Positions 1 through 64,000 of a DNA stretch of 64,000 bases are shown piece after piece. Within the stretch, counting starts at the first letter, position 1; every line of letters starts with the position of its first letter. The stretch lies in contig OZ255842.1 of assembly GCA_965277805.1 (NCBI GenBank), positions 1,728,001 to 1,792,000 on the forward strand. Direction: 5' to 3'. The stretch is from Candidatus Lustribacter sp. (lineage in GTDB: Bacteria > Vulcanimicrobiota > Vulcanimicrobiia > Vulcanimicrobiales > Vulcanimicrobiaceae). The position numbers and the translations under genes are program-made. The notes below the pieces were generated by a model. It had not been told where the DNA came from and did not search any database. It saw nothing but the letters and a program-made list of their open reading frames with translations.

Positions 1-125
1 CCGGCCCTTCGACCCCTTTTCGGCTACGGACGTTGCACCATCTCCGAGGCCCGGCCCACAGAGGCTCGCGGGGCCGAGGTGGGCTAATATCGGCTGAAGC
101 TTTTTTTCCGATCCGGGAGCAAGCG

Positions 126-584
126 TTGAGTATCAGAATCACCGTGAACGGCCGCTCGCACGACGTGCGCGCAACCCCCGAGACGCCGTTGCTCTACGTG
201 CTGCGCGACGAACTCGCGCTGGACGGCCCCAAATTTGGCTGCGGTCTCGCCCAGTGCGGCGCATGTACGGTCATGATCAAGGGCCGCGCTACGCGCTCGT
301 GCGTGCTCCCGGTCGCGTCGGTCGAAGCCCCCGTTACGACGGTGGAGGGACTCGGAACGCCGGCCCATCCGCACCCCGTGCAACGCGCGTTCGTCGCCGA
401 GCAAGCGGCACAGTGCGGCTACTGCATCTCCGGAATGGTGGTGGCCTCGGCCGCGCTGTTGGCCGAACATCCGCATCCGAGCGACGCGCAGATCCGCCAA
501 GCGCTCGACGGCAATCTCTGCCGTTGCGGTTCGCATCTGCGGATCATGCGCGCGGTGAAAAGCGCCGCCGGAGAACGCGTCTGA
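126..584 (+). CDS. (2Fe-2S)-binding small subunit of a xanthine dehydrogenase-family molybdoenzyme (IorA/CoxS-like)
   Basis: GPKFGCGLAQCGACTV, QCGYC and GNLCRCG motifs; TTG start at 126 after GGGAG (115-119); TGATG overlap with the next gene. Confidence 0.92.
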   Translation: MSIRITVNGRSHDVRATPETPLLYVLRDELALDGPKFGCGLAQCGACTVMIKGRATRSCVLPVASVEAPVTTVEGLGTPAHPHPVQRAFVAEQAAQCGYCISGMVVASAALLAEHPHPSDAQIRQALDGNLCRCGSHLRIMRAVKSAAGERV

Positions 585-2815
585 TGCTCGCACGCAGCAG
601 CTTCCTCGCGCGCGGCGCCGGCATCGTGATCGCGTTCTCGATGCCGCGCGACGCATTCGCGCAGACCAACCCCACGAAACCGGCCGGGCCGTCGGTGCAG
701 GAGACAAATCCGGTCGGCAACGCCGCGGTAACCGACTATGTCGATAACTGGCTCGCCATCAACCGCACCGGAACGGTGACGGTGCACTTCGGAAAAGTCG
801 AACTCGGGACCGGCATCCAAACCGCGATCGCGCAGATCGTCGCCGACGAGCTCGACGTGCCGTTCGCGAGCGTGAGCGTCGCCGCCGCCGACACGAGCAA
901 CACGCCCGATCAGGGCTACACCGCCGGCAGCGCATCGCTGAGTGCCGGCGCGATTCCGGTACGCCAAGCGGCCGCGGAAGCGCGGCTCGCCGTGCTCGAT
1001 CTTGCGGCGACGCACTTCGGCGTGGCGCCGAGCCGGCTCGTCACTGCCGGCGGCGAGGTCCGCGTCGCAGGCGAAACGCGGCGCGTGAGCTACGGCGAAC
1101 TCGCCGGCGGCCGTCCCATCCACCGCACGATCGCGAAAGCCACCAAGGTGAAGGATCCCGACGCCTATCGCGTGGTCGGGAAGCCGATCGCGCGCGTCGA
1201 TCTGCCGGCCAAGGTGTACGGCTCGTTCGATTATCTGCAGAATTTGCGGCTGCCGGGAATGCTGCACGGGCGCGTCATCCGGCCCGCGCCGATCGGTGCG
1301 AAGCTCGCGAAGGTCGATGAATCCTCGCTCGGCGGATTGAACGGCGTACGCGTCGTGAAACGCGACGCCTTTCTCGGCGTCGTCGCCCCCGACGAGTGGA
1401 CTGCCATTCAAGCGATGCGCCAGCTCAAGGTGTCCTGGAGCGGCGGCGGCATGGAACCGGTGACCGATCTCGCCGCGGCGGTGCGCGCGGTTCCGCTCGT
1501 CAACGAGAAGGCGATCGTCGACACCGGCAACTTCGCCGCACTCGATAGCAACGCGCTCAACGCAACCTACGTGTGGCCATACCAGACGCACGGTTCGATC
1601 GGACCCTCGTGCGGCATCGCCGACGTGCGCGACGGCAAGGCGACGGTGTGGTCGTCGACGCAGGGCATCTTCTTCTTGCGCGGTGCGCTCGCGAAGCTCC
1701 TCGGATTGCCCAACAGCGCGGTGGAAGTGAAATACGGCGAAGGCTCGGGCTGTTACGGCCACAACGGTTCGGACGATGCCGCCGCCGACGCCGCGCTGCT
1801 CTCGCAAGCCGTCGGCGCGCCGGTGCGCGTGCAGTGGATGCGCGATCAGGAGCATGGCTGTGATCCGAAGGGTCCGGCGATGGTCATCACCCAGAGCGCC
1901 GCGCTCGACGCGACGCAGCGCATCAGCACGTGGCGCAGCGACGTGTGGTCGCCCTCGCACTCGGCGCGCCCGCAAGGCGAGGCCGGCAACCTCCTCGCGG
2001 GCAAACTCACCGGCGTTCCGACGCCGAAGAACGCGTTCGTCGGCGGCGACCGCGACGCGAAGGTCAACTACCAGATCCCCAACTACCGCGTCACGATGCA
2101 CAACCTGATCGACGGCGTGCTGCACTCCTCGGCCATGCGCGGACTCGGCGGCACGCAGAACACGTTCGCCAACGAATCGTTCATGGACGAGCTCGCGACG
2201 GCCGCCAAGGCCGACCCGTTGGCGTTTCGCCGCGCGCATCTCGCCAACGACCAGCGCGCACTCGACCTGCTGGCCGCGCTCGAAAAACTCGGCAAGTGGG
2301 AAGCCCGGGTCGCTGCATCCGCCGTGAACGCATCGGACCGCACGGCGCATGGTCGCGGGCTCTCGTTCGTGCGCTATGAGAATACCGAAGCGTACGTGGC
2401 CTGCATCGCCGACGTCACCGTCGATCGCAAAACCGGCTACGTACGCGTCGGGCACTTGGCGATCGCACACGATTGCGGGCTGATCGTCAACCCGAACGGT
2501 CTGCGCAATCAGATCGAAGGCAACGCGATTCAGGCGATGAGCCGGACGCTCAAGGAAGCCGTGGCGTTCAATACCAGCGGCGTCATCAGCCTCGACTGGC
2601 ACAGCTATCCGATCGTGCGCTTCAGCGAGGTTCCGGACGTCTCGATCGCGCTCGTCAACCGTCCGCACGAGCCGGTGCTGGGCGCGGGCGAAGCGACCAC
2701 CGTCGTGATCGCGCCCGCGATCGGCAACGCCATTCACGACGCAACCGGACTTCGTTTGCGCGAAGTGCCGTTCACCCCGGACCGCGTTGCGGCCGCACTA
2801 AGGAGCCTTACATGA
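584..2815 (+). CDS. Molybdopterin-binding large subunit (IorB/aldehyde oxidoreductase family), Tat-like leader
   Basis: GKVELGTGIQTAIAQIVADELD, QGYTAGSAS, AMRGLG, DCGLIVNP..QIEG and GAGEA motifs; ATG at 584 coupled to the upstream TGA; N-terminus MLARSSFLARGAG...AFA. Confidence 0.92.
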   Translation: MLARSSFLARGAGIVIAFSMPRDAFAQTNPTKPAGPSVQETNPVGNAAVTDYVDNWLAINRTGTVTVHFGKVELGTGIQTAIAQIVADELDVPFASVSVAAADTSNTPDQGYTAGSASLSAGAIPVRQAAAEARLAVLDLAATHFGVAPSRLVTAGGEVRVAGETRRVSYGELAGGRPIHRTIAKATKVKDPDAYRVVGKPIARVDLPAKVYGSFDYLQNLRLPGMLHGRVIRPAPIGAKLAKVDESSLGGLNGVRVVKRDAFLGVVAPDEWTAIQAMRQLKVSWSGGGMEPVTDLAAAVRAVPLVNEKAIVDTGNFAALDSNALNATYVWPYQTHGSIGPSCGIADVRDGKATVWSSTQGIFFLRGALAKLLGLPNSAVEVKYGEGSGCYGHNGSDDAAADAALLSQAVGAPVRVQWMRDQEHGCDPKGPAMVITQSAALDATQRISTWRSDVWSPSHSARPQGEAGNLLAGKLTGVPTPKNAFVGGDRDAKVNYQIPNYRVTMHNLIDGVLHSSAMRGLGGTQNTFANESFMDELATAAKADPLAFRRAHLANDQRALDLLAALEKLGKWEARVAASAVNASDRTAHGRGLSFVRYENTEAYVACIADVTVDRKTGYVRVGHLAIAHDCGLIVNPNGLRNQIEGNAIQAMSRTLKEAVAFNTSGVISLDWHSYPIVRFSEVPDVSIALVNRPHEPVLGAGEATTVVIAPAIGNAIHDATGLRLREVPFTPDRVAAALRSLT

Positions 2816-3750
2816 ACCGACGCAACGCGCTGGCCGGTCTCGGTGCCGGACTCGCCGCCGCCGCCGCGCCGCGGGCCGTCTTCGCCGCGAACGATCCCTT
2901 ACACATCGCCTCGATCCCGCTCGACGCCGGCGCTGAGGCGTACTACGCCTACGACATGGGCTACTTCCGCGACGCCGGCATCGAGGCGACCGTCGACTCG
3001 ATGGCCAGCGGCGCCGCGATTCTCCCCGCGGTAACCTCGGGTGCGGTGGACGTCGGTTTCTCGAACCTGATCTCGATCGCCGTCGCCTACAAACACAACG
3101 TGCCGCTGACGCTGCTCGCTCCCGGGAGTCTCTACACGGCGAGCATCCCGACGTCGGTGCTGATGGTGCCGGCCAACTCGCCGGCCAAGACCGCGCGCGA
3201 CCTCAACGGCAAGACCCTAGCCGTCAACGGTCTCAAGACGATCACCCAGTACGCGCCCGAATTGTGGATCGACAAAAACGGCGGTGATTCCACCAGCGTG
3301 AAGTTCGTCGAGATGACGTTTCCGCAGATCGTCGAGGCGCTCGGCACGAACCGCATCGATGCGGCGATCGTCGCCGACCCGTTCATAGCGCAGGCAAAGC
3401 CGGCCGCGCGCATCCTCGCCGACGCCTACGACGCGATCGGATCGCGCTACATCATCGGCTGCTGGTTTTCAACCACGCAGTGGGCGCAGACGCATTCCGC
3501 GCTCGCCGGCCGGTTCGCGCAAGCCATCGCCCGCACCGCGCAGTGGGCCAATACGCACAAGCCGGCGAGCGGAGCGATTCTCGCCAAGTACAGCAAGATG
3601 GATCCGGCCGTCGCCGCGACGATGCTGCGCGTGGACTACGCGCCGCGCTTCGTCAAATCCGACATGCAGCCGGTGATCGATCTCGTCGCCCGCTACGGCG
3701 GACTTCCCGCCACGTTCCCAGCCGACGAACTGATCTTCAAACCAGCCTAA
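2812..3750 (+). CDS. ABC substrate-binding protein, NitT/TauT (NMT1/SsuA-like) family, Tat signal
   Basis: MNRRNAL...AVFA twin-arginine signal; YAYDMGYFRDAGIE and DLNGKTLAV motifs; ATGA overlap. Confidence 0.82.
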   Translation: MNRRNALAGLGAGLAAAAAPRAVFAANDPLHIASIPLDAGAEAYYAYDMGYFRDAGIEATVDSMASGAAILPAVTSGAVDVGFSNLISIAVAYKHNVPLTLLAPGSLYTASIPTSVLMVPANSPAKTARDLNGKTLAVNGLKTITQYAPELWIDKNGGDSTSVKFVEMTFPQIVEALGTNRIDAAIVADPFIAQAKPAARILADAYDAIGSRYIIGCWFSTTQWAQTHSALAGRFAQAIARTAQWANTHKPASGAILAKYSKMDPAVAATMLRVDYAPRFVKSDMQPVIDLVARYGGLPATFPADELIFKPA

Positions 3751-4397
3751 ATAAACTGCGCGACTTCGGCGGGTTCGAGACGCGGCAAGCGCGGGAAGTA
3801 CTTCGTGTCGTCGCCGTACCCGATGTTGATCAGGAAGAGCGAGATTAAACGGCCGTCGGGAAAGAACTCGGCGTCCGTCTTCGCGCGATCGAAGCCGCCC
3901 ATCGGCCCGCAGTCGAGCCCGAGGGCGCGCGCGGCAAGGGTGAAGTAGCCCATCTGCAAGAGCGCGTTGTCGCGCGCAAACATGCGGGTCGTTTCGAGTT
4001 TGTCCTCGCCCTTGAAGTTGTCGGCCATCTGCGGCCGGGTCGGGAACAGGCGCGGGATGTTCTCGTAGAATTTCAGGTCGGCAGCAACGATCGCCGTGGC
4101 GGGCGCGGCCATCGTCTTCGCCTGATTCGTCGGGCCCACGCACGGGTTCAACCGTTCCTTCGCTTCGCGCGAGGTCACGAACACGAAGCGCACCGGCAGC
4201 GTGTTGGCGCTGGTCGGCCCGAGTTCGGTGATCTCGACGACGCGTTCGAGCAATTCGCGCGGCACCGGCGCATCGACGAAGCCGTTCGCGGTTCGTGCTT
4301 CGAGGAACAACGTCCGCAGCGCGCGTTCGTCGACGGTACGCTGTTGCTTGAGGGCAACGATTTGTTCGAGGGTCGGCGGCGTCTCTGAAAGGTTCAC
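3747..4397 (-). CDS. RutE-like nitroreductase-family protein (malonic semialdehyde reductase family)
   Basis: LFLEARTANGF, GPTSANTLPVRF, LAARALGLDCGPMGGFD and FPRLPRL motifs; GTG start at 4397 inferred. Confidence 0.85.
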   Translation of the reverse strand: MNLSETPPTLEQIVALKQQRTVDERALRTLFLEARTANGFVDAPVPRELLERVVEITELGPTSANTLPVRFVFVTSREAKERLNPCVGPTNQAKTMAAPATAIVAADLKFYENIPRLFPTRPQMADNFKGEDKLETTRMFARDNALLQMGYFTLAARALGLDCGPMGGFDRAKTDAEFFPDGRLISLFLINIGYGDDTKYFPRLPRLEPAEVAQFI

Positions 4398-4420
4398 GAT
4401 GCGCCCAACCCCGGCAGGGG

Positions 4421-5515
4421 CTAGGCGGGTTGCAAGGCCCGATAGTGGCGGCCCTTGGAAACGGGCGCCAGGTCGCCGGCGATTTGCTTCCAGTGCGCCG
4501 CCGAGTCGTCGCTGGAAAACACGATACCGTCGGTCGTTCCGGCGTAGAGCGTGAACCCGCCGGGATAGGCGGCCATGCTCATGGCTTCGATATTCGGCCG
4601 GCGATCGGCCGGAAAGCCGACGCTTGCATCGGTCCAGTTGAGACCACGATCCGCACTCTTCATGATCGTTCCGTCGGCATAGTGCGTGGTGCGCCACTGG
4701 CCCGGATCCTTCGATGCGCCGGCAACGAAGATCGTGTTCGGGTCGAGCGGCGAGATGATGAAATGATCGGGGTAGCCGATCCGGAAACTGTTGTCGATCT
4801 CGAGTTCCCACGTTTCGCCGGCGTCGAGGCTGTGATAGATCCCCATGCCGGTAGTGAGAAAGAGTTCGTTCGAGTTATCGGGGTGCACGGTGAGCAAGTG
4901 CACGTCGCGATACGTCCAGTCGGTGGGTTTCGAGAATTCCGATATTTCGCGCCACGTTGCGCCGCCGTCGGTCGTCTTGAACATTGCGCCCTGCTCCACG
5001 CCGGCGTAGACGACGTTGGGATTGCGTTTGTCGACCGTGATCGTCTTCGTGTGCGGCAAATGCGGCGGCGCGGGGAACACCCACTTCTCGCAGCCGGCCG
5101 CGCCTTTGATGCCGGCCAGCTCGCGCCACGACAAACCGTAGTCGTCGCTGCGGAAAATCGACGCGGGTTCCGTTCCCACATACAGCACGACGTCCTCGCC
5201 GACGTTCGCGTACGCGAGCGAGAACGCGTGCTCGATCGTCAACCCGTTGGTGCGCAGTTCCCACGTTTCGCCGTTGTCGCCGCTGAAGTACAATCCACCG
5301 TCGTGCATGCCGGCAAAAATGCCGCCGCGCTTCGGCTCGATCATGATCGAACCGCAATGATGTCCGTCGAGCGTGCGCCCGCGATCGGTCCACTGCGCGT
5401 CGGCGTTGGCGCGTTCGAGCAGGTTGATGCCCTTGATCGTCGCGACGAGCAACCGGGTGGGCGGCTCCTCACCAAAACAGAGATTCTGGCCGTTCGCGGA
5501 AAGACAAGCGATCAT
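4421..5515 (-). CDS. BNR/Asp-box repeat beta-propeller protein, apparently cytoplasmic
   Basis: Repeated Asp-boxes SGDNGETW, SDDYGLSW, TTDGGATW, SLDAGETW, SADRGLNW and SDDSAAHW; no signal peptide; GGGAG RBS. Confidence 0.8.
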   Translation of the reverse strand: MIACLSANGQNLCFGEEPPTRLLVATIKGINLLERANADAQWTDRGRTLDGHHCGSIMIEPKRGGIFAGMHDGGLYFSGDNGETWELRTNGLTIEHAFSLAYANVGEDVVLYVGTEPASIFRSDDYGLSWRELAGIKGAAGCEKWVFPAPPHLPHTKTITVDKRNPNVVYAGVEQGAMFKTTDGGATWREISEFSKPTDWTYRDVHLLTVHPDNSNELFLTTGMGIYHSLDAGETWELEIDNSFRIGYPDHFIISPLDPNTIFVAGASKDPGQWRTTHYADGTIMKSADRGLNWTDASVGFPADRRPNIEAMSMAAYPGGFTLYAGTTDGIVFSSDDSAAHWKQIAGDLAPVSKGRHYRALQPA

Positions 5516-5534
5516 GGTGAGCTCCCTCGTTACC

Positions 5535-5567
5535 TTGCCAATAATGCTATTATACTATAACATTATT
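5535..5567. promoter_or_regulatory. Divergent promoter region with palindromic operator
   Basis: TTGCCA-17 nt-TAACAT on + (5535-5563); TATAAT on - (5549-5554); inverted repeat AATAATGCTAT-TATACT-ATAACATTATT (5540-5567, 10/11 match) in an AT-rich patch. Confidence 0.7.
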
Positions 5568-5593
5568 TCACCCCTCCACGGAAGGCCGCCCGG

Positions 5594-6901
5594 ATGAGAC
5601 TTGACGACAATCCCGCAACGGCGGCCAACCCAGCCGAGGGCGTGGTGAGCCGGGAGATCTTCTCCAGCGAGAGTATCTTCGCGCAAGAGCTCGAGCGGGT
5701 GTTCGCGCCGTCGTGGGCGTTCGTCGGTCACACGAGCCAGATTCCCGCCGACGGCGACTACGTGCTCTCGCGCGTCGGTCAAGAATCCGTCATCGTCGCG
5801 CGAGAAAAGGGCGGCGCGATCAACGTGCTGCTGAATAGCTGCCGCCACCGCGGCATGCCCGTGTGCCGCTACGACACCGGCAACGCAAGCGCGTTCACTT
5901 GTTCCTATCATGCCTGGTCATACGACCTCGAAGGCGCGCTCACGGGCGTGCCGCGTTTGAACGAAGCTTATCACGGCGAGCTCGACCGCACGCAGTGGGG
6001 TTTGGTGAAAGCGCGCGTCGCGATCTTCTACGGTTCGATCTGGGCGTCGTTCGATGAGAACGCGCCGGATTTCGAAACGTTCCTCGGCGACATGGCCTAC
6101 TACGTCCGCGATTTGATGCAAAGCCCCGACGGCGAAGACGACGGCTACGAAGTGATCGGCGGCATCGTCAAATGGCGGATGCCGTGCAACTGGAAGTTCG
6201 GCGCCGAAAATTTCACCGGCGACCACTACCACAACTACAGCCACCGTTCGGTCGACCGGCTCAAGATCAGCCTCAGCGGGAAGGCCTCGCGTCACCCGCT
6301 GGCGGGGATCGAAACGCCGTTCAAGTTTCTGAACATCGCGCATCCCGGCGGGCACACCGTGCGCGCCAACCTCTACGAGGCGCAGACGGAATATACGTCG
6401 CTATGGGGCGACGAACCCGAAGTCGATGCGTACTTCCGCGCCGCGCACGAGAAACGGCAGCGGCGTTTGGGCGATCGCGCCCGGCTCATCACCCGCGGCG
6501 GCGTGGTGTTCCCGAACATGCACTACAACACGGGCGGACGCAACACCGTCGGCATCTGGGTGCCGATCAGCGCCGCGGAAACCGAAGTGTGGCGCTGGCT
6601 CTTCGTTCCGCGTGAAGCGCCGCAAATCGTCAAGGATACCTTACGCCACTTTTACCTGCGCTACGCCGGGCCGGCCGGCATGACCGAACAGGACGACATG
6701 GAGAACTGGAGCGCCGCGCAGCGCGGCACGAGCGGCGTCACGGCGCGTAAGTTTCCGTTCAACTTTCAGCTCAACATCAACGAAGCGCACCGCGCCTGGC
6801 CCGAAGCGTGGCTCGGCGCCGATGCGATGGTCACGGCCGGCGTCTCCGAACACAACCAGCGTTCGTTCTACGCGCGCTGGAATGAGATGATGTCAGCGTG
6901 A
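5594..6901 (+). CDS. Aromatic ring-hydroxylating Rieske dioxygenase, alpha subunit
   Basis: Rieske CRHRG...CSYH; mononuclear Fe site NWKFGAENFTGDHYHNYSH; EQDDMENW. Confidence 0.95.
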   Translation: MRLDDNPATAANPAEGVVSREIFSSESIFAQELERVFAPSWAFVGHTSQIPADGDYVLSRVGQESVIVAREKGGAINVLLNSCRHRGMPVCRYDTGNASAFTCSYHAWSYDLEGALTGVPRLNEAYHGELDRTQWGLVKARVAIFYGSIWASFDENAPDFETFLGDMAYYVRDLMQSPDGEDDGYEVIGGIVKWRMPCNWKFGAENFTGDHYHNYSHRSVDRLKISLSGKASRHPLAGIETPFKFLNIAHPGGHTVRANLYEAQTEYTSLWGDEPEVDAYFRAAHEKRQRRLGDRARLITRGGVVFPNMHYNTGGRNTVGIWVPISAAETEVWRWLFVPREAPQIVKDTLRHFYLRYAGPAGMTEQDDMENWSAAQRGTSGVTARKFPFNFQLNINEAHRAWPEAWLGADAMVTAGVSEHNQRSFYARWNEMMSA

Positions 6902-7440
6902 GCAACGTCGCGCCCACCGCCTTGGAAACCGGCCTCGCGCAGCTGCTGTTGCAGCGCGAAATCGAGGCGTTCTACACGCGCGAAGCCGAGTTGCTCGACG
7001 AGCGCCGCTTCGCCGAATGGCTCGAGCTCTTTGCCGAGGACGCGCGTTACTTCATGCCGATCGCGCGCAACGTCGCGTTCGACCGGCCGCAAGACGAGTA
7101 CACGCGCGAGGGAGCCGACGCGAACTGGTTCGATGAGGGCAAAGAATACCTCATAAAGCGCGTGGAACAGCTCGAAAGCGGCGATCACTGGGCCGAAGAG
7201 CCGCGGTCGCGCACCTCACACCTGATCACCAACGTCAACGTCGCCGGGATCGACGGCACGGACATGACCGTCCACTGCCGCTTCATCGTCTCGCAAATCC
7301 GGCAAGAGACCGACCACAACGTGTTCGTGGGCAAGCGCACCGACATATTGCGCCGCACCGACGCCCTCCACATCGCGCACCGCTCGATCTACCTCGACCA
7401 AAGCGTGATGCTCGCGAAGGGCCTAACGACGTTCTTTTAA
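6898..7440 (+). CDS. Aromatic ring-hydroxylating dioxygenase, beta subunit
   Basis: REAELLDERRFAEWL, WAEEPRSRTSHLITNV, C-terminal LDQSVMLAKGLTTFF; GTGA overlap with the alpha subunit. Confidence 0.93.
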   Translation: MSNVAPTALETGLAQLLLQREIEAFYTREAELLDERRFAEWLELFAEDARYFMPIARNVAFDRPQDEYTREGADANWFDEGKEYLIKRVEQLESGDHWAEEPRSRTSHLITNVNVAGIDGTDMTVHCRFIVSQIRQETDHNVFVGKRTDILRRTDALHIAHRSIYLDQSVMLAKGLTTFF

Positions 7441-7447
7441 TGTCAAG

Positions 7448-8302
7448 TTACGCCGTCAGGTAGCTCCGGACGATGGTGTTGAAGGTTTCGGGGTGTTCCC
7501 ATTGGGGCCAGTGGCCGGAATCTTCCATCAAGGCCCAGCCGGCGTCGGGGACGTAGCTCATCGCTTTTTGCGCGGTGACGACTTGCTGTGAGGGGTTGTG
7601 GTCGGTCCACAGAAACAGCATCGGCACCTTGATGCGCGCGAGGTTTTCGGGCGTGAGCTGGTGCTCGGGGTCGCGGCCTTCGGCGGTGTTGCCGGCTTTG
7701 CCGACTGAGAGCTGATAGAGCGCCCAGCGCAAGTCGATCAGTTCCTCGGTGATGTCGCGCTCGGGCTTCGTGAAGAGCCAGCCGAGACGTTCGCGCACGT
7801 TCTCGCGGGTCGGATTGGCCACGAACTGCTTCGTCAGCCGCCGGAACTCGCCGAGGCCGGCGTCGGTCTTCTTCTGCGTCTCTTCATCGACCGGAACGCT
7901 GAGGTGCGCGCCGACGGTGTAGATGATCTTGCCGACCCGGTCGGGATGATACACGGCGGTCCAGAACGCGATCGCGCCGCCGAGCGACTCGCCGATCAAA
8001 TGCGCCTTCTTGATGCCGGCCGCATCCATGTAGTCGATGAGGTGCTTGACGAACGTCGGCATCGTGGCCGGCGCGTCGCTCGAGTCGGTGAGGCCGTGCC
8101 CATAATAATCTATCGAGCGCGCGTCGAATTCATCGGAGAGCGGGACGATGTTGCGTGCGAAGGCTTCCGCGTGCCCGCCGCCGCCGTGCAGCATGATGAT
8201 CGGCATTCCGCTGCCGGCCTGTATACTGCGCGTGCGAATACCGGCTGCATCGTAGAAGCGCACTTCGGCGCCCAGCAGCTCGAGCCAGAGGGTCGATGCC
8301 AC
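7448..8302 (-). CDS. Alpha/beta hydrolase, meta-cleavage product hydrolase-like (BphD/MhpC family)
   Basis: LHGGGGH oxyanion region, GESLGG nucleophile elbow, SGHWPQWEHP; catabolic context. Confidence 0.8.
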   Translation of the reverse strand: MASTLWLELLGAEVRFYDAAGIRTRSIQAGSGMPIIMLHGGGGHAEAFARNIVPLSDEFDARSIDYYGHGLTDSSDAPATMPTFVKHLIDYMDAAGIKKAHLIGESLGGAIAFWTAVYHPDRVGKIIYTVGAHLSVPVDEETQKKTDAGLGEFRRLTKQFVANPTRENVRERLGWLFTKPERDITEELIDLRWALYQLSVGKAGNTAEGRDPEHQLTPENLARIKVPMLFLWTDHNPSQQVVTAQKAMSYVPDAGWALMEDSGHWPQWEHPETFNTIVRSYLTA

Positions 8303-8303
8303 G

Positions 8304-9116
8304 CTAAGCTGCCGCCGTCGTTCCGACGATCTCGCGCAATTTGCGCGTCAGTTCGTCTTTGGCCGGATCGTTCTCGAGGTCGATCGACGAGGTACCGACG
8401 CCGAGGTAGCGTTCCATGATGTCGGAGCTGGCGAGCAGTTCGTCGCCCGTGCCTTCGCGCACGATCTTGCCGGTCTCGATCACGTACCCGCGATCGGCGA
8501 TCGCAAGGCTGAGCCGCGCATTCTGTTCGGAGAGCAAAATCGAGCAGCCCGTTTCGCGCAAGGTCGCGAGGATGCGGAAGATTTCCGTCACCAGGATGGG
8601 CGAGAGCCCGAGCGAGGGCTCATCGAGCAGCAACAGCTTCGGCTTGAGCATCAGGCCGCGGCCGATCGCGAGCATTTGCTGCTGACCGCCCGAGAGGCCG
8701 CCGGCCGGTAAGTTCTCGCGTTCTTTGAGAATCGGGAACGTGCGGTAGACCTCGGCCGCGCGCGATGACAGTTCTTCGCGCGAGAGCGAACCCAATTGCG
8801 TATACGCGCCGATCTCCAGGTTCTCGGCCACGCTGAGATCGCCGAAGATCTGGCGGCCTTCGGGCACGTGCGCGAGCCCCAGTTGCACGCGCGCGACCGA
8901 CGAGAGGCCCGAGAGCGGCTTGCCGGCCAGTTCGGCCGTGCCCGCGCGGGGCGTGATCAATCCCGAGATCGTCTTCAGCAGGGTCGTCTTGCCGGCGCCG
9001 TTCGCGCCGACCAGCGCGACCATCTCGCCCTCGGCGACGTGCAGCGAAACGCCGTGCAGCACGACGGCCGCGCCGTAGCCGGCCGTGAGGTTGGTGATAT
9101 CGAGCATGTTGGCCAT
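8304..9116 (-). CDS. livF: LIV-type ABC transporter ATP-binding protein (LivF-like)
   Basis: GANGAGKTT, HVPEGRQIF, LSGGQQQMLAIGR, DEPSLGL, EQN. Confidence 0.88.
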   Translation of the reverse strand: MANMLDITNLTAGYGAAVVLHGVSLHVAEGEMVALVGANGAGKTTLLKTISGLITPRAGTAELAGKPLSGLSSVARVQLGLAHVPEGRQIFGDLSVAENLEIGAYTQLGSLSREELSSRAAEVYRTFPILKERENLPAGGLSGGQQQMLAIGRGLMLKPKLLLLDEPSLGLSPILVTEIFRILATLRETGCSILLSEQNARLSLAIADRGYVIETGKIVREGTGDELLASSDIMERYLGVGTSSIDLENDPAKDELTRKLREIVGTTAAA

Positions 9117-9901
9117 CAGCTTGCCACCGTATCCGTCGTGCGGCCGACGTAGGCTTCGATGACCCGCTCGTCGGCTTGAACGGCAGCCGGTGTGCCGCGT
9201 GCGATCACGCGTCCCGCATCGAGCACGACGATGTCTTGCGAGATCGACATGACCAGCGACATGTTGTGTTCCACGACGACCATCGTGACGCCGGCGGCGT
9301 TGATTGCCACGAGCAATTCGGCGAGCCGCAGCGTCTCGGTGTCGTTGAGACCGGCGGCGGGTTCATCGAGCAGCAGCACCTTCGGCCCCGCCATCAGCGC
9401 GCGTGCGATCTCGAGCAGCTTCTGCAAACCGAGCGGCAAGCTGATCGCCGAGTCCTCGGCGACCGAGCTGAGCCCGAGCACGTCGATCAGGTGCTCGGCC
9501 TTCTCACGCACGGTCCGTTCTTCGGATGCGGCGCGCGGCAAGTGCAGCGCTTCTTCCCACACGTTGGCGGTCACCCCGATGTGGGCGCCCGCCAGCACGT
9601 TCTCGAGCACCGTCATGCCGGCGAAGACGCGCGCGGTCTGGAACGTGCGGATCAGGCCGAGGCGCGCGATCTTGTCGGAACGCATCCCCACCAGGTCCTG
9701 GCCGAAGTATGCGATCGAACCCGAGTCGGCGATGTAGAGGTTCGTGAAGAGGTTGAACATCGTGCTCTTGCCGGCACCGTTCGGCCCGATCAACGCGGAC
9801 AGCGAACCGGCCCGGATGTTGAACGAGACGTCGGCGATGGCATGCACGCCGCCGAACGATTTGGTGACGTTCGTAACGGTGAGCGCGTCTTGTGTGTTCA
9901 C
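9116..9901 (-). CDS. livG: LIV-type ABC transporter ATP-binding protein (LivG-like)
   Basis: GPNGAGKST, RTFQ, LLLDEPAAGL, VEHNM, VIEAYVG; GTG start at 9901 overlaps the permease stop (GTGA). Confidence 0.88.
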   Translation of the reverse strand: MNTQDALTVTNVTKSFGGVHAIADVSFNIRAGSLSALIGPNGAGKSTMFNLFTNLYIADSGSIAYFGQDLVGMRSDKIARLGLIRTFQTARVFAGMTVLENVLAGAHIGVTANVWEEALHLPRAASEERTVREKAEHLIDVLGLSSVAEDSAISLPLGLQKLLEIARALMAGPKVLLLDEPAAGLNDTETLRLAELLVAINAAGVTMVVVEHNMSLVMSISQDIVVLDAGRVIARGTPAAVQADERVIEAYVGRTTDTVAS

Positions 9902-11817
9902 GCTGCAGTCTCCGCCGGCAGTGGCGTCGGTGTGGGCCGGCTGCTGCCGCCCGTGAAACGCCGGATCAGCGATGTGAAGCCGCCGTACAGGCCGCTCGGG
10001 AAGTAGAGCATGGCCGTGACGAGCAAGATGCCCGACGCCAGCGTCTTGTAGTTCGCCAAGAATTGGAACGCGGTCGGCAGCAGCGTCAAGAGCACGACGC
10101 CGATCACCGGTCCGACAAGGGTGCCCTCGCCGCCGATCACGAGCATCGTGATGATTAGGAACGACTGCTGCGTCGAGACCATGTCGGGCGAGAGAAACTG
10201 GAAGTCGAAAGCCAGCAAGCTGCCCGCGATCGACGCGAACGCCGCTCCGATGAGGAAGGCGTAGAGCTTGTAGCGCGGCACGTCGACGCCCAGCGCCAGC
10301 GCCGCCGTCTGGTCGGTACGGATCGAGCGCAGCACGCGACCGAAGTCCGAGCGCATCGCGTTGCCGAGCACGATCAGCCCGACGATCACGACGCCCCACA
10401 CGAGGTAGTAGTTCGCGACCGGCCCGGTAAACGTGTAGCCGCCGATCGAGAAGTTCGGAATGCCGGTCATGCCCGAGGGGCCGCCGGTCCAGTCGCTGAG
10501 GCCGACGGTCAACGTGTCGATCAAGAGGCCGAACGAGAGCGTCGCGAGCGCCATGTAGTGACCGCGCAGACGCACCGTCACCATCGAGAGCACCGTCGCG
10601 CAGAGCAGCGAGACGACGAGACCCAGCAGCACGCCGACGATCGGCGGCAAGCCGAACTTCACGCAACTGATAGCCGCGGTGTAGCCGCCCATCGCCATGA
10701 ACGCGGCGTGCCCGAGGCTCACTTGACCGCAGTAGCCCAAGATGACGTCGAGCCCGAGCAACGCGATATAAAAGATGCCGGCGATGACGAGCGAGCTGAG
10801 CAGACCGCCGCCGCCCGTGGCGTTCAGCAGCACCGGCGCGACCAGCAGGAGCACCAGCATGATCCCGGCGAGCACGCGGCCCTGTACGGGGCTGAGCTTG
10901 GTTGAGACGCCGCTTTGGATGTGGGAGACGTCGCGCACGTCTTCGCGGCGCCGGATGCGGCCGGCGATGATGCCGGTCGGGCGCAAGATGAGCATCGCCA
11001 GGAGCAGCACGAGCGCGATCGTGGTCGAGAACAGCGAAGAGATGTAGCCCGCCGCGCCTTGCTCGATCAGACCGAGGCCCAGGCCGCCGACGACCGCGCC
11101 GAAGAACGAGGCGACGCCGCCGATCGTGACCGAGATGAAGCCGGCGTTCGTGAAGATGCCGCCGCCGTCGAACTGCAGCGAGACGATCGGGCCGATTACC
11201 ATGCCCGCGATGCCGCCGATTCCCGAGGCCACCGCGTAGGAGAGAATCGTCATCCGCTTGACGTTGATCCCCATCAGCGCCGCAGCGGCCGGATTTTCAG
11301 AGACCGCGCGCAGCGCCTTCCCGACCGTCGTCTTCTGCAGCACGTACCACAGGGCGAACACGATCAGGATCGTCGCGCCGGCGTCCCAGGGCGACTGGGT
11401 GGGGAAGCGCAGCCCGAAGACCTCGTAGGGCCGCGAGCCGGAGAACGGCTCGAGCTGGTACGGCTGGCTGCCCCAGCACAACAGAATCGCGCCTTCGAAG
11501 AACGTCAGCAGGCCGGCCGTCAGGATGACCATGCCGGCCGTCGGCAGTTTTCGCAGCGCCGGTTCGAGCACGAACATCGCCAGCAGCGTACCGATCAGCG
11601 TCGTCACCGCGAGCGAGGCGACGAACGCGATCGCCAGCGGCCACAGCAACACCTGATGGAACGTGTAGAGCAAGAGCGCGCCGACGACGACGAACGCGCC
11701 CTGCGCGAGATTGATCGTTCCGGTTACGCGGAAGATCAACGCGAACCCGAGCGCTACAAGGGCAAACGCGCCGCCCTGTAAGAGGCCGCCAATGATGATC
11801 TCAAGTGCCTGTTGCAT
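9898..11817 (-). CDS. Fused LivH-LivM ABC transporter permease
   Basis: N-half INLAQG...GKALRAVSENPAAAALMGI; C-half GYCGQVSLGHAAF...TGGPSG...GRVLRSIR; GGAGG RBS. Confidence 0.9.
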   Translation of the reverse strand: MQQALEIIIGGLLQGGAFALVALGFALIFRVTGTINLAQGAFVVVGALLLYTFHQVLLWPLAIAFVASLAVTTLIGTLLAMFVLEPALRKLPTAGMVILTAGLLTFFEGAILLCWGSQPYQLEPFSGSRPYEVFGLRFPTQSPWDAGATILIVFALWYVLQKTTVGKALRAVSENPAAAALMGINVKRMTILSYAVASGIGGIAGMVIGPIVSLQFDGGGIFTNAGFISVTIGGVASFFGAVVGGLGLGLIEQGAAGYISSLFSTTIALVLLLAMLILRPTGIIAGRIRRREDVRDVSHIQSGVSTKLSPVQGRVLAGIMLVLLLVAPVLLNATGGGGLLSSLVIAGIFYIALLGLDVILGYCGQVSLGHAAFMAMGGYTAAISCVKFGLPPIVGVLLGLVVSLLCATVLSMVTVRLRGHYMALATLSFGLLIDTLTVGLSDWTGGPSGMTGIPNFSIGGYTFTGPVANYYLVWGVVIVGLIVLGNAMRSDFGRVLRSIRTDQTAALALGVDVPRYKLYAFLIGAAFASIAGSLLAFDFQFLSPDMVSTQQSFLIITMLVIGGEGTLVGPVIGVVLLTLLPTAFQFLANYKTLASGILLVTAMLYFPSGLYGGFTSLIRRFTGGSSRPTPTPLPAETAA

Positions 11818-11875
11818 GCAGCCTCCGTGAAGAGATTTCTTTCAGCTCAACGCACTCCCGGGGCGTTCCGTTCCG

Positions 11876-11916
11876 AAAAAGTGTAAGCCCGCACGGCATT
11901 TCGCGCGAGCTTACGC
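11876..11916 (-). terminator. Intrinsic terminator after the tRNA pair
   Basis: Minus strand GCGTAAGCTCGCGCG-aaatgc-CGTGCGGGCTTACAC followed by TTTTT. Confidence 0.7.
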
Positions 11917-11928
11917 CTCGCCAAAATA

Positions 11929-12002
11929 TGCGGTCGGAGGGACTCGAACCCCCAACCTACAAGTTCGTAGCCTGTTGCTCTATCCAATTGAGCTACGACC
12001 GC
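11929..12002 (-). tRNA. tRNA-Arg(ACG)
   Basis: Acceptor stem GCGGTCG/CGACCGC, D-arm TAGCTCAATTGGATAGAGC, anticodon loop CT-ACG-AA, T-loop GGTTCGAGTCC; CCA not encoded. Confidence 0.95.
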
Positions 12003-12072
12003 ATGTTCCGTTGTCGCATCGGCGACCAGGCATGGTACTCCGCAAGGGTTGTGTTCCCTGCTGAGTGCGAAT

Positions 12073-12161
12073 CGGAGAGGGAGGGATTCGAACCCTCGAT
12101 ACAGTGTTATCCGTATAACGGTTTAGCAAACCGCCGCCTTCAGCCGCTCGGCCACCTCTCC
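12073..12161 (-). tRNA. tRNA-Ser(GCT)
   Basis: Acceptor stem GGAGAGG/CCTCTCC, anticodon loop TT-GCT-AA, long variable arm, GGTTCGAATCC; CCA not encoded. Confidence 0.95.
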
Positions 12162-12256
12162 ACGGCGGCATGGGGCGTTCTCTTCACCGCCGCTCGCACC
12201 CTCGTCCGCTGCGCCGGCAAGATTCCGCAACGGCAAGCGAGCACACTTCCATCAAT

Positions 12257-14641
<2,385 letters not shown>

Positions 14642-14644
14642 CGG

Positions 14645-14959
14645 TTACTTTTCGGTGTCGGGCTCGGGCGGTGCCGATTCTTCGGCGAGCACGAAGAAGT
14701 CGTCGAGGATCTCTTGCGCGAGGTCGTCGTCGTCGAGCAGCGTGCCCGCGTCATCGGTGACGACGAACTCGTCGGCCGATTCGCTGTAGCAGACCGCGTA
14801 CGCGTTCTTTTCGTCGTCCTCGACCAAACCCACGACCTCGAATTCCAGCGACTGACCGTCATTGGTCTCGATCACGAGGATGTCGCGCAGTTCCAGCGGT
14901 CCGCCTTGGTCCGCGCCCTCACCGTTGCTGCCCCCGGCGCCGTTCGAACCTTCGATGAT
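14645..14959 (-). CDS. DUF1292-like small acidic protein
   Basis: Highly acidic; LEFEVVGLVED..YAVCY; ruvX/mltG neighbourhood. Start is ATC at 14959 or 14956 behind GAGGAG; the nearest canonical start is GTG 14875. Confidence 0.7.
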   Translation of the reverse strand: MIEGSNGAGGSNGEGADQGGPLELRDILVIETNDGQSLEFEVVGLVEDDEKNAYAVCYSESADEFVVTDDAGTLLDDDDLAQEILDDFFVLAEESAPPEPDTEK

Positions 14960-14972
14960 GACTTCTCCTCAA

Positions 14973-15977
14973 TTAGCGGAGGTAGCGTTCCACGTTGGCG
15001 TTGTGCTCTTCGAGCGTCTTCGCGAACGCATGATGTCCGTTACCCTTGTAGACGTAATACAGAAACTGTGAGTGCACCGGAGCGAAGGCCGCGTCGATCG
15101 ACGCTTTACCCGGGTTGGCGATTGGTGTCGGCGGCAGGCCGGCGTGGCGATAGGTGTTATACGGGGAGTCGATCTCGAGGTCGCGGCGGGTGATCACCGT
15201 GTGGTGTTCGGGAAAGACGTATTCGATCGTTGCGTCGACTTCCAGCGGCATTCCCGCACGCAGCCGGTTGTAGTAGACGCCGGCCATGATCGCCCGTTCG
15301 TCGTCTGCTTGGGCCTCACGCTCGATCAGCGACGCGACCGTGATAACCTGCGGGACGGTGAGGCCGAGCGCTCGCGCCTTGGAAGCCGCATTCGCTGGCA
15401 ACTCGGTAAAAAACTGGTCGGTGAAGATGCGCGCGATGCGGCCCGCGTCGGCGCCGACCGGAACCAAGTAGGTACTCGGGAAGAGGAAACCCTCGAGCGA
15501 CTTCGTCCGCGTACCATCGACAACGAGCCCGGTGCGGGCAGCGTAGCGGTCGAAGCCGCTCGCGTCAACGAGCCGGTGCTCGGCAAGCCGCGACCCCATC
15601 TCGCGCGCCGTGAACCCTTCGGGAAAGGTCACCCAGAGCGCATCCACGGCGCCGGAGACCAGCCGGCGCAAGATCTCGTCGCTCGTTTGATGGGCCGGAA
15701 AGCGGAACTGCCCCGATTGGACGTCGGCCTCGTCGTCGCGGAAGCGAGCGAGCAGGCGCAGTGCGATCGGGTGGGCAACGATGCCCGCGCTTTGCAGGCC
15801 GGCCACCACGTCGCCGAGCGTCGATCCGCGGGGCACGACGAACGTCGCGGGCGCAACCGGAAGCGAACGATCGCCGTACACGGCGTCGCGGAACCACAAG
15901 CCGGCGGCCGCAACGATAACACCGGCAGCGACGACGATGGCGATCGCCGTGTTGATGAGCGCGCGGAGGGACTTCAC
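14973..15977 (-). CDS. mltG: Endolytic transglycosylase MltG
   Basis: N-terminal TM; VTFPEG, LEGFLFPSTY, ASLIERE, YNRLRAGMPLEVDAT, SPYNTY, GLPPTPIANPG. Confidence 0.95.
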   Translation of the reverse strand: MKSLRALINTAIAIVVAAGVIVAAAGLWFRDAVYGDRSLPVAPATFVVPRGSTLGDVVAGLQSAGIVAHPIALRLLARFRDDEADVQSGQFRFPAHQTSDEILRRLVSGAVDALWVTFPEGFTAREMGSRLAEHRLVDASGFDRYAARTGLVVDGTRTKSLEGFLFPSTYLVPVGADAGRIARIFTDQFFTELPANAASKARALGLTVPQVITVASLIEREAQADDERAIMAGVYYNRLRAGMPLEVDATIEYVFPEHHTVITRRDLEIDSPYNTYRHAGLPPTPIANPGKASIDAAFAPVHSQFLYYVYKGNGHHAFAKTLEEHNANVERYLR

Positions 15978-16399
15978 GCGCGGGCGCGGGCCAAGTACGT
16001 TTCGAGGATCATCGCCGCGGCCAGTTTGTCGACGACGGTCTTACGTTTCGCGCGCGAGACGTCAGCTCCGATCAGCGACTTCTGCACGGCGGCGGTCGTC
16101 AGGCGTTCGTCGATGCGTTCGATGCGGCCGTCGTACGCGCGCGCTAAGTGCGCGACGAACGCGTCGATGTTTTCCGCCGCGATGCCGCGCGTACCGGCCA
16201 TCGTCAGCGGGTCGCCCACAACGATCGTCTTGGCATTCCGTTCGCGCGCGATCTCGACGATCGCCGCCACGTCGTCGCGCACGTTCGTGCGTTCGATCGT
16301 GTCGTGTGGAAAGGCGAACGTCCCGAGCGGATCGCTCACCGCCACGCCGATGCGGCGCGACCCGACATCGAGCGCGACCACGCTGCCGTCGACCGGCAT
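15974..16399 (-). CDS. ruvX: RuvX/YqgF pre-16S rRNA processing nuclease
   Basis: ALDVGSRRIGVAVSD, VVGDP, DERLTT, DKLAAAMILETYL; TGATG coupling. Confidence 0.93.
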   Translation of the reverse strand: MPVDGSVVALDVGSRRIGVAVSDPLGTFAFPHDTIERTNVRDDVAAIVEIARERNAKTIVVGDPLTMAGTRGIAAENIDAFVAHLARAYDGRIERIDERLTTAAVQKSLIGADVSRAKRKTVVDKLAAAMILETYLARARA

Positions 16400-17139
16400 C
16401 AGGGTGCGAACGCGTCGAGCAGCGCCCGCGCCTTCGGTCGCCGCCCGAGATGAAACGTTACCAGGTCGTCCACAGCACGCGCGACCTTCGGCGTCGCATC
16501 GATCGTCGCGCGCAAACCGGCGGCACGCGGTGCACCGAGCGCACGAAAGTTCTCGACATCGGCCGCATCGAGCGAGTGCATGTCGCCGCGCGCGCCGTAG
16601 CAGCCCTCGCAGCCGAGCCCGCCCGCATCGATGTCGACCCACGCGCCGTGATCGTTGAACGGGCCGCCGCAGCGAATGCACGCATCGTCCGGCGGCGCTA
16701 GCCCGAGCGCGTGCAGCAGCCGCAGCTCGAAGCGCGGGACGAGCGTGGCCGGGTCCGGCGATGCGGCGATCGCGAGCGAGGCGTTCGCCAAGAGCGCGTA
16801 GATCTCGTCGAGCGGCAGCTCGGGCTCGCAGAACATGTCGACGATCTCGGCAATCAGCGAGGCGGCGGCGAGCGCTCGCGGTTCGGTCAATCCCGTCCAA
16901 TGCGAGCGCACCGTCACGGCCGAGGTGATGATGTCGAGCGAGCGGCCGCGGTGCAGCGTCATCGTCGACTCGGTCAACAGTTGCATCCGCCCGCCGAGCG
17001 TGCTCTTGGTGCGCCGCACGCCCTTGCCGACCGCATCGACCTTGCCCGAACTGCGCGTGAAGAGCGTGAAGATTTTGTCCGCTTCACCGAGGTTGCGCGC
17101 GCGGAGCACGATGGCGTCGGTCGTATACGTGCGTTCGAT
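16399..17139 (-). CDS. recO: DNA repair protein RecO
   Basis: TDAIVLRARNLGEADKI, GKVDAVGKGVRR, Zn-finger CIRCG...CEGC; start inferred at ATC 17139 (TAATC overlap with cdd). Confidence 0.9.
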   Translation of the reverse strand: MERTYTTDAIVLRARNLGEADKIFTLFTRSSGKVDAVGKGVRRTKSTLGGRMQLLTESTMTLHRGRSLDIITSAVTVRSHWTGLTEPRALAAASLIAEIVDMFCEPELPLDEIYALLANASLAIAASPDPATLVPRFELRLLHALGLAPPDDACIRCGGPFNDHGAWVDIDAGGLGCEGCYGARGDMHSLDAADVENFRALGAPRAAGLRATIDATPKVARAVDDLVTFHLGRRPKARALLDAFAP

Positions 17140-17558
17140 TACGCGATGCCTCGCGACGCTGCGAGCGAGGCCGGTTCGAACGCCGTCGGCAGCAGTTCGC
17201 CGAGCGTCGTATCGTTCCAGCCGCCGTCGGCGCGCGCATAGGTGAGCGGCACGTCCGGCGCGCCGAACTCGGCCAGCACTTGACGGCACGCCCCGCACGG
17301 CGGCGTCGTCACGCCGTCCGGTCCCGTCACGGCCACCGCGGTGATCGTCGTCGACCCCGCCAGCACGGCGGCGAACACGGCGTTGCGTTCGGCGCAGACC
17401 GTCAACCCGTAGGATGCGTTCTCGACGTTGGCGCCGGTAAAGCGCCGCCCGTCGGCCGTCTCGACCGCCGCGCCGACGGTGAAGTGCGAGTACGGCGCAT
17501 ACGCCGCCGATCGTATGGCGCGCGCGGCAGCGCGGAGTTCACTCAGGTTGGTCGACAT
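17139..17558 (-). CDS. cdd: Cytidine deaminase
   Basis: AYAPYSHF, GANVENASYGLTVCAERNA, PPCGACRQ. Confidence 0.95.
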   Translation of the reverse strand: MSTNLSELRAAARAIRSAAYAPYSHFTVGAAVETADGRRFTGANVENASYGLTVCAERNAVFAAVLAGSTTITAVAVTGPDGVTTPPCGACRQVLAEFGAPDVPLTYARADGGWNDTTLGELLPTAFEPASLAASRGIA

Positions 17559-18819
17559 GCGCTTTTCCGTTGGTGAAGATGCGCACCGCGAGGATACGCC
17601 GGCCGCGCGTGCGGTCGACCCGCAGGCGCACGCCGTCGGTCGCCTCGACTTCTTCTCCCTCGTGCGGCAAGCGGCCGAACAGACCGACCGTGTAGCCGCC
17701 GATCGTCTCGAAATCTTCGTGCGGCAAATCGAGACCGAGCGCGGCGTTGACGTCTTCGATATTCGTGCCGGCTTCGACGACCGCCTCATCGTCGGCGATC
17801 TTGCGAATCGGTTCTTCCTCGCCTTCGTCGTGCTCGTCGCGAATCTCGCCGACGATCTCTTCGAGCAGATCTTCCATCGTCACGAGGCCGGCGGTGCCGC
17901 CGTACTCATCGACCACGATCGCGAGCGAGTATTTTCCACGCTGCATCTCGCGCAGCAGTTCGGAGATGCGCTTGCTCTCCGGGACGTGTGCCACCGTGCG
18001 CATCAGCGCGCGCAGCGACGTGGTTGCGATCGTGCCGTTGGCCAGCGCGATCAGCAATTCGCGATCGTGCACGACGCCGATGACGTTGTCGATCGTCTCG
18101 TCGTACACCGGCAGCTTCGAATAGCCGTCCTTGATGACGAGATCGAGGGCGCGCTTGGGCGGCGCGGCTGCCGGGACGGCGACCATGTCGGTGCGCGGCG
18201 TCATCACCTCGCGCACGATCGTGTCGCCGAACTCGATGATCGAGTGGATCAGCTCGCGTTCGCCCTCTTCGAGCACGTTCTGCTCGACGCCGACGTTCAC
18301 GAGCGTCTTGATGTCGTCTTCGGTCACGTACGGGCCGTGCGGTTCCGAACCACCGAAAATACGAACGATCAGGTTGGTCGTTGCGAGCAGCAGCGAGGTA
18401 AGCGGCGTCAAGAGCCAGATGAAAAACGTCAGCGGTGCGGCCAGCCGCAAGGCGACGCGGGCGCTGTTGGAAACGGCCAGCGTCTTCGGCAAGATCTCGC
18501 CGAAGATCAGCAGCACGATCGTGGTGATCAGCGTCGACCACAACGGCGCTTGCGGGATGCCGATCTCGACGAACAGGTAGGTGGCAAAACCGCTGGTCGC
18601 CAGCAGCACGAAGGTGTTGGCGATCAGGATCGTGGTCAGCGTCCGGTTGCGATCCTCGAGGATCTTCTGCAGGCGCGCGCCGCCGGGGACACCCTTCTCG
18701 GCAAACGTCCGCGCGGAGATGCGCGAAACCGAGACGATGGCTGCTTCGGAGCCCGCAAAAAACGCGGCCGCGCCCACGAATAGCACGAGGACGAGCAGCT
18801 CCAGCCAGTAATCGTTCAC
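17539..18819 (-). CDS. HlyC/CorC family (DUF21-CBS-CorC) membrane protein
   Basis: FFAGSEAA, IFGEILPK, REVMTPR, VVDEYGGTAGLVTMEDLLEEIVGEI. Confidence 0.92.
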   Translation of the reverse strand: MNDYWLELLVLVLFVGAAAFFAGSEAAIVSVSRISARTFAEKGVPGGARLQKILEDRNRTLTTILIANTFVLLATSGFATYLFVEIGIPQAPLWSTLITTIVLLIFGEILPKTLAVSNSARVALRLAAPLTFFIWLLTPLTSLLLATTNLIVRIFGGSEPHGPYVTEDDIKTLVNVGVEQNVLEEGERELIHSIIEFGDTIVREVMTPRTDMVAVPAAAPPKRALDLVIKDGYSKLPVYDETIDNVIGVVHDRELLIALANGTIATTSLRALMRTVAHVPESKRISELLREMQRGKYSLAIVVDEYGGTAGLVTMEDLLEEIVGEIRDEHDEGEEEPIRKIADDEAVVEAGTNIEDVNAALGLDLPHEDFETIGGYTVGLFGRLPHEGEEVEATDGVRLRVDRTRGRRILAVRIFTNGKAHVDQPE

Positions 18820-18830
18820 AAGCGCGCTCG

Positions 18831-18839
18831 ATTATACCA
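18831..18839 (-). promoter_or_regulatory. Extended -10 promoter (TGgTATAAT) overlapping the dgkA stop codon
   Basis: Perfect TATAAT with TG, 11 nt upstream of the GTG start of the HlyC/CorC gene. Confidence 0.6.
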
Positions 18840-19596
18840 CATGGAGCGGACCCCGCAGGCAGAGCCAGAGCCCGTAGCTGATGCCGACCCCGAGGATGCC
18901 GCCGAAAAAGACCTCGCGCGCGGAGTGGATGCCGGACTCGACCCGGCTCTGGGTGACCAGCAAAGCGAGGAAAAACGCAAGCCCGGCCAGCAGCGCGCTG
19001 TGCCCGAGCAGCGAGATGAAGGTCGCCGACGCGAACGCCAGCGCCGCGTGGCCGCTGACCGCGCCGCCCTGCAGCGCCGAGCCGCGGCCGACCTTGGCCT
19101 TGGCGATGACGGTGGCGATCCCCACGATGACGAGGCCGATGAAGACGGCGTTGGCCGGAAGGGCGAGGGCGGCCCGGTAGACCTGGTCGCCGCCGGCCAG
19201 GATTCCCTCATAGAACGTCAGGTACCCGACGATGACCGCGGCAAACGCGACCACCAGCACCGCGCCGGCCGATGCGTCTTTGGCCACCTTGGCCAGCGGG
19301 TGATGGGCCTCGGTCATCAGATCGACGAGCGCCTCGACCGCCGTGTTGATCAGCTCGAACGCCAGCACCATCGCCACGGTCACGACGATGCCGATCACGT
19401 AGGGCCGCTGCAGGCGCAGATAGAGCGTGGCCACCAGCACCAGCGCCGCCGCGACCAGGTGCAGGCGCATGTTGCTCTGCGTGCGCGTCGCGTAGATGAT
19501 GCCTTCGAACGCGTGGTGGAACGACCGCCAAAACACGTGCTCGCGCACGTCGTGTACGGCCGGAACTTCTCGCGGTGGCGGCAGCGGCTCGTTCAT
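18832..19596 (-). CDS. dgkA: Diacylglycerol/undecaprenol kinase with C-terminal PAP2-like domain
   Basis: SFHHAFEGI, ELINTAVEALVD, AKVAKDASAGAV; C-terminal SGH and SRVESGIH. Confidence 0.87.
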   Translation of the reverse strand: MNEPLPPPREVPAVHDVREHVFWRSFHHAFEGIIYATRTQSNMRLHLVAAALVLVATLYLRLQRPYVIGIVVTVAMVLAFELINTAVEALVDLMTEAHHPLAKVAKDASAGAVLVVAFAAVIVGYLTFYEGILAGGDQVYRAALALPANAVFIGLVIVGIATVIAKAKVGRGSALQGGAVSGHAALAFASATFISLLGHSALLAGLAFFLALLVTQSRVESGIHSAREVFFGGILGVGISYGLWLCLRGPLHVV

Positions 19597-20090
19597 CGCA
19601 GCACGCCTAAATAGGGCCAAGGCATCCCGATCGCTTCGGCAAGGCGGCGCTCTTCACGTTCCATCACGCGCCGTTCGCCGGCATTTTCGTGATCGTGTCC
19701 GCAGAGGTGCAGCACGCCGTGGATCAGCAGGCGTTCGATCTCGCGGTCCAGCGGCGCGTCGTACGCTTCGGCCTGCGCCTGCGCCGTGTCGACGGAGATC
19801 ACGATGTCGCCGAGCATGAGCTCGTTTGCCGCTGCCGGCGCGCGCGGATGCGTGCGGCCGTTGCGCTCAAACGCATCCGGTTCGTAGAGCGGGAAGCTCA
19901 GCACGTCGGTCGGCTGATCTTTTTGGCGGTGTTCGCGATTGAGCTCGCGCATCTCCGGATCGCGTACGAGGCTAAGCGACACCGTCGCGGCATCCGCATC
20001 GACTTCGGCCAGCAGACGTTCCAACGTGGCCCGCAGCGCAGCGGCGCGCAACCCCGTGCCGCGCGTTCGATTGGCAAAGTAGACCGGAAT
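19593..20090 (-). CDS. ybeY: rRNA maturation endoribonuclease YbeY
   Basis: LNREHRQKDQPTDVLSF, LGDIVIS, HGVLHLCGHDH; start inferred at ATT 20090, alternative TTG 20051. Confidence 0.93.
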   Translation of the reverse strand: MPVYFANRTRGTGLRAAALRATLERLLAEVDADAATVSLSLVRDPEMRELNREHRQKDQPTDVLSFPLYEPDAFERNGRTHPRAPAAANELMLGDIVISVDTAQAQAEAYDAPLDREIERLLIHGVLHLCGHDHENAGERRVMEREERRLAEAIGMPWPYLGVLR

Positions 20091-20093
20091 GGC

Positions 20094-21038
20094 TTACGCG
20101 TCTCCGGCGCGCTGATACGCGGCAACGAGCTTGGCGATGAGCGGATGACGCACGATGTCCGATTCGTTCAGCCGCACGATGCCCACGCCGTCGATATCCC
20201 TGAACAGGCGTTCCACTTCGGCCAGCCCGCTCTGCGCGCCGCGCGGCAGATCGATCTGCGTCACGTCGCCGCTCACGATCATCTTCGAGCCCGACCCCAA
20301 GCGCGTGAGGAACATCTTGAGCTGCTCGCGCGACGCGTTCTGGGCTTCGTCGAGAATCACGTAGGCATCGGAGAGCGTGCGCCCGCGCATGTAGGCGAGC
20401 GGTGCCACTTCGATCACGCCGCGTTCGAGATATTTGCCGACCGTTGCGTCGTCGAGGGATTCGCCGAGCGCGTCGTAGAGCGGCCGCAAGTACGGATCGA
20501 CTTTCTCTTTGAGATCGCCGGGTAGGAAGCCGAGCTTTTCGCCGGCTTCGACCGCCGGCCGCGAGAGCACGATGCGCGAGACCTCGCGCTCCTTAAGCGC
20601 GCGCACCGCCATCACGATCGCAAGAAACGTCTTGCCCGTGCCGGCCGGCCCGATGCCGAACGTCAGCGTGTTTTTTGCGATGCTCGCGACGAACGCGCGC
20701 TGTCCGGCCGTCTTGGGCCGGATCTCCTTGCCGCGCTGCGTGATGAAGAGCGTCTGCGGAATGCTCTCGGCCGCGAGCGTGCGCGCCGAAAACGCGACGT
20801 CGTCCGGCGTCACGTGCGTACCGGCCAGCGCTGCCTGGAGCATCGCGTCGAGGACGTCGCCCGCGCGCCGCACCGCTTCGCGCTCGCCGCTGAGGTGGAG
20901 CGTTTCTCCGTCGACGCGGACGACCACGGGGATCAGCGCTTCGAGCGCGCTGATGTTGCGATCGTGATGCCCGTAAAAGCGCAGATGGTCGTCGAGACCC
21001 GATAGTGCGAACGTCGATTCGATGGTGATCCCGGGCAG
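20094..21038 (-). CDS. phoH: PhoH-family ATPase (YbeZ-like)
   Basis: GPAGTGKT, RPAVEAGEKLGFLPG, MRGRTL, DEAQN, GDVTQIDL; the KH-like N-terminus (FYGHHDRNISALE) requires a CTG start at 21038 behind AAAGGAG. Confidence 0.93.
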   Translation of the reverse strand: MPGITIESTFALSGLDDHLRFYGHHDRNISALEALIPVVVRVDGETLHLSGEREAVRRAGDVLDAMLQAALAGTHVTPDDVAFSARTLAAESIPQTLFITQRGKEIRPKTAGQRAFVASIAKNTLTFGIGPAGTGKTFLAIVMAVRALKEREVSRIVLSRPAVEAGEKLGFLPGDLKEKVDPYLRPLYDALGESLDDATVGKYLERGVIEVAPLAYMRGRTLSDAYVILDEAQNASREQLKMFLTRLGSGSKMIVSGDVTQIDLPRGAQSGLAEVERLFRDIDGVGIVRLNESDIVRHPLIAKLVAAYQRAGDA

Positions 21039-21069
21039 TCAGCGCTCCTTTGGCAGTTTGGGTTATCCC

Positions 21070-21564
21070 CTAGAACGCGTGCGGTATGCCGACGGTGGCA
21101 CCCGGGCGCAGGCCAACCGGCGTTCCGAGGATCTCGTTGGCGATGACCGCGTTCGCCGCCCAGGCCGGGCTGCCGACGGCCGCGCCGCCGCCGATGGTCC
21201 GGACCCGGCGCCGCCCGGCGGCCGCCGGAACGCCCGGCGTGCCGGGCAGCGAGAGATCGAGCGCCGGGAAGGCGGCCGCGGCCTCGGCGGGCAGCGTCTC
21301 GCCCATGGTCGGCGCGGTCGCGGCCGTGGCGGCGAGCGGCGCGGTGAACGGCTGGGAGGCGACGGGCCGGGGTGGGGCCGGCGGGGCGAGGCGGCGCCGC
21401 ACAGCCGGGGCCGGAGCCGCCGGCGGCGGGGCGGCGGTGCGGGGAGCCGGGGGCGGTGACGCCGCCGCAATTCGCGCGCGGCCCTTGAACCAGCGCCGGA
21501 TCGCGACGACGACAAACAAGCCCCAGATGAAGACCGGAACGAGGTTCCCGCCGCCGTGGTCCAC
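21070..21564 (-). CDS. Pro/Ala-rich membrane-anchored hypothetical protein (YqfB position)
   Basis: N-terminal TM; C-terminal AVIANEILGTPVGLR; follows floA as yqfB does in Bacillus. Confidence 0.65.
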   Translation of the reverse strand: MDHGGGNLVPVFIWGLFVVVAIRRWFKGRARIAAASPPPAPRTAAPPPAAPAPAVRRRLAPPAPPRPVASQPFTAPLAATAATAPTMGETLPAEAAAAFPALDLSLPGTPGVPAAAGRRRVRTIGGGAAVGSPAWAANAVIANEILGTPVGLRPGATVGIPHAF

Positions 21565-21570
21565 GCGGGC

Positions 21571-22569
21571 CTACTTCGGCACGTCGGGCGAGAGCGTATC
21601 GCCGACGTTGGAACCGATGGCACCGCGCATTTCGGTGTCGGCCTTGATGTTGTTCATGCGGTAGTAGTCCATCACGCCGAGATTGCCGCTGCGAAAGGCG
21701 TCGGCCAGCGCGACCGGGACTTGCGCTTCGGCCTCGACGACCTTGGCGCGCATGCGCTGCGTTTCGGCCTTCATCTCTTGCTCGGCCGCGAGGGCCGCGT
21801 ATTGGCGCTCGGCTGCCTTCGCTTGCGCGATGCGGCGGTCGGCCTCGGCTTGCGAGGTCTGCAGTTCGGCGCCGATATTTTTGCCGACGTCGACGTCGGC
21901 GATGTCGATCGAGACGATCTCGAACGCCGTCCCCGCATCGAGTCCCTTGGCGAGCACCGCCTTGGAGATGCGATCGGGATACTCGAGCACTTCTTTGTGA
22001 TCGACCGCCGCGCCGACGGCCGAGACGACGCCTTCACCGACGCGCGCCACGATCGTCGGTTCGCCGGCGCCGCCGACGTAGCGATCGAGGTTGCTGCGCA
22101 CGGTGATTCGCGCTTTCACGTTGAGCTGAATGCCGTTTTGCGCGACGCCCTGAAACGTCGGCGTCTCGATGACTTTCGGCGTGACCGAGGTTTGCAGCGC
22201 TTCGAGCACGTTGCGTCCGGCCAGATCGATCGCGGCCGCGCGCTGCCACTCGAGCGGAATCTGCGCGCGCTGCGCGGCGATCATCGCCAGCGTGACGTTC
22301 TCGACGTTACCGCCCGAGAGCACGTGCGATTGTAGTTGATCGACGGTGAGGTTCAAGCCGGCTTTGCGCGAGCGAACGAGGTTTGCCACGATCACGCCGG
22401 CCGGCACGCCGATGACGCGCATGCGAATCAGTGCGCCGATTGAAAGCGGCACCCCCGCCGCCAGCGTGCGGATCCACAAGCCGAGCGGGAAGTAGTAGAG
22501 CAGCAGCACGAGGATGACGAAGATAACGACGATGACGCCTAAGGCGAACAACGAGGCGAAGCCGATCAT
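21571..22569 (-). CDS. floA: Flotillin-like protein FloA (YqfA/UPF0365)
   Basis: [19 protein letters not shown]-like [43 protein letters not shown]. Confidence 0.95.
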
Positions 22570-23243
22570 GGTCGCTTCCAGCTCTTGGGCATGGGTTCGC
22601 TCCTTGGACGCACGAAAATGCGCGCGCCTTCAACTCGAGTGACGGTAACGGGTGTACCGGCCGGAACGAACTCACCCTCGGTGAGCACATCGACCTTCTG
22701 GCCGTTGATGGCGGCATAGCCGGCCGGCCGCAGATACGACGTCGCGAACCCGGCTTGGCCGATAAGCGCGCGCCGGTCGGGCGCGGCGATATATTCGCGG
22801 CCCTGCACGCCGGTAAACGCCAGCCGCTGCATGAACGCGTTCTGCGGAAATAGGCGCGCCGCGATGACGAAGATGATCACCGCCAGGACGATCGCGATCG
22901 CGATCGATTGCACGGCGACGAACCCGAACGGAAAACCGAACGCGAACAGGATGCCGGAAAAGAGCGCGAGCAAACCCAAGATTCCGGCCACGCCATGGCC
23001 GGGAAAGACGTGCAGTTCGAGCAGCACGCCCACGAGACCGATCGTTGCCAGCGCCGCCGGCAAACTGTCGGAGGCGCCGATAAAAACGTGACTGCCGAAG
23101 AACAGCGCAAACGCCGCGATGCCGATCGCGCCGGCGATGAGATGCAGCGTTTGCATCTCGATCAGCAGGCCGGCCAAACCGATCGCCAGCAGCACGCCGC
23201 TGACGGAGGGATCGGACAGGAACCGCAACAGGTCGGCGAACAC
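22566..23243 (-). CDS. NfeD-family membrane protein (no N-terminal protease domain)
   Basis: Multiple TMs; [13 protein letters not shown]-terminal OB-fold [25 protein letters not shown]. Confidence 0.87.
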
Positions 23244-23273
23244 GCTTTGTTCTACCGCGCCGGCGGTGCCGGG

Positions 23274-23720
23274 TTACGCGTTGGCGAGTTCCTCGGTGAC
23301 GATCTGGCGCACGATATTGCCGTCGGCGAGGCCCTTGAGTTGCGGCATGACAACCTTCATTGCGGCTCCCTGGTTACGCCCCTCAGCGGGGATACCGGCG
23401 AGTGCCGTGCGCACGATGGCGCGGACTTCGTCGGCCGACTTCTGCTCGGGCAGATAGTGCTGGAGGATCTCGCGTTCCCGGGTTTCTTTTTCGACGAGTT
23501 CGGGGCGTCCGCCCTTAGCGTACTCGGCGATCGAATCGGTGCGCTGCTTGACCAGCTTTTGCACGAGCGCGAGCTGCTCGTCGTCGGTCGGATCGTGACC
23601 CGCTTCGACGCGCTTGTAGGTGAACGCCGACAGCACGCTGCGCAACGTATCCAAGCGCACTTGGTCGCGCGCTTTCATGGCTTCTTTGAGATCGGCGGTA
23701 ATCTGGTCTTTGACGTTCAC
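23274..23720 (-). CDS. GatB/YqeY domain protein
   Basis: DLKEAMKARD, KQRTDSI..Y..GGR, YLPEQ, GLADG. Confidence 0.92.
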   Translation of the reverse strand: MNVKDQITADLKEAMKARDQVRLDTLRSVLSAFTYKRVEAGHDPTDDEQLALVQKLVKQRTDSIAEYAKGGRPELVEKETREREILQHYLPEQKSADEVRAIVRTALAGIPAEGRNQGAAMKVVMPQLKGLADGNIVRQIVTEELANA

Positions 23721-23739
23721 GGTCTTGGTCCTAAATCAT

Positions 23740-23764
23740 GAAGGCGTCTCGGGGAGACGCCTTC
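23740..23764 (-). terminator. Hairpin after rpsU (probable terminator or processing stem)
   Basis: GAAGGCGTCTC-GGG-GAGACGCCTTC perfect 11-bp inverted repeat; weak U-tract. Confidence 0.55.
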
Positions 23765-23784
23765 GGGTTACGCTGGGGATCCGA

Positions 23785-23955
23785 TCAGGCTCGGCGTTTC
23801 CGGGCGGCGGCGGACTTCTTCTTGCGACGAACGCTAGGCTTTTCGTAGTGCTCGTGCTTGCGGGCTTCGGCGAGGACGCCGGCCTTCTGCGTGGCCTTTT
23901 TGAAACGGCGCAGCGCGCTTTCGATGGTCTCTCCCGGTGCAATGCGTACTTCCAC
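23785..23955 (-). CDS. rpsU: 30S ribosomal protein S21
   Basis: [28 protein letters not shown] start after GGAGGG. Confidence 0.96.
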
Positions 23956-24019
23956 GAACAACCCTCCCTTCGCCCGGCCCAAAAGCCGTCATTCCGGACC
24001 CTCGAGGGCCCAACGCCCT

Positions 24020-24048
24020 ATGCTACCAGGGATCGCCCCCAAGGTCAA
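24020..24048 (-). promoter_or_regulatory. Sigma70-type promoter of rpsU
   Basis: TTGACC-17 nt-TAGCAT with extended TG. Confidence 0.7.
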
Positions 24049-24052
24049 ACGG

Positions 24053-24397
24053 CTACCCGGGCGGCCACGCGAGGGGGCGGCCCGCCAGAACGTGGGCGTG
24101 GAGGTGGTAGACGCTCTGGCCCGCGTCCTGGCCCTCGTTCATCACCACACGGTAGCCGCCCGGGCCGAACCGGGTGCCGATCTCGGCGGCGGCCGCCAGA
24201 AGGCGTCCGGCGGCCGCGGCGTTGCCTTGTTTCGCGAAGTCGGAGAGATGCTCGGCGTGCACGGTCGGGATCACCAGAACGTGCGCCGGCGCCTGCGGGT
24301 TGAGATCGTGGAACGCCACGACGTGTTCGTCGCGCAAGACTTCCTTAGCGTTGATTTCCTTGCGAACGATCTTACAGAACAGACAATCCTCGTGCAT
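24053..24397 (-). CDS. Histidine triad nucleotide-binding protein (HinT-like)
   Basis: DCLFCKI, PQAPAHVLVIP, GQSVYHLHAHVLAGR, WPPG. Confidence 0.95.
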   Translation of the reverse strand: MHEDCLFCKIVRKEINAKEVLRDEHVVAFHDLNPQAPAHVLVIPTVHAEHLSDFAKQGNAAAAGRLLAAAAEIGTRFGPGGYRVVMNEGQDAGQSVYHLHAHVLAGRPLAWPPG

Positions 24398-25977
24398 TAC
24401 GTCCCCATCGTCATCAGTTCGAAGTGAAAGCTCGTGTCCGGGCTCGATACGAAACCGTGCACGGACGAGCGCAGCGCGAGCGGCACCGGCGTGTGCAACA
24501 GCGAGATTGCCGGCACCTGGTCGTGCACGAGTTGCGCCGCACGTTCGTAGATCGCGCGCCGCTTCGCTTCGTCGACCGTGCGCTGGCCGGCGAGCATCAA
24601 GCGGTGAAACTCGGGATCGCGCCAGAACGAGTAGTTCTGCGCATACGGCTTGACGGCCGAATCCTTATCGAGCAGCGGGTAGTAGAAGTTATCCGGATCG
24701 CCGTTGTCACCGCTCCAGCCGATCAGGCACATCGGATGCTCGCCGTTCTGAACCTTCGCCAGGAACACGCCGAACTCGAGCGGCTCGAGCGTCACCGTGA
24801 TGCCCGCTTCTTTGAGATCGGCTTGGATCGCTTCGGCCAGCCGTTGCGGATCGGGCATGTACGGCCGCGGCGTCGTGGGCAGGTAGAGCGTCGTTGCGAA
24901 CCCGTGCGGGAAGCCGGCTTGCGCGAGCAGCCGTTTCGCTTCGCTCACGTCGTGCGGCCAAATCTTGATGTGCGTGTTTTCGCCCAGCATCCCCGGCGGC
25001 GTCCAGTTGTCGCCTTCGATCGTGCCCGGACCGTATAGCGCGTGAATGATGGCCGGAATGTCGATCGCCGAGGCCACCGCGCGCCGCACCAGTACGTTGT
25101 CGAAGGGCTTCTTCTCCATGTTCATGGCGAGATAGGCCAAGTTGTTCGACGGCTGGCGCACGATCGCGATGTCGTGTTGCGTGGCAAGCATTGCCGCATC
25201 GTCCGAGCGCACGTCGGTGAGCATCGCCAGCTCGCCCTTCTGGATCGACAGCACGCTCGTCGCTTGATCGGGGATGTCGCGGATCACGACCGTCTTGATC
25301 GCCGGATGCAGGGTGCCGTCGTAGTGCGGGTTCGCGTCGAGCGTGATGTGATCGTCGCGCAGCCACTCGCGCAAAATGTAGGGACCGCTGCCGACCGGGT
25401 GCTGTTCGAACGCTTGCGGGTCGCGCTCGATCGCGGCGGGCGAACCGATCAGGAACGACGGCATCGCGATGTTGCGCAAGAACGTTCCGGACGCTTGCGC
25501 GAGAACGAACGTCACGCTCAGCGGTGTATTGACGATGACGTCGCGCACGCTGCCCGGGTTCTTCGGATCGTCCGAGAAGCCGCCGAACTCGGATACCCAG
25601 TACGCATAGGAGAACGCGCCGTGTTGGGGGTCGTGCTGCAGCCGCCAGCGATCGAAGTTGAACTTCACCGCCGCGGCATCAACCGGCGTGCCGTCGGAGA
25701 ACCGCACGTTCGGACGCAGCGCAAACGTCCAGCGCGTGCCGTCCGGACTCACGGTCCACGAGCGCGCGAGCGCGCCGGTGACTTCGAAGCTCCCCGGCTT
25801 GAACGCAACCAGCCCTTCCATGATTTCCGAAGAAACGTTCAGCGACTGGCCGTCGGTCGCGTGCGAAGGATCGAGGTCGATCGCATCCTTCACCCGCGCG
25901 ATCACCAATTCTTGACTCCCGGTCTGATCGAGATTACCGCATCCGGTCAAAAAGCCGAGCAGCAAAAGCAATGTCAT
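24397..25977 (-). CDS. ABC substrate-binding lipoprotein, family 5 (DppA-like)
   Basis: Lipobox LTGC; LRPNVRFSDGTP, PVGSGPY, GWSGDNGDPDNF; the ATG lies inside a repeat copy. Confidence 0.9.
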   Translation of the reverse strand: MTLLLLLGFLTGCGNLDQTGSQELVIARVKDAIDLDPSHATDGQSLNVSSEIMEGLVAFKPGSFEVTGALARSWTVSPDGTRWTFALRPNVRFSDGTPVDAAAVKFNFDRWRLQHDPQHGAFSYAYWVSEFGGFSDDPKNPGSVRDVIVNTPLSVTFVLAQASGTFLRNIAMPSFLIGSPAAIERDPQAFEQHPVGSGPYILREWLRDDHITLDANPHYDGTLHPAIKTVVIRDIPDQATSVLSIQKGELAMLTDVRSDDAAMLATQHDIAIVRQPSNNLAYLAMNMEKKPFDNVLVRRAVASAIDIPAIIHALYGPGTIEGDNWTPPGMLGENTHIKIWPHDVSEAKRLLAQAGFPHGFATTLYLPTTPRPYMPDPQRLAEAIQADLKEAGITVTLEPLEFGVFLAKVQNGEHPMCLIGWSGDNGDPDNFYYPLLDKDSAVKPYAQNYSFWRDPEFHRLMLAGQRTVDEAKRRAIYERAAQLVHDQVPAISLLHTPVPLALRSSVHGFVSSPDTSFHFELMTMGT

Positions 25978-25995
25978 CCCGAGCTTGTCGAGGGA
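25973..25995 (+). repeat. Short palindromic repeat copy (GTCATCCCGAGCTTGTCGAGGGA)
   Basis: Identical to 14609-14631. Confidence 0.8.
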
Positions 25996-26000
25996 CCGCC

Positions 26001-27563
26001 TCAATGCGCGTGGATCGTGAAGGACCACGTGCGCGTCTGCAGGTTCCCGGCTTCATCCGCAACGCGCACTTGCACGTTGACGTTGCCGTCGGGCAGCGAG
26101 ACGCCCGGACTGTACGTGATGAACTGCGCCGTGCGCGTCGACGACGGCGTCACGTCGAGGCCGTTGACCGTGATGATCGCACTCGACGGGTTGATGGTCA
26201 CCCCGGTCGGCGTGCGGAACGTCGCGTAGATCGACGGGCGATCGTTGTTGACGCTCTGCCCATTGAGCGGCGCGATGTCGACGATCTGCGGCGGGGTGCT
26301 CGAGACGGCCAGCAGTTGCGGCGCCTCGGCGCGCGGCGCTTCGTTGCCGCCGGCCGAAAGGTGAGCGTACACCGTCGTTTGGCCGAAGTTCACGTTGGGC
26401 GGGATCGTGTAGTGCGCGGTGTACACGCCGGACTGCGTTTCGTTCAGCGGCAGTCCGGTGAGGTAGGTGCCGATGTCGAACGTCGCGCGGCCACCCGGCG
26501 TGCCGTGCAAAGCGAGGTTGAAGCTATCGCCTGCGCGCAGCGCGTGCTGCGCGTCGATCGTGAACGAAGCGATCGTTACCGGTCCGGCCGGCGCTGCGGT
26601 GGCCGTCATGGCGCGCGAGACGATGATCTCGCGTTTCTCGTTGGTGTCGGGATTGAGCCGCACGACGACGCTATCGCCGATCTTGAGGTCGCCGAGCGCT
26701 GCGGGCGCGGCGTTGAGCGAGATCGTCGTCGACTTGTCGGGCGTCACAATGAAGCCGGTGTTCAGCACGAACTGGCTCGGGGAGACGGCCGCGATGGTGC
26801 CGATGCGCGAGGCGTAACGCACGATCACCGAAGCGACGTGGCCGTCACGCAGGACGTTCACGCTCACGGCATCGCCGACGTGTACGTCGGTGAGGACGCC
26901 CGGCGAGGCCGTTCGCGCGACGACGTCTTGGAGTTGAATGCTCGCGTTCGACGTGATCGCGACGGTGCGCACGTCGGGCCCGCGCTCGACCGTGAGCGAC
27001 TGCGGCGATGAATTCAAGTCGACCGCGCTGACGCTGCCGACGATCTGCGCCGTGCCGCCGGCGGCGTGCTGTTCGAGGGCCGGGTTGCGGCCCACGAGTG
27101 AGGAGACGACCTCCACGCGATTCGCGCGCGGATTGAACGTTGCGAGCGCGCCGAGCGAGGTCGCGACGAAACGCAGCGGCACGTAGGTCGCATTGTCGAT
27201 CGTTATCGCGGGCGCTTCCATGCGCACCGGGGTGCCGTCGATCGTGGCGTCGGCGCTGCCGATCGTGAGCACGATGCGCTTGCCGGGTGCGCTCGCCGTG
27301 ATCGCGTTGCCGTTGCGCGTGACGCCGATGCCGAGCGCGCTGTAGATGCGCACGACCGGAACGACCAGCCGCCCGCCGCCCTTTCCGACGATGCGCGCCG
27401 AAGAATCGCGTGGCAATTCCTGACCGTTGACCGCAATCGCGATCGGTGCATGCCGCTGCACGTGCGGCTTGGGCTTCGCCGCAGCCGACGCAAACGCCGG
27501 AGGGGCGAGCGCCAACACGCATGCCGCCAGTGCGGCTCCGATTCTACGCTCCACTCGACCCAT
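26001..27563 (-). CDS. Secreted protein with copper-amine-oxidase N-terminal (stalk) domain and beta-rich C-terminal domains
   Basis: Signal peptide; IVLTIGSADATIDG, ATYVPLRFVATSLGA; repeated DVHVGD/DLKIGD units; Ig-like C-terminus (VADEAGN..WSF). Confidence 0.75.
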   Translation of the reverse strand: MGRVERRIGAALAACVLALAPPAFASAAAKPKPHVQRHAPIAIAVNGQELPRDSSARIVGKGGGRLVVPVVRIYSALGIGVTRNGNAITASAPGKRIVLTIGSADATIDGTPVRMEAPAITIDNATYVPLRFVATSLGALATFNPRANRVEVVSSLVGRNPALEQHAAGGTAQIVGSVSAVDLNSSPQSLTVERGPDVRTVAITSNASIQLQDVVARTASPGVLTDVHVGDAVSVNVLRDGHVASVIVRYASRIGTIAAVSPSQFVLNTGFIVTPDKSTTISLNAAPAALGDLKIGDSVVVRLNPDTNEKREIIVSRAMTATAAPAGPVTIASFTIDAQHALRAGDSFNLALHGTPGGRATFDIGTYLTGLPLNETQSGVYTAHYTIPPNVNFGQTTVYAHLSAGGNEAPRAEAPQLLAVSSTPPQIVDIAPLNGQSVNNDRPSIYATFRTPTGVTINPSSAIITVNGLDVTPSSTRTAQFITYSPGVSLPDGNVNVQVRVADEAGNLQTRTWSFTIHAH

Positions 27564-28563
27564 CAACGACCTCGCGATACACCGCGGCCGTGGCGGCCGC
27601 AAATCGGTCCCAAGTATACGCGCGCGCAACGGTTTGCCCCTCGGCGGCGCGGCGCCGGTACGGCGCCGGATTGGCGGCGAGATCGGTGAGTGCCGCGCGC
27701 AGCGCGAGCGTATCGTGCGGCGCAAACGTCACCGCGTACGGTGCGAGGATCCCGGGCACCGACGTCGTGCTGGCGATGACCGGCGTTCCCGCGACCATCG
27801 CCTCGAGCATCGGCAACCCGAAGCCTTCCGCCAGGGCCGGATGAACGTAGGCGCTGGCCGCGCGATAGCCGGCGACGAGGTGTGCGTCGCTGAGGTCGCC
27901 CGCGTAGCGCAGTTCGCTGCCGCTGCGCCGGTAGCGCTGCTGCGCGGCGGCATCCGGAGGGCCGGTAATCACGAGGTCCAGTGCGATCGCTTCGGGCAAG
28001 CCGGCCCATGCTTCGTAGAGCGCATCGAGGTTCTTGTGCGGACGATGGTTGCCGGCATACATGATAAACGGCCGCCGCGGCGGGCGCGTTTCGGCGGCCG
28101 CAAACAGCGCCGGGTCGTAACCGAGCGGAACGATGCGGCAGCGTTCGCGCTCGACGCCTAACAGCTCGACGCACGCATCGGCCGTGCGCTCGTCGCTCAT
28201 CAAGAGCAGCGTGGCGCCGCGCAGCATGGGCTTCGCGGCCACCGCGTAAAACGCGGCGGTCGTTTTGCTGAAGAACTGCGGATATTGCAAATGAATCAGA
28301 TCGTGCACCATCGCGACGTACGGTTTGCGGCGGCGCAGCGGGGTAAAGATCGTCGGGTAGTGCGTCACGTCCGGGGCGACGCGATCGATCTCGGCCGGCA
28401 GCCGCAGCTGCTCGTCGAGCCCGAAGTTCAGCCCGCGGCCGACGGCGTGCAGCCGGATGTCGGGCGCAACGCGCGGCAAGCCTTCGACGAGTCCGCGGAC
28501 GTAAGCGCGCACGCCGGCCGACATGCGCGGCGTAATGCGCGCATCGAGCGCCACCTCGATCAT
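27544..28563 (-). CDS. Glycosyltransferase family 4
   Basis: YAGNHRPHKNL, EGFGLPMLEAM..GTPV; ATGA overlap. Confidence 0.9.
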   Translation of the reverse strand: MIEVALDARITPRMSAGVRAYVRGLVEGLPRVAPDIRLHAVGRGLNFGLDEQLRLPAEIDRVAPDVTHYPTIFTPLRRRKPYVAMVHDLIHLQYPQFFSKTTAAFYAVAAKPMLRGATLLLMSDERTADACVELLGVERERCRIVPLGYDPALFAAAETRPPRRPFIMYAGNHRPHKNLDALYEAWAGLPEAIALDLVITGPPDAAAQQRYRRSGSELRYAGDLSDAHLVAGYRAASAYVHPALAEGFGLPMLEAMVAGTPVIASTTSVPGILAPYAVTFAPHDTLALRAALTDLAANPAPYRRRAAEGQTVARAYTWDRFAAATAAVYREVVDGSSGA

Positions 28564-29551
28564 CCACCGATCTCGCGATAGACGTCGGCGGTGAGGCGCG
28601 CCGTGCGTTCCCACGTCAGTTCGCGCGTCGCCGCGCGCGCCGCATCGGCCGCCGCGCGGGCGGCGTCCGGATCGTCGAGCTGGCTCGCCAGCGCATCGCG
28701 CCAAGCCGTTATATCGCTCGCTTCGACGAGCACCGCGTGCGGCGCCAGCACGCGCGGCATGGCGGCGCTCGATGCGACCACGCGCGCGCCGTTGCGCATC
28801 GCCTCGAGCAGCGGCAAGCCGAAGCCCTCGCGCAGCGCCGGATGCGCGTAGACGGCAGCGCCGGCATACCAGCGCCGCAGGTCGTCGTCCGTGCGCTCGC
28901 CGAGAAACACGACCTCGCCCGGGCCACGCACCGCTTGCAGCGCCGCGTCGGGCGGTCCGCTGAGGACGAGATCGACCGCACGTCCCTCACCCAATCCGGC
29001 CCAAGCGGCGATCAACGTCGCGAGGTTCTTGTGCGGGCGGCGATTGCCGACGTAGAGCACGTAGGGTCGCGGGTGTCCGGCCGGCGCCGCAGCCGCCGGC
29101 GGCTCGTCGTAACCCAGCGGGATCACGCGCACGCGCCGCGCGTCCGCACCGAGAAAGCGTTCGAGGTCGTCGACGGTCGCGTCGTCGTCCGTGATCACGG
29201 CGCGTGCGGCGCGCACGACCGGTGCGACGAGCGCGCGCACGTACGGCGCCACCCGGCGCTTCACGAACTGCGGATAGTGCAGGTCGATCAGGTCGTGCAC
29301 GGTCACGACGTAACGGCACGGCACGAAGCGCGGCACGAACAGCGTGGGGAAGTGCGCGATCCGCGCGTGCGAGCGCGCGATGGCGAGCGGCAAACCGACT
29401 TGCTCGGCCAGATCGAAGTTATCGCCGCTCCCGACCGCGACGAGATCCACGTCGGGCGCGACGTGCGGCAGCCATTCGCGCAGCTTGCGCGAGTAGTTGA
29501 GCACGCCGGCCGACATGTGCGAGGTCTCGCGCGCATCGAAGGCGAGGCGAA

Positions 29552-29555
<4 letters not shown>
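28560..29555 (-). CDS. Glycosyltransferase family 4
   Basis: YVGNRRPHKNL, EGFGLPLLEAM. Confidence 0.9.
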
Positions 29556-32839
<3,284 letters not shown>

Positions 32840-32843
<4 letters not shown>

Positions 32844-33928
32844 GCCGCCGTCGTTTCTCCGGCCAGCAAGCGTGCGCGCTCGTCGGTTTGCAATTCGGTG
32901 ACCAGACGGTCCATGTCGCCGTCGAGGATCGCCTTGATGTTCTGGAAGTTCTGATTGATGCGATGATCGGTGATGCGGTCTTGCGGATAGTTGTACGTGC
33001 GGATCTTCTCGCTGCGGTCGCCGGTGCCGACTTGGCTGCGGCGCAGCGAGCCGACGGCTTCTTCCGCCTCGCGCCGTTTGCGGTCGGCGAGCTGCGCGCG
33101 CAGCATGTCCATCGCGCGGGTGCGGTTCTGCAACTGCGAGCGTTCTTCCGAACACGAGACGATGATGCCCGACGGCACGTGGGTGATGCGGATCGCCGAC
33201 TCGGTCTTGTTGACGTGCTGGCCGCCCGCGCCGGATGCTTTGAAGGTGTCGATTTCGAGATCTTTGGGATTGATCTGCACGTCGGCATCGTCTTCCGCGA
33301 CTTCGGGCAGCACGGCGACCGTGGCAGTCGAGGTGTGCACGCGGCCGGCCGATTCCGTCACCGGAACGCGCTGCACGCGGTGCACGCCGCTCTCGAATTT
33401 GAAGTACCGGTAGGGCTCGCCGCCCTTCACCGAGATCACGGCCTCTTTGTAGCCGCCGGCCTCGTTCTCGTTTTCCGAGAGCAGCTCGACGCGCATCTTA
33501 CGGTTCTCGGCGAAGCGCGTGTACATGCGGAGCAAGTCGCCCGCAAAAATCCCCGCTTCATCACCGCCGGCGCCGGCGCGCACTTCGATGAAGATGTCCT
33601 TGTCGTCGTTGGGATCGCGCGGCAGCATCAGTTCTTGCAGATGCTCTTCGAGCGGCTTGCGCCGCGCGCGCAGGCTTTCGAGTTCTTCCTGCGCCATCGC
33701 CGCCAGTTCCGGATCGCTCGCGTCGGCCGCCAGCGCCTCGTTCTCGGCGATCTCGCGCAGCAGGTTGCGCACGGCCCGGAACGCGTTGACCGTTTCTTCG
33801 ATCTGCGAGCGCTCTTTCATGAGCGCGGTAAAGCGCGACTGATCGAAGCTGCCGCCGGGATTGGCTAACGCCGCTTCGATTTCGTCGAATCGTTGGGAGA
33901 GGGTCTCTAGACGATCGGTGTACTGCAT
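32840..33928 (-). CDS. prfA: Peptide chain release factor 1
   Basis: PVT tripeptide, GGQ motif, RTYNYPQDRITDHR. Confidence 0.97.
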
Positions 33929-33960
33929 GGTAACTGCGCCTTTGAACTTTCGCCGCGAGC

Positions 33961-33992
33961 AAACGAAAAGCGAGCCGCATTAGCGACTCGCT
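33961..33992 (-). terminator. Intrinsic terminator after rpmE
   Basis: GCGAGTCGC-taat-GCGGCTCGC followed by TTTTCGTTT. Confidence 0.7.
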
Positions 33993-34012
33993 CTAGGATC
34001 GTGCCTGCCTCG

Positions 34013-34288
34013 CTAAGCGGTGGCGGCGGTCGTCTCGTCGGCGGCTTTCTTGGCCTTGCGCGCCTTGGCTTCGGCTTGCTTGACTTGTGCCTGAGCAACC
34101 CGCTGGTTGAACTTGTCGACGCGGCCGGCAGTGTCGAGGAACTTCTGCTGACCCGTATAGAGCGGATGGCAGTTCGAACAGACTTCGACGGCGATTTGGG
34201 GGAGGGTGGAGCCCGTCGTGAACTGAGCGCCGCAGGCACACGTTACCTTGGCGTCAGTAAACCACTTGGGATGGATCTTCGATTTCAC
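34013..34288 (-). CDS. rpmE: 50S ribosomal protein L31 (Zn-binding type, Lys/Ala-rich tail)
   Basis: [26 protein letters not shown]. Confidence 0.96.
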
Positions 34289-34297
34289 AGTCCTCCG

Positions 34298-34306
34298 ATT
34301 ATATCA
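34298..34306 (-). promoter_or_regulatory. Extended -10 promoter (TGaTATAAT) of rpmE
   Basis: Perfect TATAAT with TG, 9 nt upstream of the GTG start. Confidence 0.6.
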
Positions 34307-34439
34307 TCGGTGGCAAGGGGGTGGGGTCCGGGTGGCATAACTTTCTGCGGTTCGTCAAAGCGAACCAGCTCGGCCGCAGGCCAAACGCAAAGCTGCGAGC
34401 GCAGCGAGCATCCATAGTTGTTCGGGAGAAGCATACCAG

Positions 34440-35006
34440 GTGAATTTCAGTCGTCTCCGCCTCGGCATCGGCCTCGCGGTCATCCTCGGGATCGCTACCG
34501 CCGCCGGGCTCGCGCCGAACGTATCGGACGCGCAAACGCCCGCGCCGGTCCTCACCCCGGTGCCGAGCCCGAGCCCGAGCCCAAGCCCATCCGGCGGCCC
34601 GCGCCGGGGCCGGCGTGCGGCTCCGTCCGGCTCTCCTAGCCCGAACGCCTCGCCGTCCGACACGCCCGAACCGCCGCAGTTCACCACCCTGGACGGCATC
34701 TGGGAAGTGGAAGGGCAGCCGATCGGCAAGCGCTTGGCAACCTACACGCATCTGAGCATCAACACGACCGGCGCCGACATCAACGGCTACTATCAAGCCG
34801 GCGGCAAGAACGCGCCCAAGTATCCGATGACGGGCACGTTCGACGGCCGCTTGATCACGATGAGCGTCAACATGCCCAACGGCAAGACCATGACGTTCAA
34901 CGGCTACGTTGAGACCTTCGCCGACATGGTCGGGTTGTACAAGACGGGCGATGCGGATCCGGGCACGGCCTTCACCGCGCAGCATCGCAAGAAAATGAAG
35001 AACTGA
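34440..35006 (+). CDS. Secreted hypothetical protein with Pro/Ser linker
   Basis: Signal peptide, PSPSPSPSP linker, beta-rich C-terminal domain; TGATG coupled to the next gene. Confidence 0.75.
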   Translation: MNFSRLRLGIGLAVILGIATAAGLAPNVSDAQTPAPVLTPVPSPSPSPSPSGGPRRGRRAAPSGSPSPNASPSDTPEPPQFTTLDGIWEVEGQPIGKRLATYTHLSINTTGADINGYYQAGGKNAPKYPMTGTFDGRLITMSVNMPNGKTMTFNGYVETFADMVGLYKTGDADPGTAFTAQHRKKMKN

Positions 35007-35428
35007 TGATCCTCAGCACCGACGCGGCGATCAAAGAACTGCTCGAACGCTCGAAGACGGTGGCGGTCGTCGGCGCGTCGGCAAACGCAGCGCGGCCGAG
35101 CAACGACGTCTTCCGGCAAATCGTGCGCGGCGGCCGCTATGCGGCGGCGCCGATCAATCCGGCGATCGCGGAAATCGACGGGATCGCCGCCTTCCCCGAT
35201 CTCGCGGCGTACGCGGCCAAAAACGGCGGACCCGACATCGTCGACGTGTTCCGCAATCCGGACGACGCGCCGGAAGTGACGCGCGAGGCCATCGCAGCCG
35301 GTGCGAAATCGATCTGGTTCCAACTCGGCGTCGTCAACAACGATGCGATCGCAGCCGCCGATGCGGCCGGCCTCGACGTCGTAGCCGATCGCTGCCTCAA
35401 GATCGAGATCGCCCGCCTCCTGCGGTGA
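35006..35428 (+). CDS. CoA-binding protein (YccU-like)
   Basis: TVAVVGAS..RPS, DIVDVFR, IWFQLG, VVADRCLKIE. Confidence 0.92.
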   Translation: MILSTDAAIKELLERSKTVAVVGASANAARPSNDVFRQIVRGGRYAAAPINPAIAEIDGIAAFPDLAAYAAKNGGPDIVDVFRNPDDAPEVTREAIAAGAKSIWFQLGVVNNDAIAAADAAGLDVVADRCLKIEIARLLR

Positions 35429-36516
35429 GCGACGACTACCGCGCGCAGGCCGATGCGCTCGACGCGCGCATCCGGAACGCGATCGCGGCGTATGCACTCG
35501 ACGATGCCGCTTTCGACGCGCTGGCATGTGAGGTGTTCGCGCATCAGTTCCGCTGGAACGCACCGTACGCCGCCTACGCGCGCAGCCTCGGCATCACAGA
35601 ACGTTCGCTGCCGCGCACGATCGCGGCGATTCCGGCCGTTCCCGCGGCGGCATTCAAAGACGCCGCGTTCTCCACGGTCGCTCCCGAACGCGCCGCGCTG
35701 TGGTTCGAAACGAGCGGTACCACGCAAGCCCGCAGCGGCCGCCACTACTTGGAAACGCCGGCGCTGTACGAAGCCGCGCTCTTGGGCGGCTTCGATCGCG
35801 CGATGCTTGCCGACGGCGCGCAGCTGCGGTATGTCATGCTCGTGCCCGATCCGCGCGAACGCCCGCACTCATCGCTCGGCTACATGATGGCCACGGTTGC
35901 GCGCGAGCGCGGCGACGGCCGCGAGGGCTGGTACTTGCACGGCGACGCGCTCGACGTCGTGGGCTTGTGCCGCGACATCGAACGCGCCGATGCCGACGGC
36001 GCCCCGGTCTGCATCGCAACGACGGCCTTCGCGCTGCTCGCGCTGCTCGATGAACTCGATTCGTCCGGACGCACGTTGCCGTTGCCCACGGGCTCGCGCG
36101 TGATGGAGACGGGCGGCTTCAAGGGCCGCACGCGCGTCGTCGGGCGCGAAGAACTCTACGCGCGCGCCGCCGCGGCTTTCGCGATCGGCGTGCCGTCGAT
36201 CGTGGCCGAGTACGGCATGACCGAACTCTCGAGCCAGTACTACGACTCGCCGGGCTCACGCTGGTCGGCGCGGCGCATCAAGCAGCCCGTGCCGTGGCTG
36301 CGTCCGTTGATCGTCGATGTGATGGGGAAACCATTGCCGGACGGCATCGTCGGCGCGATCCGGCACATCGATTGCGCCAATCGCTCGTCGGTCGTCGCGA
36401 TCGACACCGAAGATCTCGGCGTCATCGCGCCCGAGGGATTGTTGCTGCTCGGACGTGAGGAAGGCGCCGCGCTGCGCGGCTGCTCGCTGGATGCCGAAGA
36501 CCTCCTGCGCCGATAG
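35425..36516 (+). CDS. LuxE-like acyl-protein synthetase
   Basis: IPAVPAAAFK, FETSGTT, METGGFKGR, EYGMTELSSQ, TEDLG, C-terminal LLGR...RGCS (candidate acyl-accepting Cys). Confidence 0.85.
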   Translation: MSDDYRAQADALDARIRNAIAAYALDDAAFDALACEVFAHQFRWNAPYAAYARSLGITERSLPRTIAAIPAVPAAAFKDAAFSTVAPERAALWFETSGTTQARSGRHYLETPALYEAALLGGFDRAMLADGAQLRYVMLVPDPRERPHSSLGYMMATVARERGDGREGWYLHGDALDVVGLCRDIERADADGAPVCIATTAFALLALLDELDSSGRTLPLPTGSRVMETGGFKGRTRVVGREELYARAAAAFAIGVPSIVAEYGMTELSSQYYDSPGSRWSARRIKQPVPWLRPLIVDVMGKPLPDGIVGAIRHIDCANRSSVVAIDTEDLGVIAPEGLLLLGREEGAALRGCSLDAEDLLRR

Positions 36517-37735
36517 CACCGGACTGCGCGCATTGCCGGCACGCGCGATCGTGCGCGCGATCGCGGATGCCGCCGAACGCTGGACCGATGCCGATTTTCC
36601 GCCGCGCGTGCGCGCGACCGCGGCGATTGAAGCGCGCCTCGGCTACACGACACCGGTCGTCGACTACGCGCTCGATCATCTTTTCGATGCGATCACGCCC
36701 GATGCCATCGTCGCCGCGATCGCGGGCGAGCTTGGCGCGCTCGACGCGCTCGACGGCTTTGCGGCAACGCCCGGGCGTCCGGCGGCGTGGGCGCGCGGTG
36801 CGGACGCGGTCACGATCGTATCGAGCGACACGACGATCGGCGTGGCGATCGCGCCGCTGGTCTTCGCGCTCTGCGCAAAGTGCGCGGTGACGGTGAAAGA
36901 TCGCGCCGACGCGCTGGTGGCGGCGTTCGTCGAAACGCTCGGCGAAGAGCGGCCGGAACTGCGCGCCGCAACCGACGTGCGCGCGTGGAGCGGCGGTGAT
37001 GAAGACATCGAAGCGCAGACGCTCGGCGCAGCCGACGTCGTGGTGGCATTCGGCGGACCCGATGCGCTGCGCGCCATCCGCGCACGCTGCGCGCCGGACG
37101 CGACCTTCGTGCCGTTCGGGCATCGCGCGAGCGCCGGTTACGTCACCGCCGCCGCACTCGCCGGCGACACCACCACGCTCGCGGCGGCCATCGCGCGCGA
37201 CGCGCTGCTCTACGACGGGGACGGCTGTCTGTCGCTGCATCTGCTCTTTGTCGAGCGCGCGCCGGACGGGGCTCACGAGCGCTTCGTCGATGCGCTGGCC
37301 GAAGCGTGCGCCGAAAACGCGATCGAGTTTCCGGCCGGACCGCGCAAGCCGGCGCGGGCGGCACGTGTCGGCGCGTACGCGGCGACGGCGGCCGTGCGCG
37401 CGGCCAACGGAGCGGGACGCGTGTTGCGCGCACCCGACGGCGCGTGGACGATCGTTGCCGATCCGCCCGCCGGCGAGCTGCCGCCGTTCGGCGGCGGCGT
37501 GATTCCGGTCGTGTTCGTCGACGGCATCGGCGCTGCGGCGGAGTACGTGCAACGGCATGCGCTGCCGCTGCAAGCGTTGGGCGTCGCGACGACCGAAGGC
37601 GCGCGCGAACTCGCCGAGGCGCTTGGGGCCGTGCGCGTTACCCCGTTCGGCCAGATGCAGAATCCGCCGCTCGCCGGCCATCACGGCGGCCGCGCGCGCA
37701 TTGCCGATTTCATCTGCTGGACCGATCGCGCGTGA
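36491..37735 (+). CDS. LuxC-like acyl-CoA/acyl-protein reductase
   Basis: ALDH-fold features: VVVAFGG, PFGHRAS, ARDALLYDGDGCLS (candidate catalytic Cys), GQMQNPPL..HHGG; follows the LuxE-like gene. Confidence 0.82.
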   Translation: MPKTSCADSTGLRALPARAIVRAIADAAERWTDADFPPRVRATAAIEARLGYTTPVVDYALDHLFDAITPDAIVAAIAGELGALDALDGFAATPGRPAAWARGADAVTIVSSDTTIGVAIAPLVFALCAKCAVTVKDRADALVAAFVETLGEERPELRAATDVRAWSGGDEDIEAQTLGAADVVVAFGGPDALRAIRARCAPDATFVPFGHRASAGYVTAAALAGDTTTLAAAIARDALLYDGDGCLSLHLLFVERAPDGAHERFVDALAEACAENAIEFPAGPRKPARAARVGAYAATAAVRAANGAGRVLRAPDGAWTIVADPPAGELPPFGGGVIPVVFVDGIGAAAEYVQRHALPLQALGVATTEGARELAEALGAVRVTPFGQMQNPPLAGHHGGRARIADFICWTDRA

Positions 37736-39027
37736 CCGGCGAACGTTTCGAGCACATCGCCGGGCCGGTTCCCGGGCCGCGTTCGCGCGAGCTCAACGCG
37801 CTCGTCGCACAGTACGAAGCGCGCGGCGTCACCTATCTCGCCGACGACTACCCGATCGCCTGGGCGTCGGCACGCGGTGCGCTCGTCACCGATGCGGACG
37901 GCAATCGCTATCTCGACTTGACCGGAGCCTTCAGCGTGGCCGCGCTCGGTCACACGCATCCGGCCGTGACGCACGCGGTTACCGCGCAAGCGCACCAGCT
38001 CGTGCACGGCATGGGCGACGTCCATCCGACCGACGTCAAGGCGAAGCTGCTCGCGCGCCTCGCGGCCATTGCGCCGGGCGATTGTTCGAAAAGCTATTTC
38101 GGCTCGAACGGCGCCGACGCGATAGAATTTGCGCTGAAGACCGCGTTGCTCGCGACCGGACGTCCGCGCGTGCTCTCCTACCAGGGCGCGTATCACGGCC
38201 TGTCGCTCGGCGCGCTGCCGGTCAGCGGCATCGACCGCTTCCGTGAACCGTTTGCCGCGCTGATCGACGAGCGCGCAACGTTCATCCCGTTCCCCGGCGC
38301 CGGCGACTCCCTCGACGGCGCGCTGGCTGCCGCACGCCATGCGCTCGAGAGCGATGAACGCATCGGCGCGGTGGTGCTCGAACCGATTCAGGGCCGCGGC
38401 GGCGTGATCGTTCCGCCCGACGGCTTCTTGCCCGGCATCCGCGCGCTCTGCGATGAGTTCCGGTGCGTGATGATCCTCGATGAGATCTACACCGGTTACG
38501 GCCGCACCGGCACGATGTTTGCCTGCGAGCGCGAAGCAGTGGTTCCCGATATCCTGTGCATCGGCAAGGCGATCGCCGGCGGCGTACCGTTTTCGGCCGC
38601 CATCGGCCGCCCGGCGGTGATGGATGCCTGGCCGCGCAGCGAAGGCGAAGCGCTGCACACCGCCACGTTCCTCGGCAACCCGCTCGCCTGTGCCGCGGCG
38701 CTGGCGGTGCTCGATGCCTTCGAACGCGATGGGATCGTCGCCGGCGTTGCTCGCCGCGCGCCGCGGGTGCGCGAACTGCTCGCGCCGCTCGGGCGACATG
38801 CAACCGTTACCGGCGTGCGCGGCATCGGAATGCTCTGGGCCATCGAGTTCACGGACGCCGGCGTCGCGAATCGCGTCGTACGGGCCGGACTGCAGCGTGG
38901 GTTGATCCTGCTGCAGTCCGGCGTCGACGGAACGTCGATCACGCTGGCCCCGCCCCTGAACATCGCAGACGATCAATTCGAGCGCGCAATAGCGCTGCTC
39001 GACCGCACTATCGAGGAGACATCATGA
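37732..39027 (+). CDS. Class III PLP-dependent aminotransferase
   Basis: DADGNRYLD, AYHG, EPIQGRGG, DEIYTGYGRTG, GKAIAGG (PLP Lys), ATFLGNP; GTGA overlap. Confidence 0.92.
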   Translation: MTGERFEHIAGPVPGPRSRELNALVAQYEARGVTYLADDYPIAWASARGALVTDADGNRYLDLTGAFSVAALGHTHPAVTHAVTAQAHQLVHGMGDVHPTDVKAKLLARLAAIAPGDCSKSYFGSNGADAIEFALKTALLATGRPRVLSYQGAYHGLSLGALPVSGIDRFREPFAALIDERATFIPFPGAGDSLDGALAAARHALESDERIGAVVLEPIQGRGGVIVPPDGFLPGIRALCDEFRCVMILDEIYTGYGRTGTMFACEREAVVPDILCIGKAIAGGVPFSAAIGRPAVMDAWPRSEGEALHTATFLGNPLACAAALAVLDAFERDGIVAGVARRAPRVRELLAPLGRHATVTGVRGIGMLWAIEFTDAGVANRVVRAGLQRGLILLQSGVDGTSITLAPPLNIADDQFERAIALLDRTIEETS

Positions 39028-40064
39028 CACCCTATCGCGTCGGTATCGTCGGCAGCGGCTTCGGCGGCCGCGTGCACGCCCCGGGATTCTCGCTGCACCC
39101 GCAATTCGACCCGGTCGCGATCGCGTCACCGAACAACGCGCAAAAGGTCGCGACCGAACGCAAGATACCGCACGCGTTCCCGTCACTCGATGCGATGCTC
39201 GACAAAATGGGCGCGGAGATCGACGTCATCTCGATCGCCTCGCCGCCGTTCGAACACCACAAAGCCGTGATGACCGCGATCGCCGCGGGCAAGCACGTGC
39301 TCTGCGAAAAGCCGGTCAGCACGCGCTTGGCCGAGGCCGAAGAGATGACGGACGCGGCGGCCAAGGCCGGCATCGCCAACGCGATCACGTTCGAGTACCG
39401 CTACAACCCGGCGCTGCAAGCGCTCAAAGAACTGATCGTCAACGATCATATGCCGAAGCTGCGGCTGATCGAAGTGACGCGCTTCGGGCGCGACATGAAG
39501 GCCGACAACGCGCGGCCGCCGTCGTCGTGGTGGTACGACAAGAGCAAAGGCGGCGGTCTCGGCAACGCCTTCATGCCGCATATCGTCGACCTCGCTCTGT
39601 GGCTTGCCGGGAGCGGTGCCAAATCGACGGCCGGATTCATGCGGACGGCCAATCCCGTGCGCACCGCGCCCGACGGCAGCACCTATCCGAGCAACGTCGC
39701 CGACGGCTGCTACGCGCTCTCCGACTTGGGCAACGGCATCGTGGCGCAGATGAAAGTCGACGGCACGATGTCGATGGACCAATCGACCGTCGCCGTCCAC
39801 TCCGAAGCACGAACGGCCGTGGCGAGCGGTCCCGCGTTGACCGATTTCACGCTCTACATCGTCGACGGCGACGATTCGAGCGAGTACGAACTCAAGCCGA
39901 TGAAATACGCGAAGTACGCGAACATCTTCTATAGCATCCCGCACTTCATGGCGCTGCTCGACGATTTCGCCGAACGCATCGCGACCGGCGGGGGCAACTG
40001 TCCGGACTTCGCCGACGGCCTCGCCGCGCAACGCGTCCTCCACGCCATCGGCTACGAAGCCTAA
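39024..40064 (+). CDS. Gfo/Idh/MocA-family oxidoreductase
   Basis: VGIVGSGFGG, GKHVLCEKP, GGGLG; GAGGAG RBS and ATGA overlap. Confidence 0.9.
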   Translation: MTPYRVGIVGSGFGGRVHAPGFSLHPQFDPVAIASPNNAQKVATERKIPHAFPSLDAMLDKMGAEIDVISIASPPFEHHKAVMTAIAAGKHVLCEKPVSTRLAEAEEMTDAAAKAGIANAITFEYRYNPALQALKELIVNDHMPKLRLIEVTRFGRDMKADNARPPSSWWYDKSKGGGLGNAFMPHIVDLALWLAGSGAKSTAGFMRTANPVRTAPDGSTYPSNVADGCYALSDLGNGIVAQMKVDGTMSMDQSTVAVHSEARTAVASGPALTDFTLYIVDGDDSSEYELKPMKYAKYANIFYSIPHFMALLDDFAERIATGGGNCPDFADGLAAQRVLHAIGYEA

Positions 40065-40069
40065 CGCCG

Positions 40070-40888
40070 GTGGCAGCGGGGCCCGAGAGCAGCGCGGAAC
40101 GCGTCGCCTTGTGGCGCGCGCTGCACGTGCAAATCGACGCGTCGCCGCACGTGATCGACGATGAGGTCGGGCTGCGTCTGATCGATCCGCCGGCCGGCTG
40201 GCAGCAACGTCCTGATATGGACCCCGAAGGCACCCGCACCTTCCGCACCTCGATCGTCGCCCGCGCGCGCTTCATCGAAGACCTCGTCGTTGCGGAACGG
40301 GCGAAGGGCGTCGACCAGTACGTGATCCTCGGCGCGGGCCTCGACACGTTCGTCCAGCGCTGCCCCGAGGTCGCTTCCGCGATGCACGTCTACGAAGTCG
40401 ATCAGCCCGACCCGCAGACGTGGAAACAACAACGGCTGATCGAACTCGGTTACGGCATCCCCGGTCGGCTGCACTTCGTCCCGGTCAACTTTGAACAAGA
40501 CCAATGGTGGGAACGCCTCGCGCAAGCGGGCTTCGACGCGAGACGCCCCGCAGTCGTAGCCGCAACCGGCCTCAGCCTCTATCTCACCAAAGAAGCAAAC
40601 TTGGATTTGCTGCGACGAATCGCAACATTCGCACCAGGCTCAACGCTCGCGTTCACGTTCATCCTGCCGGCCGAAGTTCCGGATGATGTCAAGAAAGCAG
40701 CGCGCGCGTCCGGAACCCCGTTCCTCAGCGCCTTCACCCCATCCGAAATGCTCGACCTCGGCCGCGAAGCCGGTTTCCGCGACGTCCAGTGCGTCCTCGG
40801 CGACGACCTCGCCGAACGCTACTTCACCAACCGCACCGACAACCTGCGCCCCTCAAACGGCGAAGCCTTCCTCATCGCCAACACCTGA
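40070..40888 (+). CDS. Class I SAM-dependent methyltransferase (LCM/O-methyltransferase-like)
   Basis: ALWRALH, ARARFIED, QYVILGAGLDT, YEVDQP, GLSLYLT. Confidence 0.9.
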   Translation: MAAGPESSAERVALWRALHVQIDASPHVIDDEVGLRLIDPPAGWQQRPDMDPEGTRTFRTSIVARARFIEDLVVAERAKGVDQYVILGAGLDTFVQRCPEVASAMHVYEVDQPDPQTWKQQRLIELGYGIPGRLHFVPVNFEQDQWWERLAQAGFDARRPAVVAATGLSLYLTKEANLDLLRRIATFAPGSTLAFTFILPAEVPDDVKKAARASGTPFLSAFTPSEMLDLGREAGFRDVQCVLGDDLAERYFTNRTDNLRPSNGEAFLIANT

Positions 40889-40889
40889 C

Positions 40890-41049
40890 GTCATCCCGAG
40901 CAACGTGCCGACGGCACGTCGTCGAGGGGCCGCCACGATCTCCACTATCGAGTGCGAGCCCGAAGGCGTGAGCAGTGCGGTCGCACGCGAATACGAAGAT
41001 GCTCTCCGATTCCTCGCCTGCGTGCCTTCGGCACTTCGCTCGGAATGAC
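40890..41049. repeat. 160-bp REP/MITE-like palindromic element
   Basis: Terminal inverted repeats GTCATCCCGAGC ... GCTCGGAATGAC (11/12); internal hairpins GTGCCgacGGCAC and GTGCCttcGGCAC; lies between convergent genes. Confidence 0.8.
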
Positions 41050-41082
41050 AAAGCGCAACACACCATAACGGCCGAGTCTGTA

Positions 41083-42348
41083 TCAGCTCTTGGCGGGGAT
41101 AGGGTGTTCCAGGCGGCGCCAAATGAGGCTTAGGGCGGTCATGGTGGCGCGCGTTAGGACGTCGTTGCGGTTGCCGGGGAACGTGCCGCGGTGGGTGGTT
41201 ACTTCGTTTGCGTCGTCGATGAGGGCGAACCAGACGAGGCCGATGGGTTTTTCTGCGCTGCCGCCGTCGGGGCCGGCGATGCCGGTTGTGGCCAATGCGA
41301 AGTCGACGTTTAGGGCTTTCTTCGTGCCGCGGGCCATCTCGATTGCGGTCTCTTCGCTGACGGCGCCGTGTTGCGCCAGCGTTTCGGGGCGTACGCCGAG
41401 CAGCGATTGCTTCACCGTGTTGTCGTAAGCGACGATGCCGCCGTAAAAGGCGCGCGAGGCGCCGGCTGTTTCCACGATGCTCTCCGCCACGCCGCCGCCG
41501 GTGACGGATTCTGCGACGCCGATCGTCTTGCCGCGGCGTACGAGTTCGTTGACGATTGCGCCACCGGGCGTGATGGCATCGTCGCCGTAGTACCCGGCGC
41601 CGATTCGCTCGCGCAGTTGCTGCGCGACCGGCGCGATCATCGCATCGGCGGCGGCTTGGCTCTCGGCTTTGGCCATCACTTTGACGTCGACGCGGCCACC
41701 GTGCGCGAGCATCGCGATCTTCGGGTTCTCGAGGGACCGGAACAGATCTTCGACCCGGCGGTCGAGCTCGGATTCGCCGATCCCGATCGTGTGCAAGGTC
41801 TTCGTGTAGATCGCGCTCTTGAGCCCGAAGCGTTCGACGAGCCACGGAATCACTTGGTCGGCGAGCATGGGCTTCATTTCGCGCGGCACGCCCGGCATGC
41901 AGGCGACGAACTTCCCGTCCGGCCGCAGCGCGATGAAGCCCGGCGCCGTACCGTTCGGGTTCGGCATCACGTGCGCGCGCGAGGGCAGAATCGCTTGGCG
42001 GCGATTGTTGTCGGTCATCGGGCGGTTGAGGCTGCGGAATCGCTCTTCGAGCGCGCGCAGCGACGGCTCGTGCGGCTCGAGCTTGTCGTGCACGGCCTTC
42101 GCGACGGCATCTTTGGTGAGATCGTCGACGGTCGGTCCGAGCCCGCCGGTCGTGATCACGCCGTCGGCGCGATCCAGCGCATCGGCGAGCATGATCGCCA
42201 GCCGTTCGGTATTATCGCCGACCGAATGCTTTGCGTACACGTCCACGCCGTGATCGGCCAGCATCTGCGCGATGTAGACGGAGTTCGTGTCGACAAGATG
42301 TCCAAGCAGAATCTCGGTGCCGATCGTGACGATTTCGACCGATGCCAC
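41083..42348 (-). CDS. cinA: CinA (MoeA-like domain plus PncC NMN deamidase)
   Basis: IGTEILLG..DTN, TGGLGPTVDDLT, GTAPG, PGVPREM; AESVTGG, GAVSEE, TTGIAGPDGG. Confidence 0.95.
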   Translation of the reverse strand: MASVEIVTIGTEILLGHLVDTNSVYIAQMLADHGVDVYAKHSVGDNTERLAIMLADALDRADGVITTGGLGPTVDDLTKDAVAKAVHDKLEPHEPSLRALEERFRSLNRPMTDNNRRQAILPSRAHVMPNPNGTAPGFIALRPDGKFVACMPGVPREMKPMLADQVIPWLVERFGLKSAIYTKTLHTIGIGESELDRRVEDLFRSLENPKIAMLAHGGRVDVKVMAKAESQAAADAMIAPVAQQLRERIGAGYYGDDAITPGGAIVNELVRRGKTIGVAESVTGGGVAESIVETAGASRAFYGGIVAYDNTVKQSLLGVRPETLAQHGAVSEETAIEMARGTKKALNVDFALATTGIAGPDGGSAEKPIGLVWFALIDDANEVTTHRGTFPGNRNDVLTRATMTALSLIWRRLEHPIPAKS

Positions 42349-42926
42349 TATGCCGTATCCTCAGCGGCGAACCAAGCTGGATACTTCACTTGCACGGCAA
42401 CCTCAAAGCCGTCCGCCGCCGCCATCATCGTGTCACGCCGGGCCGCGGCGTCATCCGGATGCTCGGCGCGGCTAGCTTTGCGCCGCTCCGCCAGGGCCGC
42501 GAGAAAGCGAGCGAAGCGCGAGTCGAGCGCGTCTTGCAGCGCCGCGCGCAGAATACCGCCGACGCGCGGCGACACCCCGCCCGTCGAGATCGCGATGCGC
42601 GCAGGGCCCGAAGCCACGGTCGCTTGCATCGCGACGAACCCGTATTCCGGCTGATCGATCGTGCACAATAAGAAACGGTGCTTGTCAGCCCAGCCCCGGA
42701 GACGTGCGGAGAATTGTGCGTCCTGCACGGTCGAGAGCACGAAAAACGCATTGGCCAAGCCGGTTTCCGGTATACCCGCAGCGTCGTGAAGCCGAATGAC
42801 ATTGGCGCCCGCTTCGTGCAGCGCGGCAGCTTTCTCGCTCGCTTCTCGATCGTCCGCAGCCCCGATGACGATGCAGCGCCGCCCGGTCAGGTTCAAGCCC
42901 ACCGGAAAGTACGCCGGCGGCAGCAT
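42348..42926 (-). CDS. Precorrin-2 dehydrogenase/SirC-Met8-like protein (short, divergent)
   Basis: YFPVGLNLTGRRCIVIG, TIDQPEYG, IAISTGGVSPR; TGATG start. Confidence 0.7.
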   Translation of the reverse strand: MLPPAYFPVGLNLTGRRCIVIGAADDREASEKAAALHEAGANVIRLHDAAGIPETGLANAFFVLSTVQDAQFSARLRGWADKHRFLLCTIDQPEYGFVAMQATVASGPARIAISTGGVSPRVGGILRAALQDALDSRFARFLAALAERRKASRAEHPDDAAARRDTMMAAADGFEVAVQVKYPAWFAAEDTA

Positions 42927-43777
42927 CAGTAATCGACGGGTCGCAGGTAGAACTCGTTGATCGCCGTTCCCGAGACGAGCGCCGTGGTCGGAAGATGCCG
43001 CTTCCAATGCGTGCTCTCCACGCGCCGCCGCACGAGTTGGATCTCGTGCGGATCGAAGCCGACCGCGGCGATCTGCTCGTCGCGATAGCCGGCCAGAATC
43101 TGCGAGAGGATGCGATCGGCCGTGAGGTACGTGACGCCCATGTCGCCTTCGTCGGTCTGATTCGCTTCGAGGTCGGCACTCGGCGGCTTGTCGATCACTT
43201 CCAGCGGCACGCCCATGTGCCGTGAGAGCGCCCAGACCTGCGTCTTGAACAGATCGCCGATCGGGTTGACCGGCGGTGTATCGTCGGCATGCCAGGTGAA
43301 GTAGCCCATCATGCGTTCCGTCTTGTTCCCGGTGCCGATCGGCAGCGCGCCGAGGCGTGCGGACTGATCGAACAGCACGAGCATGCGCATACGGGCCATC
43401 ACGTTGCCCCGCCGGCGCGGATCGGGATCGTGCGCCGCGCGCAGATAGCCGTCGACCGCATCGGTGATCTCGATCGTATCGCAGTTGATGCCGAGCGCAT
43501 CGACGACGCGCTGTGCGTCATCGAGCGAGTCCTTGCTCGAGGTTTTGTACGGCATGCGGATCGCGTAAACGTTCTCCGGGCCGAGGGCGCGCGCGCACAG
43601 GAACGCTACCAGCGCCGAGTCGATGCCGCCGCTCAAGCCCAGCACGGCCTTCGTGATGCGGCGCCGTTCGATCAACTCGTCGCGCAAAAACGCCGTCAGC
43701 CAGCGCTCAGTGAGCGCGGCGTCGATCTTCAGCGCCGCATCGATGCGATGCAGCGGCGCGTCAACGAGCGGTAACAT
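42926..43777 (-). CDS. nadE: NAD+ synthetase (synthetase subunit)
   Basis: GLSGGIDS, GNVMARMRM, GTGNKTE, PIGDLFKTQV, KPPSADL. Confidence 0.95.
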   Translation of the reverse strand: MLPLVDAPLHRIDAALKIDAALTERWLTAFLRDELIERRRITKAVLGLSGGIDSALVAFLCARALGPENVYAIRMPYKTSSKDSLDDAQRVVDALGINCDTIEITDAVDGYLRAAHDPDPRRRGNVMARMRMLVLFDQSARLGALPIGTGNKTERMMGYFTWHADDTPPVNPIGDLFKTQVWALSRHMGVPLEVIDKPPSADLEANQTDEGDMGVTYLTADRILSQILAGYRDEQIAAVGFDPHEIQLVRRRVESTHWKRHLPTTALVSGTAINEFYLRPVDY

Positions 43778-44669
43778 CAGCCACCGAATTTCGCGGACGC
43801 GGGATCGCCGTGTCGTACCAGAGATCGGGCAGCACCGCCGAGAGATCGCCGAGCAGCGGCAGCGTCGCCCGCGCCAAGTCGATCTCGGCCGTGTCGAGTC
43901 GCGCGCGCAGGATCGCCACCGACAATTCGTCGAGCGATTCCAGCAGCGAGCCGCGCGGCGAAACGATGCACGAACTGCCCGACATGCCCTTGCCGCCCTC
44001 GAAGCCCGTCAGGCCCGCATAGAGTACGTAGACGCCGTGTTCGCTCGCCATCAGCGTGGCGGTCGCGCGCCAGCGCTCGACGCTCTCGAGCAGCCCGTCA
44101 CCGGCCAAACCGCGGCCCGGCGAGGCGCTCGGAATGATGATCAGACGCGCACCCTTGAGCGCCGCGATGGTGGGCATGATCGAATGCCAGGCATCCTCGC
44201 AGATGAGGATGGCGGCGGTTCCGAACGGCGTCGGAAACACGTCGAGTGCGCGGCCGCGCGAGAGAAATCGTTCCTCATCGAAGACGCCGTACGTCGGCAA
44301 GAACATCTTGCGATGAACGTGCACGATGCGCGGCCGCGTTCCGCCGATCGTCGCGTAGAGCGCGCTGTTGTGATACGTGCCGTCGTGGTTCTCATAGAAG
44401 CCGCACACGATGTCGACGGCCGTGTTGCCGCCGGCGGCGCGCCATTCGGCGTCGAGCTTAGCCGCAAACGCATCGGCGGTAAACGACAGCTCGTACACCG
44501 CGCCCTCGAGGAAGTAGCCCGTCAGCGCCGCTTCGGGCAACACGATCAGCTCCGGCACCGCGGCCGGCGTGGCGATCAGCTGCGCGAAAACGCCCCGTAA
44601 CGCGGCCAGGTTCGCCGCGACGTCGCCCTTGCGGGGCTTGAACTGCACGATCGCAACGTCGAAGGTCAT
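43761..44669 (-). CDS. Nitrilase-fold glutaminase partner of NadE
   Basis: E-K-C triad PEAAL / HRKMFLPTYGVFDE / ICEDAW; SASPGRG; overlaps nadE. Confidence 0.85.
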   Translation of the reverse strand: MTFDVAIVQFKPRKGDVAANLAALRGVFAQLIATPAAVPELIVLPEAALTGYFLEGAVYELSFTADAFAAKLDAEWRAAGGNTAVDIVCGFYENHDGTYHNSALYATIGGTRPRIVHVHRKMFLPTYGVFDEERFLSRGRALDVFPTPFGTAAILICEDAWHSIMPTIAALKGARLIIIPSASPGRGLAGDGLLESVERWRATATLMASEHGVYVLYAGLTGFEGGKGMSGSSCIVSPRGSLLESLDELSVAILRARLDTAEIDLARATLPLLGDLSAVLPDLWYDTAIPRPRNSVADVTAR

Positions 44670-46069
44670 CGGGCAATCTTCAACGGGCGCTCGGCGATGA
44701 TCTTCTCCATCAGCTCCTCGGCGGGGTAGGTCCAAATTTCCGCCATCGTCGGGTGCAGATGCGGGATCTTCACGAAATCGAACACGGTGGCGTGGTAGAA
44801 CAGCGCGACGACGACCTCGTGGATGAGATCGGAGCCGTCGGCGCCGAGGATCGCGGCACCTAAGATGCGGCCATCGCTCGGCGAGGCCATCATCTTCACG
44901 AAGCCCTTGATCTTGCCGATCGAGATCGCTTTGCCGTGATCGTTGAACGGATAGCTCGCGACGAGATACGGGATCCCGGCGCGCTGCAGTTCCTTCTCCG
45001 TCTCGCCCGCGATCGCGACTTGCGGATCGGAGAACACCGTGTGCGTTTTGGAGAGGCTGTAGTCGACGTGCTCCTGCGTGCCGCGGACCGCGTTGCGCGC
45101 GGCCAGTTCGCCCTGCTGGATCGCGACGTGCACCAGAGCAAACATTCCCGTGACGTCGCCGACGGCGAAGATGTGCGGTTGCGACGTGCGCATCGTACCG
45201 TCGATCGTGATGCCGGTCATGGCGTGATAGGTGACGCCTGCGGCCTCGAGGTTCAGCCCCTCGACCGTCGGCACGCGCCCGAGCGCATAGAAAATCTCGT
45301 GCGCCGCAACGGATTTTTCGGCGCCGTCTTGCAGGAAGTGCACGACCTTCAGGCCGTCTTCACGCCGGCTGACGCGCTGCACCCGAGCGCCGGTCTCGAC
45401 CGCGATGCCTTCCTCGCGAAAATATTCCGTGAGGCCCTCGCCGACGTCGGTGTCTTCATCCGTGAGCAGCTGGTTGCTGCGAATGACGATCGTGGTCGGC
45501 ACGCCGATGCGCGCGTAGAACTGCCCGAGTTCGCTGCCGACATAGCCGCCGCCGAGCACGATCAGCGACTTCGGCGGTTCGCTGAGTTCGAGCGCTTCGT
45601 CGCTTTCGATGTAGCCGGTTTCCGCCAAGCCCGGAAACACCGGCGGTGCAATCGTGCTGCCGGTTCCGATGACGAACGATTTGCCCTCGAGCACGTCGTC
45701 GCCGACGCGCAGCTTGTGCGGTGATTCGAACGCCGCGGCGCCGTGGAAGACCGGGAACGTCTCGATTCCGGCGACGCGGTAGTCGGTAAAGCCCTGGATG
45801 ATCTCTTTTTTACGCGCCATGACGGCGGCAAAATCGACAATGGGCTCGCCGGCGTGAATGCCCAGTTCCTCAGAGTGGCGGATCTCGTGGGCCAGGTCGC
45901 CGGTGGCGATCAGCGTTTTCGACGGCATACAGCCGCGCAAGATGCACAAGCCGCCGAGCGGGCCGCGGTCGACCAGCGCGACCGAGGCGCCGAGCTCACG
46001 GGCGGTGCGGGCTGCGGCGTACCCGCCGGAACCGGCGCCGACGACGATCAGATCGAACTGGTGATTCAC
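44666..46069 (-). CDS. Pyridine nucleotide-disulfide oxidoreductase (dihydrolipoyl dehydrogenase family)
   Basis: GAGSGG, GGLCILRGCMPSK, GGGYVGSE, FAVGDV, HPTMAE; no C-terminal CC, so not MerA. Confidence 0.88.
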   Translation of the reverse strand: MNHQFDLIVVGAGSGGYAAARTARELGASVALVDRGPLGGLCILRGCMPSKTLIATGDLAHEIRHSEELGIHAGEPIVDFAAVMARKKEIIQGFTDYRVAGIETFPVFHGAAAFESPHKLRVGDDVLEGKSFVIGTGSTIAPPVFPGLAETGYIESDEALELSEPPKSLIVLGGGYVGSELGQFYARIGVPTTIVIRSNQLLTDEDTDVGEGLTEYFREEGIAVETGARVQRVSRREDGLKVVHFLQDGAEKSVAAHEIFYALGRVPTVEGLNLEAAGVTYHAMTGITIDGTMRTSQPHIFAVGDVTGMFALVHVAIQQGELAARNAVRGTQEHVDYSLSKTHTVFSDPQVAIAGETEKELQRAGIPYLVASYPFNDHGKAISIGKIKGFVKMMASPSDGRILGAAILGADGSDLIHEVVVALFYHATVFDFVKIPHLHPTMAEIWTYPAEELMEKIIAERPLKIAR

Positions 46070-46094
46070 GCTTTTCCTCAGAGCTCAACCCCGC

Positions 46095-47072
46095 TCACGG
46101 GCGGCGGTGCGGTTTAGCCCCAAGACGATGGACACTCTCGATGAACCGGACGGTTCCGGTCGTGCCCTCGATCAGGATCGAATGGGTCCGCGCTTGGTTG
46201 CCCATGAAGCGCACGCCGCGCACCAGATCGCCTTCGGTGATGCCGGTTGCGACAAAAATCAGGCTCTGGCCCTTGCATAGGTCGTCCATCGTCAGCACCC
46301 GGTCGAGGTCGCCGAACCCCATGACCCTAGCCCGCTCGGCCTCCTCGGGGCTGCGCGGCTTGAGCCGCCCCATGAAGCCGCCGCCGAGGCACTTGAGGGC
46401 CGCCGCCGCGAGCACTCCCTCGGGCGCGCCGCCGGTGCCCATGGCGACGTGAATGCCGGTGCCGTCGATCGCCGTCGCGATCGCCGCATCGACGTCGCCG
46501 TCGGAGATCAGCTTGATGCGCGCACCTGCCGCACGCACTTCCGAAATGAGTTCGGCATGCCGCGGACGGTCGAGGATCACGACCGTGACGTCGTTGATCG
46601 GCCGCTCGAGCGCATTCGCAACGGCCTCCAGATTCTCGGCCACCGGCGCATCGATGTGCACGTACGGCGCGGCCTTCGGCCCGACGGCAAGTTTCTGCAT
46701 GTACGAGTCGGGCGCGTGCAACAAACCGCCGCGCTCCGAGAGCGCCATGACGGCGATCGAGTTCGGAAGCCCGTTGGCAACGAGGTTGGTGCCCTCGACC
46801 GGATCGACCGCAATGTCGACCGCGAAGCCGCCGCGGCCGAGTTCCTCGCCGATGAAGAGCATCGGCGCCTCGTCGCGCTCGCCCTCGCCGATCACGATGC
46901 GGCCGTCGATCTCCATCTGGTTGAGCGTATCGCGCATCGCTTCAACCGCTGCGCCGTCGGCGATGTCGCGCTCACCGCGTCCCATCCAGCGTGAGGCTGC
47001 TAGGGCAGCTGCCTCCGTAACCTTGACGAAATCCAGCGTATCGACCGGCATGCGAGGGGAAGACAATTGCAT
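46095..47072 (-). CDS. glpX: Class II fructose-1,6-bisphosphatase
   Basis: VIGEGERDEAPML, AVDPVEGT, LDRPRH, DGDV, GGAPEGV, ATGITEG. Confidence 0.96.
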   Translation of the reverse strand: MQLSSPRMPVDTLDFVKVTEAAALAASRWMGRGERDIADGAAVEAMRDTLNQMEIDGRIVIGEGERDEAPMLFIGEELGRGGFAVDIAVDPVEGTNLVANGLPNSIAVMALSERGGLLHAPDSYMQKLAVGPKAAPYVHIDAPVAENLEAVANALERPINDVTVVILDRPRHAELISEVRAAGARIKLISDGDVDAAIATAIDGTGIHVAMGTGGAPEGVLAAAALKCLGGGFMGRLKPRSPEEAERARVMGFGDLDRVLTMDDLCKGQSLIFVATGITEGDLVRGVRFMGNQARTHSILIEGTTGTVRFIESVHRLGAKPHRRP

Positions 47073-47144
47073 CTCGGCCTCTTACCCGTCGAGCGGGCCT
47101 CCTCATGCAGGCAGCCTGTGGTATCCGCGCTAAGATTTGTGTCC

Positions 47145-48683
47145 GTGAATCTCGCGTTTGTGGGCAGCGCCGCGCGTTCCCGGCGACTCCAACTCGTCGA
47201 GGCCGCCGGCTGGCCGGCGGTCGCCACCGTCGTGTGCGCTGGGGCCACGGCCGGTTTCTTTAGCTGGTATGCATACCTGACCCATGGTCCGCACCGCGCG
47301 TTGCTCCTCGAAGCAAGCTTGGTGCTGGCGTTGATCGCCGGCCCGCTGCTCGCGGTCGGCCTATGGGACGCATATGCGCGTTACTTCTCGCATCGCACCG
47401 ACATCTCGTACGCCTCGGCGTTGCGCTGGGACGTACCGTCGTGGGCGTCGCTCGTGCTGTTGTGGATGATTCTCGCCGCGCCCGGCGGCGTCAGCACCGA
47501 AGGCCGGGCCATCGCGGTCGCGGCTGCGGTGTTTTGCGTCCTCAAGCTGGTGGTTGCGGCGCGCTTCAACGCTACTGTGCGCGACGTGCTCGTGACGTTC
47601 GTCGTCACGCGCGTTCCAATCATCATCATCGCCGAGCTGGCGACGGTGATCGTGGGTCAGCGCGCGGGCGTACACTTCGCCGCGTCGGAGAATCCGCTGC
47701 TCGCGGTGTGGGGCCGCTGGGACGCCGAGCATTACATCGGCATCGCGACCAACGGGTACTCGGGCACCGAGCCCGCGTTCTTCCCGCTGTACCCGCTGCT
47801 GATCTGGCTCGTCGGGGGCTTCACGAACAACCATCTCATCGCCGGTCTCTTGATCTCCAACGCCGCCAGTTTCTTCGCGCTTCTCTATCTGTATAAATTG
47901 GTGGAGCACGAATTCAACCGTCACGTCGCGCACCGCGCGGTCTTCTACGTCTCGATCTTCCCGACGGCGATCTTCTTCTCGGCGGTCTACACGGAATCGC
48001 TGTTCCTGTGCCTGTCGGTGGCAAGCTTCTACTACATTCGCGAACGGCGCTGGGTCATCGCCGGTCTCTGCGGGTTCTTCGCCGCGCTCACGCGCGTCGA
48101 GGGCGTGCTGCTGGTCGTGCCGTTTGTAATCGAATGGGCCGTGGCGCTCTACGAATCGCGCGGGGATTGGTTCAAGTGGCCGCTCGATACGGTGGTCAAG
48201 CCGCTGCTCGGCGTCGCGCTCGTGCCGCTCGGACTCGCCTCCTACATGATCTACCTGTGGGTGCTGCGCGGCGACCCGCTCTACTTCTCGCACGTCCAGG
48301 CGCACTGGGATCGCTACCTCGCGCCGCCGTGGGTGAGTTTTAGCCACGCGCTGCACTTGATCACCGGCGGCTTCGCCCCGCAGACGATCGCCAACCAGTT
48401 GCTCGAAGTGACGTTTACGCTGCTGATGCTCGGCGTGCTCATCGTCGGTTTCCGGCGCCTGCGCGCTTCGTATATCGCCTACATGGCGGTCTCGATTCTC
48501 GTGCCGCTCTCGACCTCGAGCCTAATGAGCATGCCGCGGTTCGCGCTCGTGCTCTTCCCGATGTTCGCGCTCTTCGGCCTATGGGGTGCCAAGCCGACGG
48601 TGAACAATATCATCGTCGCGTTCTCGCTGCCGCTGCTCGGCCTGTTCACCGTTCTCTTCGCGGATTGGTACTGGGTCGCTTGA
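47145..48683 (+). CDS. GT-C fold mannosyltransferase, PIG-V-like (Mannosyl_trans2)
   Basis: RWDAEHYIGIATNGY, AFFPLYPLL, YTESLF, SMPRF; many TMs; GTG start 8 nt after TAAGAT (start uncertain). Confidence 0.85.
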   Translation: MNLAFVGSAARSRRLQLVEAAGWPAVATVVCAGATAGFFSWYAYLTHGPHRALLLEASLVLALIAGPLLAVGLWDAYARYFSHRTDISYASALRWDVPSWASLVLLWMILAAPGGVSTEGRAIAVAAAVFCVLKLVVAARFNATVRDVLVTFVVTRVPIIIIAELATVIVGQRAGVHFAASENPLLAVWGRWDAEHYIGIATNGYSGTEPAFFPLYPLLIWLVGGFTNNHLIAGLLISNAASFFALLYLYKLVEHEFNRHVAHRAVFYVSIFPTAIFFSAVYTESLFLCLSVASFYYIRERRWVIAGLCGFFAALTRVEGVLLVVPFVIEWAVALYESRGDWFKWPLDTVVKPLLGVALVPLGLASYMIYLWVLRGDPLYFSHVQAHWDRYLAPPWVSFSHALHLITGGFAPQTIANQLLEVTFTLLMLGVLIVGFRRLRASYIAYMAVSILVPLSTSSLMSMPRFALVLFPMFALFGLWGAKPTVNNIIVAFSLPLLGLFTVLFADWYWVA

Positions 48684-49138
48684 GCGAGTCAACATTCGTG
48701 GAGCGCCTCACGCAAAAGCGCGGGGTGCGCCAGTTCTTGAAGTTTGGCGTTGTCGGCGCCTCGGGGTTCGTCGTGAACCTCGTCATCTTTACGCTGCTGC
48801 AGCGTCTGGTACCCAATCACGAAGTGGCGGGCTGGTATAACGCGATCTACTCGATCGCCTTTCTATCGGGCGGCGTTTCGAATTACTTTCTCAACCGGTC
48901 CTGGACGTTTCGTTCCACCGGCCACGTCGGCCGCGAGGGGCTCTCGTTCATGGCGGTTTCCGTGATGGCGCTCATCGTCGGCTTGATCGTGTCGGCCGTG
49001 CTGGCACCGTTGCCGGCGCCGTTCGTGGCCCGCGGCACGTTTGGTCATGGGCACATCACTTGGTTCCTCTCGACCGTCTCGGCGATCGTGGTGAACTTCT
49101 TCGTCAACAAATATTGGACGTTTCGTTCAGCCGATTGA
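48680..49138 (+). CDS. GtrA-family flippase-like protein
   Basis: QFLKFGVVG, NYFLNRSWTF, NFFVNKYWTF; TTGA overlap. Confidence 0.9.
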   Translation: MSESTFVERLTQKRGVRQFLKFGVVGASGFVVNLVIFTLLQRLVPNHEVAGWYNAIYSIAFLSGGVSNYFLNRSWTFRSTGHVGREGLSFMAVSVMALIVGLIVSAVLAPLPAPFVARGTFGHGHITWFLSTVSAIVVNFFVNKYWTFRSAD

Positions 49139-50757
49139 GCGAGCGCCGCTGGTGGTGGCTCAGCGTCGCCGCCTGCTGCGTGATCGGCCTCGTCCTCCGG
49201 CTCAAAGGCCTGCATAACCCGCTCCTCGATCACCCGGGCTGGCGGCAAGGTGACACGGCAGCGATCGCGCGCAACTTCGCCCAGCTCAACTTCAACATTT
49301 TCTACCCGCAGACCGAATACAACGGCGCGCCGCCCAACTATGTCGAGCTGGAACTGCAGATCGTGCCGTTCCTGGCCGCGATCGGCTACAAGCTCTTCGG
49401 CGTGCACGAAGTGTTCGGCCGGCTGCTCGAGATCGCGTTCGGCATCGGCACGATCGCCGTCACCGGTTTTTTCGCGCGCTGGCTGTTTGCCGATGCACTG
49501 GCCGGCGTCGCCGCGATGGCGCTCTACGCGATCTTCCCCGGCAGCATCTACTACTCGCGGACATTCCAGCCGGACGGCGCGATGGTGTTCTTTCTCGTTG
49601 CAGCGCTGTACGCGTGGTCGCGCTGGATGGTAGCTGATGATGGCCGAACGTGGCGCGGCGGCATCATCGCCGCGGTCTTGCTCGCGCTCGCGTTTCTGGC
49701 GAAGCAAGTTGCGCTGATCGCTCTTATCCCCGCAGCGGCGATGCTGATCGGCCGTTTTCGCTGGCAAGGCGTTGCCGTACTGGCCGCCTCGCTCGTTCCA
49801 CTTGCGCTGTACGGCCCCTACGTTGCCTCGCACGCGGAGTGGCACTGGGCCAGCGGCATCTTGCGCTTACACGTCATCCCGTCGTTCATCGGCGCGTTCA
49901 CCTCGCTGCACGGCTTCGAACGCAAAGCGATCGACTTCGCCAAAGCGCTGCGCATGCTCGCGACGACCATGCTCGGACCTGCCGGCATGCTGCTGCTCAT
50001 CGCGGGCTTCTGCATTCGCCTGCGTTCGAGAGCGGATGCCGTGCTGTGGGGCTGGCTTGCCGGCGGCTTGATCTACACCTACGTCGTGCTGACGGTCGAA
50101 AAAGTCGATTACTACCTCTATCCGCTCGTACCGCTGGGCGCGCTCGTCGGCGGCAACCTGATCGCCCGTGCGGTCGACCGGTTCGGCACGACGGCTAATG
50201 CACGGGTAGCGGCAGCGGCGGTCCTCGGCGTACTGTGGCTCGTCGCGCTCTACATCGGCCGGCGTGAGATTGCCCCGTACTATGCGTGGAGCTCGAACGT
50301 GTACACGCGCTCGCTCGCGCTGAACAAAATGCTCGCTCCGGGCGCGCTGATCGTGATCGGGCACTACGATCCGTCGTTGATGTACTACATTCAGCGCAAG
50401 GGCTGGATGGAAGATCCCTACGTGTGGACGCCGTTCGACGAGCAGAGCGCGATTCGCAAAGGCGCGCGCTACTTCATCGCGGTCGAACCGAAGCGGCTAG
50501 CGCGCAATCTCGAGCTCTGCCATTGGCTCGAGCGTTTTCCGCTGCTCGATCCGAACGCCAAGTGGCCGGTTTACGAGACCGATCCCGGCAAGGTTCTGCC
50601 CGGGGCCGAGGCGCGCTGGCAAGCATTCCGCACTCAGGAACGCGACGGCACCTACGACCCTTCGCGCTCGAGTTGTTCCGTCGTCGGGGCAACGAGCGGT
50701 TCGGCTAAGGCGGCCGACAAAGCCGGTGCATCCGGCAGCGGAACTTCCTCGTCGTAA
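49135..50757 (+). CDS. GT-C glycosyltransferase, ArnT/PMT (GT83/GT39)-like
   Basis: WRQGDTAAIARNF, VELELQ, YYSRTFQPD, LAK, DYYLYPL; many TMs; TTGA overlap. Confidence 0.82.
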   Translation: MSERRWWWLSVAACCVIGLVLRLKGLHNPLLDHPGWRQGDTAAIARNFAQLNFNIFYPQTEYNGAPPNYVELELQIVPFLAAIGYKLFGVHEVFGRLLEIAFGIGTIAVTGFFARWLFADALAGVAAMALYAIFPGSIYYSRTFQPDGAMVFFLVAALYAWSRWMVADDGRTWRGGIIAAVLLALAFLAKQVALIALIPAAAMLIGRFRWQGVAVLAASLVPLALYGPYVASHAEWHWASGILRLHVIPSFIGAFTSLHGFERKAIDFAKALRMLATTMLGPAGMLLLIAGFCIRLRSRADAVLWGWLAGGLIYTYVVLTVEKVDYYLYPLVPLGALVGGNLIARAVDRFGTTANARVAAAAVLGVLWLVALYIGRREIAPYYAWSSNVYTRSLALNKMLAPGALIVIGHYDPSLMYYIQRKGWMEDPYVWTPFDEQSAIRKGARYFIAVEPKRLARNLELCHWLERFPLLDPNAKWPVYETDPGKVLPGAEARWQAFRTQERDGTYDPSRSSCSVVGATSGSAKAADKAGASGSGTSSS

Positions 50758-50918
50758 GGACGCTGCAACACAACGCTGAGCGAACCGTTGCTCAGCGCCG
50801 TCATGCCGCGGATCTCCCAGCCCTGCGAGCCGAGAAGCGCTAGGCTGGGATCAACGTCGCCGCCGGCGGCATCCCCCTTTGCGATGGTGTGAAACGTGAA
50901 TTCGAAACGGCCGCGCAT
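50652..50918 (-). CDS. Small hypothetical protein (DUF4177-like LG..GWE motif)
   Basis: LALLGSQGWEI...VLQRP; ATG start; overlaps the end of the convergent GT-C gene. Confidence 0.55.
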   Translation of the reverse strand: MRGRFEFTFHTIAKGDAAGGDVDPSLALLGSQGWEIRGMTALSNGSLSVVLQRPYDEEVPLPDAPALSAALAEPLVAPTTEQLEREGS

Positions 50919-50957
50919 GGTGTCTTGTTCCCCATACGCGGCCGGACTAACGAGAGG

Positions 50958-52598
50958 CTAGGAGTGCGGCGTCGAGCAAGGCGCGGGCGTCGTTCCGGGC
51001 GAGGCCGTCGGGATTGAGCTGCCGCTCGGGAACGCCGTGTTGTCGTAGTAGTTTTGCAGGGCGGTGAGCATCCCGGTGTCGCTGATATTCATGCCCCAGT
51101 CGAAGAGGTCGGTGGTCGTCGCGTTCGACGATCCGAACCACGCGCTCGAGGGCACGCCGCCCGATGTGTTGCGGATCATCGAGATCTTCTCGAGCCCGCC
51201 CGCGCTCTCGGTTTTCACGACCGCGTTGGGATCGAGCAACAGAAGATTCTGCAGGGCCGCCTTGGCTGCCGTGCTGTAGCCGCTGAACTCTTCCACCAGA
51301 ACGTGCATGATCGGATGCACCGACAGGCTCGCAATCTGGCACATCCCGTCATAGACGTCGTCGTTGTAATCACCGGTAGCCGGGTTCGGATTGAACGACT
51401 CGGTAATGAAATCGTACTCGTTTGTGGCGCTGACGAGGCCCGGAATTGCAACCGTCTGCAAGTAGGTGCTCTCCGTCTTGAGCGAGAGCTGCTTGTCGGT
51501 GGTGAACGAATCCGTATTGCCGCCCGGCGCAGGGGTCGGGAACGTGGTCAAGTCGGTTTGGATCGCGGCGTAGTCGGCCGCGTTCTTGTCGCGCATCACG
51601 ACGTCGCTTGAGAACCAGTTGTGGCCGTCCATATACGCGACGCCGTCGATGATCGCGAACTTCGCGTGGATGTCCATCGGCGCTTGCTGATAGGCGATCG
51701 ATGCGTTCGGCGTTGCCGGCGCTGTGGCCGTGGTGTACTCGTACTTCGCATGACCGCCTGCAGCTACGATAGCGGCGATGTCGGTCGCGTTGCTGCCGTT
51801 CTCACTATACGGCGTGATCACCGTAACGCTCGCGCCAGCACGTGCTGCGGCCTCGAGTGCCGTGTCGATGTCGCTCGAGAGATCCCACGCGCTGAGACAA
51901 ATCACGCGCCCTTGGGGAACGATCGTCGTGAAGAACGTCGATGCAACGTTTGTGAGCGACCCATCTTGTCCGGACGCGATCGCCTGGCTGCATGCCGTAT
52001 CGACGAAGGCCGGACCGCTCGTTGCGGTCGCCGTCGGACTCGGTGACGGTGTCGGCAACGCGCCCGATGCCGTGTAGAGCGCAAAGTACGCGTTGGGGTT
52101 CGCCACCACGGCCGGACTGAGCGCGACCGATGCGAAGGTCGCCGTCGTTCCGGTGACCGTTGCGGGAGTCGTGCTGACGCTGTCCCACTCCGTCCCAGTC
52201 CAATAAGCGAGAAAGACGGATTGCGTCGGTGCCGAGGCGAGAACGAACTGCCCGCCGATGGCGGAGATGGTCGTACTCGTGGCAGCCGAGAGCGTTATGT
52301 AGAGAAGCGGCGTGCCGGTCGCGAGCGAAGCGATACGGCGCAACGCGAGCACGCCGGTACCGGTGGGGTTGGTTGTCGTCGCTTGTGCGGTCACGGTGCC
52401 CGTGTCGGTCACGCTGAGCGTCGCAGAGATGCCGCCCGCTGAAGTCGTCACCGTTTGCGGCGTCGCCGGCGTCGATGTGGGCGTGCCGCCCGTCACGCCG
52501 GGAGCGCTCGGCACGGCTCCCCCGCCGCCTCCACCGCAAGCAGCGGTCGTGAGGGAGATTGCGACCAAGCCAACCATGGCCAAGCGCTTAAGCGACAT
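50958..52598 (-). CDS. Lipoprotein with shared N-terminal beta domain and C-terminal phospholipase D-like domain
   Basis: GGAGGAG RBS; lipobox TAAC; HAKFAIID motif; second repeat LEKISMIR...FGSSN is degenerate. Confidence 0.8.
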   Translation of the reverse strand: MSLKRLAMVGLVAISLTTAACGGGGGGAVPSAPGVTGGTPTSTPATPQTVTTSAGGISATLSVTDTGTVTAQATTTNPTGTGVLALRRIASLATGTPLLYITLSAATSTTISAIGGQFVLASAPTQSVFLAYWTGTEWDSVSTTPATVTGTTATFASVALSPAVVANPNAYFALYTASGALPTPSPSPTATATSGPAFVDTACSQAIASGQDGSLTNVASTFFTTIVPQGRVICLSAWDLSSDIDTALEAAARAGASVTVITPYSENGSNATDIAAIVAAGGHAKYEYTTATAPATPNASIAYQQAPMDIHAKFAIIDGVAYMDGHNWFSSDVVMRDKNAADYAAIQTDLTTFPTPAPGGNTDSFTTDKQLSLKTESTYLQTVAIPGLVSATNEYDFITESFNPNPATGDYNDDVYDGMCQIASLSVHPIMHVLVEEFSGYSTAAKAALQNLLLLDPNAVVKTESAGGLEKISMIRNTSGGVPSSAWFGSSNATTTDLFDWGMNISDTGMLTALQNYYDNTAFPSGSSIPTASPGTTPAPCSTPHS

Positions 52599-52677
52599 GA
52601 CGACTCCTCCATGAGCGACGTATTTCAGCGACGTTCGTACGTGCTGCGCACTCATTCCTGGTATGTTGAAACGAGTT

Positions 52678-52722
52678 AAACAAAATGATCCCTAGCGAGC
52701 CTTGCAGCATCGCTAGGGATCA
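52678..52722 (-). terminator. Intrinsic terminator
   Basis: TGATCCCTAGCGA / TCGCTAGGGATCA 13-bp inverted repeat followed on minus by TTTTGTTT. Confidence 0.8.
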
Positions 52723-52749
52723 CGCCGTGCTAGGCGATTTTCCGGTGAA

Positions 52750-54210
52750 TTACCGCAGTAGCTGAACCGACTGTGGTTGTCCGCCGCGCGAGACGGACTG
52801 CGTAAGCGTTCCTGTCAACGACACGTCGTCATAGTACGCGTAGCCGTAGAACGTGGTCGACGTCGACGTTCCCATGATTCCTATGAACAACGTCATCGCC
52901 TGACCCGCGTAGGCTGTGAGGTCATACGGGCCTTTCTGTTTCCAGACACCTCCCTGAACCGCGGCGCCGCTCGGCGGCAAGCAGTCGGCCATCGGTGGTG
53001 CGAAGCTTGTGGGTTTGTTGAGGTTGTCGTAACAGTTGTCTTCAAGGAACAGGATCTTCGAGGGAGCCGTTGTCGTCGACATTGCCGTCGCACCGCTCGG
53101 GCCGCTCGAGGTGAACGAGCCGGCCGGATAGATTTCGCTTTCGACGTCGTTGCTGTAGAGACTCGAGTAGTTGCCGCCCTCAAATACCCACATCGTGAGC
53201 ATCGGATGGAACGACGGCACGGTGATGTCTTGGCACAGGCCGATGTTGCCCTTGCCGCGCTTCACCGACCCGCTGACGAGTGCGGAGTGTCCGACGAGTG
53301 CAGCATTTGCACCACCGTGCACCGGCGCGGTGCCGGTTCCGCCGGGCGTTCCGCTCGGCACGGACGTCGCGACCGCGAACGCGGTCAGGTCAGGAGAGGT
53401 CGTCGCGCCCGGGGTCGGCGAGGACGCCGGAATCGGAGTCGCGTCCTCATTCGGCGGAATCGGCAGGTTGTCGTCCACCGGACCACTCGGTTGGTGATTC
53501 GCGAAACAGGGATACCACGGTGAGAGCGACGTTGACGACGCCTCGAAGCCGCCGTTGACGATGGCTTGCGGCGAAGCGCCCGGGCTCGGCGAGGCGGTCG
53601 GTGATGGCGACGGCGTCGGCGACGGCGTCGGAGCCACGATCACGGCGCCGGTGTAGACCGCAATAAACATCGATGCGCCGGCCGCCAGCGAGATCGACGG
53701 GCTAAATGTTACCGCACCAAACGTGACGGTGTTGCCCGATACAGTTCCGGCGGATCCGATCGTTTGCCATGCGGAGGTCGCTGGATTGAAGTAGGCGAGA
53801 AAGACCGAGCCCGTCGGTGCGTTCGAAAACGTGAAGCTCGACGACGGGAAACCCGTAATCGTCGCGGCTGCCGACGCGGTGATTGAAAGATAAACGAGCG
53901 CCGTATTCGCCGTCGCCGCTTCAGGTTTCACCGACTGCGTCGTGGTGCCGCTTGCGCGGGCGACGTTCTGAATGGCGGGTGCACTGCCCGGAGGCGTGGA
54001 GCTCTCGGCGGCGTTGACGTTACCGCTACCGGTAATCGTGACGGTGCTCGTGATACCGCTGACGCCGGTGCCCGTCACAGCTGCGCCGGTCGTCGTCAGA
54101 CCCGTGCCGTGCGGCAACGGATCCTGTACGGTCGTACCGGGCGGGCCGCTACACGACGCAACGCCGATCGCGAGAACGGCCGTGAACACAGCCAAGTGCT
54201 TCAAAAACAC
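52750..54210 (-). CDS. Ser/Thr/Pro-rich lipoprotein with shared N-terminal beta domain and jelly-roll/CBM-like C-terminal domain
   Basis: GGAGG RBS and GTG start; lipobox VASC; PTPSPTPSPSP linker; IVNGGFE...YDLTAYAGQ...YYDDVSL. Confidence 0.75.
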   Translation of the reverse strand: MFLKHLAVFTAVLAIGVASCSGPPGTTVQDPLPHGTGLTTTGAAVTGTGVSGITSTVTITGSGNVNAAESSTPPGSAPAIQNVARASGTTTQSVKPEAATANTALVYLSITASAAATITGFPSSSFTFSNAPTGSVFLAYFNPATSAWQTIGSAGTVSGNTVTFGAVTFSPSISLAAGASMFIAVYTGAVIVAPTPSPTPSPSPTASPSPGASPQAIVNGGFEASSTSLSPWYPCFANHQPSGPVDDNLPIPPNEDATPIPASSPTPGATTSPDLTAFAVATSVPSGTPGGTGTAPVHGGANAALVGHSALVSGSVKRGKGNIGLCQDITVPSFHPMLTMWVFEGGNYSSLYSNDVESEIYPAGSFTSSGPSGATAMSTTTAPSKILFLEDNCYDNLNKPTSFAPPMADCLPPSGAAVQGGVWKQKGPYDLTAYAGQAMTLFIGIMGTSTSTTFYGYAYYDDVSLTGTLTQSVSRGGQPQSVQLLR

Positions 54211-54226
54211 CGCCAACCTCCATGCC

Positions 54227-54263
54227 AAAAAAAAGCAAAATCCAGGGCGGCACGAGTCCGCCC
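54227..54263 (-). terminator. Hairpin plus U-tract immediately upstream of the lipoprotein RBS (terminator/attenuator)
   Basis: Minus strand GGGCGG-actcgtg-CCGCCC followed by TGGATTTTGCTTTTTTTT. Confidence 0.55.
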
Positions 54264-54375
54264 GTCCCAGCCTTCGCCCAGCAGTCGTTAAATATCTACT
54301 GCCCGAGCGCACTCTTTGGCCAAACTTAAGGTCCCCGGCCGCGCTTAAGGCGGTGTTAACTTATAAGTCTTCGGC

Positions 54376-55026
54376 TCAGGGCAGCGGCAGCAGTGAGGCC
54401 GGGGGCGTGATCGCGGTGTCGGCGTTTTCAGGCACGCCGGAATCCACCAGCTGCCGGTACTGTATGAGACGGTCGGTGAGGCGTGTGACCTGCGCGCTGA
54501 GCTCATAGCTCTGCTGGATCGCCTGGGTCAGTTCGCTCGAATCGTACGTATAATCGAAGCGGTGCAGTGTGGTCGCGATGTCCTGCGCTTGGGTGCGTAG
54601 CAGCACAAACGAGCGCCGCAGCCCCGATCCCGTCGTACGATACGAGGGGTAGTTGGATACGACGATATCACGCTTGACCTCGGCCTGCTCGACCTGCGCG
54701 CGGAGCGCTTCGATCCGGGGGTCGCCCGGCGCGTAGTGGTTCGCAACGTCCAGCGCGCGGACGGCATCCTCGAACCGCGAGGCAGTGAACAGCGATTGTG
54801 CGATCCGCGCTTGCACGGCGACGAGCCCGGCGCGCGCGTGCGAATTCGTCGGGTCGACGCGCAGCGCCAACTGGTAGGCGATCGATGCGTCGGCCGAGTT
54901 GCCGTGATTGAGCGCGACGTCACCTTGATGATTGCGCGTCTGCACGATCCACGTCGTGATCGTCGACGCGCAGCCGGTCGTGCTCACGAGAACCGAAAAT
55001 AACAGGGCCAACCACCAGTGACGCAT
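54376..55026 (-). CDS. TPR-like helical lipoprotein
   Basis: Lipobox TTGC; AYQLALRVDPTNSHARAGL TPR-like motif. Confidence 0.7.
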   Translation of the reverse strand: MRHWWLALLFSVLVSTTGCASTITTWIVQTRNHQGDVALNHGNSADASIAYQLALRVDPTNSHARAGLVAVQARIAQSLFTASRFEDAVRALDVANHYAPGDPRIEALRAQVEQAEVKRDIVVSNYPSYRTTGSGLRRSFVLLRTQAQDIATTLHRFDYTYDSSELTQAIQQSYELSAQVTRLTDRLIQYRQLVDSGVPENADTAITPPASLLPLP

Positions 55027-55036
55027 CGAAATGCTC

Positions 55037-55906
55037 CTACGAATGACGGGACGAAACGAAGATGTGCGCGGCCTGGGCGATGAGCCAGGCCCCGGGCCAA
55101 AGGATGAGCTGCGAGAGAATTGTGCCGGCAATCGCGGTCACGGCTAGATAAAAGATCAACGAACGAACTTCGCCCAAGGTTCGCTCGCCCTTCGCGGCTT
55201 GGTCGGTGATGATCGCGCTCGTCGGGTCGACCAGCAGGGTGAACGCGATCGTTCCGATGCCGTTGATGATGCCGGAGAGCCCGACCGCCGTGGTCCGCGC
55301 GGCCAGGTTGAGCACGCTGGCATAATACGCCGCCAGGACCCCGATCGAATACACCGCGGTCACGAGCACGTTCGCGATCAGCAGCTTGCGCGGAACGTGC
55401 GCGATCGAGAAGCTGCGCGCGATAGAAATATCGGGGAAACGGAGCGATCCGGCGACCTCGCGCATCACGCCGATGTCGGCGAGACGCATGACGGCCTTTA
55501 GCACCGATCCCTGGCGCTCGAACGAGCCGATGCCGCGCACGAACATGAAGATGAACGTCGGCATCAGCATCAGGCCGACCGTCGTGCCGATGGTGCCCGA
55601 GAACACGACCAGCCGCAGCTGTAACGCGAACACGTCGACGAGATGGGGCGTTGCCACGGTGAGGTGATGACGCAGCGCGTCATTGGCGGTCGCGTCGGCA
55701 AGCCCGCCGAGCGCCGGCGTGACGATCAGCGTTGCCAGGCGGCTCGCGGTCATCACGAGGTTGAAGAGCGAAATCGCCGTAGCGATCCGGCCGGTCTTCA
55801 CGCCTGCATAACGCGCGGCGTATGCGCCAATCTGCAGCGCCTGCACGAGGCCGTTCAGCAGCATGGCGATCAGCAGGTTCGGTACGAACACTTCCGCCGC
55901 GCCCAT
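55037..55906 (-). CDS. amj: Lipid II flippase Amj family (DUF2837)
   Basis: AYAARYAGVKTGRIA, SLFN...SR, YSIGVL, LSGIINGIGTI, VDP, GTILSQ. Confidence 0.82.
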   Translation of the reverse strand: MGAAEVFVPNLLIAMLLNGLVQALQIGAYAARYAGVKTGRIATAISLFNLVMTASRLATLIVTPALGGLADATANDALRHHLTVATPHLVDVFALQLRLVVFSGTIGTTVGLMLMPTFIFMFVRGIGSFERQGSVLKAVMRLADIGVMREVAGSLRFPDISIARSFSIAHVPRKLLIANVLVTAVYSIGVLAAYYASVLNLAARTTAVGLSGIINGIGTIAFTLLVDPTSAIITDQAAKGERTLGEVRSLIFYLAVTAIAGTILSQLILWPGAWLIAQAAHIFVSSRHS

Positions 55907-55911
55907 CGAAC

Positions 55912-57168
55912 TTATACCACGTTGCGGCGGCGCAGCCGGACCGCGTCCGGCTCGAGCGGACCCAGCACGCACAGTCCCCGTTCGGTCGCGAAAAGTTCGC
56001 GCGCGAGCGCGTCGACGTCGGCGACTTCGACCGCATCGAACCGTTCTTCCACTTCTTCTGCCGAGATTTGGCGTCCGTGCACGATTGCGTTGCGCGCGAG
56101 GCGCGACATGCGGCTCGACGTGCTCTCGAGCGCGAGCGTCATGTTGCCCTTGAGCTGCTCGCGTGCGCGCGCCACTTCATCCGGTGTCACGCCGCCGTCG
56201 ATCAGGCCGTCGATCTCATCAACGATCACGTCGACGCATTCCTGAACCCGGTCGGGCGACGTGCCCGCGCTCACGCCGAACAAGCCGGCGGCACGGTACG
56301 CTTGCTGAAACGACGAGACTTCGTATGCGAGCCCGCGCTCTTCGCGCACTTCCTGAAAGAGCCGGCTCGACATCCCGCCGCCGAGGATCGTATCGAGCAC
56401 CGAGAGCGTGTAGCGCCGTTCGTCGCGCATCGAGAGCCCCGGCATACCGAGCATCACGTACGCTTGTTCCGTGTCGTCGTGCGTCACGTTGATCGCGGGC
56501 CGGAAGGCCGGCTGTTCGGGTTGCGGCACCCGCGCTTGGCCGCTGAACTCGGCGAAGGCCTCGCCCAAACGCGCGGCGAGGTCGTCGTGGTCGAGGTTTC
56601 CGGCCGCGGCGATCAGCACGGTGCCGGGTGCATAGCGTTCGCGGTGCCAGGCAGCAAGCACGTCGCGGTCGATGGCCGCGACGGTATGCGCGAAGCCGAT
56701 CGTCGGATCGCCGAGATTCGCGCCGCGCCAGAGCGTGCGCGTGAACGCATCGTTGATGACCTCGTCGGGCGAGTCATCGTACATCTTGATCTCTTCGAGC
56801 ACCACATCGCGTTCTTTGCGCAACTCATCGGCATCGAGCACGGAATGCAAGAACATATCCGAGAGCACGTCGACTGCGACCGGCAGATGCTTGTCCATCA
56901 CGTGTGCGTAGAACACGGTGAGTTCTTTGTCGGTCGCGGCGTTGAGGTTGCCGCCGACGGCGTCCATCTCTTCGGCGATCCGGCGCGCGCTGCGGCGCGC
57001 CGTACCTTTGAACAGCATGTGTTCGAGCAGGTGCGAGATGCCGCGGCGTTCGGGCGGCTCTTCCGACGAGCCGACTTCGGCGAAGATGCCGAGCGTCGCC
57101 GAGCGCACGTGCGACATCGATTCCGTCAACAGCCGCACGCCGCCGGGCAGCACGCTCTCGCGAATCAT
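55912..57168 (-). CDS. M16 family zinc peptidase
   Basis: GISHLLEHMLFKGT (HxxEH), GGNLNAAT, LGGGMSSRLFQEVREERGLAY; ATGA overlap. Confidence 0.93.
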   Translation of the reverse strand: MIRESVLPGGVRLLTESMSHVRSATLGIFAEVGSSEEPPERRGISHLLEHMLFKGTARRSARRIAEEMDAVGGNLNAATDKELTVFYAHVMDKHLPVAVDVLSDMFLHSVLDADELRKERDVVLEEIKMYDDSPDEVINDAFTRTLWRGANLGDPTIGFAHTVAAIDRDVLAAWHRERYAPGTVLIAAAGNLDHDDLAARLGEAFAEFSGQARVPQPEQPAFRPAINVTHDDTEQAYVMLGMPGLSMRDERRYTLSVLDTILGGGMSSRLFQEVREERGLAYEVSSFQQAYRAAGLFGVSAGTSPDRVQECVDVIVDEIDGLIDGGVTPDEVARAREQLKGNMTLALESTSSRMSRLARNAIVHGRQISAEEVEERFDAVEVADVDALARELFATERGLCVLGPLEPDAVRLRRRNVV

Positions 57169-57692
57169 CCGTTGGACCCGCCGGCCAGCTCGCTGCGAAA
57201 CTTCGGGTCCCAGAAGACGTTGGCATTGCCGCTCGGCGAGCCCGTCAGCACGCGCGGCACGGTCGTTGCAAAGACCGTGGCCGATGAGGGCATCGCGAAG
57301 TCGCCGCTCACGACCGCGCCCTTGCCCGCGTCCGCCGGAACCGTCACCCAGAGATCGACCTCGGCGATCGCCGGATCGACGGCGAACGCGCCGCTGACCA
57401 GCGCATCGACCTCGGCGCGAAAGGCGGCGGTGTCGACGCGCCGGTGAAACTTCACCCCCGAGAGCGTCAAACCGCAAAAGCTTGCCGCAGCGGTGCGCTC
57501 GCAACGAACGCGCGTGAGCTGCAGATCGAGCGGACGCGCCAAGAGCGCGTGCGCGATTCGCTGCGCCAACGCGCGATCGCCGCCGGCCGAGCGTCCGACG
57601 GCGCGGTAATCCACCGCCGCCGACGCCACGGCGGTGCTCAGCCCGAAGACGAGTGTCGCCAACGCGACGCCGAGTCTAGTAGCTTTGCGCAA
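57165..57692 (-). CDS. Secreted hypothetical protein
   Basis: Signal-like N-terminus; CGLTLSGVKFH, EVDLW and VVSGD segments; TTG start overlapping the end of proS (inferred). Confidence 0.6.
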   Translation of the reverse strand: MRKATRLGVALATLVFGLSTAVASAAVDYRAVGRSAGGDRALAQRIAHALLARPLDLQLTRVRCERTAAASFCGLTLSGVKFHRRVDTAAFRAEVDALVSGAFAVDPAIAEVDLWVTVPADAGKGAVVSGDFAMPSSATVFATTVPRVLTGSPSGNANVFWDPKFRSELAGGSNG

Positions 57693-59121
57693 AGTAGGCC
57701 TGAGCCGTGGCCGGCTCGCCGCAGGCGACGCAGGTAGCACTCTGCGCCGGCCTACGCAGATTACGCGAGGTTGCGCTCGTCGCTTCCTTGATCGCCGCTT
57801 CGCACTCGGGACGCTCGCACCACGCGATGTCGATCATCCCCGCGCGCTCCTCGAGCAAACGCAAGAATTCGACGCGATCGCCGGTCGAGATCGTATGCGA
57901 CTCCAAGTACGCTTTGGCTTGGCTGAAAAGCGAGGCTTGAATCTCCTCGAGCACGGCCGGGATCTCGGCCACGATCGCATCGAGCGGCACCGTGCGCTTC
58001 TGACCTTCTTCTTTAAATGCGCGATCGCGTCGTACGAGCGTGGCAACGCCGCCCTCGAGATCGCGCGCGCCGAGCTCGATGCGCAACGGCACGCCGCGCA
58101 TGTCCCACTCGTTGAACTTGAAGCCGGGCGATTGGCCTTCGCGATCGTCGAGCTTCACCCGAAGTCCGGCTTTCTTGCACGCCGTGAACAAACCGCGCGC
58201 CGCGTCGAGCACGGCCGTCCCGTCGCCGCGCACGATCGGCACGATCACAACCTCGATCGGCGCCATCTTCGGCGGCATGCGCAGCCCGCGATCGTCGCCG
58301 TGCACCATGATCAGCGCGCCAAGCATGCGCCACGACATGCCCCACGACGTCGTCCACGCGAACTGCTGCGTCTGATCTTCGGCCTGGAACGAGATGTCAT
58401 AAGCGCGCGAAAAGTTCTGACCGAGCTCGTGCGAGGTGCCGGCCTGGAGCGCCTTGCCGTCGGGCATCAGCGCTTCGATCGAATACGTGTGGTTTGCGCC
58501 GGCGAAACGTTCGCTCGCGCTCTTCTCACCGAGGTACACCGGAACAGCGGCGACGTTCTCCGCGACGTCGCGATAGACGTCGAGCATGCGCGCCACTTCT
58601 TCGGCCGCTTCTTGCTCGGTCGCGTGCGCGGTGTGGCCTTCTTGCCACAAGAACTCGAGCGTTCGCAAGAACGGTCGCGTACGCTTTTCCCAGCGCAGCA
58701 CGTTGGCCCACTGATTGATGAGGATCGGCAGATCGCGGTAGGACTGCACCCACTCGGCGTACATCGTCCCAATGATCACTTCAGACGTGGGCCGGATCGC
58801 GAGCCGCTCGGTCAACTTTTCACCGCCGCCTTCGGTGACCCAGGCGACTTCGGGCGCGAAGCCCTCGACGTGCTCGGCTTCGCGCACGAGCAGCGACTCC
58901 GGGATCAGCAGCGGAAAGTAGGCGTTCTCGTGGCCCGTTTCTTTGAAGCGCCGATCGAGCTCGGCTTGCAGCCGCTCCCAGAGCCCGTAGCCATAGGGTC
59001 GCAGCACGAGGCAACCCCGCACCGGGGCCTGCGATACCAGTTCGGCGCGGTAGCAGATCGCCTGATACCATTCGGAGAGATCGGCGGCTTTGGGCGGGAT
59101 ATCACGGACGAGTTCGGGCAC
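57676..59121 (-). CDS. proS: Proline--tRNA ligase (archaeal/eukaryote-type)
   Basis: EAEHVEGFAPE, RPTSE, WQEGHT, QAGTSHELGQNF, TSWG, HGDDRGL, Cys-containing C-terminus ending YFAQSY. Confidence 0.97.
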   Translation of the reverse strand: MPELVRDIPPKAADLSEWYQAICYRAELVSQAPVRGCLVLRPYGYGLWERLQAELDRRFKETGHENAYFPLLIPESLLVREAEHVEGFAPEVAWVTEGGGEKLTERLAIRPTSEVIIGTMYAEWVQSYRDLPILINQWANVLRWEKRTRPFLRTLEFLWQEGHTAHATEQEAAEEVARMLDVYRDVAENVAAVPVYLGEKSASERFAGANHTYSIEALMPDGKALQAGTSHELGQNFSRAYDISFQAEDQTQQFAWTTSWGMSWRMLGALIMVHGDDRGLRMPPKMAPIEVVIVPIVRGDGTAVLDAARGLFTACKKAGLRVKLDDREGQSPGFKFNEWDMRGVPLRIELGARDLEGGVATLVRRDRAFKEEGQKRTVPLDAIVAEIPAVLEEIQASLFSQAKAYLESHTISTGDRVEFLRLLEERAGMIDIAWCERPECEAAIKEATSATSRNLRRPAQSATCVACGEPATAQAYFAQSY

Positions 59122-59189
59122 GACCCATCCGAATTCTAAGACACCGACCCGCTCCCTTTAGCGGAAAGCCCGCATCACGCGGGCACGTG

Positions 59190-59723
59190 CTAAGACTGGC
59201 GGCGCGCGCGAACGATTCGGATGCTGATCGTCGAGCCTTGCGGGATCAACACGTTTTGGCGATTGTTCCCCGCGATGGCCGCGCCAGCGCCGGCGCCGAG
59301 CAGCGCACCGATACCGTGTCCGAGCAGGCCGCCGACGAGGGCGCCCGCCGCGGCGCCGCCGACCGTCTTGCCGGCATTGCTCTTCGTCTGAAGGTCGACG
59401 TTCTCGGTGTAGGCGCTGATCTGATAGACGGCGCCCGAGCGCGTGTTCACCTTGTCGTAGGCGAGCGTGATTTTACCGTTCGTGCCTTGTCCGGCGGCTT
59501 GAACTGCAGCCACATGGCCATAGATCGTCGCCCCGTTGATGTCGTAGTTCGACGAGTGCGCGTTCGAAATCGTGAACGGCTGGCCCACCTGAACGTGGTT
59601 TGAGCTGAGGTTGGCGTCGAAGGTTCCGGTCAGGGTTGTGCCCGGGCTAAGCTGCGCCAGCGCTGCGATCGGCAGCACCGCAAACAGGATACCGGCAAAT
59701 AGGGTAGTCAGTGTACGGCCCAT
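59190..59723 (-). CDS. Secreted protein with glycine-zipper motif
   Basis: Signal peptide ending ALA; GGAAAGALVGGLLGHGIGALLGAGAGAA; GAGGAG RBS. Confidence 0.75.
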   Translation of the reverse strand: MGRTLTTLFAGILFAVLPIAALAQLSPGTTLTGTFDANLSSNHVQVGQPFTISNAHSSNYDINGATIYGHVAAVQAAGQGTNGKITLAYDKVNTRSGAVYQISAYTENVDLQTKSNAGKTVGGAAAGALVGGLLGHGIGALLGAGAGAAIAGNNRQNVLIPQGSTISIRIVRARRQS

Positions 59724-59759
59724 GGAATACTCCTCGGTAGTGGCGAACCGCTTGTGTTC

Positions 59760-60383
59760 ATGCCCAAATTAACGCGGATCTACACGCGCACGGGGGACGA
59801 CGGGACGACCGGTCTCGTCGGGGGGCAGCGCGTCAAGAAGAACGATCTGCGGATCGAAGCCTATGGTTGCGTGGACGAGCTGTCCAGCGCGATCGGCGTG
59901 GCGCGTTCGGCGCTCGCCGACGTTGCGCGAACGCGGCAAGTTCAGGATATCGCGCGCGCGCTGCGGGTCACGCACCAGCTCGATGCGTGGCTCGCGTGGA
60001 CGCAAGACGTCCTCTTCAATCTCGGCAGCGATTTGGCGACGCTCCCGGATGACCGCTGGGAAGGTATGCCCCTGATCACATCCGCCGACGCCGTCGCGCT
60101 CGAACGCGCGATCGATGCCGCGGAAGCTGATCTCGAACCGCTCGATACCTTCATTCTTCCGGGCGGATCGTACCCCGGCGCATTTCTCCATGTTGCGCGC
60201 ACGATCGCGCGGCGGGCGGAGCGTTTGCTGATTTCGCTGCGCGAACGCGAGGCGGTTTCCGACGACGTGATGCGCTACGTCAACCGTCTTTCCGATGCGC
60301 TCTTCGTGTGGTCGCGCTGGATCAACGCCGCCCTCGATCAACCCGAACACCGCTGGAACGCCGCAACAAAACCGCCACTCTAG
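59760..60383 (+). CDS. PduO-type cob(I)alamin adenosyltransferase
   Basis: RIYTRTGDDGTT, AYGCVDEL, FILPGG, RTIARRAER, YVNRLSDALF. Confidence 0.94.
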   Translation: MPKLTRIYTRTGDDGTTGLVGGQRVKKNDLRIEAYGCVDELSSAIGVARSALADVARTRQVQDIARALRVTHQLDAWLAWTQDVLFNLGSDLATLPDDRWEGMPLITSADAVALERAIDAAEADLEPLDTFILPGGSYPGAFLHVARTIARRAERLLISLREREAVSDDVMRYVNRLSDALFVWSRWINAALDQPEHRWNAATKPPL

Positions 60384-60913
60384 CTGAGGAGGTGGGCGGT
60401 GCGCATTAGGGCTACGGCGGTTACGGCGTCGGTGATTTCGCCGGCGGCGGCTGCACGCAGCGCTTCGGTGAAGGGCATGCGGACGGCGACGATCGTTTCG
60501 ACGTCTTCGGGATCGGCCGGAACGGCGTGCACGTCGCGCGCGAGAAAGAGGACGATGCCTTCTTGCACGATGGAGGGAATCTCGTAGGTGATTCCGAGAT
60601 CGTCCCAGCGCGTCGCCTCGAGGCCCAGTTCTTCACGCAACTCGCGGGCCGCGGCAGCTTGCGCCGTTTCATCCGGCTCGGCGCCGCCTTTGACGATCTC
60701 CAACACCATGCGATCGATCGCGTAGCGCGCCTGACGCGTTAGGACGACTTCGTCGCCATCGAGCACGAGCACGCCGCTCGCCCGCGGGGTAACCACCACG
60801 CCGTGCTCGCCGGGACGGCCGTTCGGGTGCACCATGTCGTGCGCCTCGAAACGCAGCCAAGCATTTTCGTACGTCGTGCGCCGGCTGTTGCGCACATAGC
60901 CCGGATCACTCAC
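60380..60913 (-). CDS. NUDIX hydrolase (ADP-ribose pyrophosphatase-like)
   Basis: Nudix box GGAEPDETAQAAAARELREELGL; QARY; GEITDA. Confidence 0.9.
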   Translation of the reverse strand: MSDPGYVRNSRRTTYENAWLRFEAHDMVHPNGRPGEHGVVVTPRASGVLVLDGDEVVLTRQARYAIDRMVLEIVKGGAEPDETAQAAAARELREELGLEATRWDDLGITYEIPSIVQEGIVLFLARDVHAVPADPEDVETIVAVRMPFTEALRAAAAGEITDAVTAVALMRTAHLLS

Positions 60914-62459
60914 CGATCGGCACGTGCGCGGGTGCGCCGCCCTTCTTCGGCCGCCGAATCAGGAAGATCAGCGGAATGCAGACGAAGCTCAAGAGCGCGA
61001 TGGCGTAGTTCACGTCGGCGTACGAGATGATCGCCGACTGCGCGAAGTCGAGCTGCGCGAGCGCCTGCAGCGGCGAGTGCGTGAGGAACTGCTGAATCTG
61101 GGGGTTGGCCAGCGTGATCGAGCCGCCGATGATCGTCGAGTGGAACGATTCGCGCCCGTGCAAGAGCACGGCCAGCGCCGCGACTGAGATCGATCCGCCC
61201 AGTTGCAGCGCGAGCTGCACGAAGGCACCGGCCTTCGGGCCTTCGGTTTGCGAAACCGCACCGAGCACCGCAATCGAAAGCGGAATCCACAAGAGCGCCG
61301 AGCCGATGCCGTTGAGGAAGAGCGGAAGGATGAAGTCGGTGAAGGTTGCGGTCGGTGCGGTAATGCGTGCCTGCAAATACGTCCCGACCGCGGCCGAAAT
61401 GAAACCCGAACCAAGCATGAAGCGCGGATCGACCTTCCCCGTCAGGCGCACGACGATCGGTGTCGCGAGCGCGATCGGGATCGCGCGCATCATGAACAAC
61501 AGGCCGCTGAGCGTCGGCGTCCACCCGAGCGAGCCTTGAGTAAATTGCGGCAACGTGTAGCTCGCGCCGAAGACCGAGACGCCCAGCGAGAGCGCGAGCA
61601 CGGTCCCTGCCCAGACACTGCGATTGCGCAAGATCCGCAAGTCGACCACGGGGTTCGCGGTCTGCGTGAGTTCCCACCACACGAACGTCAGCAACGAAAC
61701 CACGCAGATGACCGAGATCAACAGGATCGTCGAGTCATTGAACCAGTCGTTCTGCTCGCCTTCGGTGAGCACGTACTGGAGCGCCGCGAGCCCGACCGCT
61801 AAGAGACCGAGTCCGACCGCATCGATCGGCGTGCCGCGATTGGCTTTGCTCGGATCGCGCAAAAGTAAGAGCAGCACGATCACGGAAAAGATTCCCGGTA
61901 GAACGTTGATCTCGAAGCACCAGTTCCACGAGAAGTTATCGACCAGGTAGCCGCCGAGCGGCGGGCCGAGCGTCGGCCCCATGATCGCGCCGAGTGCGAA
62001 TATGCCTTGGCTCGCGGGCAATTGCTCCGGCGGGAACGTATCGCGCATGATCGACTGGCCCATCGTGAGCAAGCCGCCGCCGAAAGCGCCCTGCACCGCG
62101 CGCGCCGCGATCAGCGCGGTCAGCGATTCCGACGTTCCGCACAGCACCGAGGCCAGCGTGAAGCCGACGATCGACACCAGAAAATAGTTGCGGCGGCCGA
62201 AGCGGTTCATCAGCCACGGCGTCAGCGGAATGACCACGATGGCCGCGATCACGTAGGCCGTGATCACCCATGTCGCTTCGTCCTGGCTCGCGCCGAGGTT
62301 GCCCTGGATCGTCGGCAGCGCGACGTTGGTGATCGTCGAGTCGAGGGTTTGCATCAGCGCCGCCGCCATCACGCCTGCGACGATCAGCACCCGGCGCAGG
62401 CCATACTCGGTGACATCGGCTTGCGCCCGCTGCGCGGCCGGGGCGGAATTCGTGTTCAT
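60906..62459 (-). CDS. DHA2 (EmrB/QacA) MFS efflux transporter
   Basis: LDSTITNVALP, WVITAY, GPTLGPPLGG, INVLPG, EGEQNDWF. Confidence 0.93.
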   Translation of the reverse strand: MNTNSAPAAQRAQADVTEYGLRRVLIVAGVMAAALMQTLDSTITNVALPTIQGNLGASQDEATWVITAYVIAAIVVIPLTPWLMNRFGRRNYFLVSIVGFTLASVLCGTSESLTALIAARAVQGAFGGGLLTMGQSIMRDTFPPEQLPASQGIFALGAIMGPTLGPPLGGYLVDNFSWNWCFEINVLPGIFSVIVLLLLLRDPSKANRGTPIDAVGLGLLAVGLAALQYVLTEGEQNDWFNDSTILLISVICVVSLLTFVWWELTQTANPVVDLRILRNRSVWAGTVLALSLGVSVFGASYTLPQFTQGSLGWTPTLSGLLFMMRAIPIALATPIVVRLTGKVDPRFMLGSGFISAAVGTYLQARITAPTATFTDFILPLFLNGIGSALLWIPLSIAVLGAVSQTEGPKAGAFVQLALQLGGSISVAALAVLLHGRESFHSTIIGGSITLANPQIQQFLTHSPLQALAQLDFAQSAIISYADVNYAIALLSFVCIPLIFLIRRPKKGGAPAHVPIGE

Positions 62460-62549
62460 GCTCGCTCGGTGCGGTCGCGCCGCAGCGGCGCGCCGAATCA
62501 GACAACGCTCTGCCCCTTACAGAGGTTGCGTCCGGGCGCGGTAAGCGAG

Positions 62550-64000
62550 CTAGCCGCTCACCACCAGCGCATCGAGCGCGGTCACGCCTTCTCCTTCGGC
62601 GTGCACCATCAACGGGTTCACGTCGATCTCGACGATGTCGGGGACGGTGACCATCAGCCGGGCGATCGCCGTCACCGTTCGGGCCACCGCTGCGACGTCG
62701 GCCGCCGGCGCACCGCGGAAACCGTCGAGTAGTTTGGCCGAACGCAAGCGGCGCAGCGCCGCGACGATCTCGGCTTCGCTCGCGTCGCCGGGCAATAACT
62801 GCACGTCGCCGATCGCCTCAACCCAGATGCCGCCGAGCCCGAGCAGCAGCACGGTTCCCCATGCCGGATCGCGCTTGGCACCCACCATCAACTCGAGGCC
62901 GCGCGGCGACATCCGTTCGATCAGACCGCCGTCGAGCACGACGTCCGGAGCGGCGCGCGCAACATTGCGCATCATCGCATCCCACCCAGCGCGCAACGCT
63001 GCTTCATCGGCAAGGTTCAACATCACGCCGCCGGCTTCGGTCTTGTGCGCAAGGTTTGCCGCTTGCGCTTTGAGCGCAATCGGAAAGCCCACACGGCTCG
63101 CAATAGCCACCGCTTCATCCGCCGTGCGCGCTACGTCGCCGGCGGGTACGCGAATACCGGCTGCGGCGAGAATTCGTTTGCCAAACCACTCGGCTTGCGG
63201 GCCACTGCCGATCGGCGGAAGATTGGTCAACGGCGCATGCGTGACGCGATTGCGGGCCGCTGCGAGCGCGCGGCCGTAGCGCGTGTAGTTCGCAACGGTG
63301 CGCAACGAACGATCCGTCGAGCGCGAGAATACCGCCCGCGTCACCGCCACCGCCTCCGCAATGTGCGGAGCGAGCGGCGATCCGTCACCGAGCAACACGA
63401 GGATGACCGGCTTCTCCGAGCCCATCATTCCTTCGTTCATCTTGTGCACGGGCAAGCCCGACGCGGCCGAGATGAGCAGCATCCCCACGTTCGGATCGTC
63501 GAGCAGCGCGCGCGTCACCGCCGGCATATTTTCGGGCGGGCACGCGGTGGTCACGTCGAGCGGGTTGCGATAGGTATTGAATGCCGGCAGCAGTTCGGTC
63601 AGGCGCGTCACGGTGCTCGGCTCGAGCGCCGGAATGTCGAAATCGAGGTTATCGGCGACGTCGTTGACGATCGCGCAGATCGCACCGGAAGCGGTGAGAA
63701 TGCCCGGCCCTTTTTCGGGCGGCACCGGAAAGCGCGTGAGCACTTCGCTCGCGTCCATTAGTTCATCGATCGTGTCGACGATCAGGACGCCGGCGCGTTC
63801 GACGTGCGTGCGCATCGTCGCGTAATCACCCGTCAGCGAACCGGTGTGGGATTGCGCGGCCGCGCGTGCTTTGCTGCTGCGGCCGGGATGCAGCATCACG
63901 ATCGGCTTGCCGGCGGCGCGCGCACGGGCACATGCCGCTAAGAACGCCGCCGGTCGCAGAATCTGCTCCGCGTAGACCGCGATGCAGTTCGTCGCGCGAT
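62550..64000 (-). CDS. ADP-forming acyl-CoA synthetase (acetate--CoA ligase family); 5' end outside the window
   Basis: AQSHTGSL, NPLDV, HKTEAGGV, GLGGIWVE, EIDVNPL, ALDAL. Confidence 0.9.
   Translation of the reverse strand, partial: RATNCIAVYAEQILRPAAFLAACARARAAGKPIVMLHPGRSSKARAAAQSHTGSLTGDYATMRTHVERAGVLIVDTIDELMDASEVLTRFPVPPEKGPGILTASGAICAIVNDVADNLDFDIPALEPSTVTRLTELLPAFNTYRNPLDVTTACPPENMPAVTRALLDDPNVGMLLISAASGLPVHKMNEGMMGSEKPVILVLLGDGSPLAPHIAEAVAVTRAVFSRSTDRSLRTVANYTRYGRALAAARNRVTHAPLTNLPPIGSGPQAEWFGKRILAAAGIRVPAGDVARTADEAVAIASRVGFPIALKAQAANLAHKTEAGGVMLNLADEAALRAGWDAMMRNVARAAPDVVLDGGLIERMSPRGLELMVGAKRDPAWGTVLLLGLGGIWVEAIGDVQLLPGDASEAEIVAALRRLRSAKLLDGFRGAPAADVAAVARTVTAIARLMVTVPDIVEIDVNPLMVHAEGEGVTALDALVVSG

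Follow-up and report, generated by a model that had tools for sequence, protein, structure and literature searches.

In the standard route to preQ1 (7-aminomethyl-7-deazaguanine), a precursor of queuosine, QueC (7-cyano-7-deazaguanine synthase) and QueF (preQ0 reductase) convert CDG (7-carboxy-7-deazaguanine), the product of QueE, by way of an amide and a nitrile at the cost of two NADPH, the first step of QueC being an ATP-dependent activation of the CDG carboxylate. CDG and preQ1 differ exactly by the passage from an acid through an aldehyde to a primary amine. The LuxC-LuxE fatty acid reductase of P. phosphoreum (structure 7XC6; Pfam PF05893 and PF04443) is a two-protein relay: the acyl group is first bound to a Cys close to the C-terminus of an adenylate-forming enzyme and then taken over by the Cys of a reductase of the ALDH superfamily, which releases the aldehyde; a review gives myristic acid as the substrate in luminous bacteria (PMC12041015). 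The modules TabE/TabA (tambjamine BE-18591), TamH and PigE lead from an acyl thioester through an aldehyde to a primary amine. According to a preprint, TabE is grouped with LuxC in one sequence cluster, and in the Streptomyces tambjamine pathway this LuxC-like reductase and the omega-transaminase TabA yield dodecylamine (bioRxiv 10.1101/2025.08.11.669332); TamH and PigE are given as further modules of a thioester reductase and an omega-transaminase (same preprint; NCBIfam NF053554). PaaK-type aryl-acid adenylating enzymes (PaaK1, 2Y27; ClxA, 9S45; McbA, 6SQ8) are activators of aromatic or heteroaromatic carboxylic acids.

An activator, a reductase and an aminotransferase in one cluster

The locus lies in the window, the whole stretch of 64,000 nucleotides that was analysed, within the genome of an Eremiobacterota relative, made of one 5.53 Mb contig, for which completeness is given as 95% and contamination as 5.9%. 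Gene families were called with Pfam and NCBIfam profiles. Seven open reading frames, all on the + strand, occupy 34440..40888, with the following features.

34440..35006, + strand: g1, start of the cluster, a small protein predicted from its translation to be secreted
35006..35428, + strand: g2, small CoA-binding protein, PF13380 (CoA_binding_2, 116.7 bits)
35425..36516, + strand: g3, LuxE-like PaaK-fold adenylate-forming acid activator, 363 aa (LuxE PF04443, 35.9 bits, cut-off 24.9); core part 1
36121..36123, + strand: codon of g3 Lys233, GGFK motif, aligned to Lys238 in GGWK of P. phosphoreum LuxE
36481..36483, + strand: codon of g3 Cys353, RGCS motif, 10 residues before the C-terminus, presumed acyl-carrying Cys
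36491..37735, + strand: g4, LuxC-like thioester reductase, 414 aa from ATG 36491 (LuxC PF05893, 134.8 bits); core part 2
37226..37228, + strand: codon of g4 Cys246, DGDGCLS motif, presumed catalytic Cys, aligned to the Cys of YDQQACFS in P. phosphoreum LuxC (7XC6)
37732..39027, + strand: g5, class III (omega) aminotransferase, 431 aa (Aminotran_3, 303.9 bits); core part 3
39024..40064, + strand: g6, Gfo/Idh/MocA NAD(P) oxidoreductase (GFO_IDH_MocA, 94 bits, plus C-terminal domains)
40070..40888, + strand: g7, SAM methyltransferase of LCM/TIGR00027 type (LCM, 173 bits; TIGR00027, 153.4 bits, cut-off 93.55)

The coordinates and junctions agree with the first-pass annotation, which had described seven co-oriented genes with overlapping or abutting ends. 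As read from the sequence, g1 and g2 have 1 nt in common (TGATG) and g2 and g3 overlap by GTGA; the overlap is GTGA again between g4 and g5 and ATGA between g5 and g6, and 5 nt separate g6 from g7. Between g3 and g4 the overlap is 26 nt if g4 starts at ATG 36491, an alternative start being GTG 36455. The absence of luxA, luxB and luxD from the window, noted in the same annotation, holds as well: all 44 luciferase-like (PF00296) matches of the genome fall outside the window, the LuxA model NF052254 scores at most 88.2 bits in the genome against a cut-off of 600, and LuxD (PF02273) has no match in the genome.

Profile searches with LuxE (PF04443), LuxC (PF05893) and Aminotran_3 matched g3, g4 and g5, and the RGCS and DGDGCLS motifs first seen in the LuxE-like C-terminus and the LuxC-like protein are both found in the translations. 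As in the luminous system, the two genes are adjacent and overlapping, and the LuxE Lys and the Cys of each protein are kept. Lys233 of g3 is invariant in 24 orthologues, and its counterpart, Lys238 of P. phosphoreum LuxE, is described as an active-site residue (PMC9157457). The RGCS Cys is kept in 74/75 complete orthologues and is invariant in alignment A4; the acyl-carrying Cys of LuxE is given as Cys364 (PMC12041015). In the AlphaFold model of g3 (pLDDT 89.4), the tail at 345-363, which holds Cys353, is disordered (pLDDT below 50), and Cys353 is presumed to be an acyl carrier on a mobile tail. Cys246 of g4, the single LuxC copy of the genome, is invariant across 14 close relatives (alignment A1) and is the sole invariant column among 51 distant homologues. 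The resemblance to LuxC-LuxE is distant, however, with E-values of 3.5e-9 for g3 against chain E of 7XC6 and 1.5e-7 for g4 against chain A (phmmer), and the NCBIfam equivalog scores fall far under their cut-offs (LuxE 31.3 against 550; LuxC 27.5 against 750). A further difference is that the pair stands here without luxA, a luxB-type luciferase or luxD and is coupled to an aminotransferase. Among the structural matches listed for the g3 model, the closest folds are PaaK1, ClxA and McbA (E ~1e-11, TM 0.6), and 7XC6 is missing from the best 50 listed. The PaaK-type enzymes have only 14-17% identity to g3, however; CoA or an amine is their acyl acceptor, and the C-terminal Cys tail is missing in them.

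The nearest solved relatives of g5 are omega-transaminases (putrescine and GABA aminotransferases). No NCBIfam equivalog is reached (top score 310 against 574); partial matches are to acetylornithine, putrescine and GABA aminotransferase models and to the PigE aminotransferase model (267 bits against 850). The protein is separate from the ArgD, BioA-like and HemL paralogues of the genome and from a further paralogue matching PRK06062. With the parts present, the LuxE and LuxC Cys conserved and g5 nearest to omega-transaminases, the relay from acid through thioester and aldehyde to primary amine that had been put forward for the locus appears well founded at the level of sequence. The module nevertheless differs from those of TabE/TabA type, which use fatty acyl chains bound to a carrier protein or CoA and serve secondary metabolism, since here there is no carrier protein, the activator is a self-acylating one of LuxE type, and the genes are part of the genome core throughout a bacterial class.

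The partial matches of g5 would also suit a replacement of semialdehyde steps, in which aspartate, glutamate or aminoadipate would pass through a semialdehyde to a diamine, ornithine or lysine by a chemistry analogous to that of ArgC/ArgD or LysY/LysJ. This reading, raised in the first-pass annotation, is extremely improbable: the genome has canonical Asd (304.9 bits, cut-off 223), ArgC (317.8, cut-off 233.6) and ArgD (465.5, cut-off 410), with ArgC about 2 kb from ArgD, g5 reaches no equivalog, and no linkage to amino-acid genes was found save for a MetY-like gene in some relatives.

Conservation of the trio and of its neighbours

The trio was compared in 80 related loci by tblastn and in a sample of 151 genomes of the phylum that includes the window's own family (f1) and its sister families f2 and f3. 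LuxE is upstream of LuxC in 72/76 loci with enough flank, and the aminotransferase is directly 3' of LuxC in 65/65; under a strict distance rule it is next in 61, the other 4 matches overlapping the computed end of LuxC by a few bases. Inspection of 5 genomes of family f3 showed the LuxE-LuxC-aminotransferase trio in all 5. The aminotransferase is thus conserved beside luxE-luxC, in line with the neighbourhood survey that had been suggested, and the gene arrangement is not due to chance. Only the LuxE-like, LuxC-like and class III aminotransferase genes form a unit that recurs outside this bacterial family, and a core housekeeping role, as first supposed from the position of the cluster, is compatible with the data.

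The four other genes are presumably co-transcribed neighbours, to which we give no place in the proposed pathway. The translation of g1 has a hydrophobic N-terminus and a Pro/Ser-rich linker, and matched no family in Pfam and NCBIfam; the gene is upstream in 53/53 related loci (tblastn) and was not found beside the trio in f3. A variable neighbour, g2 is present in 46/75 related loci (tblastn) and has no match in 80 metagenome loci; a Cys_Met_Meta_PP gene lies directly 5' of it in loci L031, L033 and L067, and g2 is probably tied to this MetY-like gene that precedes it in relatives. The oxidoreductase g6 adjoins the aminotransferase in 62/62 related loci (tblastn). Its orthologues were found only in the window's own family (64/71), with none in f2 and f3, which keep the trio, nor in the other sampled families; it is missing near the trio in 4 f3 loci and from 78/80 metagenome loci, and is a family-level neighbour of the trio. 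The methyltransferase g7, found in 1/61 related loci (L003, the closest relative), is outside the conserved unit.

These distributions of g6 and g7 do not bear out the tailoring of a product by oxidoreductase and methyltransferase. Such tailoring had been part of a reading in which a fatty acid is converted through a fatty aldehyde to a fatty amine or amino-lipid, as the Pfam names of the families, the myristic acid of LuxC-LuxE and the dodecylamine of the tambjamine pathway might suggest. We consider this reading very unlikely, in view of the equivalog scores so far under their cut-offs, a modelled g3 fold nearest to aromatic-acid activators, the rarity of the methyltransferase and the occurrence of relatives beside queD and queE described below; moreover, no acyl carrier, thioesterase or lipid gene was found in the cluster.

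A gap between CDG and preQ1 in the queuosine pathway

The genome encodes Tgt (498.6 bits), QueA (396.7 bits), QueG (309.2 bits, cut-off 200) and QueD (TIGR03367, 98.9 bits, cut-off 89.25). A 210-aa radical-SAM gene adjoins queD, and its five best NCBIfam matches are all QueE models, each below its cut-off (best 112.1 bits against 240), which was counted against a route from CDG. QueF has no match in the genome, and the only QueC matches, of 27.5 and 25.1 bits, were rejected as MnmA (371 bits) and NAD synthase. With QueC and QueF missing and QueD, a QueE-like protein, Tgt, QueA and QueG present, the gap thus falls exactly at the conversion of CDG to preQ1.

The same pattern extends over the phylum sample, the presence of QueA and QueG being recorded for the window's own genome only. 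In the window's family, LuxC, QueD and the QueE-like gene are each present in 71/71 genomes and Tgt in 70/71, with QueF in 0/71 and QueC at E<=1e-20 in 2/71, both under the equivalog cut-off of 150.3 (86.3 and 76.1 bits). The single genome of f2 has the same pattern, and f3 has LuxC, QueD-like and Tgt in 9/9 each and QueC and QueF in 0/9 each. In nine other families (f4, f5 and f10-f16; 21 genomes), QueC is present in 21/21 and this LuxC in 0/21. The distribution of LuxC is complementary to that of QueC in the phylum sample. Families f1, f2 and f3 make up one class, in which QueC/QueF may have been lost, and the trio gained, in a single event, so that these counts overstate independence.

We propose, with a probability of about 0.6, that g3, g4 and g5 together turn CDG into preQ1 and stand in for QueC and QueF. 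Using ATP, the LuxE-like g3 would adenylate the CDG carboxylate and then bind the acyl group through a thioester to Cys353, which sits on the flexible tail at the C-terminus of g3. This tail would deliver the acyl group to Cys246 of the LuxC-like g4, where reduction with NAD(P)H would give 7-formyl-7-deazaguanine. Transamination of this aldehyde by g5 would supply preQ1 with its aminomethyl group, and the genome's own Tgt, QueA and QueG would then carry preQ1 to queuosine in tRNA. We infer the substrate CDG, the cofactor, the amino donor and each chemical step. 7-Formyl-7-deazaguanine is described as a known, releasable compound made by QueF variants (PMC13740343). The proposed route shares its start and end compounds, its initial activation and the downstream enzymes with that of QueC and QueF; the trio has no homology to them, however, and would proceed by way of a thioester and then an aldehyde, using one NAD(P)H and ending in a transamination. 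Its deazapurine acid would likewise differ from the myristic acid of LuxC-LuxE.

The apparent gap would vanish if preQ1, preQ0 or queuine were imported, with QueD and QueE as remnants or serving another deazapurine and the trio unrelated. Salvage of queuosine precursors is common among bacteria, and family f6 of the same sample has Tgt in 19/19 genomes with QueC and QueD in 1/19 each. We nevertheless find import very unlikely: each of the 71 f1 genomes retains QueD and the QueE-like gene, and CDG synthesis is, to our knowledge, their only use. The sole Vut_1/YhhQ-like match in the genome is weak (39.3 bits) and was rejected, since it falls in the membrane part of a GGDEF protein that matches no YhhQ family, and salvage leaves the queD/queE linkage of relatives unaccounted for.

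Distant relatives of the LuxC beside queD and queE

Distant homologues of g4 were compared in 80 metagenome loci. In 45/74 loci with enough flank, QueD lies no more than 700 nt 3' of LuxC and has the same orientation (median gap 54 nt), and queD is a neighbour in 46/80 against 4/80 for queE, the 4 loci having the order QueE-small ORF-aminotransferase-LuxE-LuxC. NCBIfam equivalog cut-offs are passed by QueD in 4/4 and by QueE in 3/4 of the metagenome genes tested. The aminotransferases of the 4 queE-linked and 4 f3 loci have g5 as their best match in the genome (292-338 bits; next paralogue 151-180), and together with g5 they form one clade (support 0.895), apart from ArgD and other paralogues; on this evidence, g5 is orthologous to the aminotransferases of queE-linked clusters. 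In the LuxC tree, the lineage is a long branch, sister to the que-linked clade and not nested inside it, so that orthology of LuxC with that clade is unproven and the link rests on the aminotransferase and the pathway gap.

In this lineage, the trio is not beside que genes: it lies ~3.7 Mb from queD-queE in the genome, and QueD, QueE, Tgt and QueA are absent from all 80 related loci. No preQ1 riboswitch or credible Rfam match was found in 30000-42000. A class III aminotransferase was found near queD-linked LuxC in 0/11 loci with at least 5 kb on either side, and 10/14 of the aminotransferases beside metagenomic LuxE-LuxC pairs fall in a different clade from g5, so that trios of this kind are not all of one function. 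These observations were counted against the route from CDG, as was the tight coupling of g6 to the trio, which has no place in the scheme.

It is possible, although we hold it to be doubtful, that the trio carries out the reductive amination of another carboxylic acid with no role in queuosine, the QueC/QueF step being filled otherwise. The substrate might be a pterin acid, for instance the 6-carboxy-tetrahydropterin made by QueD, a sugar or cyclitol acid on which the Gfo/Idh/MocA enzyme also acts, or some unknown metabolite. The product of QueD, beside which the metagenomic relatives mostly lie, is likewise a carboxylic acid; the translational coupling of g6 to g5, the distance from que genes, the position of LuxC outside the que-linked clade and the second aminotransferase clade, which indicates that the module serves more than one purpose, point the same way. 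The gap between CDG and preQ1 would, however, stay open in 81 sampled genomes with QueD and Tgt, and we know of no need for an aminomethyl-pterin. The Gfo gene is missing from f2, f3 and 7/71 f1 genomes, all of which keep the trio, and the orthology of g5 with queE-linked aminotransferases argues against another acid.

Of the first-pass interpretation, the reductive-amination chemistry is retained, whereas the substrates it proposed, fatty acids and the semialdehydes of lysine and ornithine, are not; CDG, the substrate favoured by the evidence here, was absent from its candidates. No description of an acid-aldehyde-amine route to preQ1 was found in the literature searched. If the conversion of CDG by g3, g4 and g5 is correct, the trio would represent an undescribed acid-to-aldehyde-to-amine replacement of the two standard enzymes that make preQ1.

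Cluster layout and the conserved unit

The host genome, with an estimated completeness of 95% and contamination of 5.9%, is represented by one contig of 5.53 Mb, of which the window covers bases 1728001-1792000. The cluster consists of seven open reading frames on the plus strand that occupy window positions 34440-40888. The junctions, in the order g1 to g7, are TGATG, GTGA, a 26-nt overlap, GTGA, ATGA and a 5-nt gap. The cluster is flanked by a divergent rpmE-prfA-prmC-pyrG block on one side and by a convergent block with cinA and NAD synthase on the other.

Genes of the cluster in order (plus strand)
g1: predicted secreted protein outside all known families (hydrophobic N-terminus, linker rich in Pro and Ser)
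g2: CoA-binding protein (CoA_binding_2, 116.7 bits)
g3: LuxE-like protein (LuxE PF04443, 35.9 bits, cut-off 24.9; the sole PF04443 match in the genome)
g4: LuxC-like protein (LuxC PF05893, 134.8 bits against a cut-off of 21)
g5: class III aminotransferase (Aminotran_3, PF00202, 303.9 bits)
g6: Gfo/Idh/MocA oxidoreductase (PF01408; N-terminal Rossmann and C-terminal alpha/beta domain found, with 94, 43.8 and 25 bits)
g7: SAM methyltransferase of the LCM/TIGR00027 type

The first-pass annotation had described seven genes with these ends and families, and the ORFs, Pfam and NCBIfam searches and junctions showed it to be right in all points; the profile searches that it had called for returned LuxE, LuxC and Aminotran_3 for g3, g4 and g5 at the scores listed. 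An Atlas search with g1 gave unnamed clusters only, and no NCBIfam equivalog was attained by g6, the top model being levoglucosan dehydrogenase (93.4 bits against 650).

Species-level genomes were scanned with aligned LuxC relatives; 164 confirmed relatives were obtained, and the best 80 loci, nearly all of them from Eremiobacterota, were searched by tblastn with all seven proteins. LuxE lies upstream of LuxC in 72 of the 76 loci with enough flank, and the aminotransferase is located directly downstream of LuxC in 65/65 (61 under a strict distance rule, the other four matches overlapping the computed end of LuxC by a few bases). The Gfo gene comes next after the aminotransferase (62/62) and g1 stands upstream (53/53), while the CoA-binding gene is found in 46 of 75 loci and the methyltransferase in 1 of 61. 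The distribution across the phylum was evaluated in a sample of 151 genomes, whose families are designated f1, f2 and so on, f1 being the family of the window itself. LuxC is present in 71/71 genomes of f1 and in the single genome of f2; in the sister family f3, whose tallies include one unpublished genome (G128), a close profile detected it in five of nine genomes and a broader profile in 5/5 (the remaining four and one retested). The order LuxE-LuxC-aminotransferase was also observed in the five f3 loci inspected, and none of g1, g2 and g6 was found in the four f3 trio loci extended to 18 kb. Orthologues of g6 were detected in 64 of the 71 genomes of f1, whereas the other families of the sample yielded none. 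Since these four f3 loci keep g3, g4 and g5 without g1, g2 and g6, and g6 was found in f1 only, the persisting unit is the trio of LuxE-like protein, LuxC-like protein and aminotransferase. Conservation of the aminotransferase beside luxE and luxC homologues, which the first-pass annotation had proposed as a test, is thus borne out by the related loci and by f3. Judged by these distributions, the Gfo gene is a family-level addition and the methyltransferase a recent neighbour.

In many relatives, a gene for a MetY-like PLP enzyme of Cys/Met metabolism (~432 aa), missing from the window's own cluster, is inserted between g1 and the CoA-binding gene. As it adjoins the CoA-binding gene in these relatives, g2 may belong with the MetY-like gene rather than with LuxE.

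MetY-like genes in related loci
L031:5143-6441
L033:4094-5398
L067:5391-6452

The surroundings of the cluster hold two further groups of genes.

Neighbouring genes in the window
27544-30229, minus: two GT4 and one GT2-like glycosyltransferase genes, upstream of pyrG, prmC, prfA and rpmE
41083-46069, minus: cinA, a small NAD-binding protein, NAD synthase, a nitrilase-family gene and a dihydrolipoyl-dehydrogenase-like gene

The glycosyltransferase genes are conserved in just 4-6 of the 80 related loci. Synteny of the convergent downstream block extends to 18-54 of the 80, which makes the region as a whole a housekeeping neighbourhood that is conserved.

Relay features and aminotransferase orthology

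In a comparison with the solved complex 7XC6 of P. phosphoreum, the LuxE-like protein aligns with LuxE at an E-value of 3.5e-9. Lys233 in its GGFK motif, invariant in an alignment of 24 orthologues, aligns with LuxE Lys238, an active-site residue according to PMC9157457. The RGCS motif, with Cys353 of 363 lying ten residues from the C-terminus, is found in 74 of 75 complete orthologues and is likewise invariant in the 24-sequence alignment; in LuxE, as described in PMC12041015, the acyl group is carried by the C-terminal Cys364 and handed over to the Cys of LuxC. The confident AlphaFold model of g3 (pLDDT 89.4) has a disordered tail at residues 345-363, which would be as expected of a swinging arm. 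The top structural matches of this model are PaaK1, ClxA and McbA, adenylate-forming folds of the PaaK type that activate aromatic acids, and 7XC6 is absent from the 50 ranked matches listed. As for the LuxC-like protein, it matches LuxC of 7XC6 (chain A) with an E-value of 1.5e-7, the Cys of its DGDGCLS motif falling on the Cys of the catalytic region; this Cys is invariant among 14 close relatives and is the sole invariant column among 51 distant homologues. The NCBIfam models of the bioluminescence enzymes score far lower than their cut-offs, with 31.3 bits against 550 for g3 (long-chain-fatty-acid--protein ligase LuxE, NF052244) and 27.5 bits against 750 for g4 (long-chain fatty acyl reductase LuxC, NF052251). 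The absence of luxA and luxD, which had been claimed for the window, extends to the whole genome, where the best LuxA score is 88.2 bits against a cut-off of 600 and LuxD (PF02273) has zero matches. The two proteins g3 and g4 are predicted to work like LuxE and LuxC, yet they are not members of the bioluminescence system; the relay would be common to them and to the LuxC-LuxE pair of 7XC6.

The genome contains 44 matches to luciferase-like monooxygenases, an unusually high number. When three of them were scanned against NCBIfam, the best match was SsuD once and a MupA/Atu3671-type family twice, the latter two below cut-off.

Among solved structures, g5 is closest to putrescine aminotransferase (E 1.2e-69) and to GABA aminotransferases, and no NCBIfam equivalog cut-off was attained (top score 310 bits against 574). 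An assignment of g5 as ArgD was rejected, the canonical ArgD of the genome being a separate protein. For the aminotransferases of four queE-linked metagenome loci and four f3 loci, g5 is the top match in the window's genome (292-338 bits), and the next paralogue scores 151-180 bits. These proteins cluster with g5 and its f1 orthologues in one clade (FastTree, support 0.895), separate from the ArgD, BioA-like and putrescine-aminotransferase-like proteins of the genome and from its PRK06062-matching paralogue. Of the metagenomic aminotransferases near LuxE-LuxC pairs, 10 of 14 fall in another clade than g5, so that not every LuxE-LuxC-aminotransferase trio need share the function of the g5 trio.

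A second type of trio was indeed observed, in which the aminotransferase belongs to an ArgD/putrescine-aminotransferase-like clade (metagenome loci L096, L097, L101, L104, L116, L117, L123, L127 and L131); it may take another acid as substrate. The top match of these aminotransferases in the window's genome is a second omega-aminotransferase (G000:C1:3620121-3621413, minus strand), which adjoins no LuxC and whose nearest model, putrescine aminotransferase, gives 469.8 bits against a cut-off of 612. A 988-aa frame around this gene (genome 3620121-3623084) was considered as a fusion and rejected, its upstream part being an Arg/Asp-rich spurious extension.

Linkage to queuosine genes and the pathway gap

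Among 1.84 billion representative proteins, 1705 LuxC homologues were found. Metagenome contigs were scanned with an alignment of ten distant homologues (37-43% identity to the first sequence, 28-38% to g4); 494 relatives were obtained, and the best 80 loci were searched with proteins of the window's genome as tblastn queries. LuxE lies upstream of LuxC in 56 of the 60 loci with enough flank. In 45 of 74 loci, a QueD homologue lies on the strand of LuxC and no more than 700 nt 3' of it, with a median gap of 54 nt; no other arrangement is as common among the distant relatives as this compact luxE-luxC-queD unit (L113, L114, L126, L136, L146, L162-L164, L168, L174 and others). The order QueE-small ORF-aminotransferase-LuxE-LuxC occurs in 4 of the 80. 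NCBIfam models confirmed QueD for 4/4 linked genes tested (101-108 bits, above 89.25) and QueE for 3/4 (298-306 bits, cut-off 300). The Gfo gene was detected in two of the 80 loci, weak and distant, and g1, g2 and g7 in none. In the 11 queD-linked loci that have 5 kb on both sides, no class III aminotransferase was found within that distance.

In the standard pathway, 7-carboxy-7-deazaguanine (CDG), the product of QueE, is converted into 7-aminomethyl-7-deazaguanine (preQ1) by QueC and then QueF. The window's genome encodes Tgt (498.6 bits), QueA (396.7 bits), QueG (309.2 bits, cut-off 200) and QueD (TIGR03367, 98.9 bits, above 89.25). Adjoining QueD is a radical-SAM gene (210 aa) whose five best NCBIfam matches are all QueE models, the best at 112.1 bits, below cut-off. 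Neither QueF nor QueH has a match in this genome; the sole matches to QueC are MnmA and NAD synthase and were discarded. A Vut_1 match was also rejected as a preQ1 importer, as it belongs to the membrane portion of a GGDEF protein and is not of the YhhQ type. The step missing from the genome is exactly the conversion of CDG into preQ1.

The same gap is found at the level of the family, with QueD in 71/71, QueE-like proteins in 71/71 and Tgt in 70/71 genomes of f1, QueF in 0/71, and QueC at E<=1e-20 in 2/71, both below the QueC equivalog cut-off. The pattern of f2 is identical, and in f3 QueD-like proteins (below cut-off) and Tgt are present in 9/9 genomes, QueC and QueF in 0/9. Conversely, in nine other families (f4, f5 and f10-f16; 21 genomes), QueC is present in 21/21 and LuxC in 0/21. 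Since f1, f2 and f3 are kin within one class, this phyletic pattern may reflect few events.

The two QueC-like genes of f1 score 86.3 and 76.1 bits against 150.3.

QueC-like genes in f1
G063:C50:42520-43146
G118:C33:290151-290702

Some families have QueC and no detected QueF, namely f13 (QueC 6/6, QueF 1/6) and f10 (2/2 against 0/2); the QueF model, which is short, may have overlooked the gene in these families, or a further step may lack an explanation. QueC occurs together with a weak LuxC match in five genomes of the sample, of which G035 alone was inspected. Weak LuxC matches elsewhere in the phylum were considered as counter-examples and rejected, the six inspected (in G035, G046, G058, G086, G090 and G110) being LuxC-PaaK-like fusions. 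They are 874-1314 aa long and without an aminotransferase, and so represent a different LuxC subfamily. Such fusions of LuxC with a PaaK-like AMP-binding domain, one of them with LuxE fused N-terminally, are found in other families of the phylum, with or without QueC.

LuxC-PaaK-like fusions
L185:7043-9841
L186:8021-11053
L187:6937-9561
L188:7563-11507
L189:1284-3941
L190:6885-9539

Proposed function and significance

The first-pass annotation had suggested fatty amines or amino-lipids as products, or the semialdehyde steps of lysine, ornithine or diamine synthesis. The latter substrates are disfavoured by the presence of canonical Asd, ArgC and ArgD in the genome (ArgC ~2 kb from ArgD), and fatty acids or lipids by the lack of any lipid-related gene nearby. 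We propose instead, with a probability of about 0.6, that the trio would convert CDG into preQ1 via 7-formyl-7-deazaguanine, a reading supported by the pathway gap, the phyletic pattern, the gene linkage of metagenomic relatives and the orthology of the aminotransferase. CDG would be activated with ATP to CDG-AMP and then bound as a thioester to Cys353 of the LuxE-like protein, from which it would move to Cys246 of the LuxC-like protein. Reduction of this second thioester with NAD(P)H would release 7-formyl-7-deazaguanine, and PLP-dependent transamination would yield preQ1, leaving Tgt, QueA and QueG to finish the pathway. The proposed intermediate has been described before, as a compound that QueF variants release (PMC13740343).

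Several observations must be accommodated by this proposal. In the window's genome, the trio lies ~3.7 Mb from queD-queE, and no que gene was found near it in any of the 80 close loci, which is a point against CDG as substrate. A further such point is that the scheme from CDG to preQ1 has no role for the coupled Gfo gene. The lack of a class III aminotransferase in the 11 queD-linked loci and the 10 of 14 metagenomic aminotransferases outside the g5 clade also speak against it. In the main alternative, the trio would act on another acid, either the product of QueD, whose gene adjoins LuxC in the distant relatives, or a substrate shared with the Gfo protein, whose gene is lacking from the f3 trio loci; set beside the pathway gap, we regard this alternative as rather improbable. 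No preQ1 riboswitch was detected in window 30000-42000, where the Rfam matches were at chance level only; this weighs little, because many que genes have none. The LuxC of the window's lineage forms a long branch that is sister to the que-linked clade and not nested within it, both in a quick tree and in a FastTree rooted on the fused subfamily and read without support values, and neither tree settles LuxC orthology.

Beyond the window's own genome, we incline slightly towards the broader hypothesis that this class of the Eremiobacterota lineage, together with many uncultured bacteria of metagenomes, may make preQ1 without the nitrile preQ0, by means of an activator and a reductase of the LuxE and LuxC types, respectively, plus a dedicated omega-aminotransferase, in what would be a non-orthologous replacement of QueC and QueF. 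The biosynthesis of queuosine is considered a solved pathway, with the nitrile chemistry of QueC and QueF as its distinguishing mark. The function proposed for the trio is the same as that of QueC and QueF together, but the proteins are unrelated. No published acid-aldehyde-amine route to preQ1 was found in full-text literature, a corpus that covers few of the subscription journals. The acid-to-amine logic of the trio is common to TabE/TabA, a thioester reductase and a transaminase, as described in bioRxiv 10.1101/2025.08.11.669332.

If the proposal is correct, the aldehyde route would account for many genomes that have queD, queE and tgt without queC and queF, and the genome-based prediction of queuosine auxotrophy would change. 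Thousands of genes named "acyl-CoA reductase" or "acyl-protein synthetase" would be re-annotated, and a carrier-free enzyme set for the conversion of a heteroaromatic acid into an amine would be of interest for biocatalysis. To our knowledge, the LuxC-LuxE relay is known only from bioluminescence; it would then have an older, housekeeping use.
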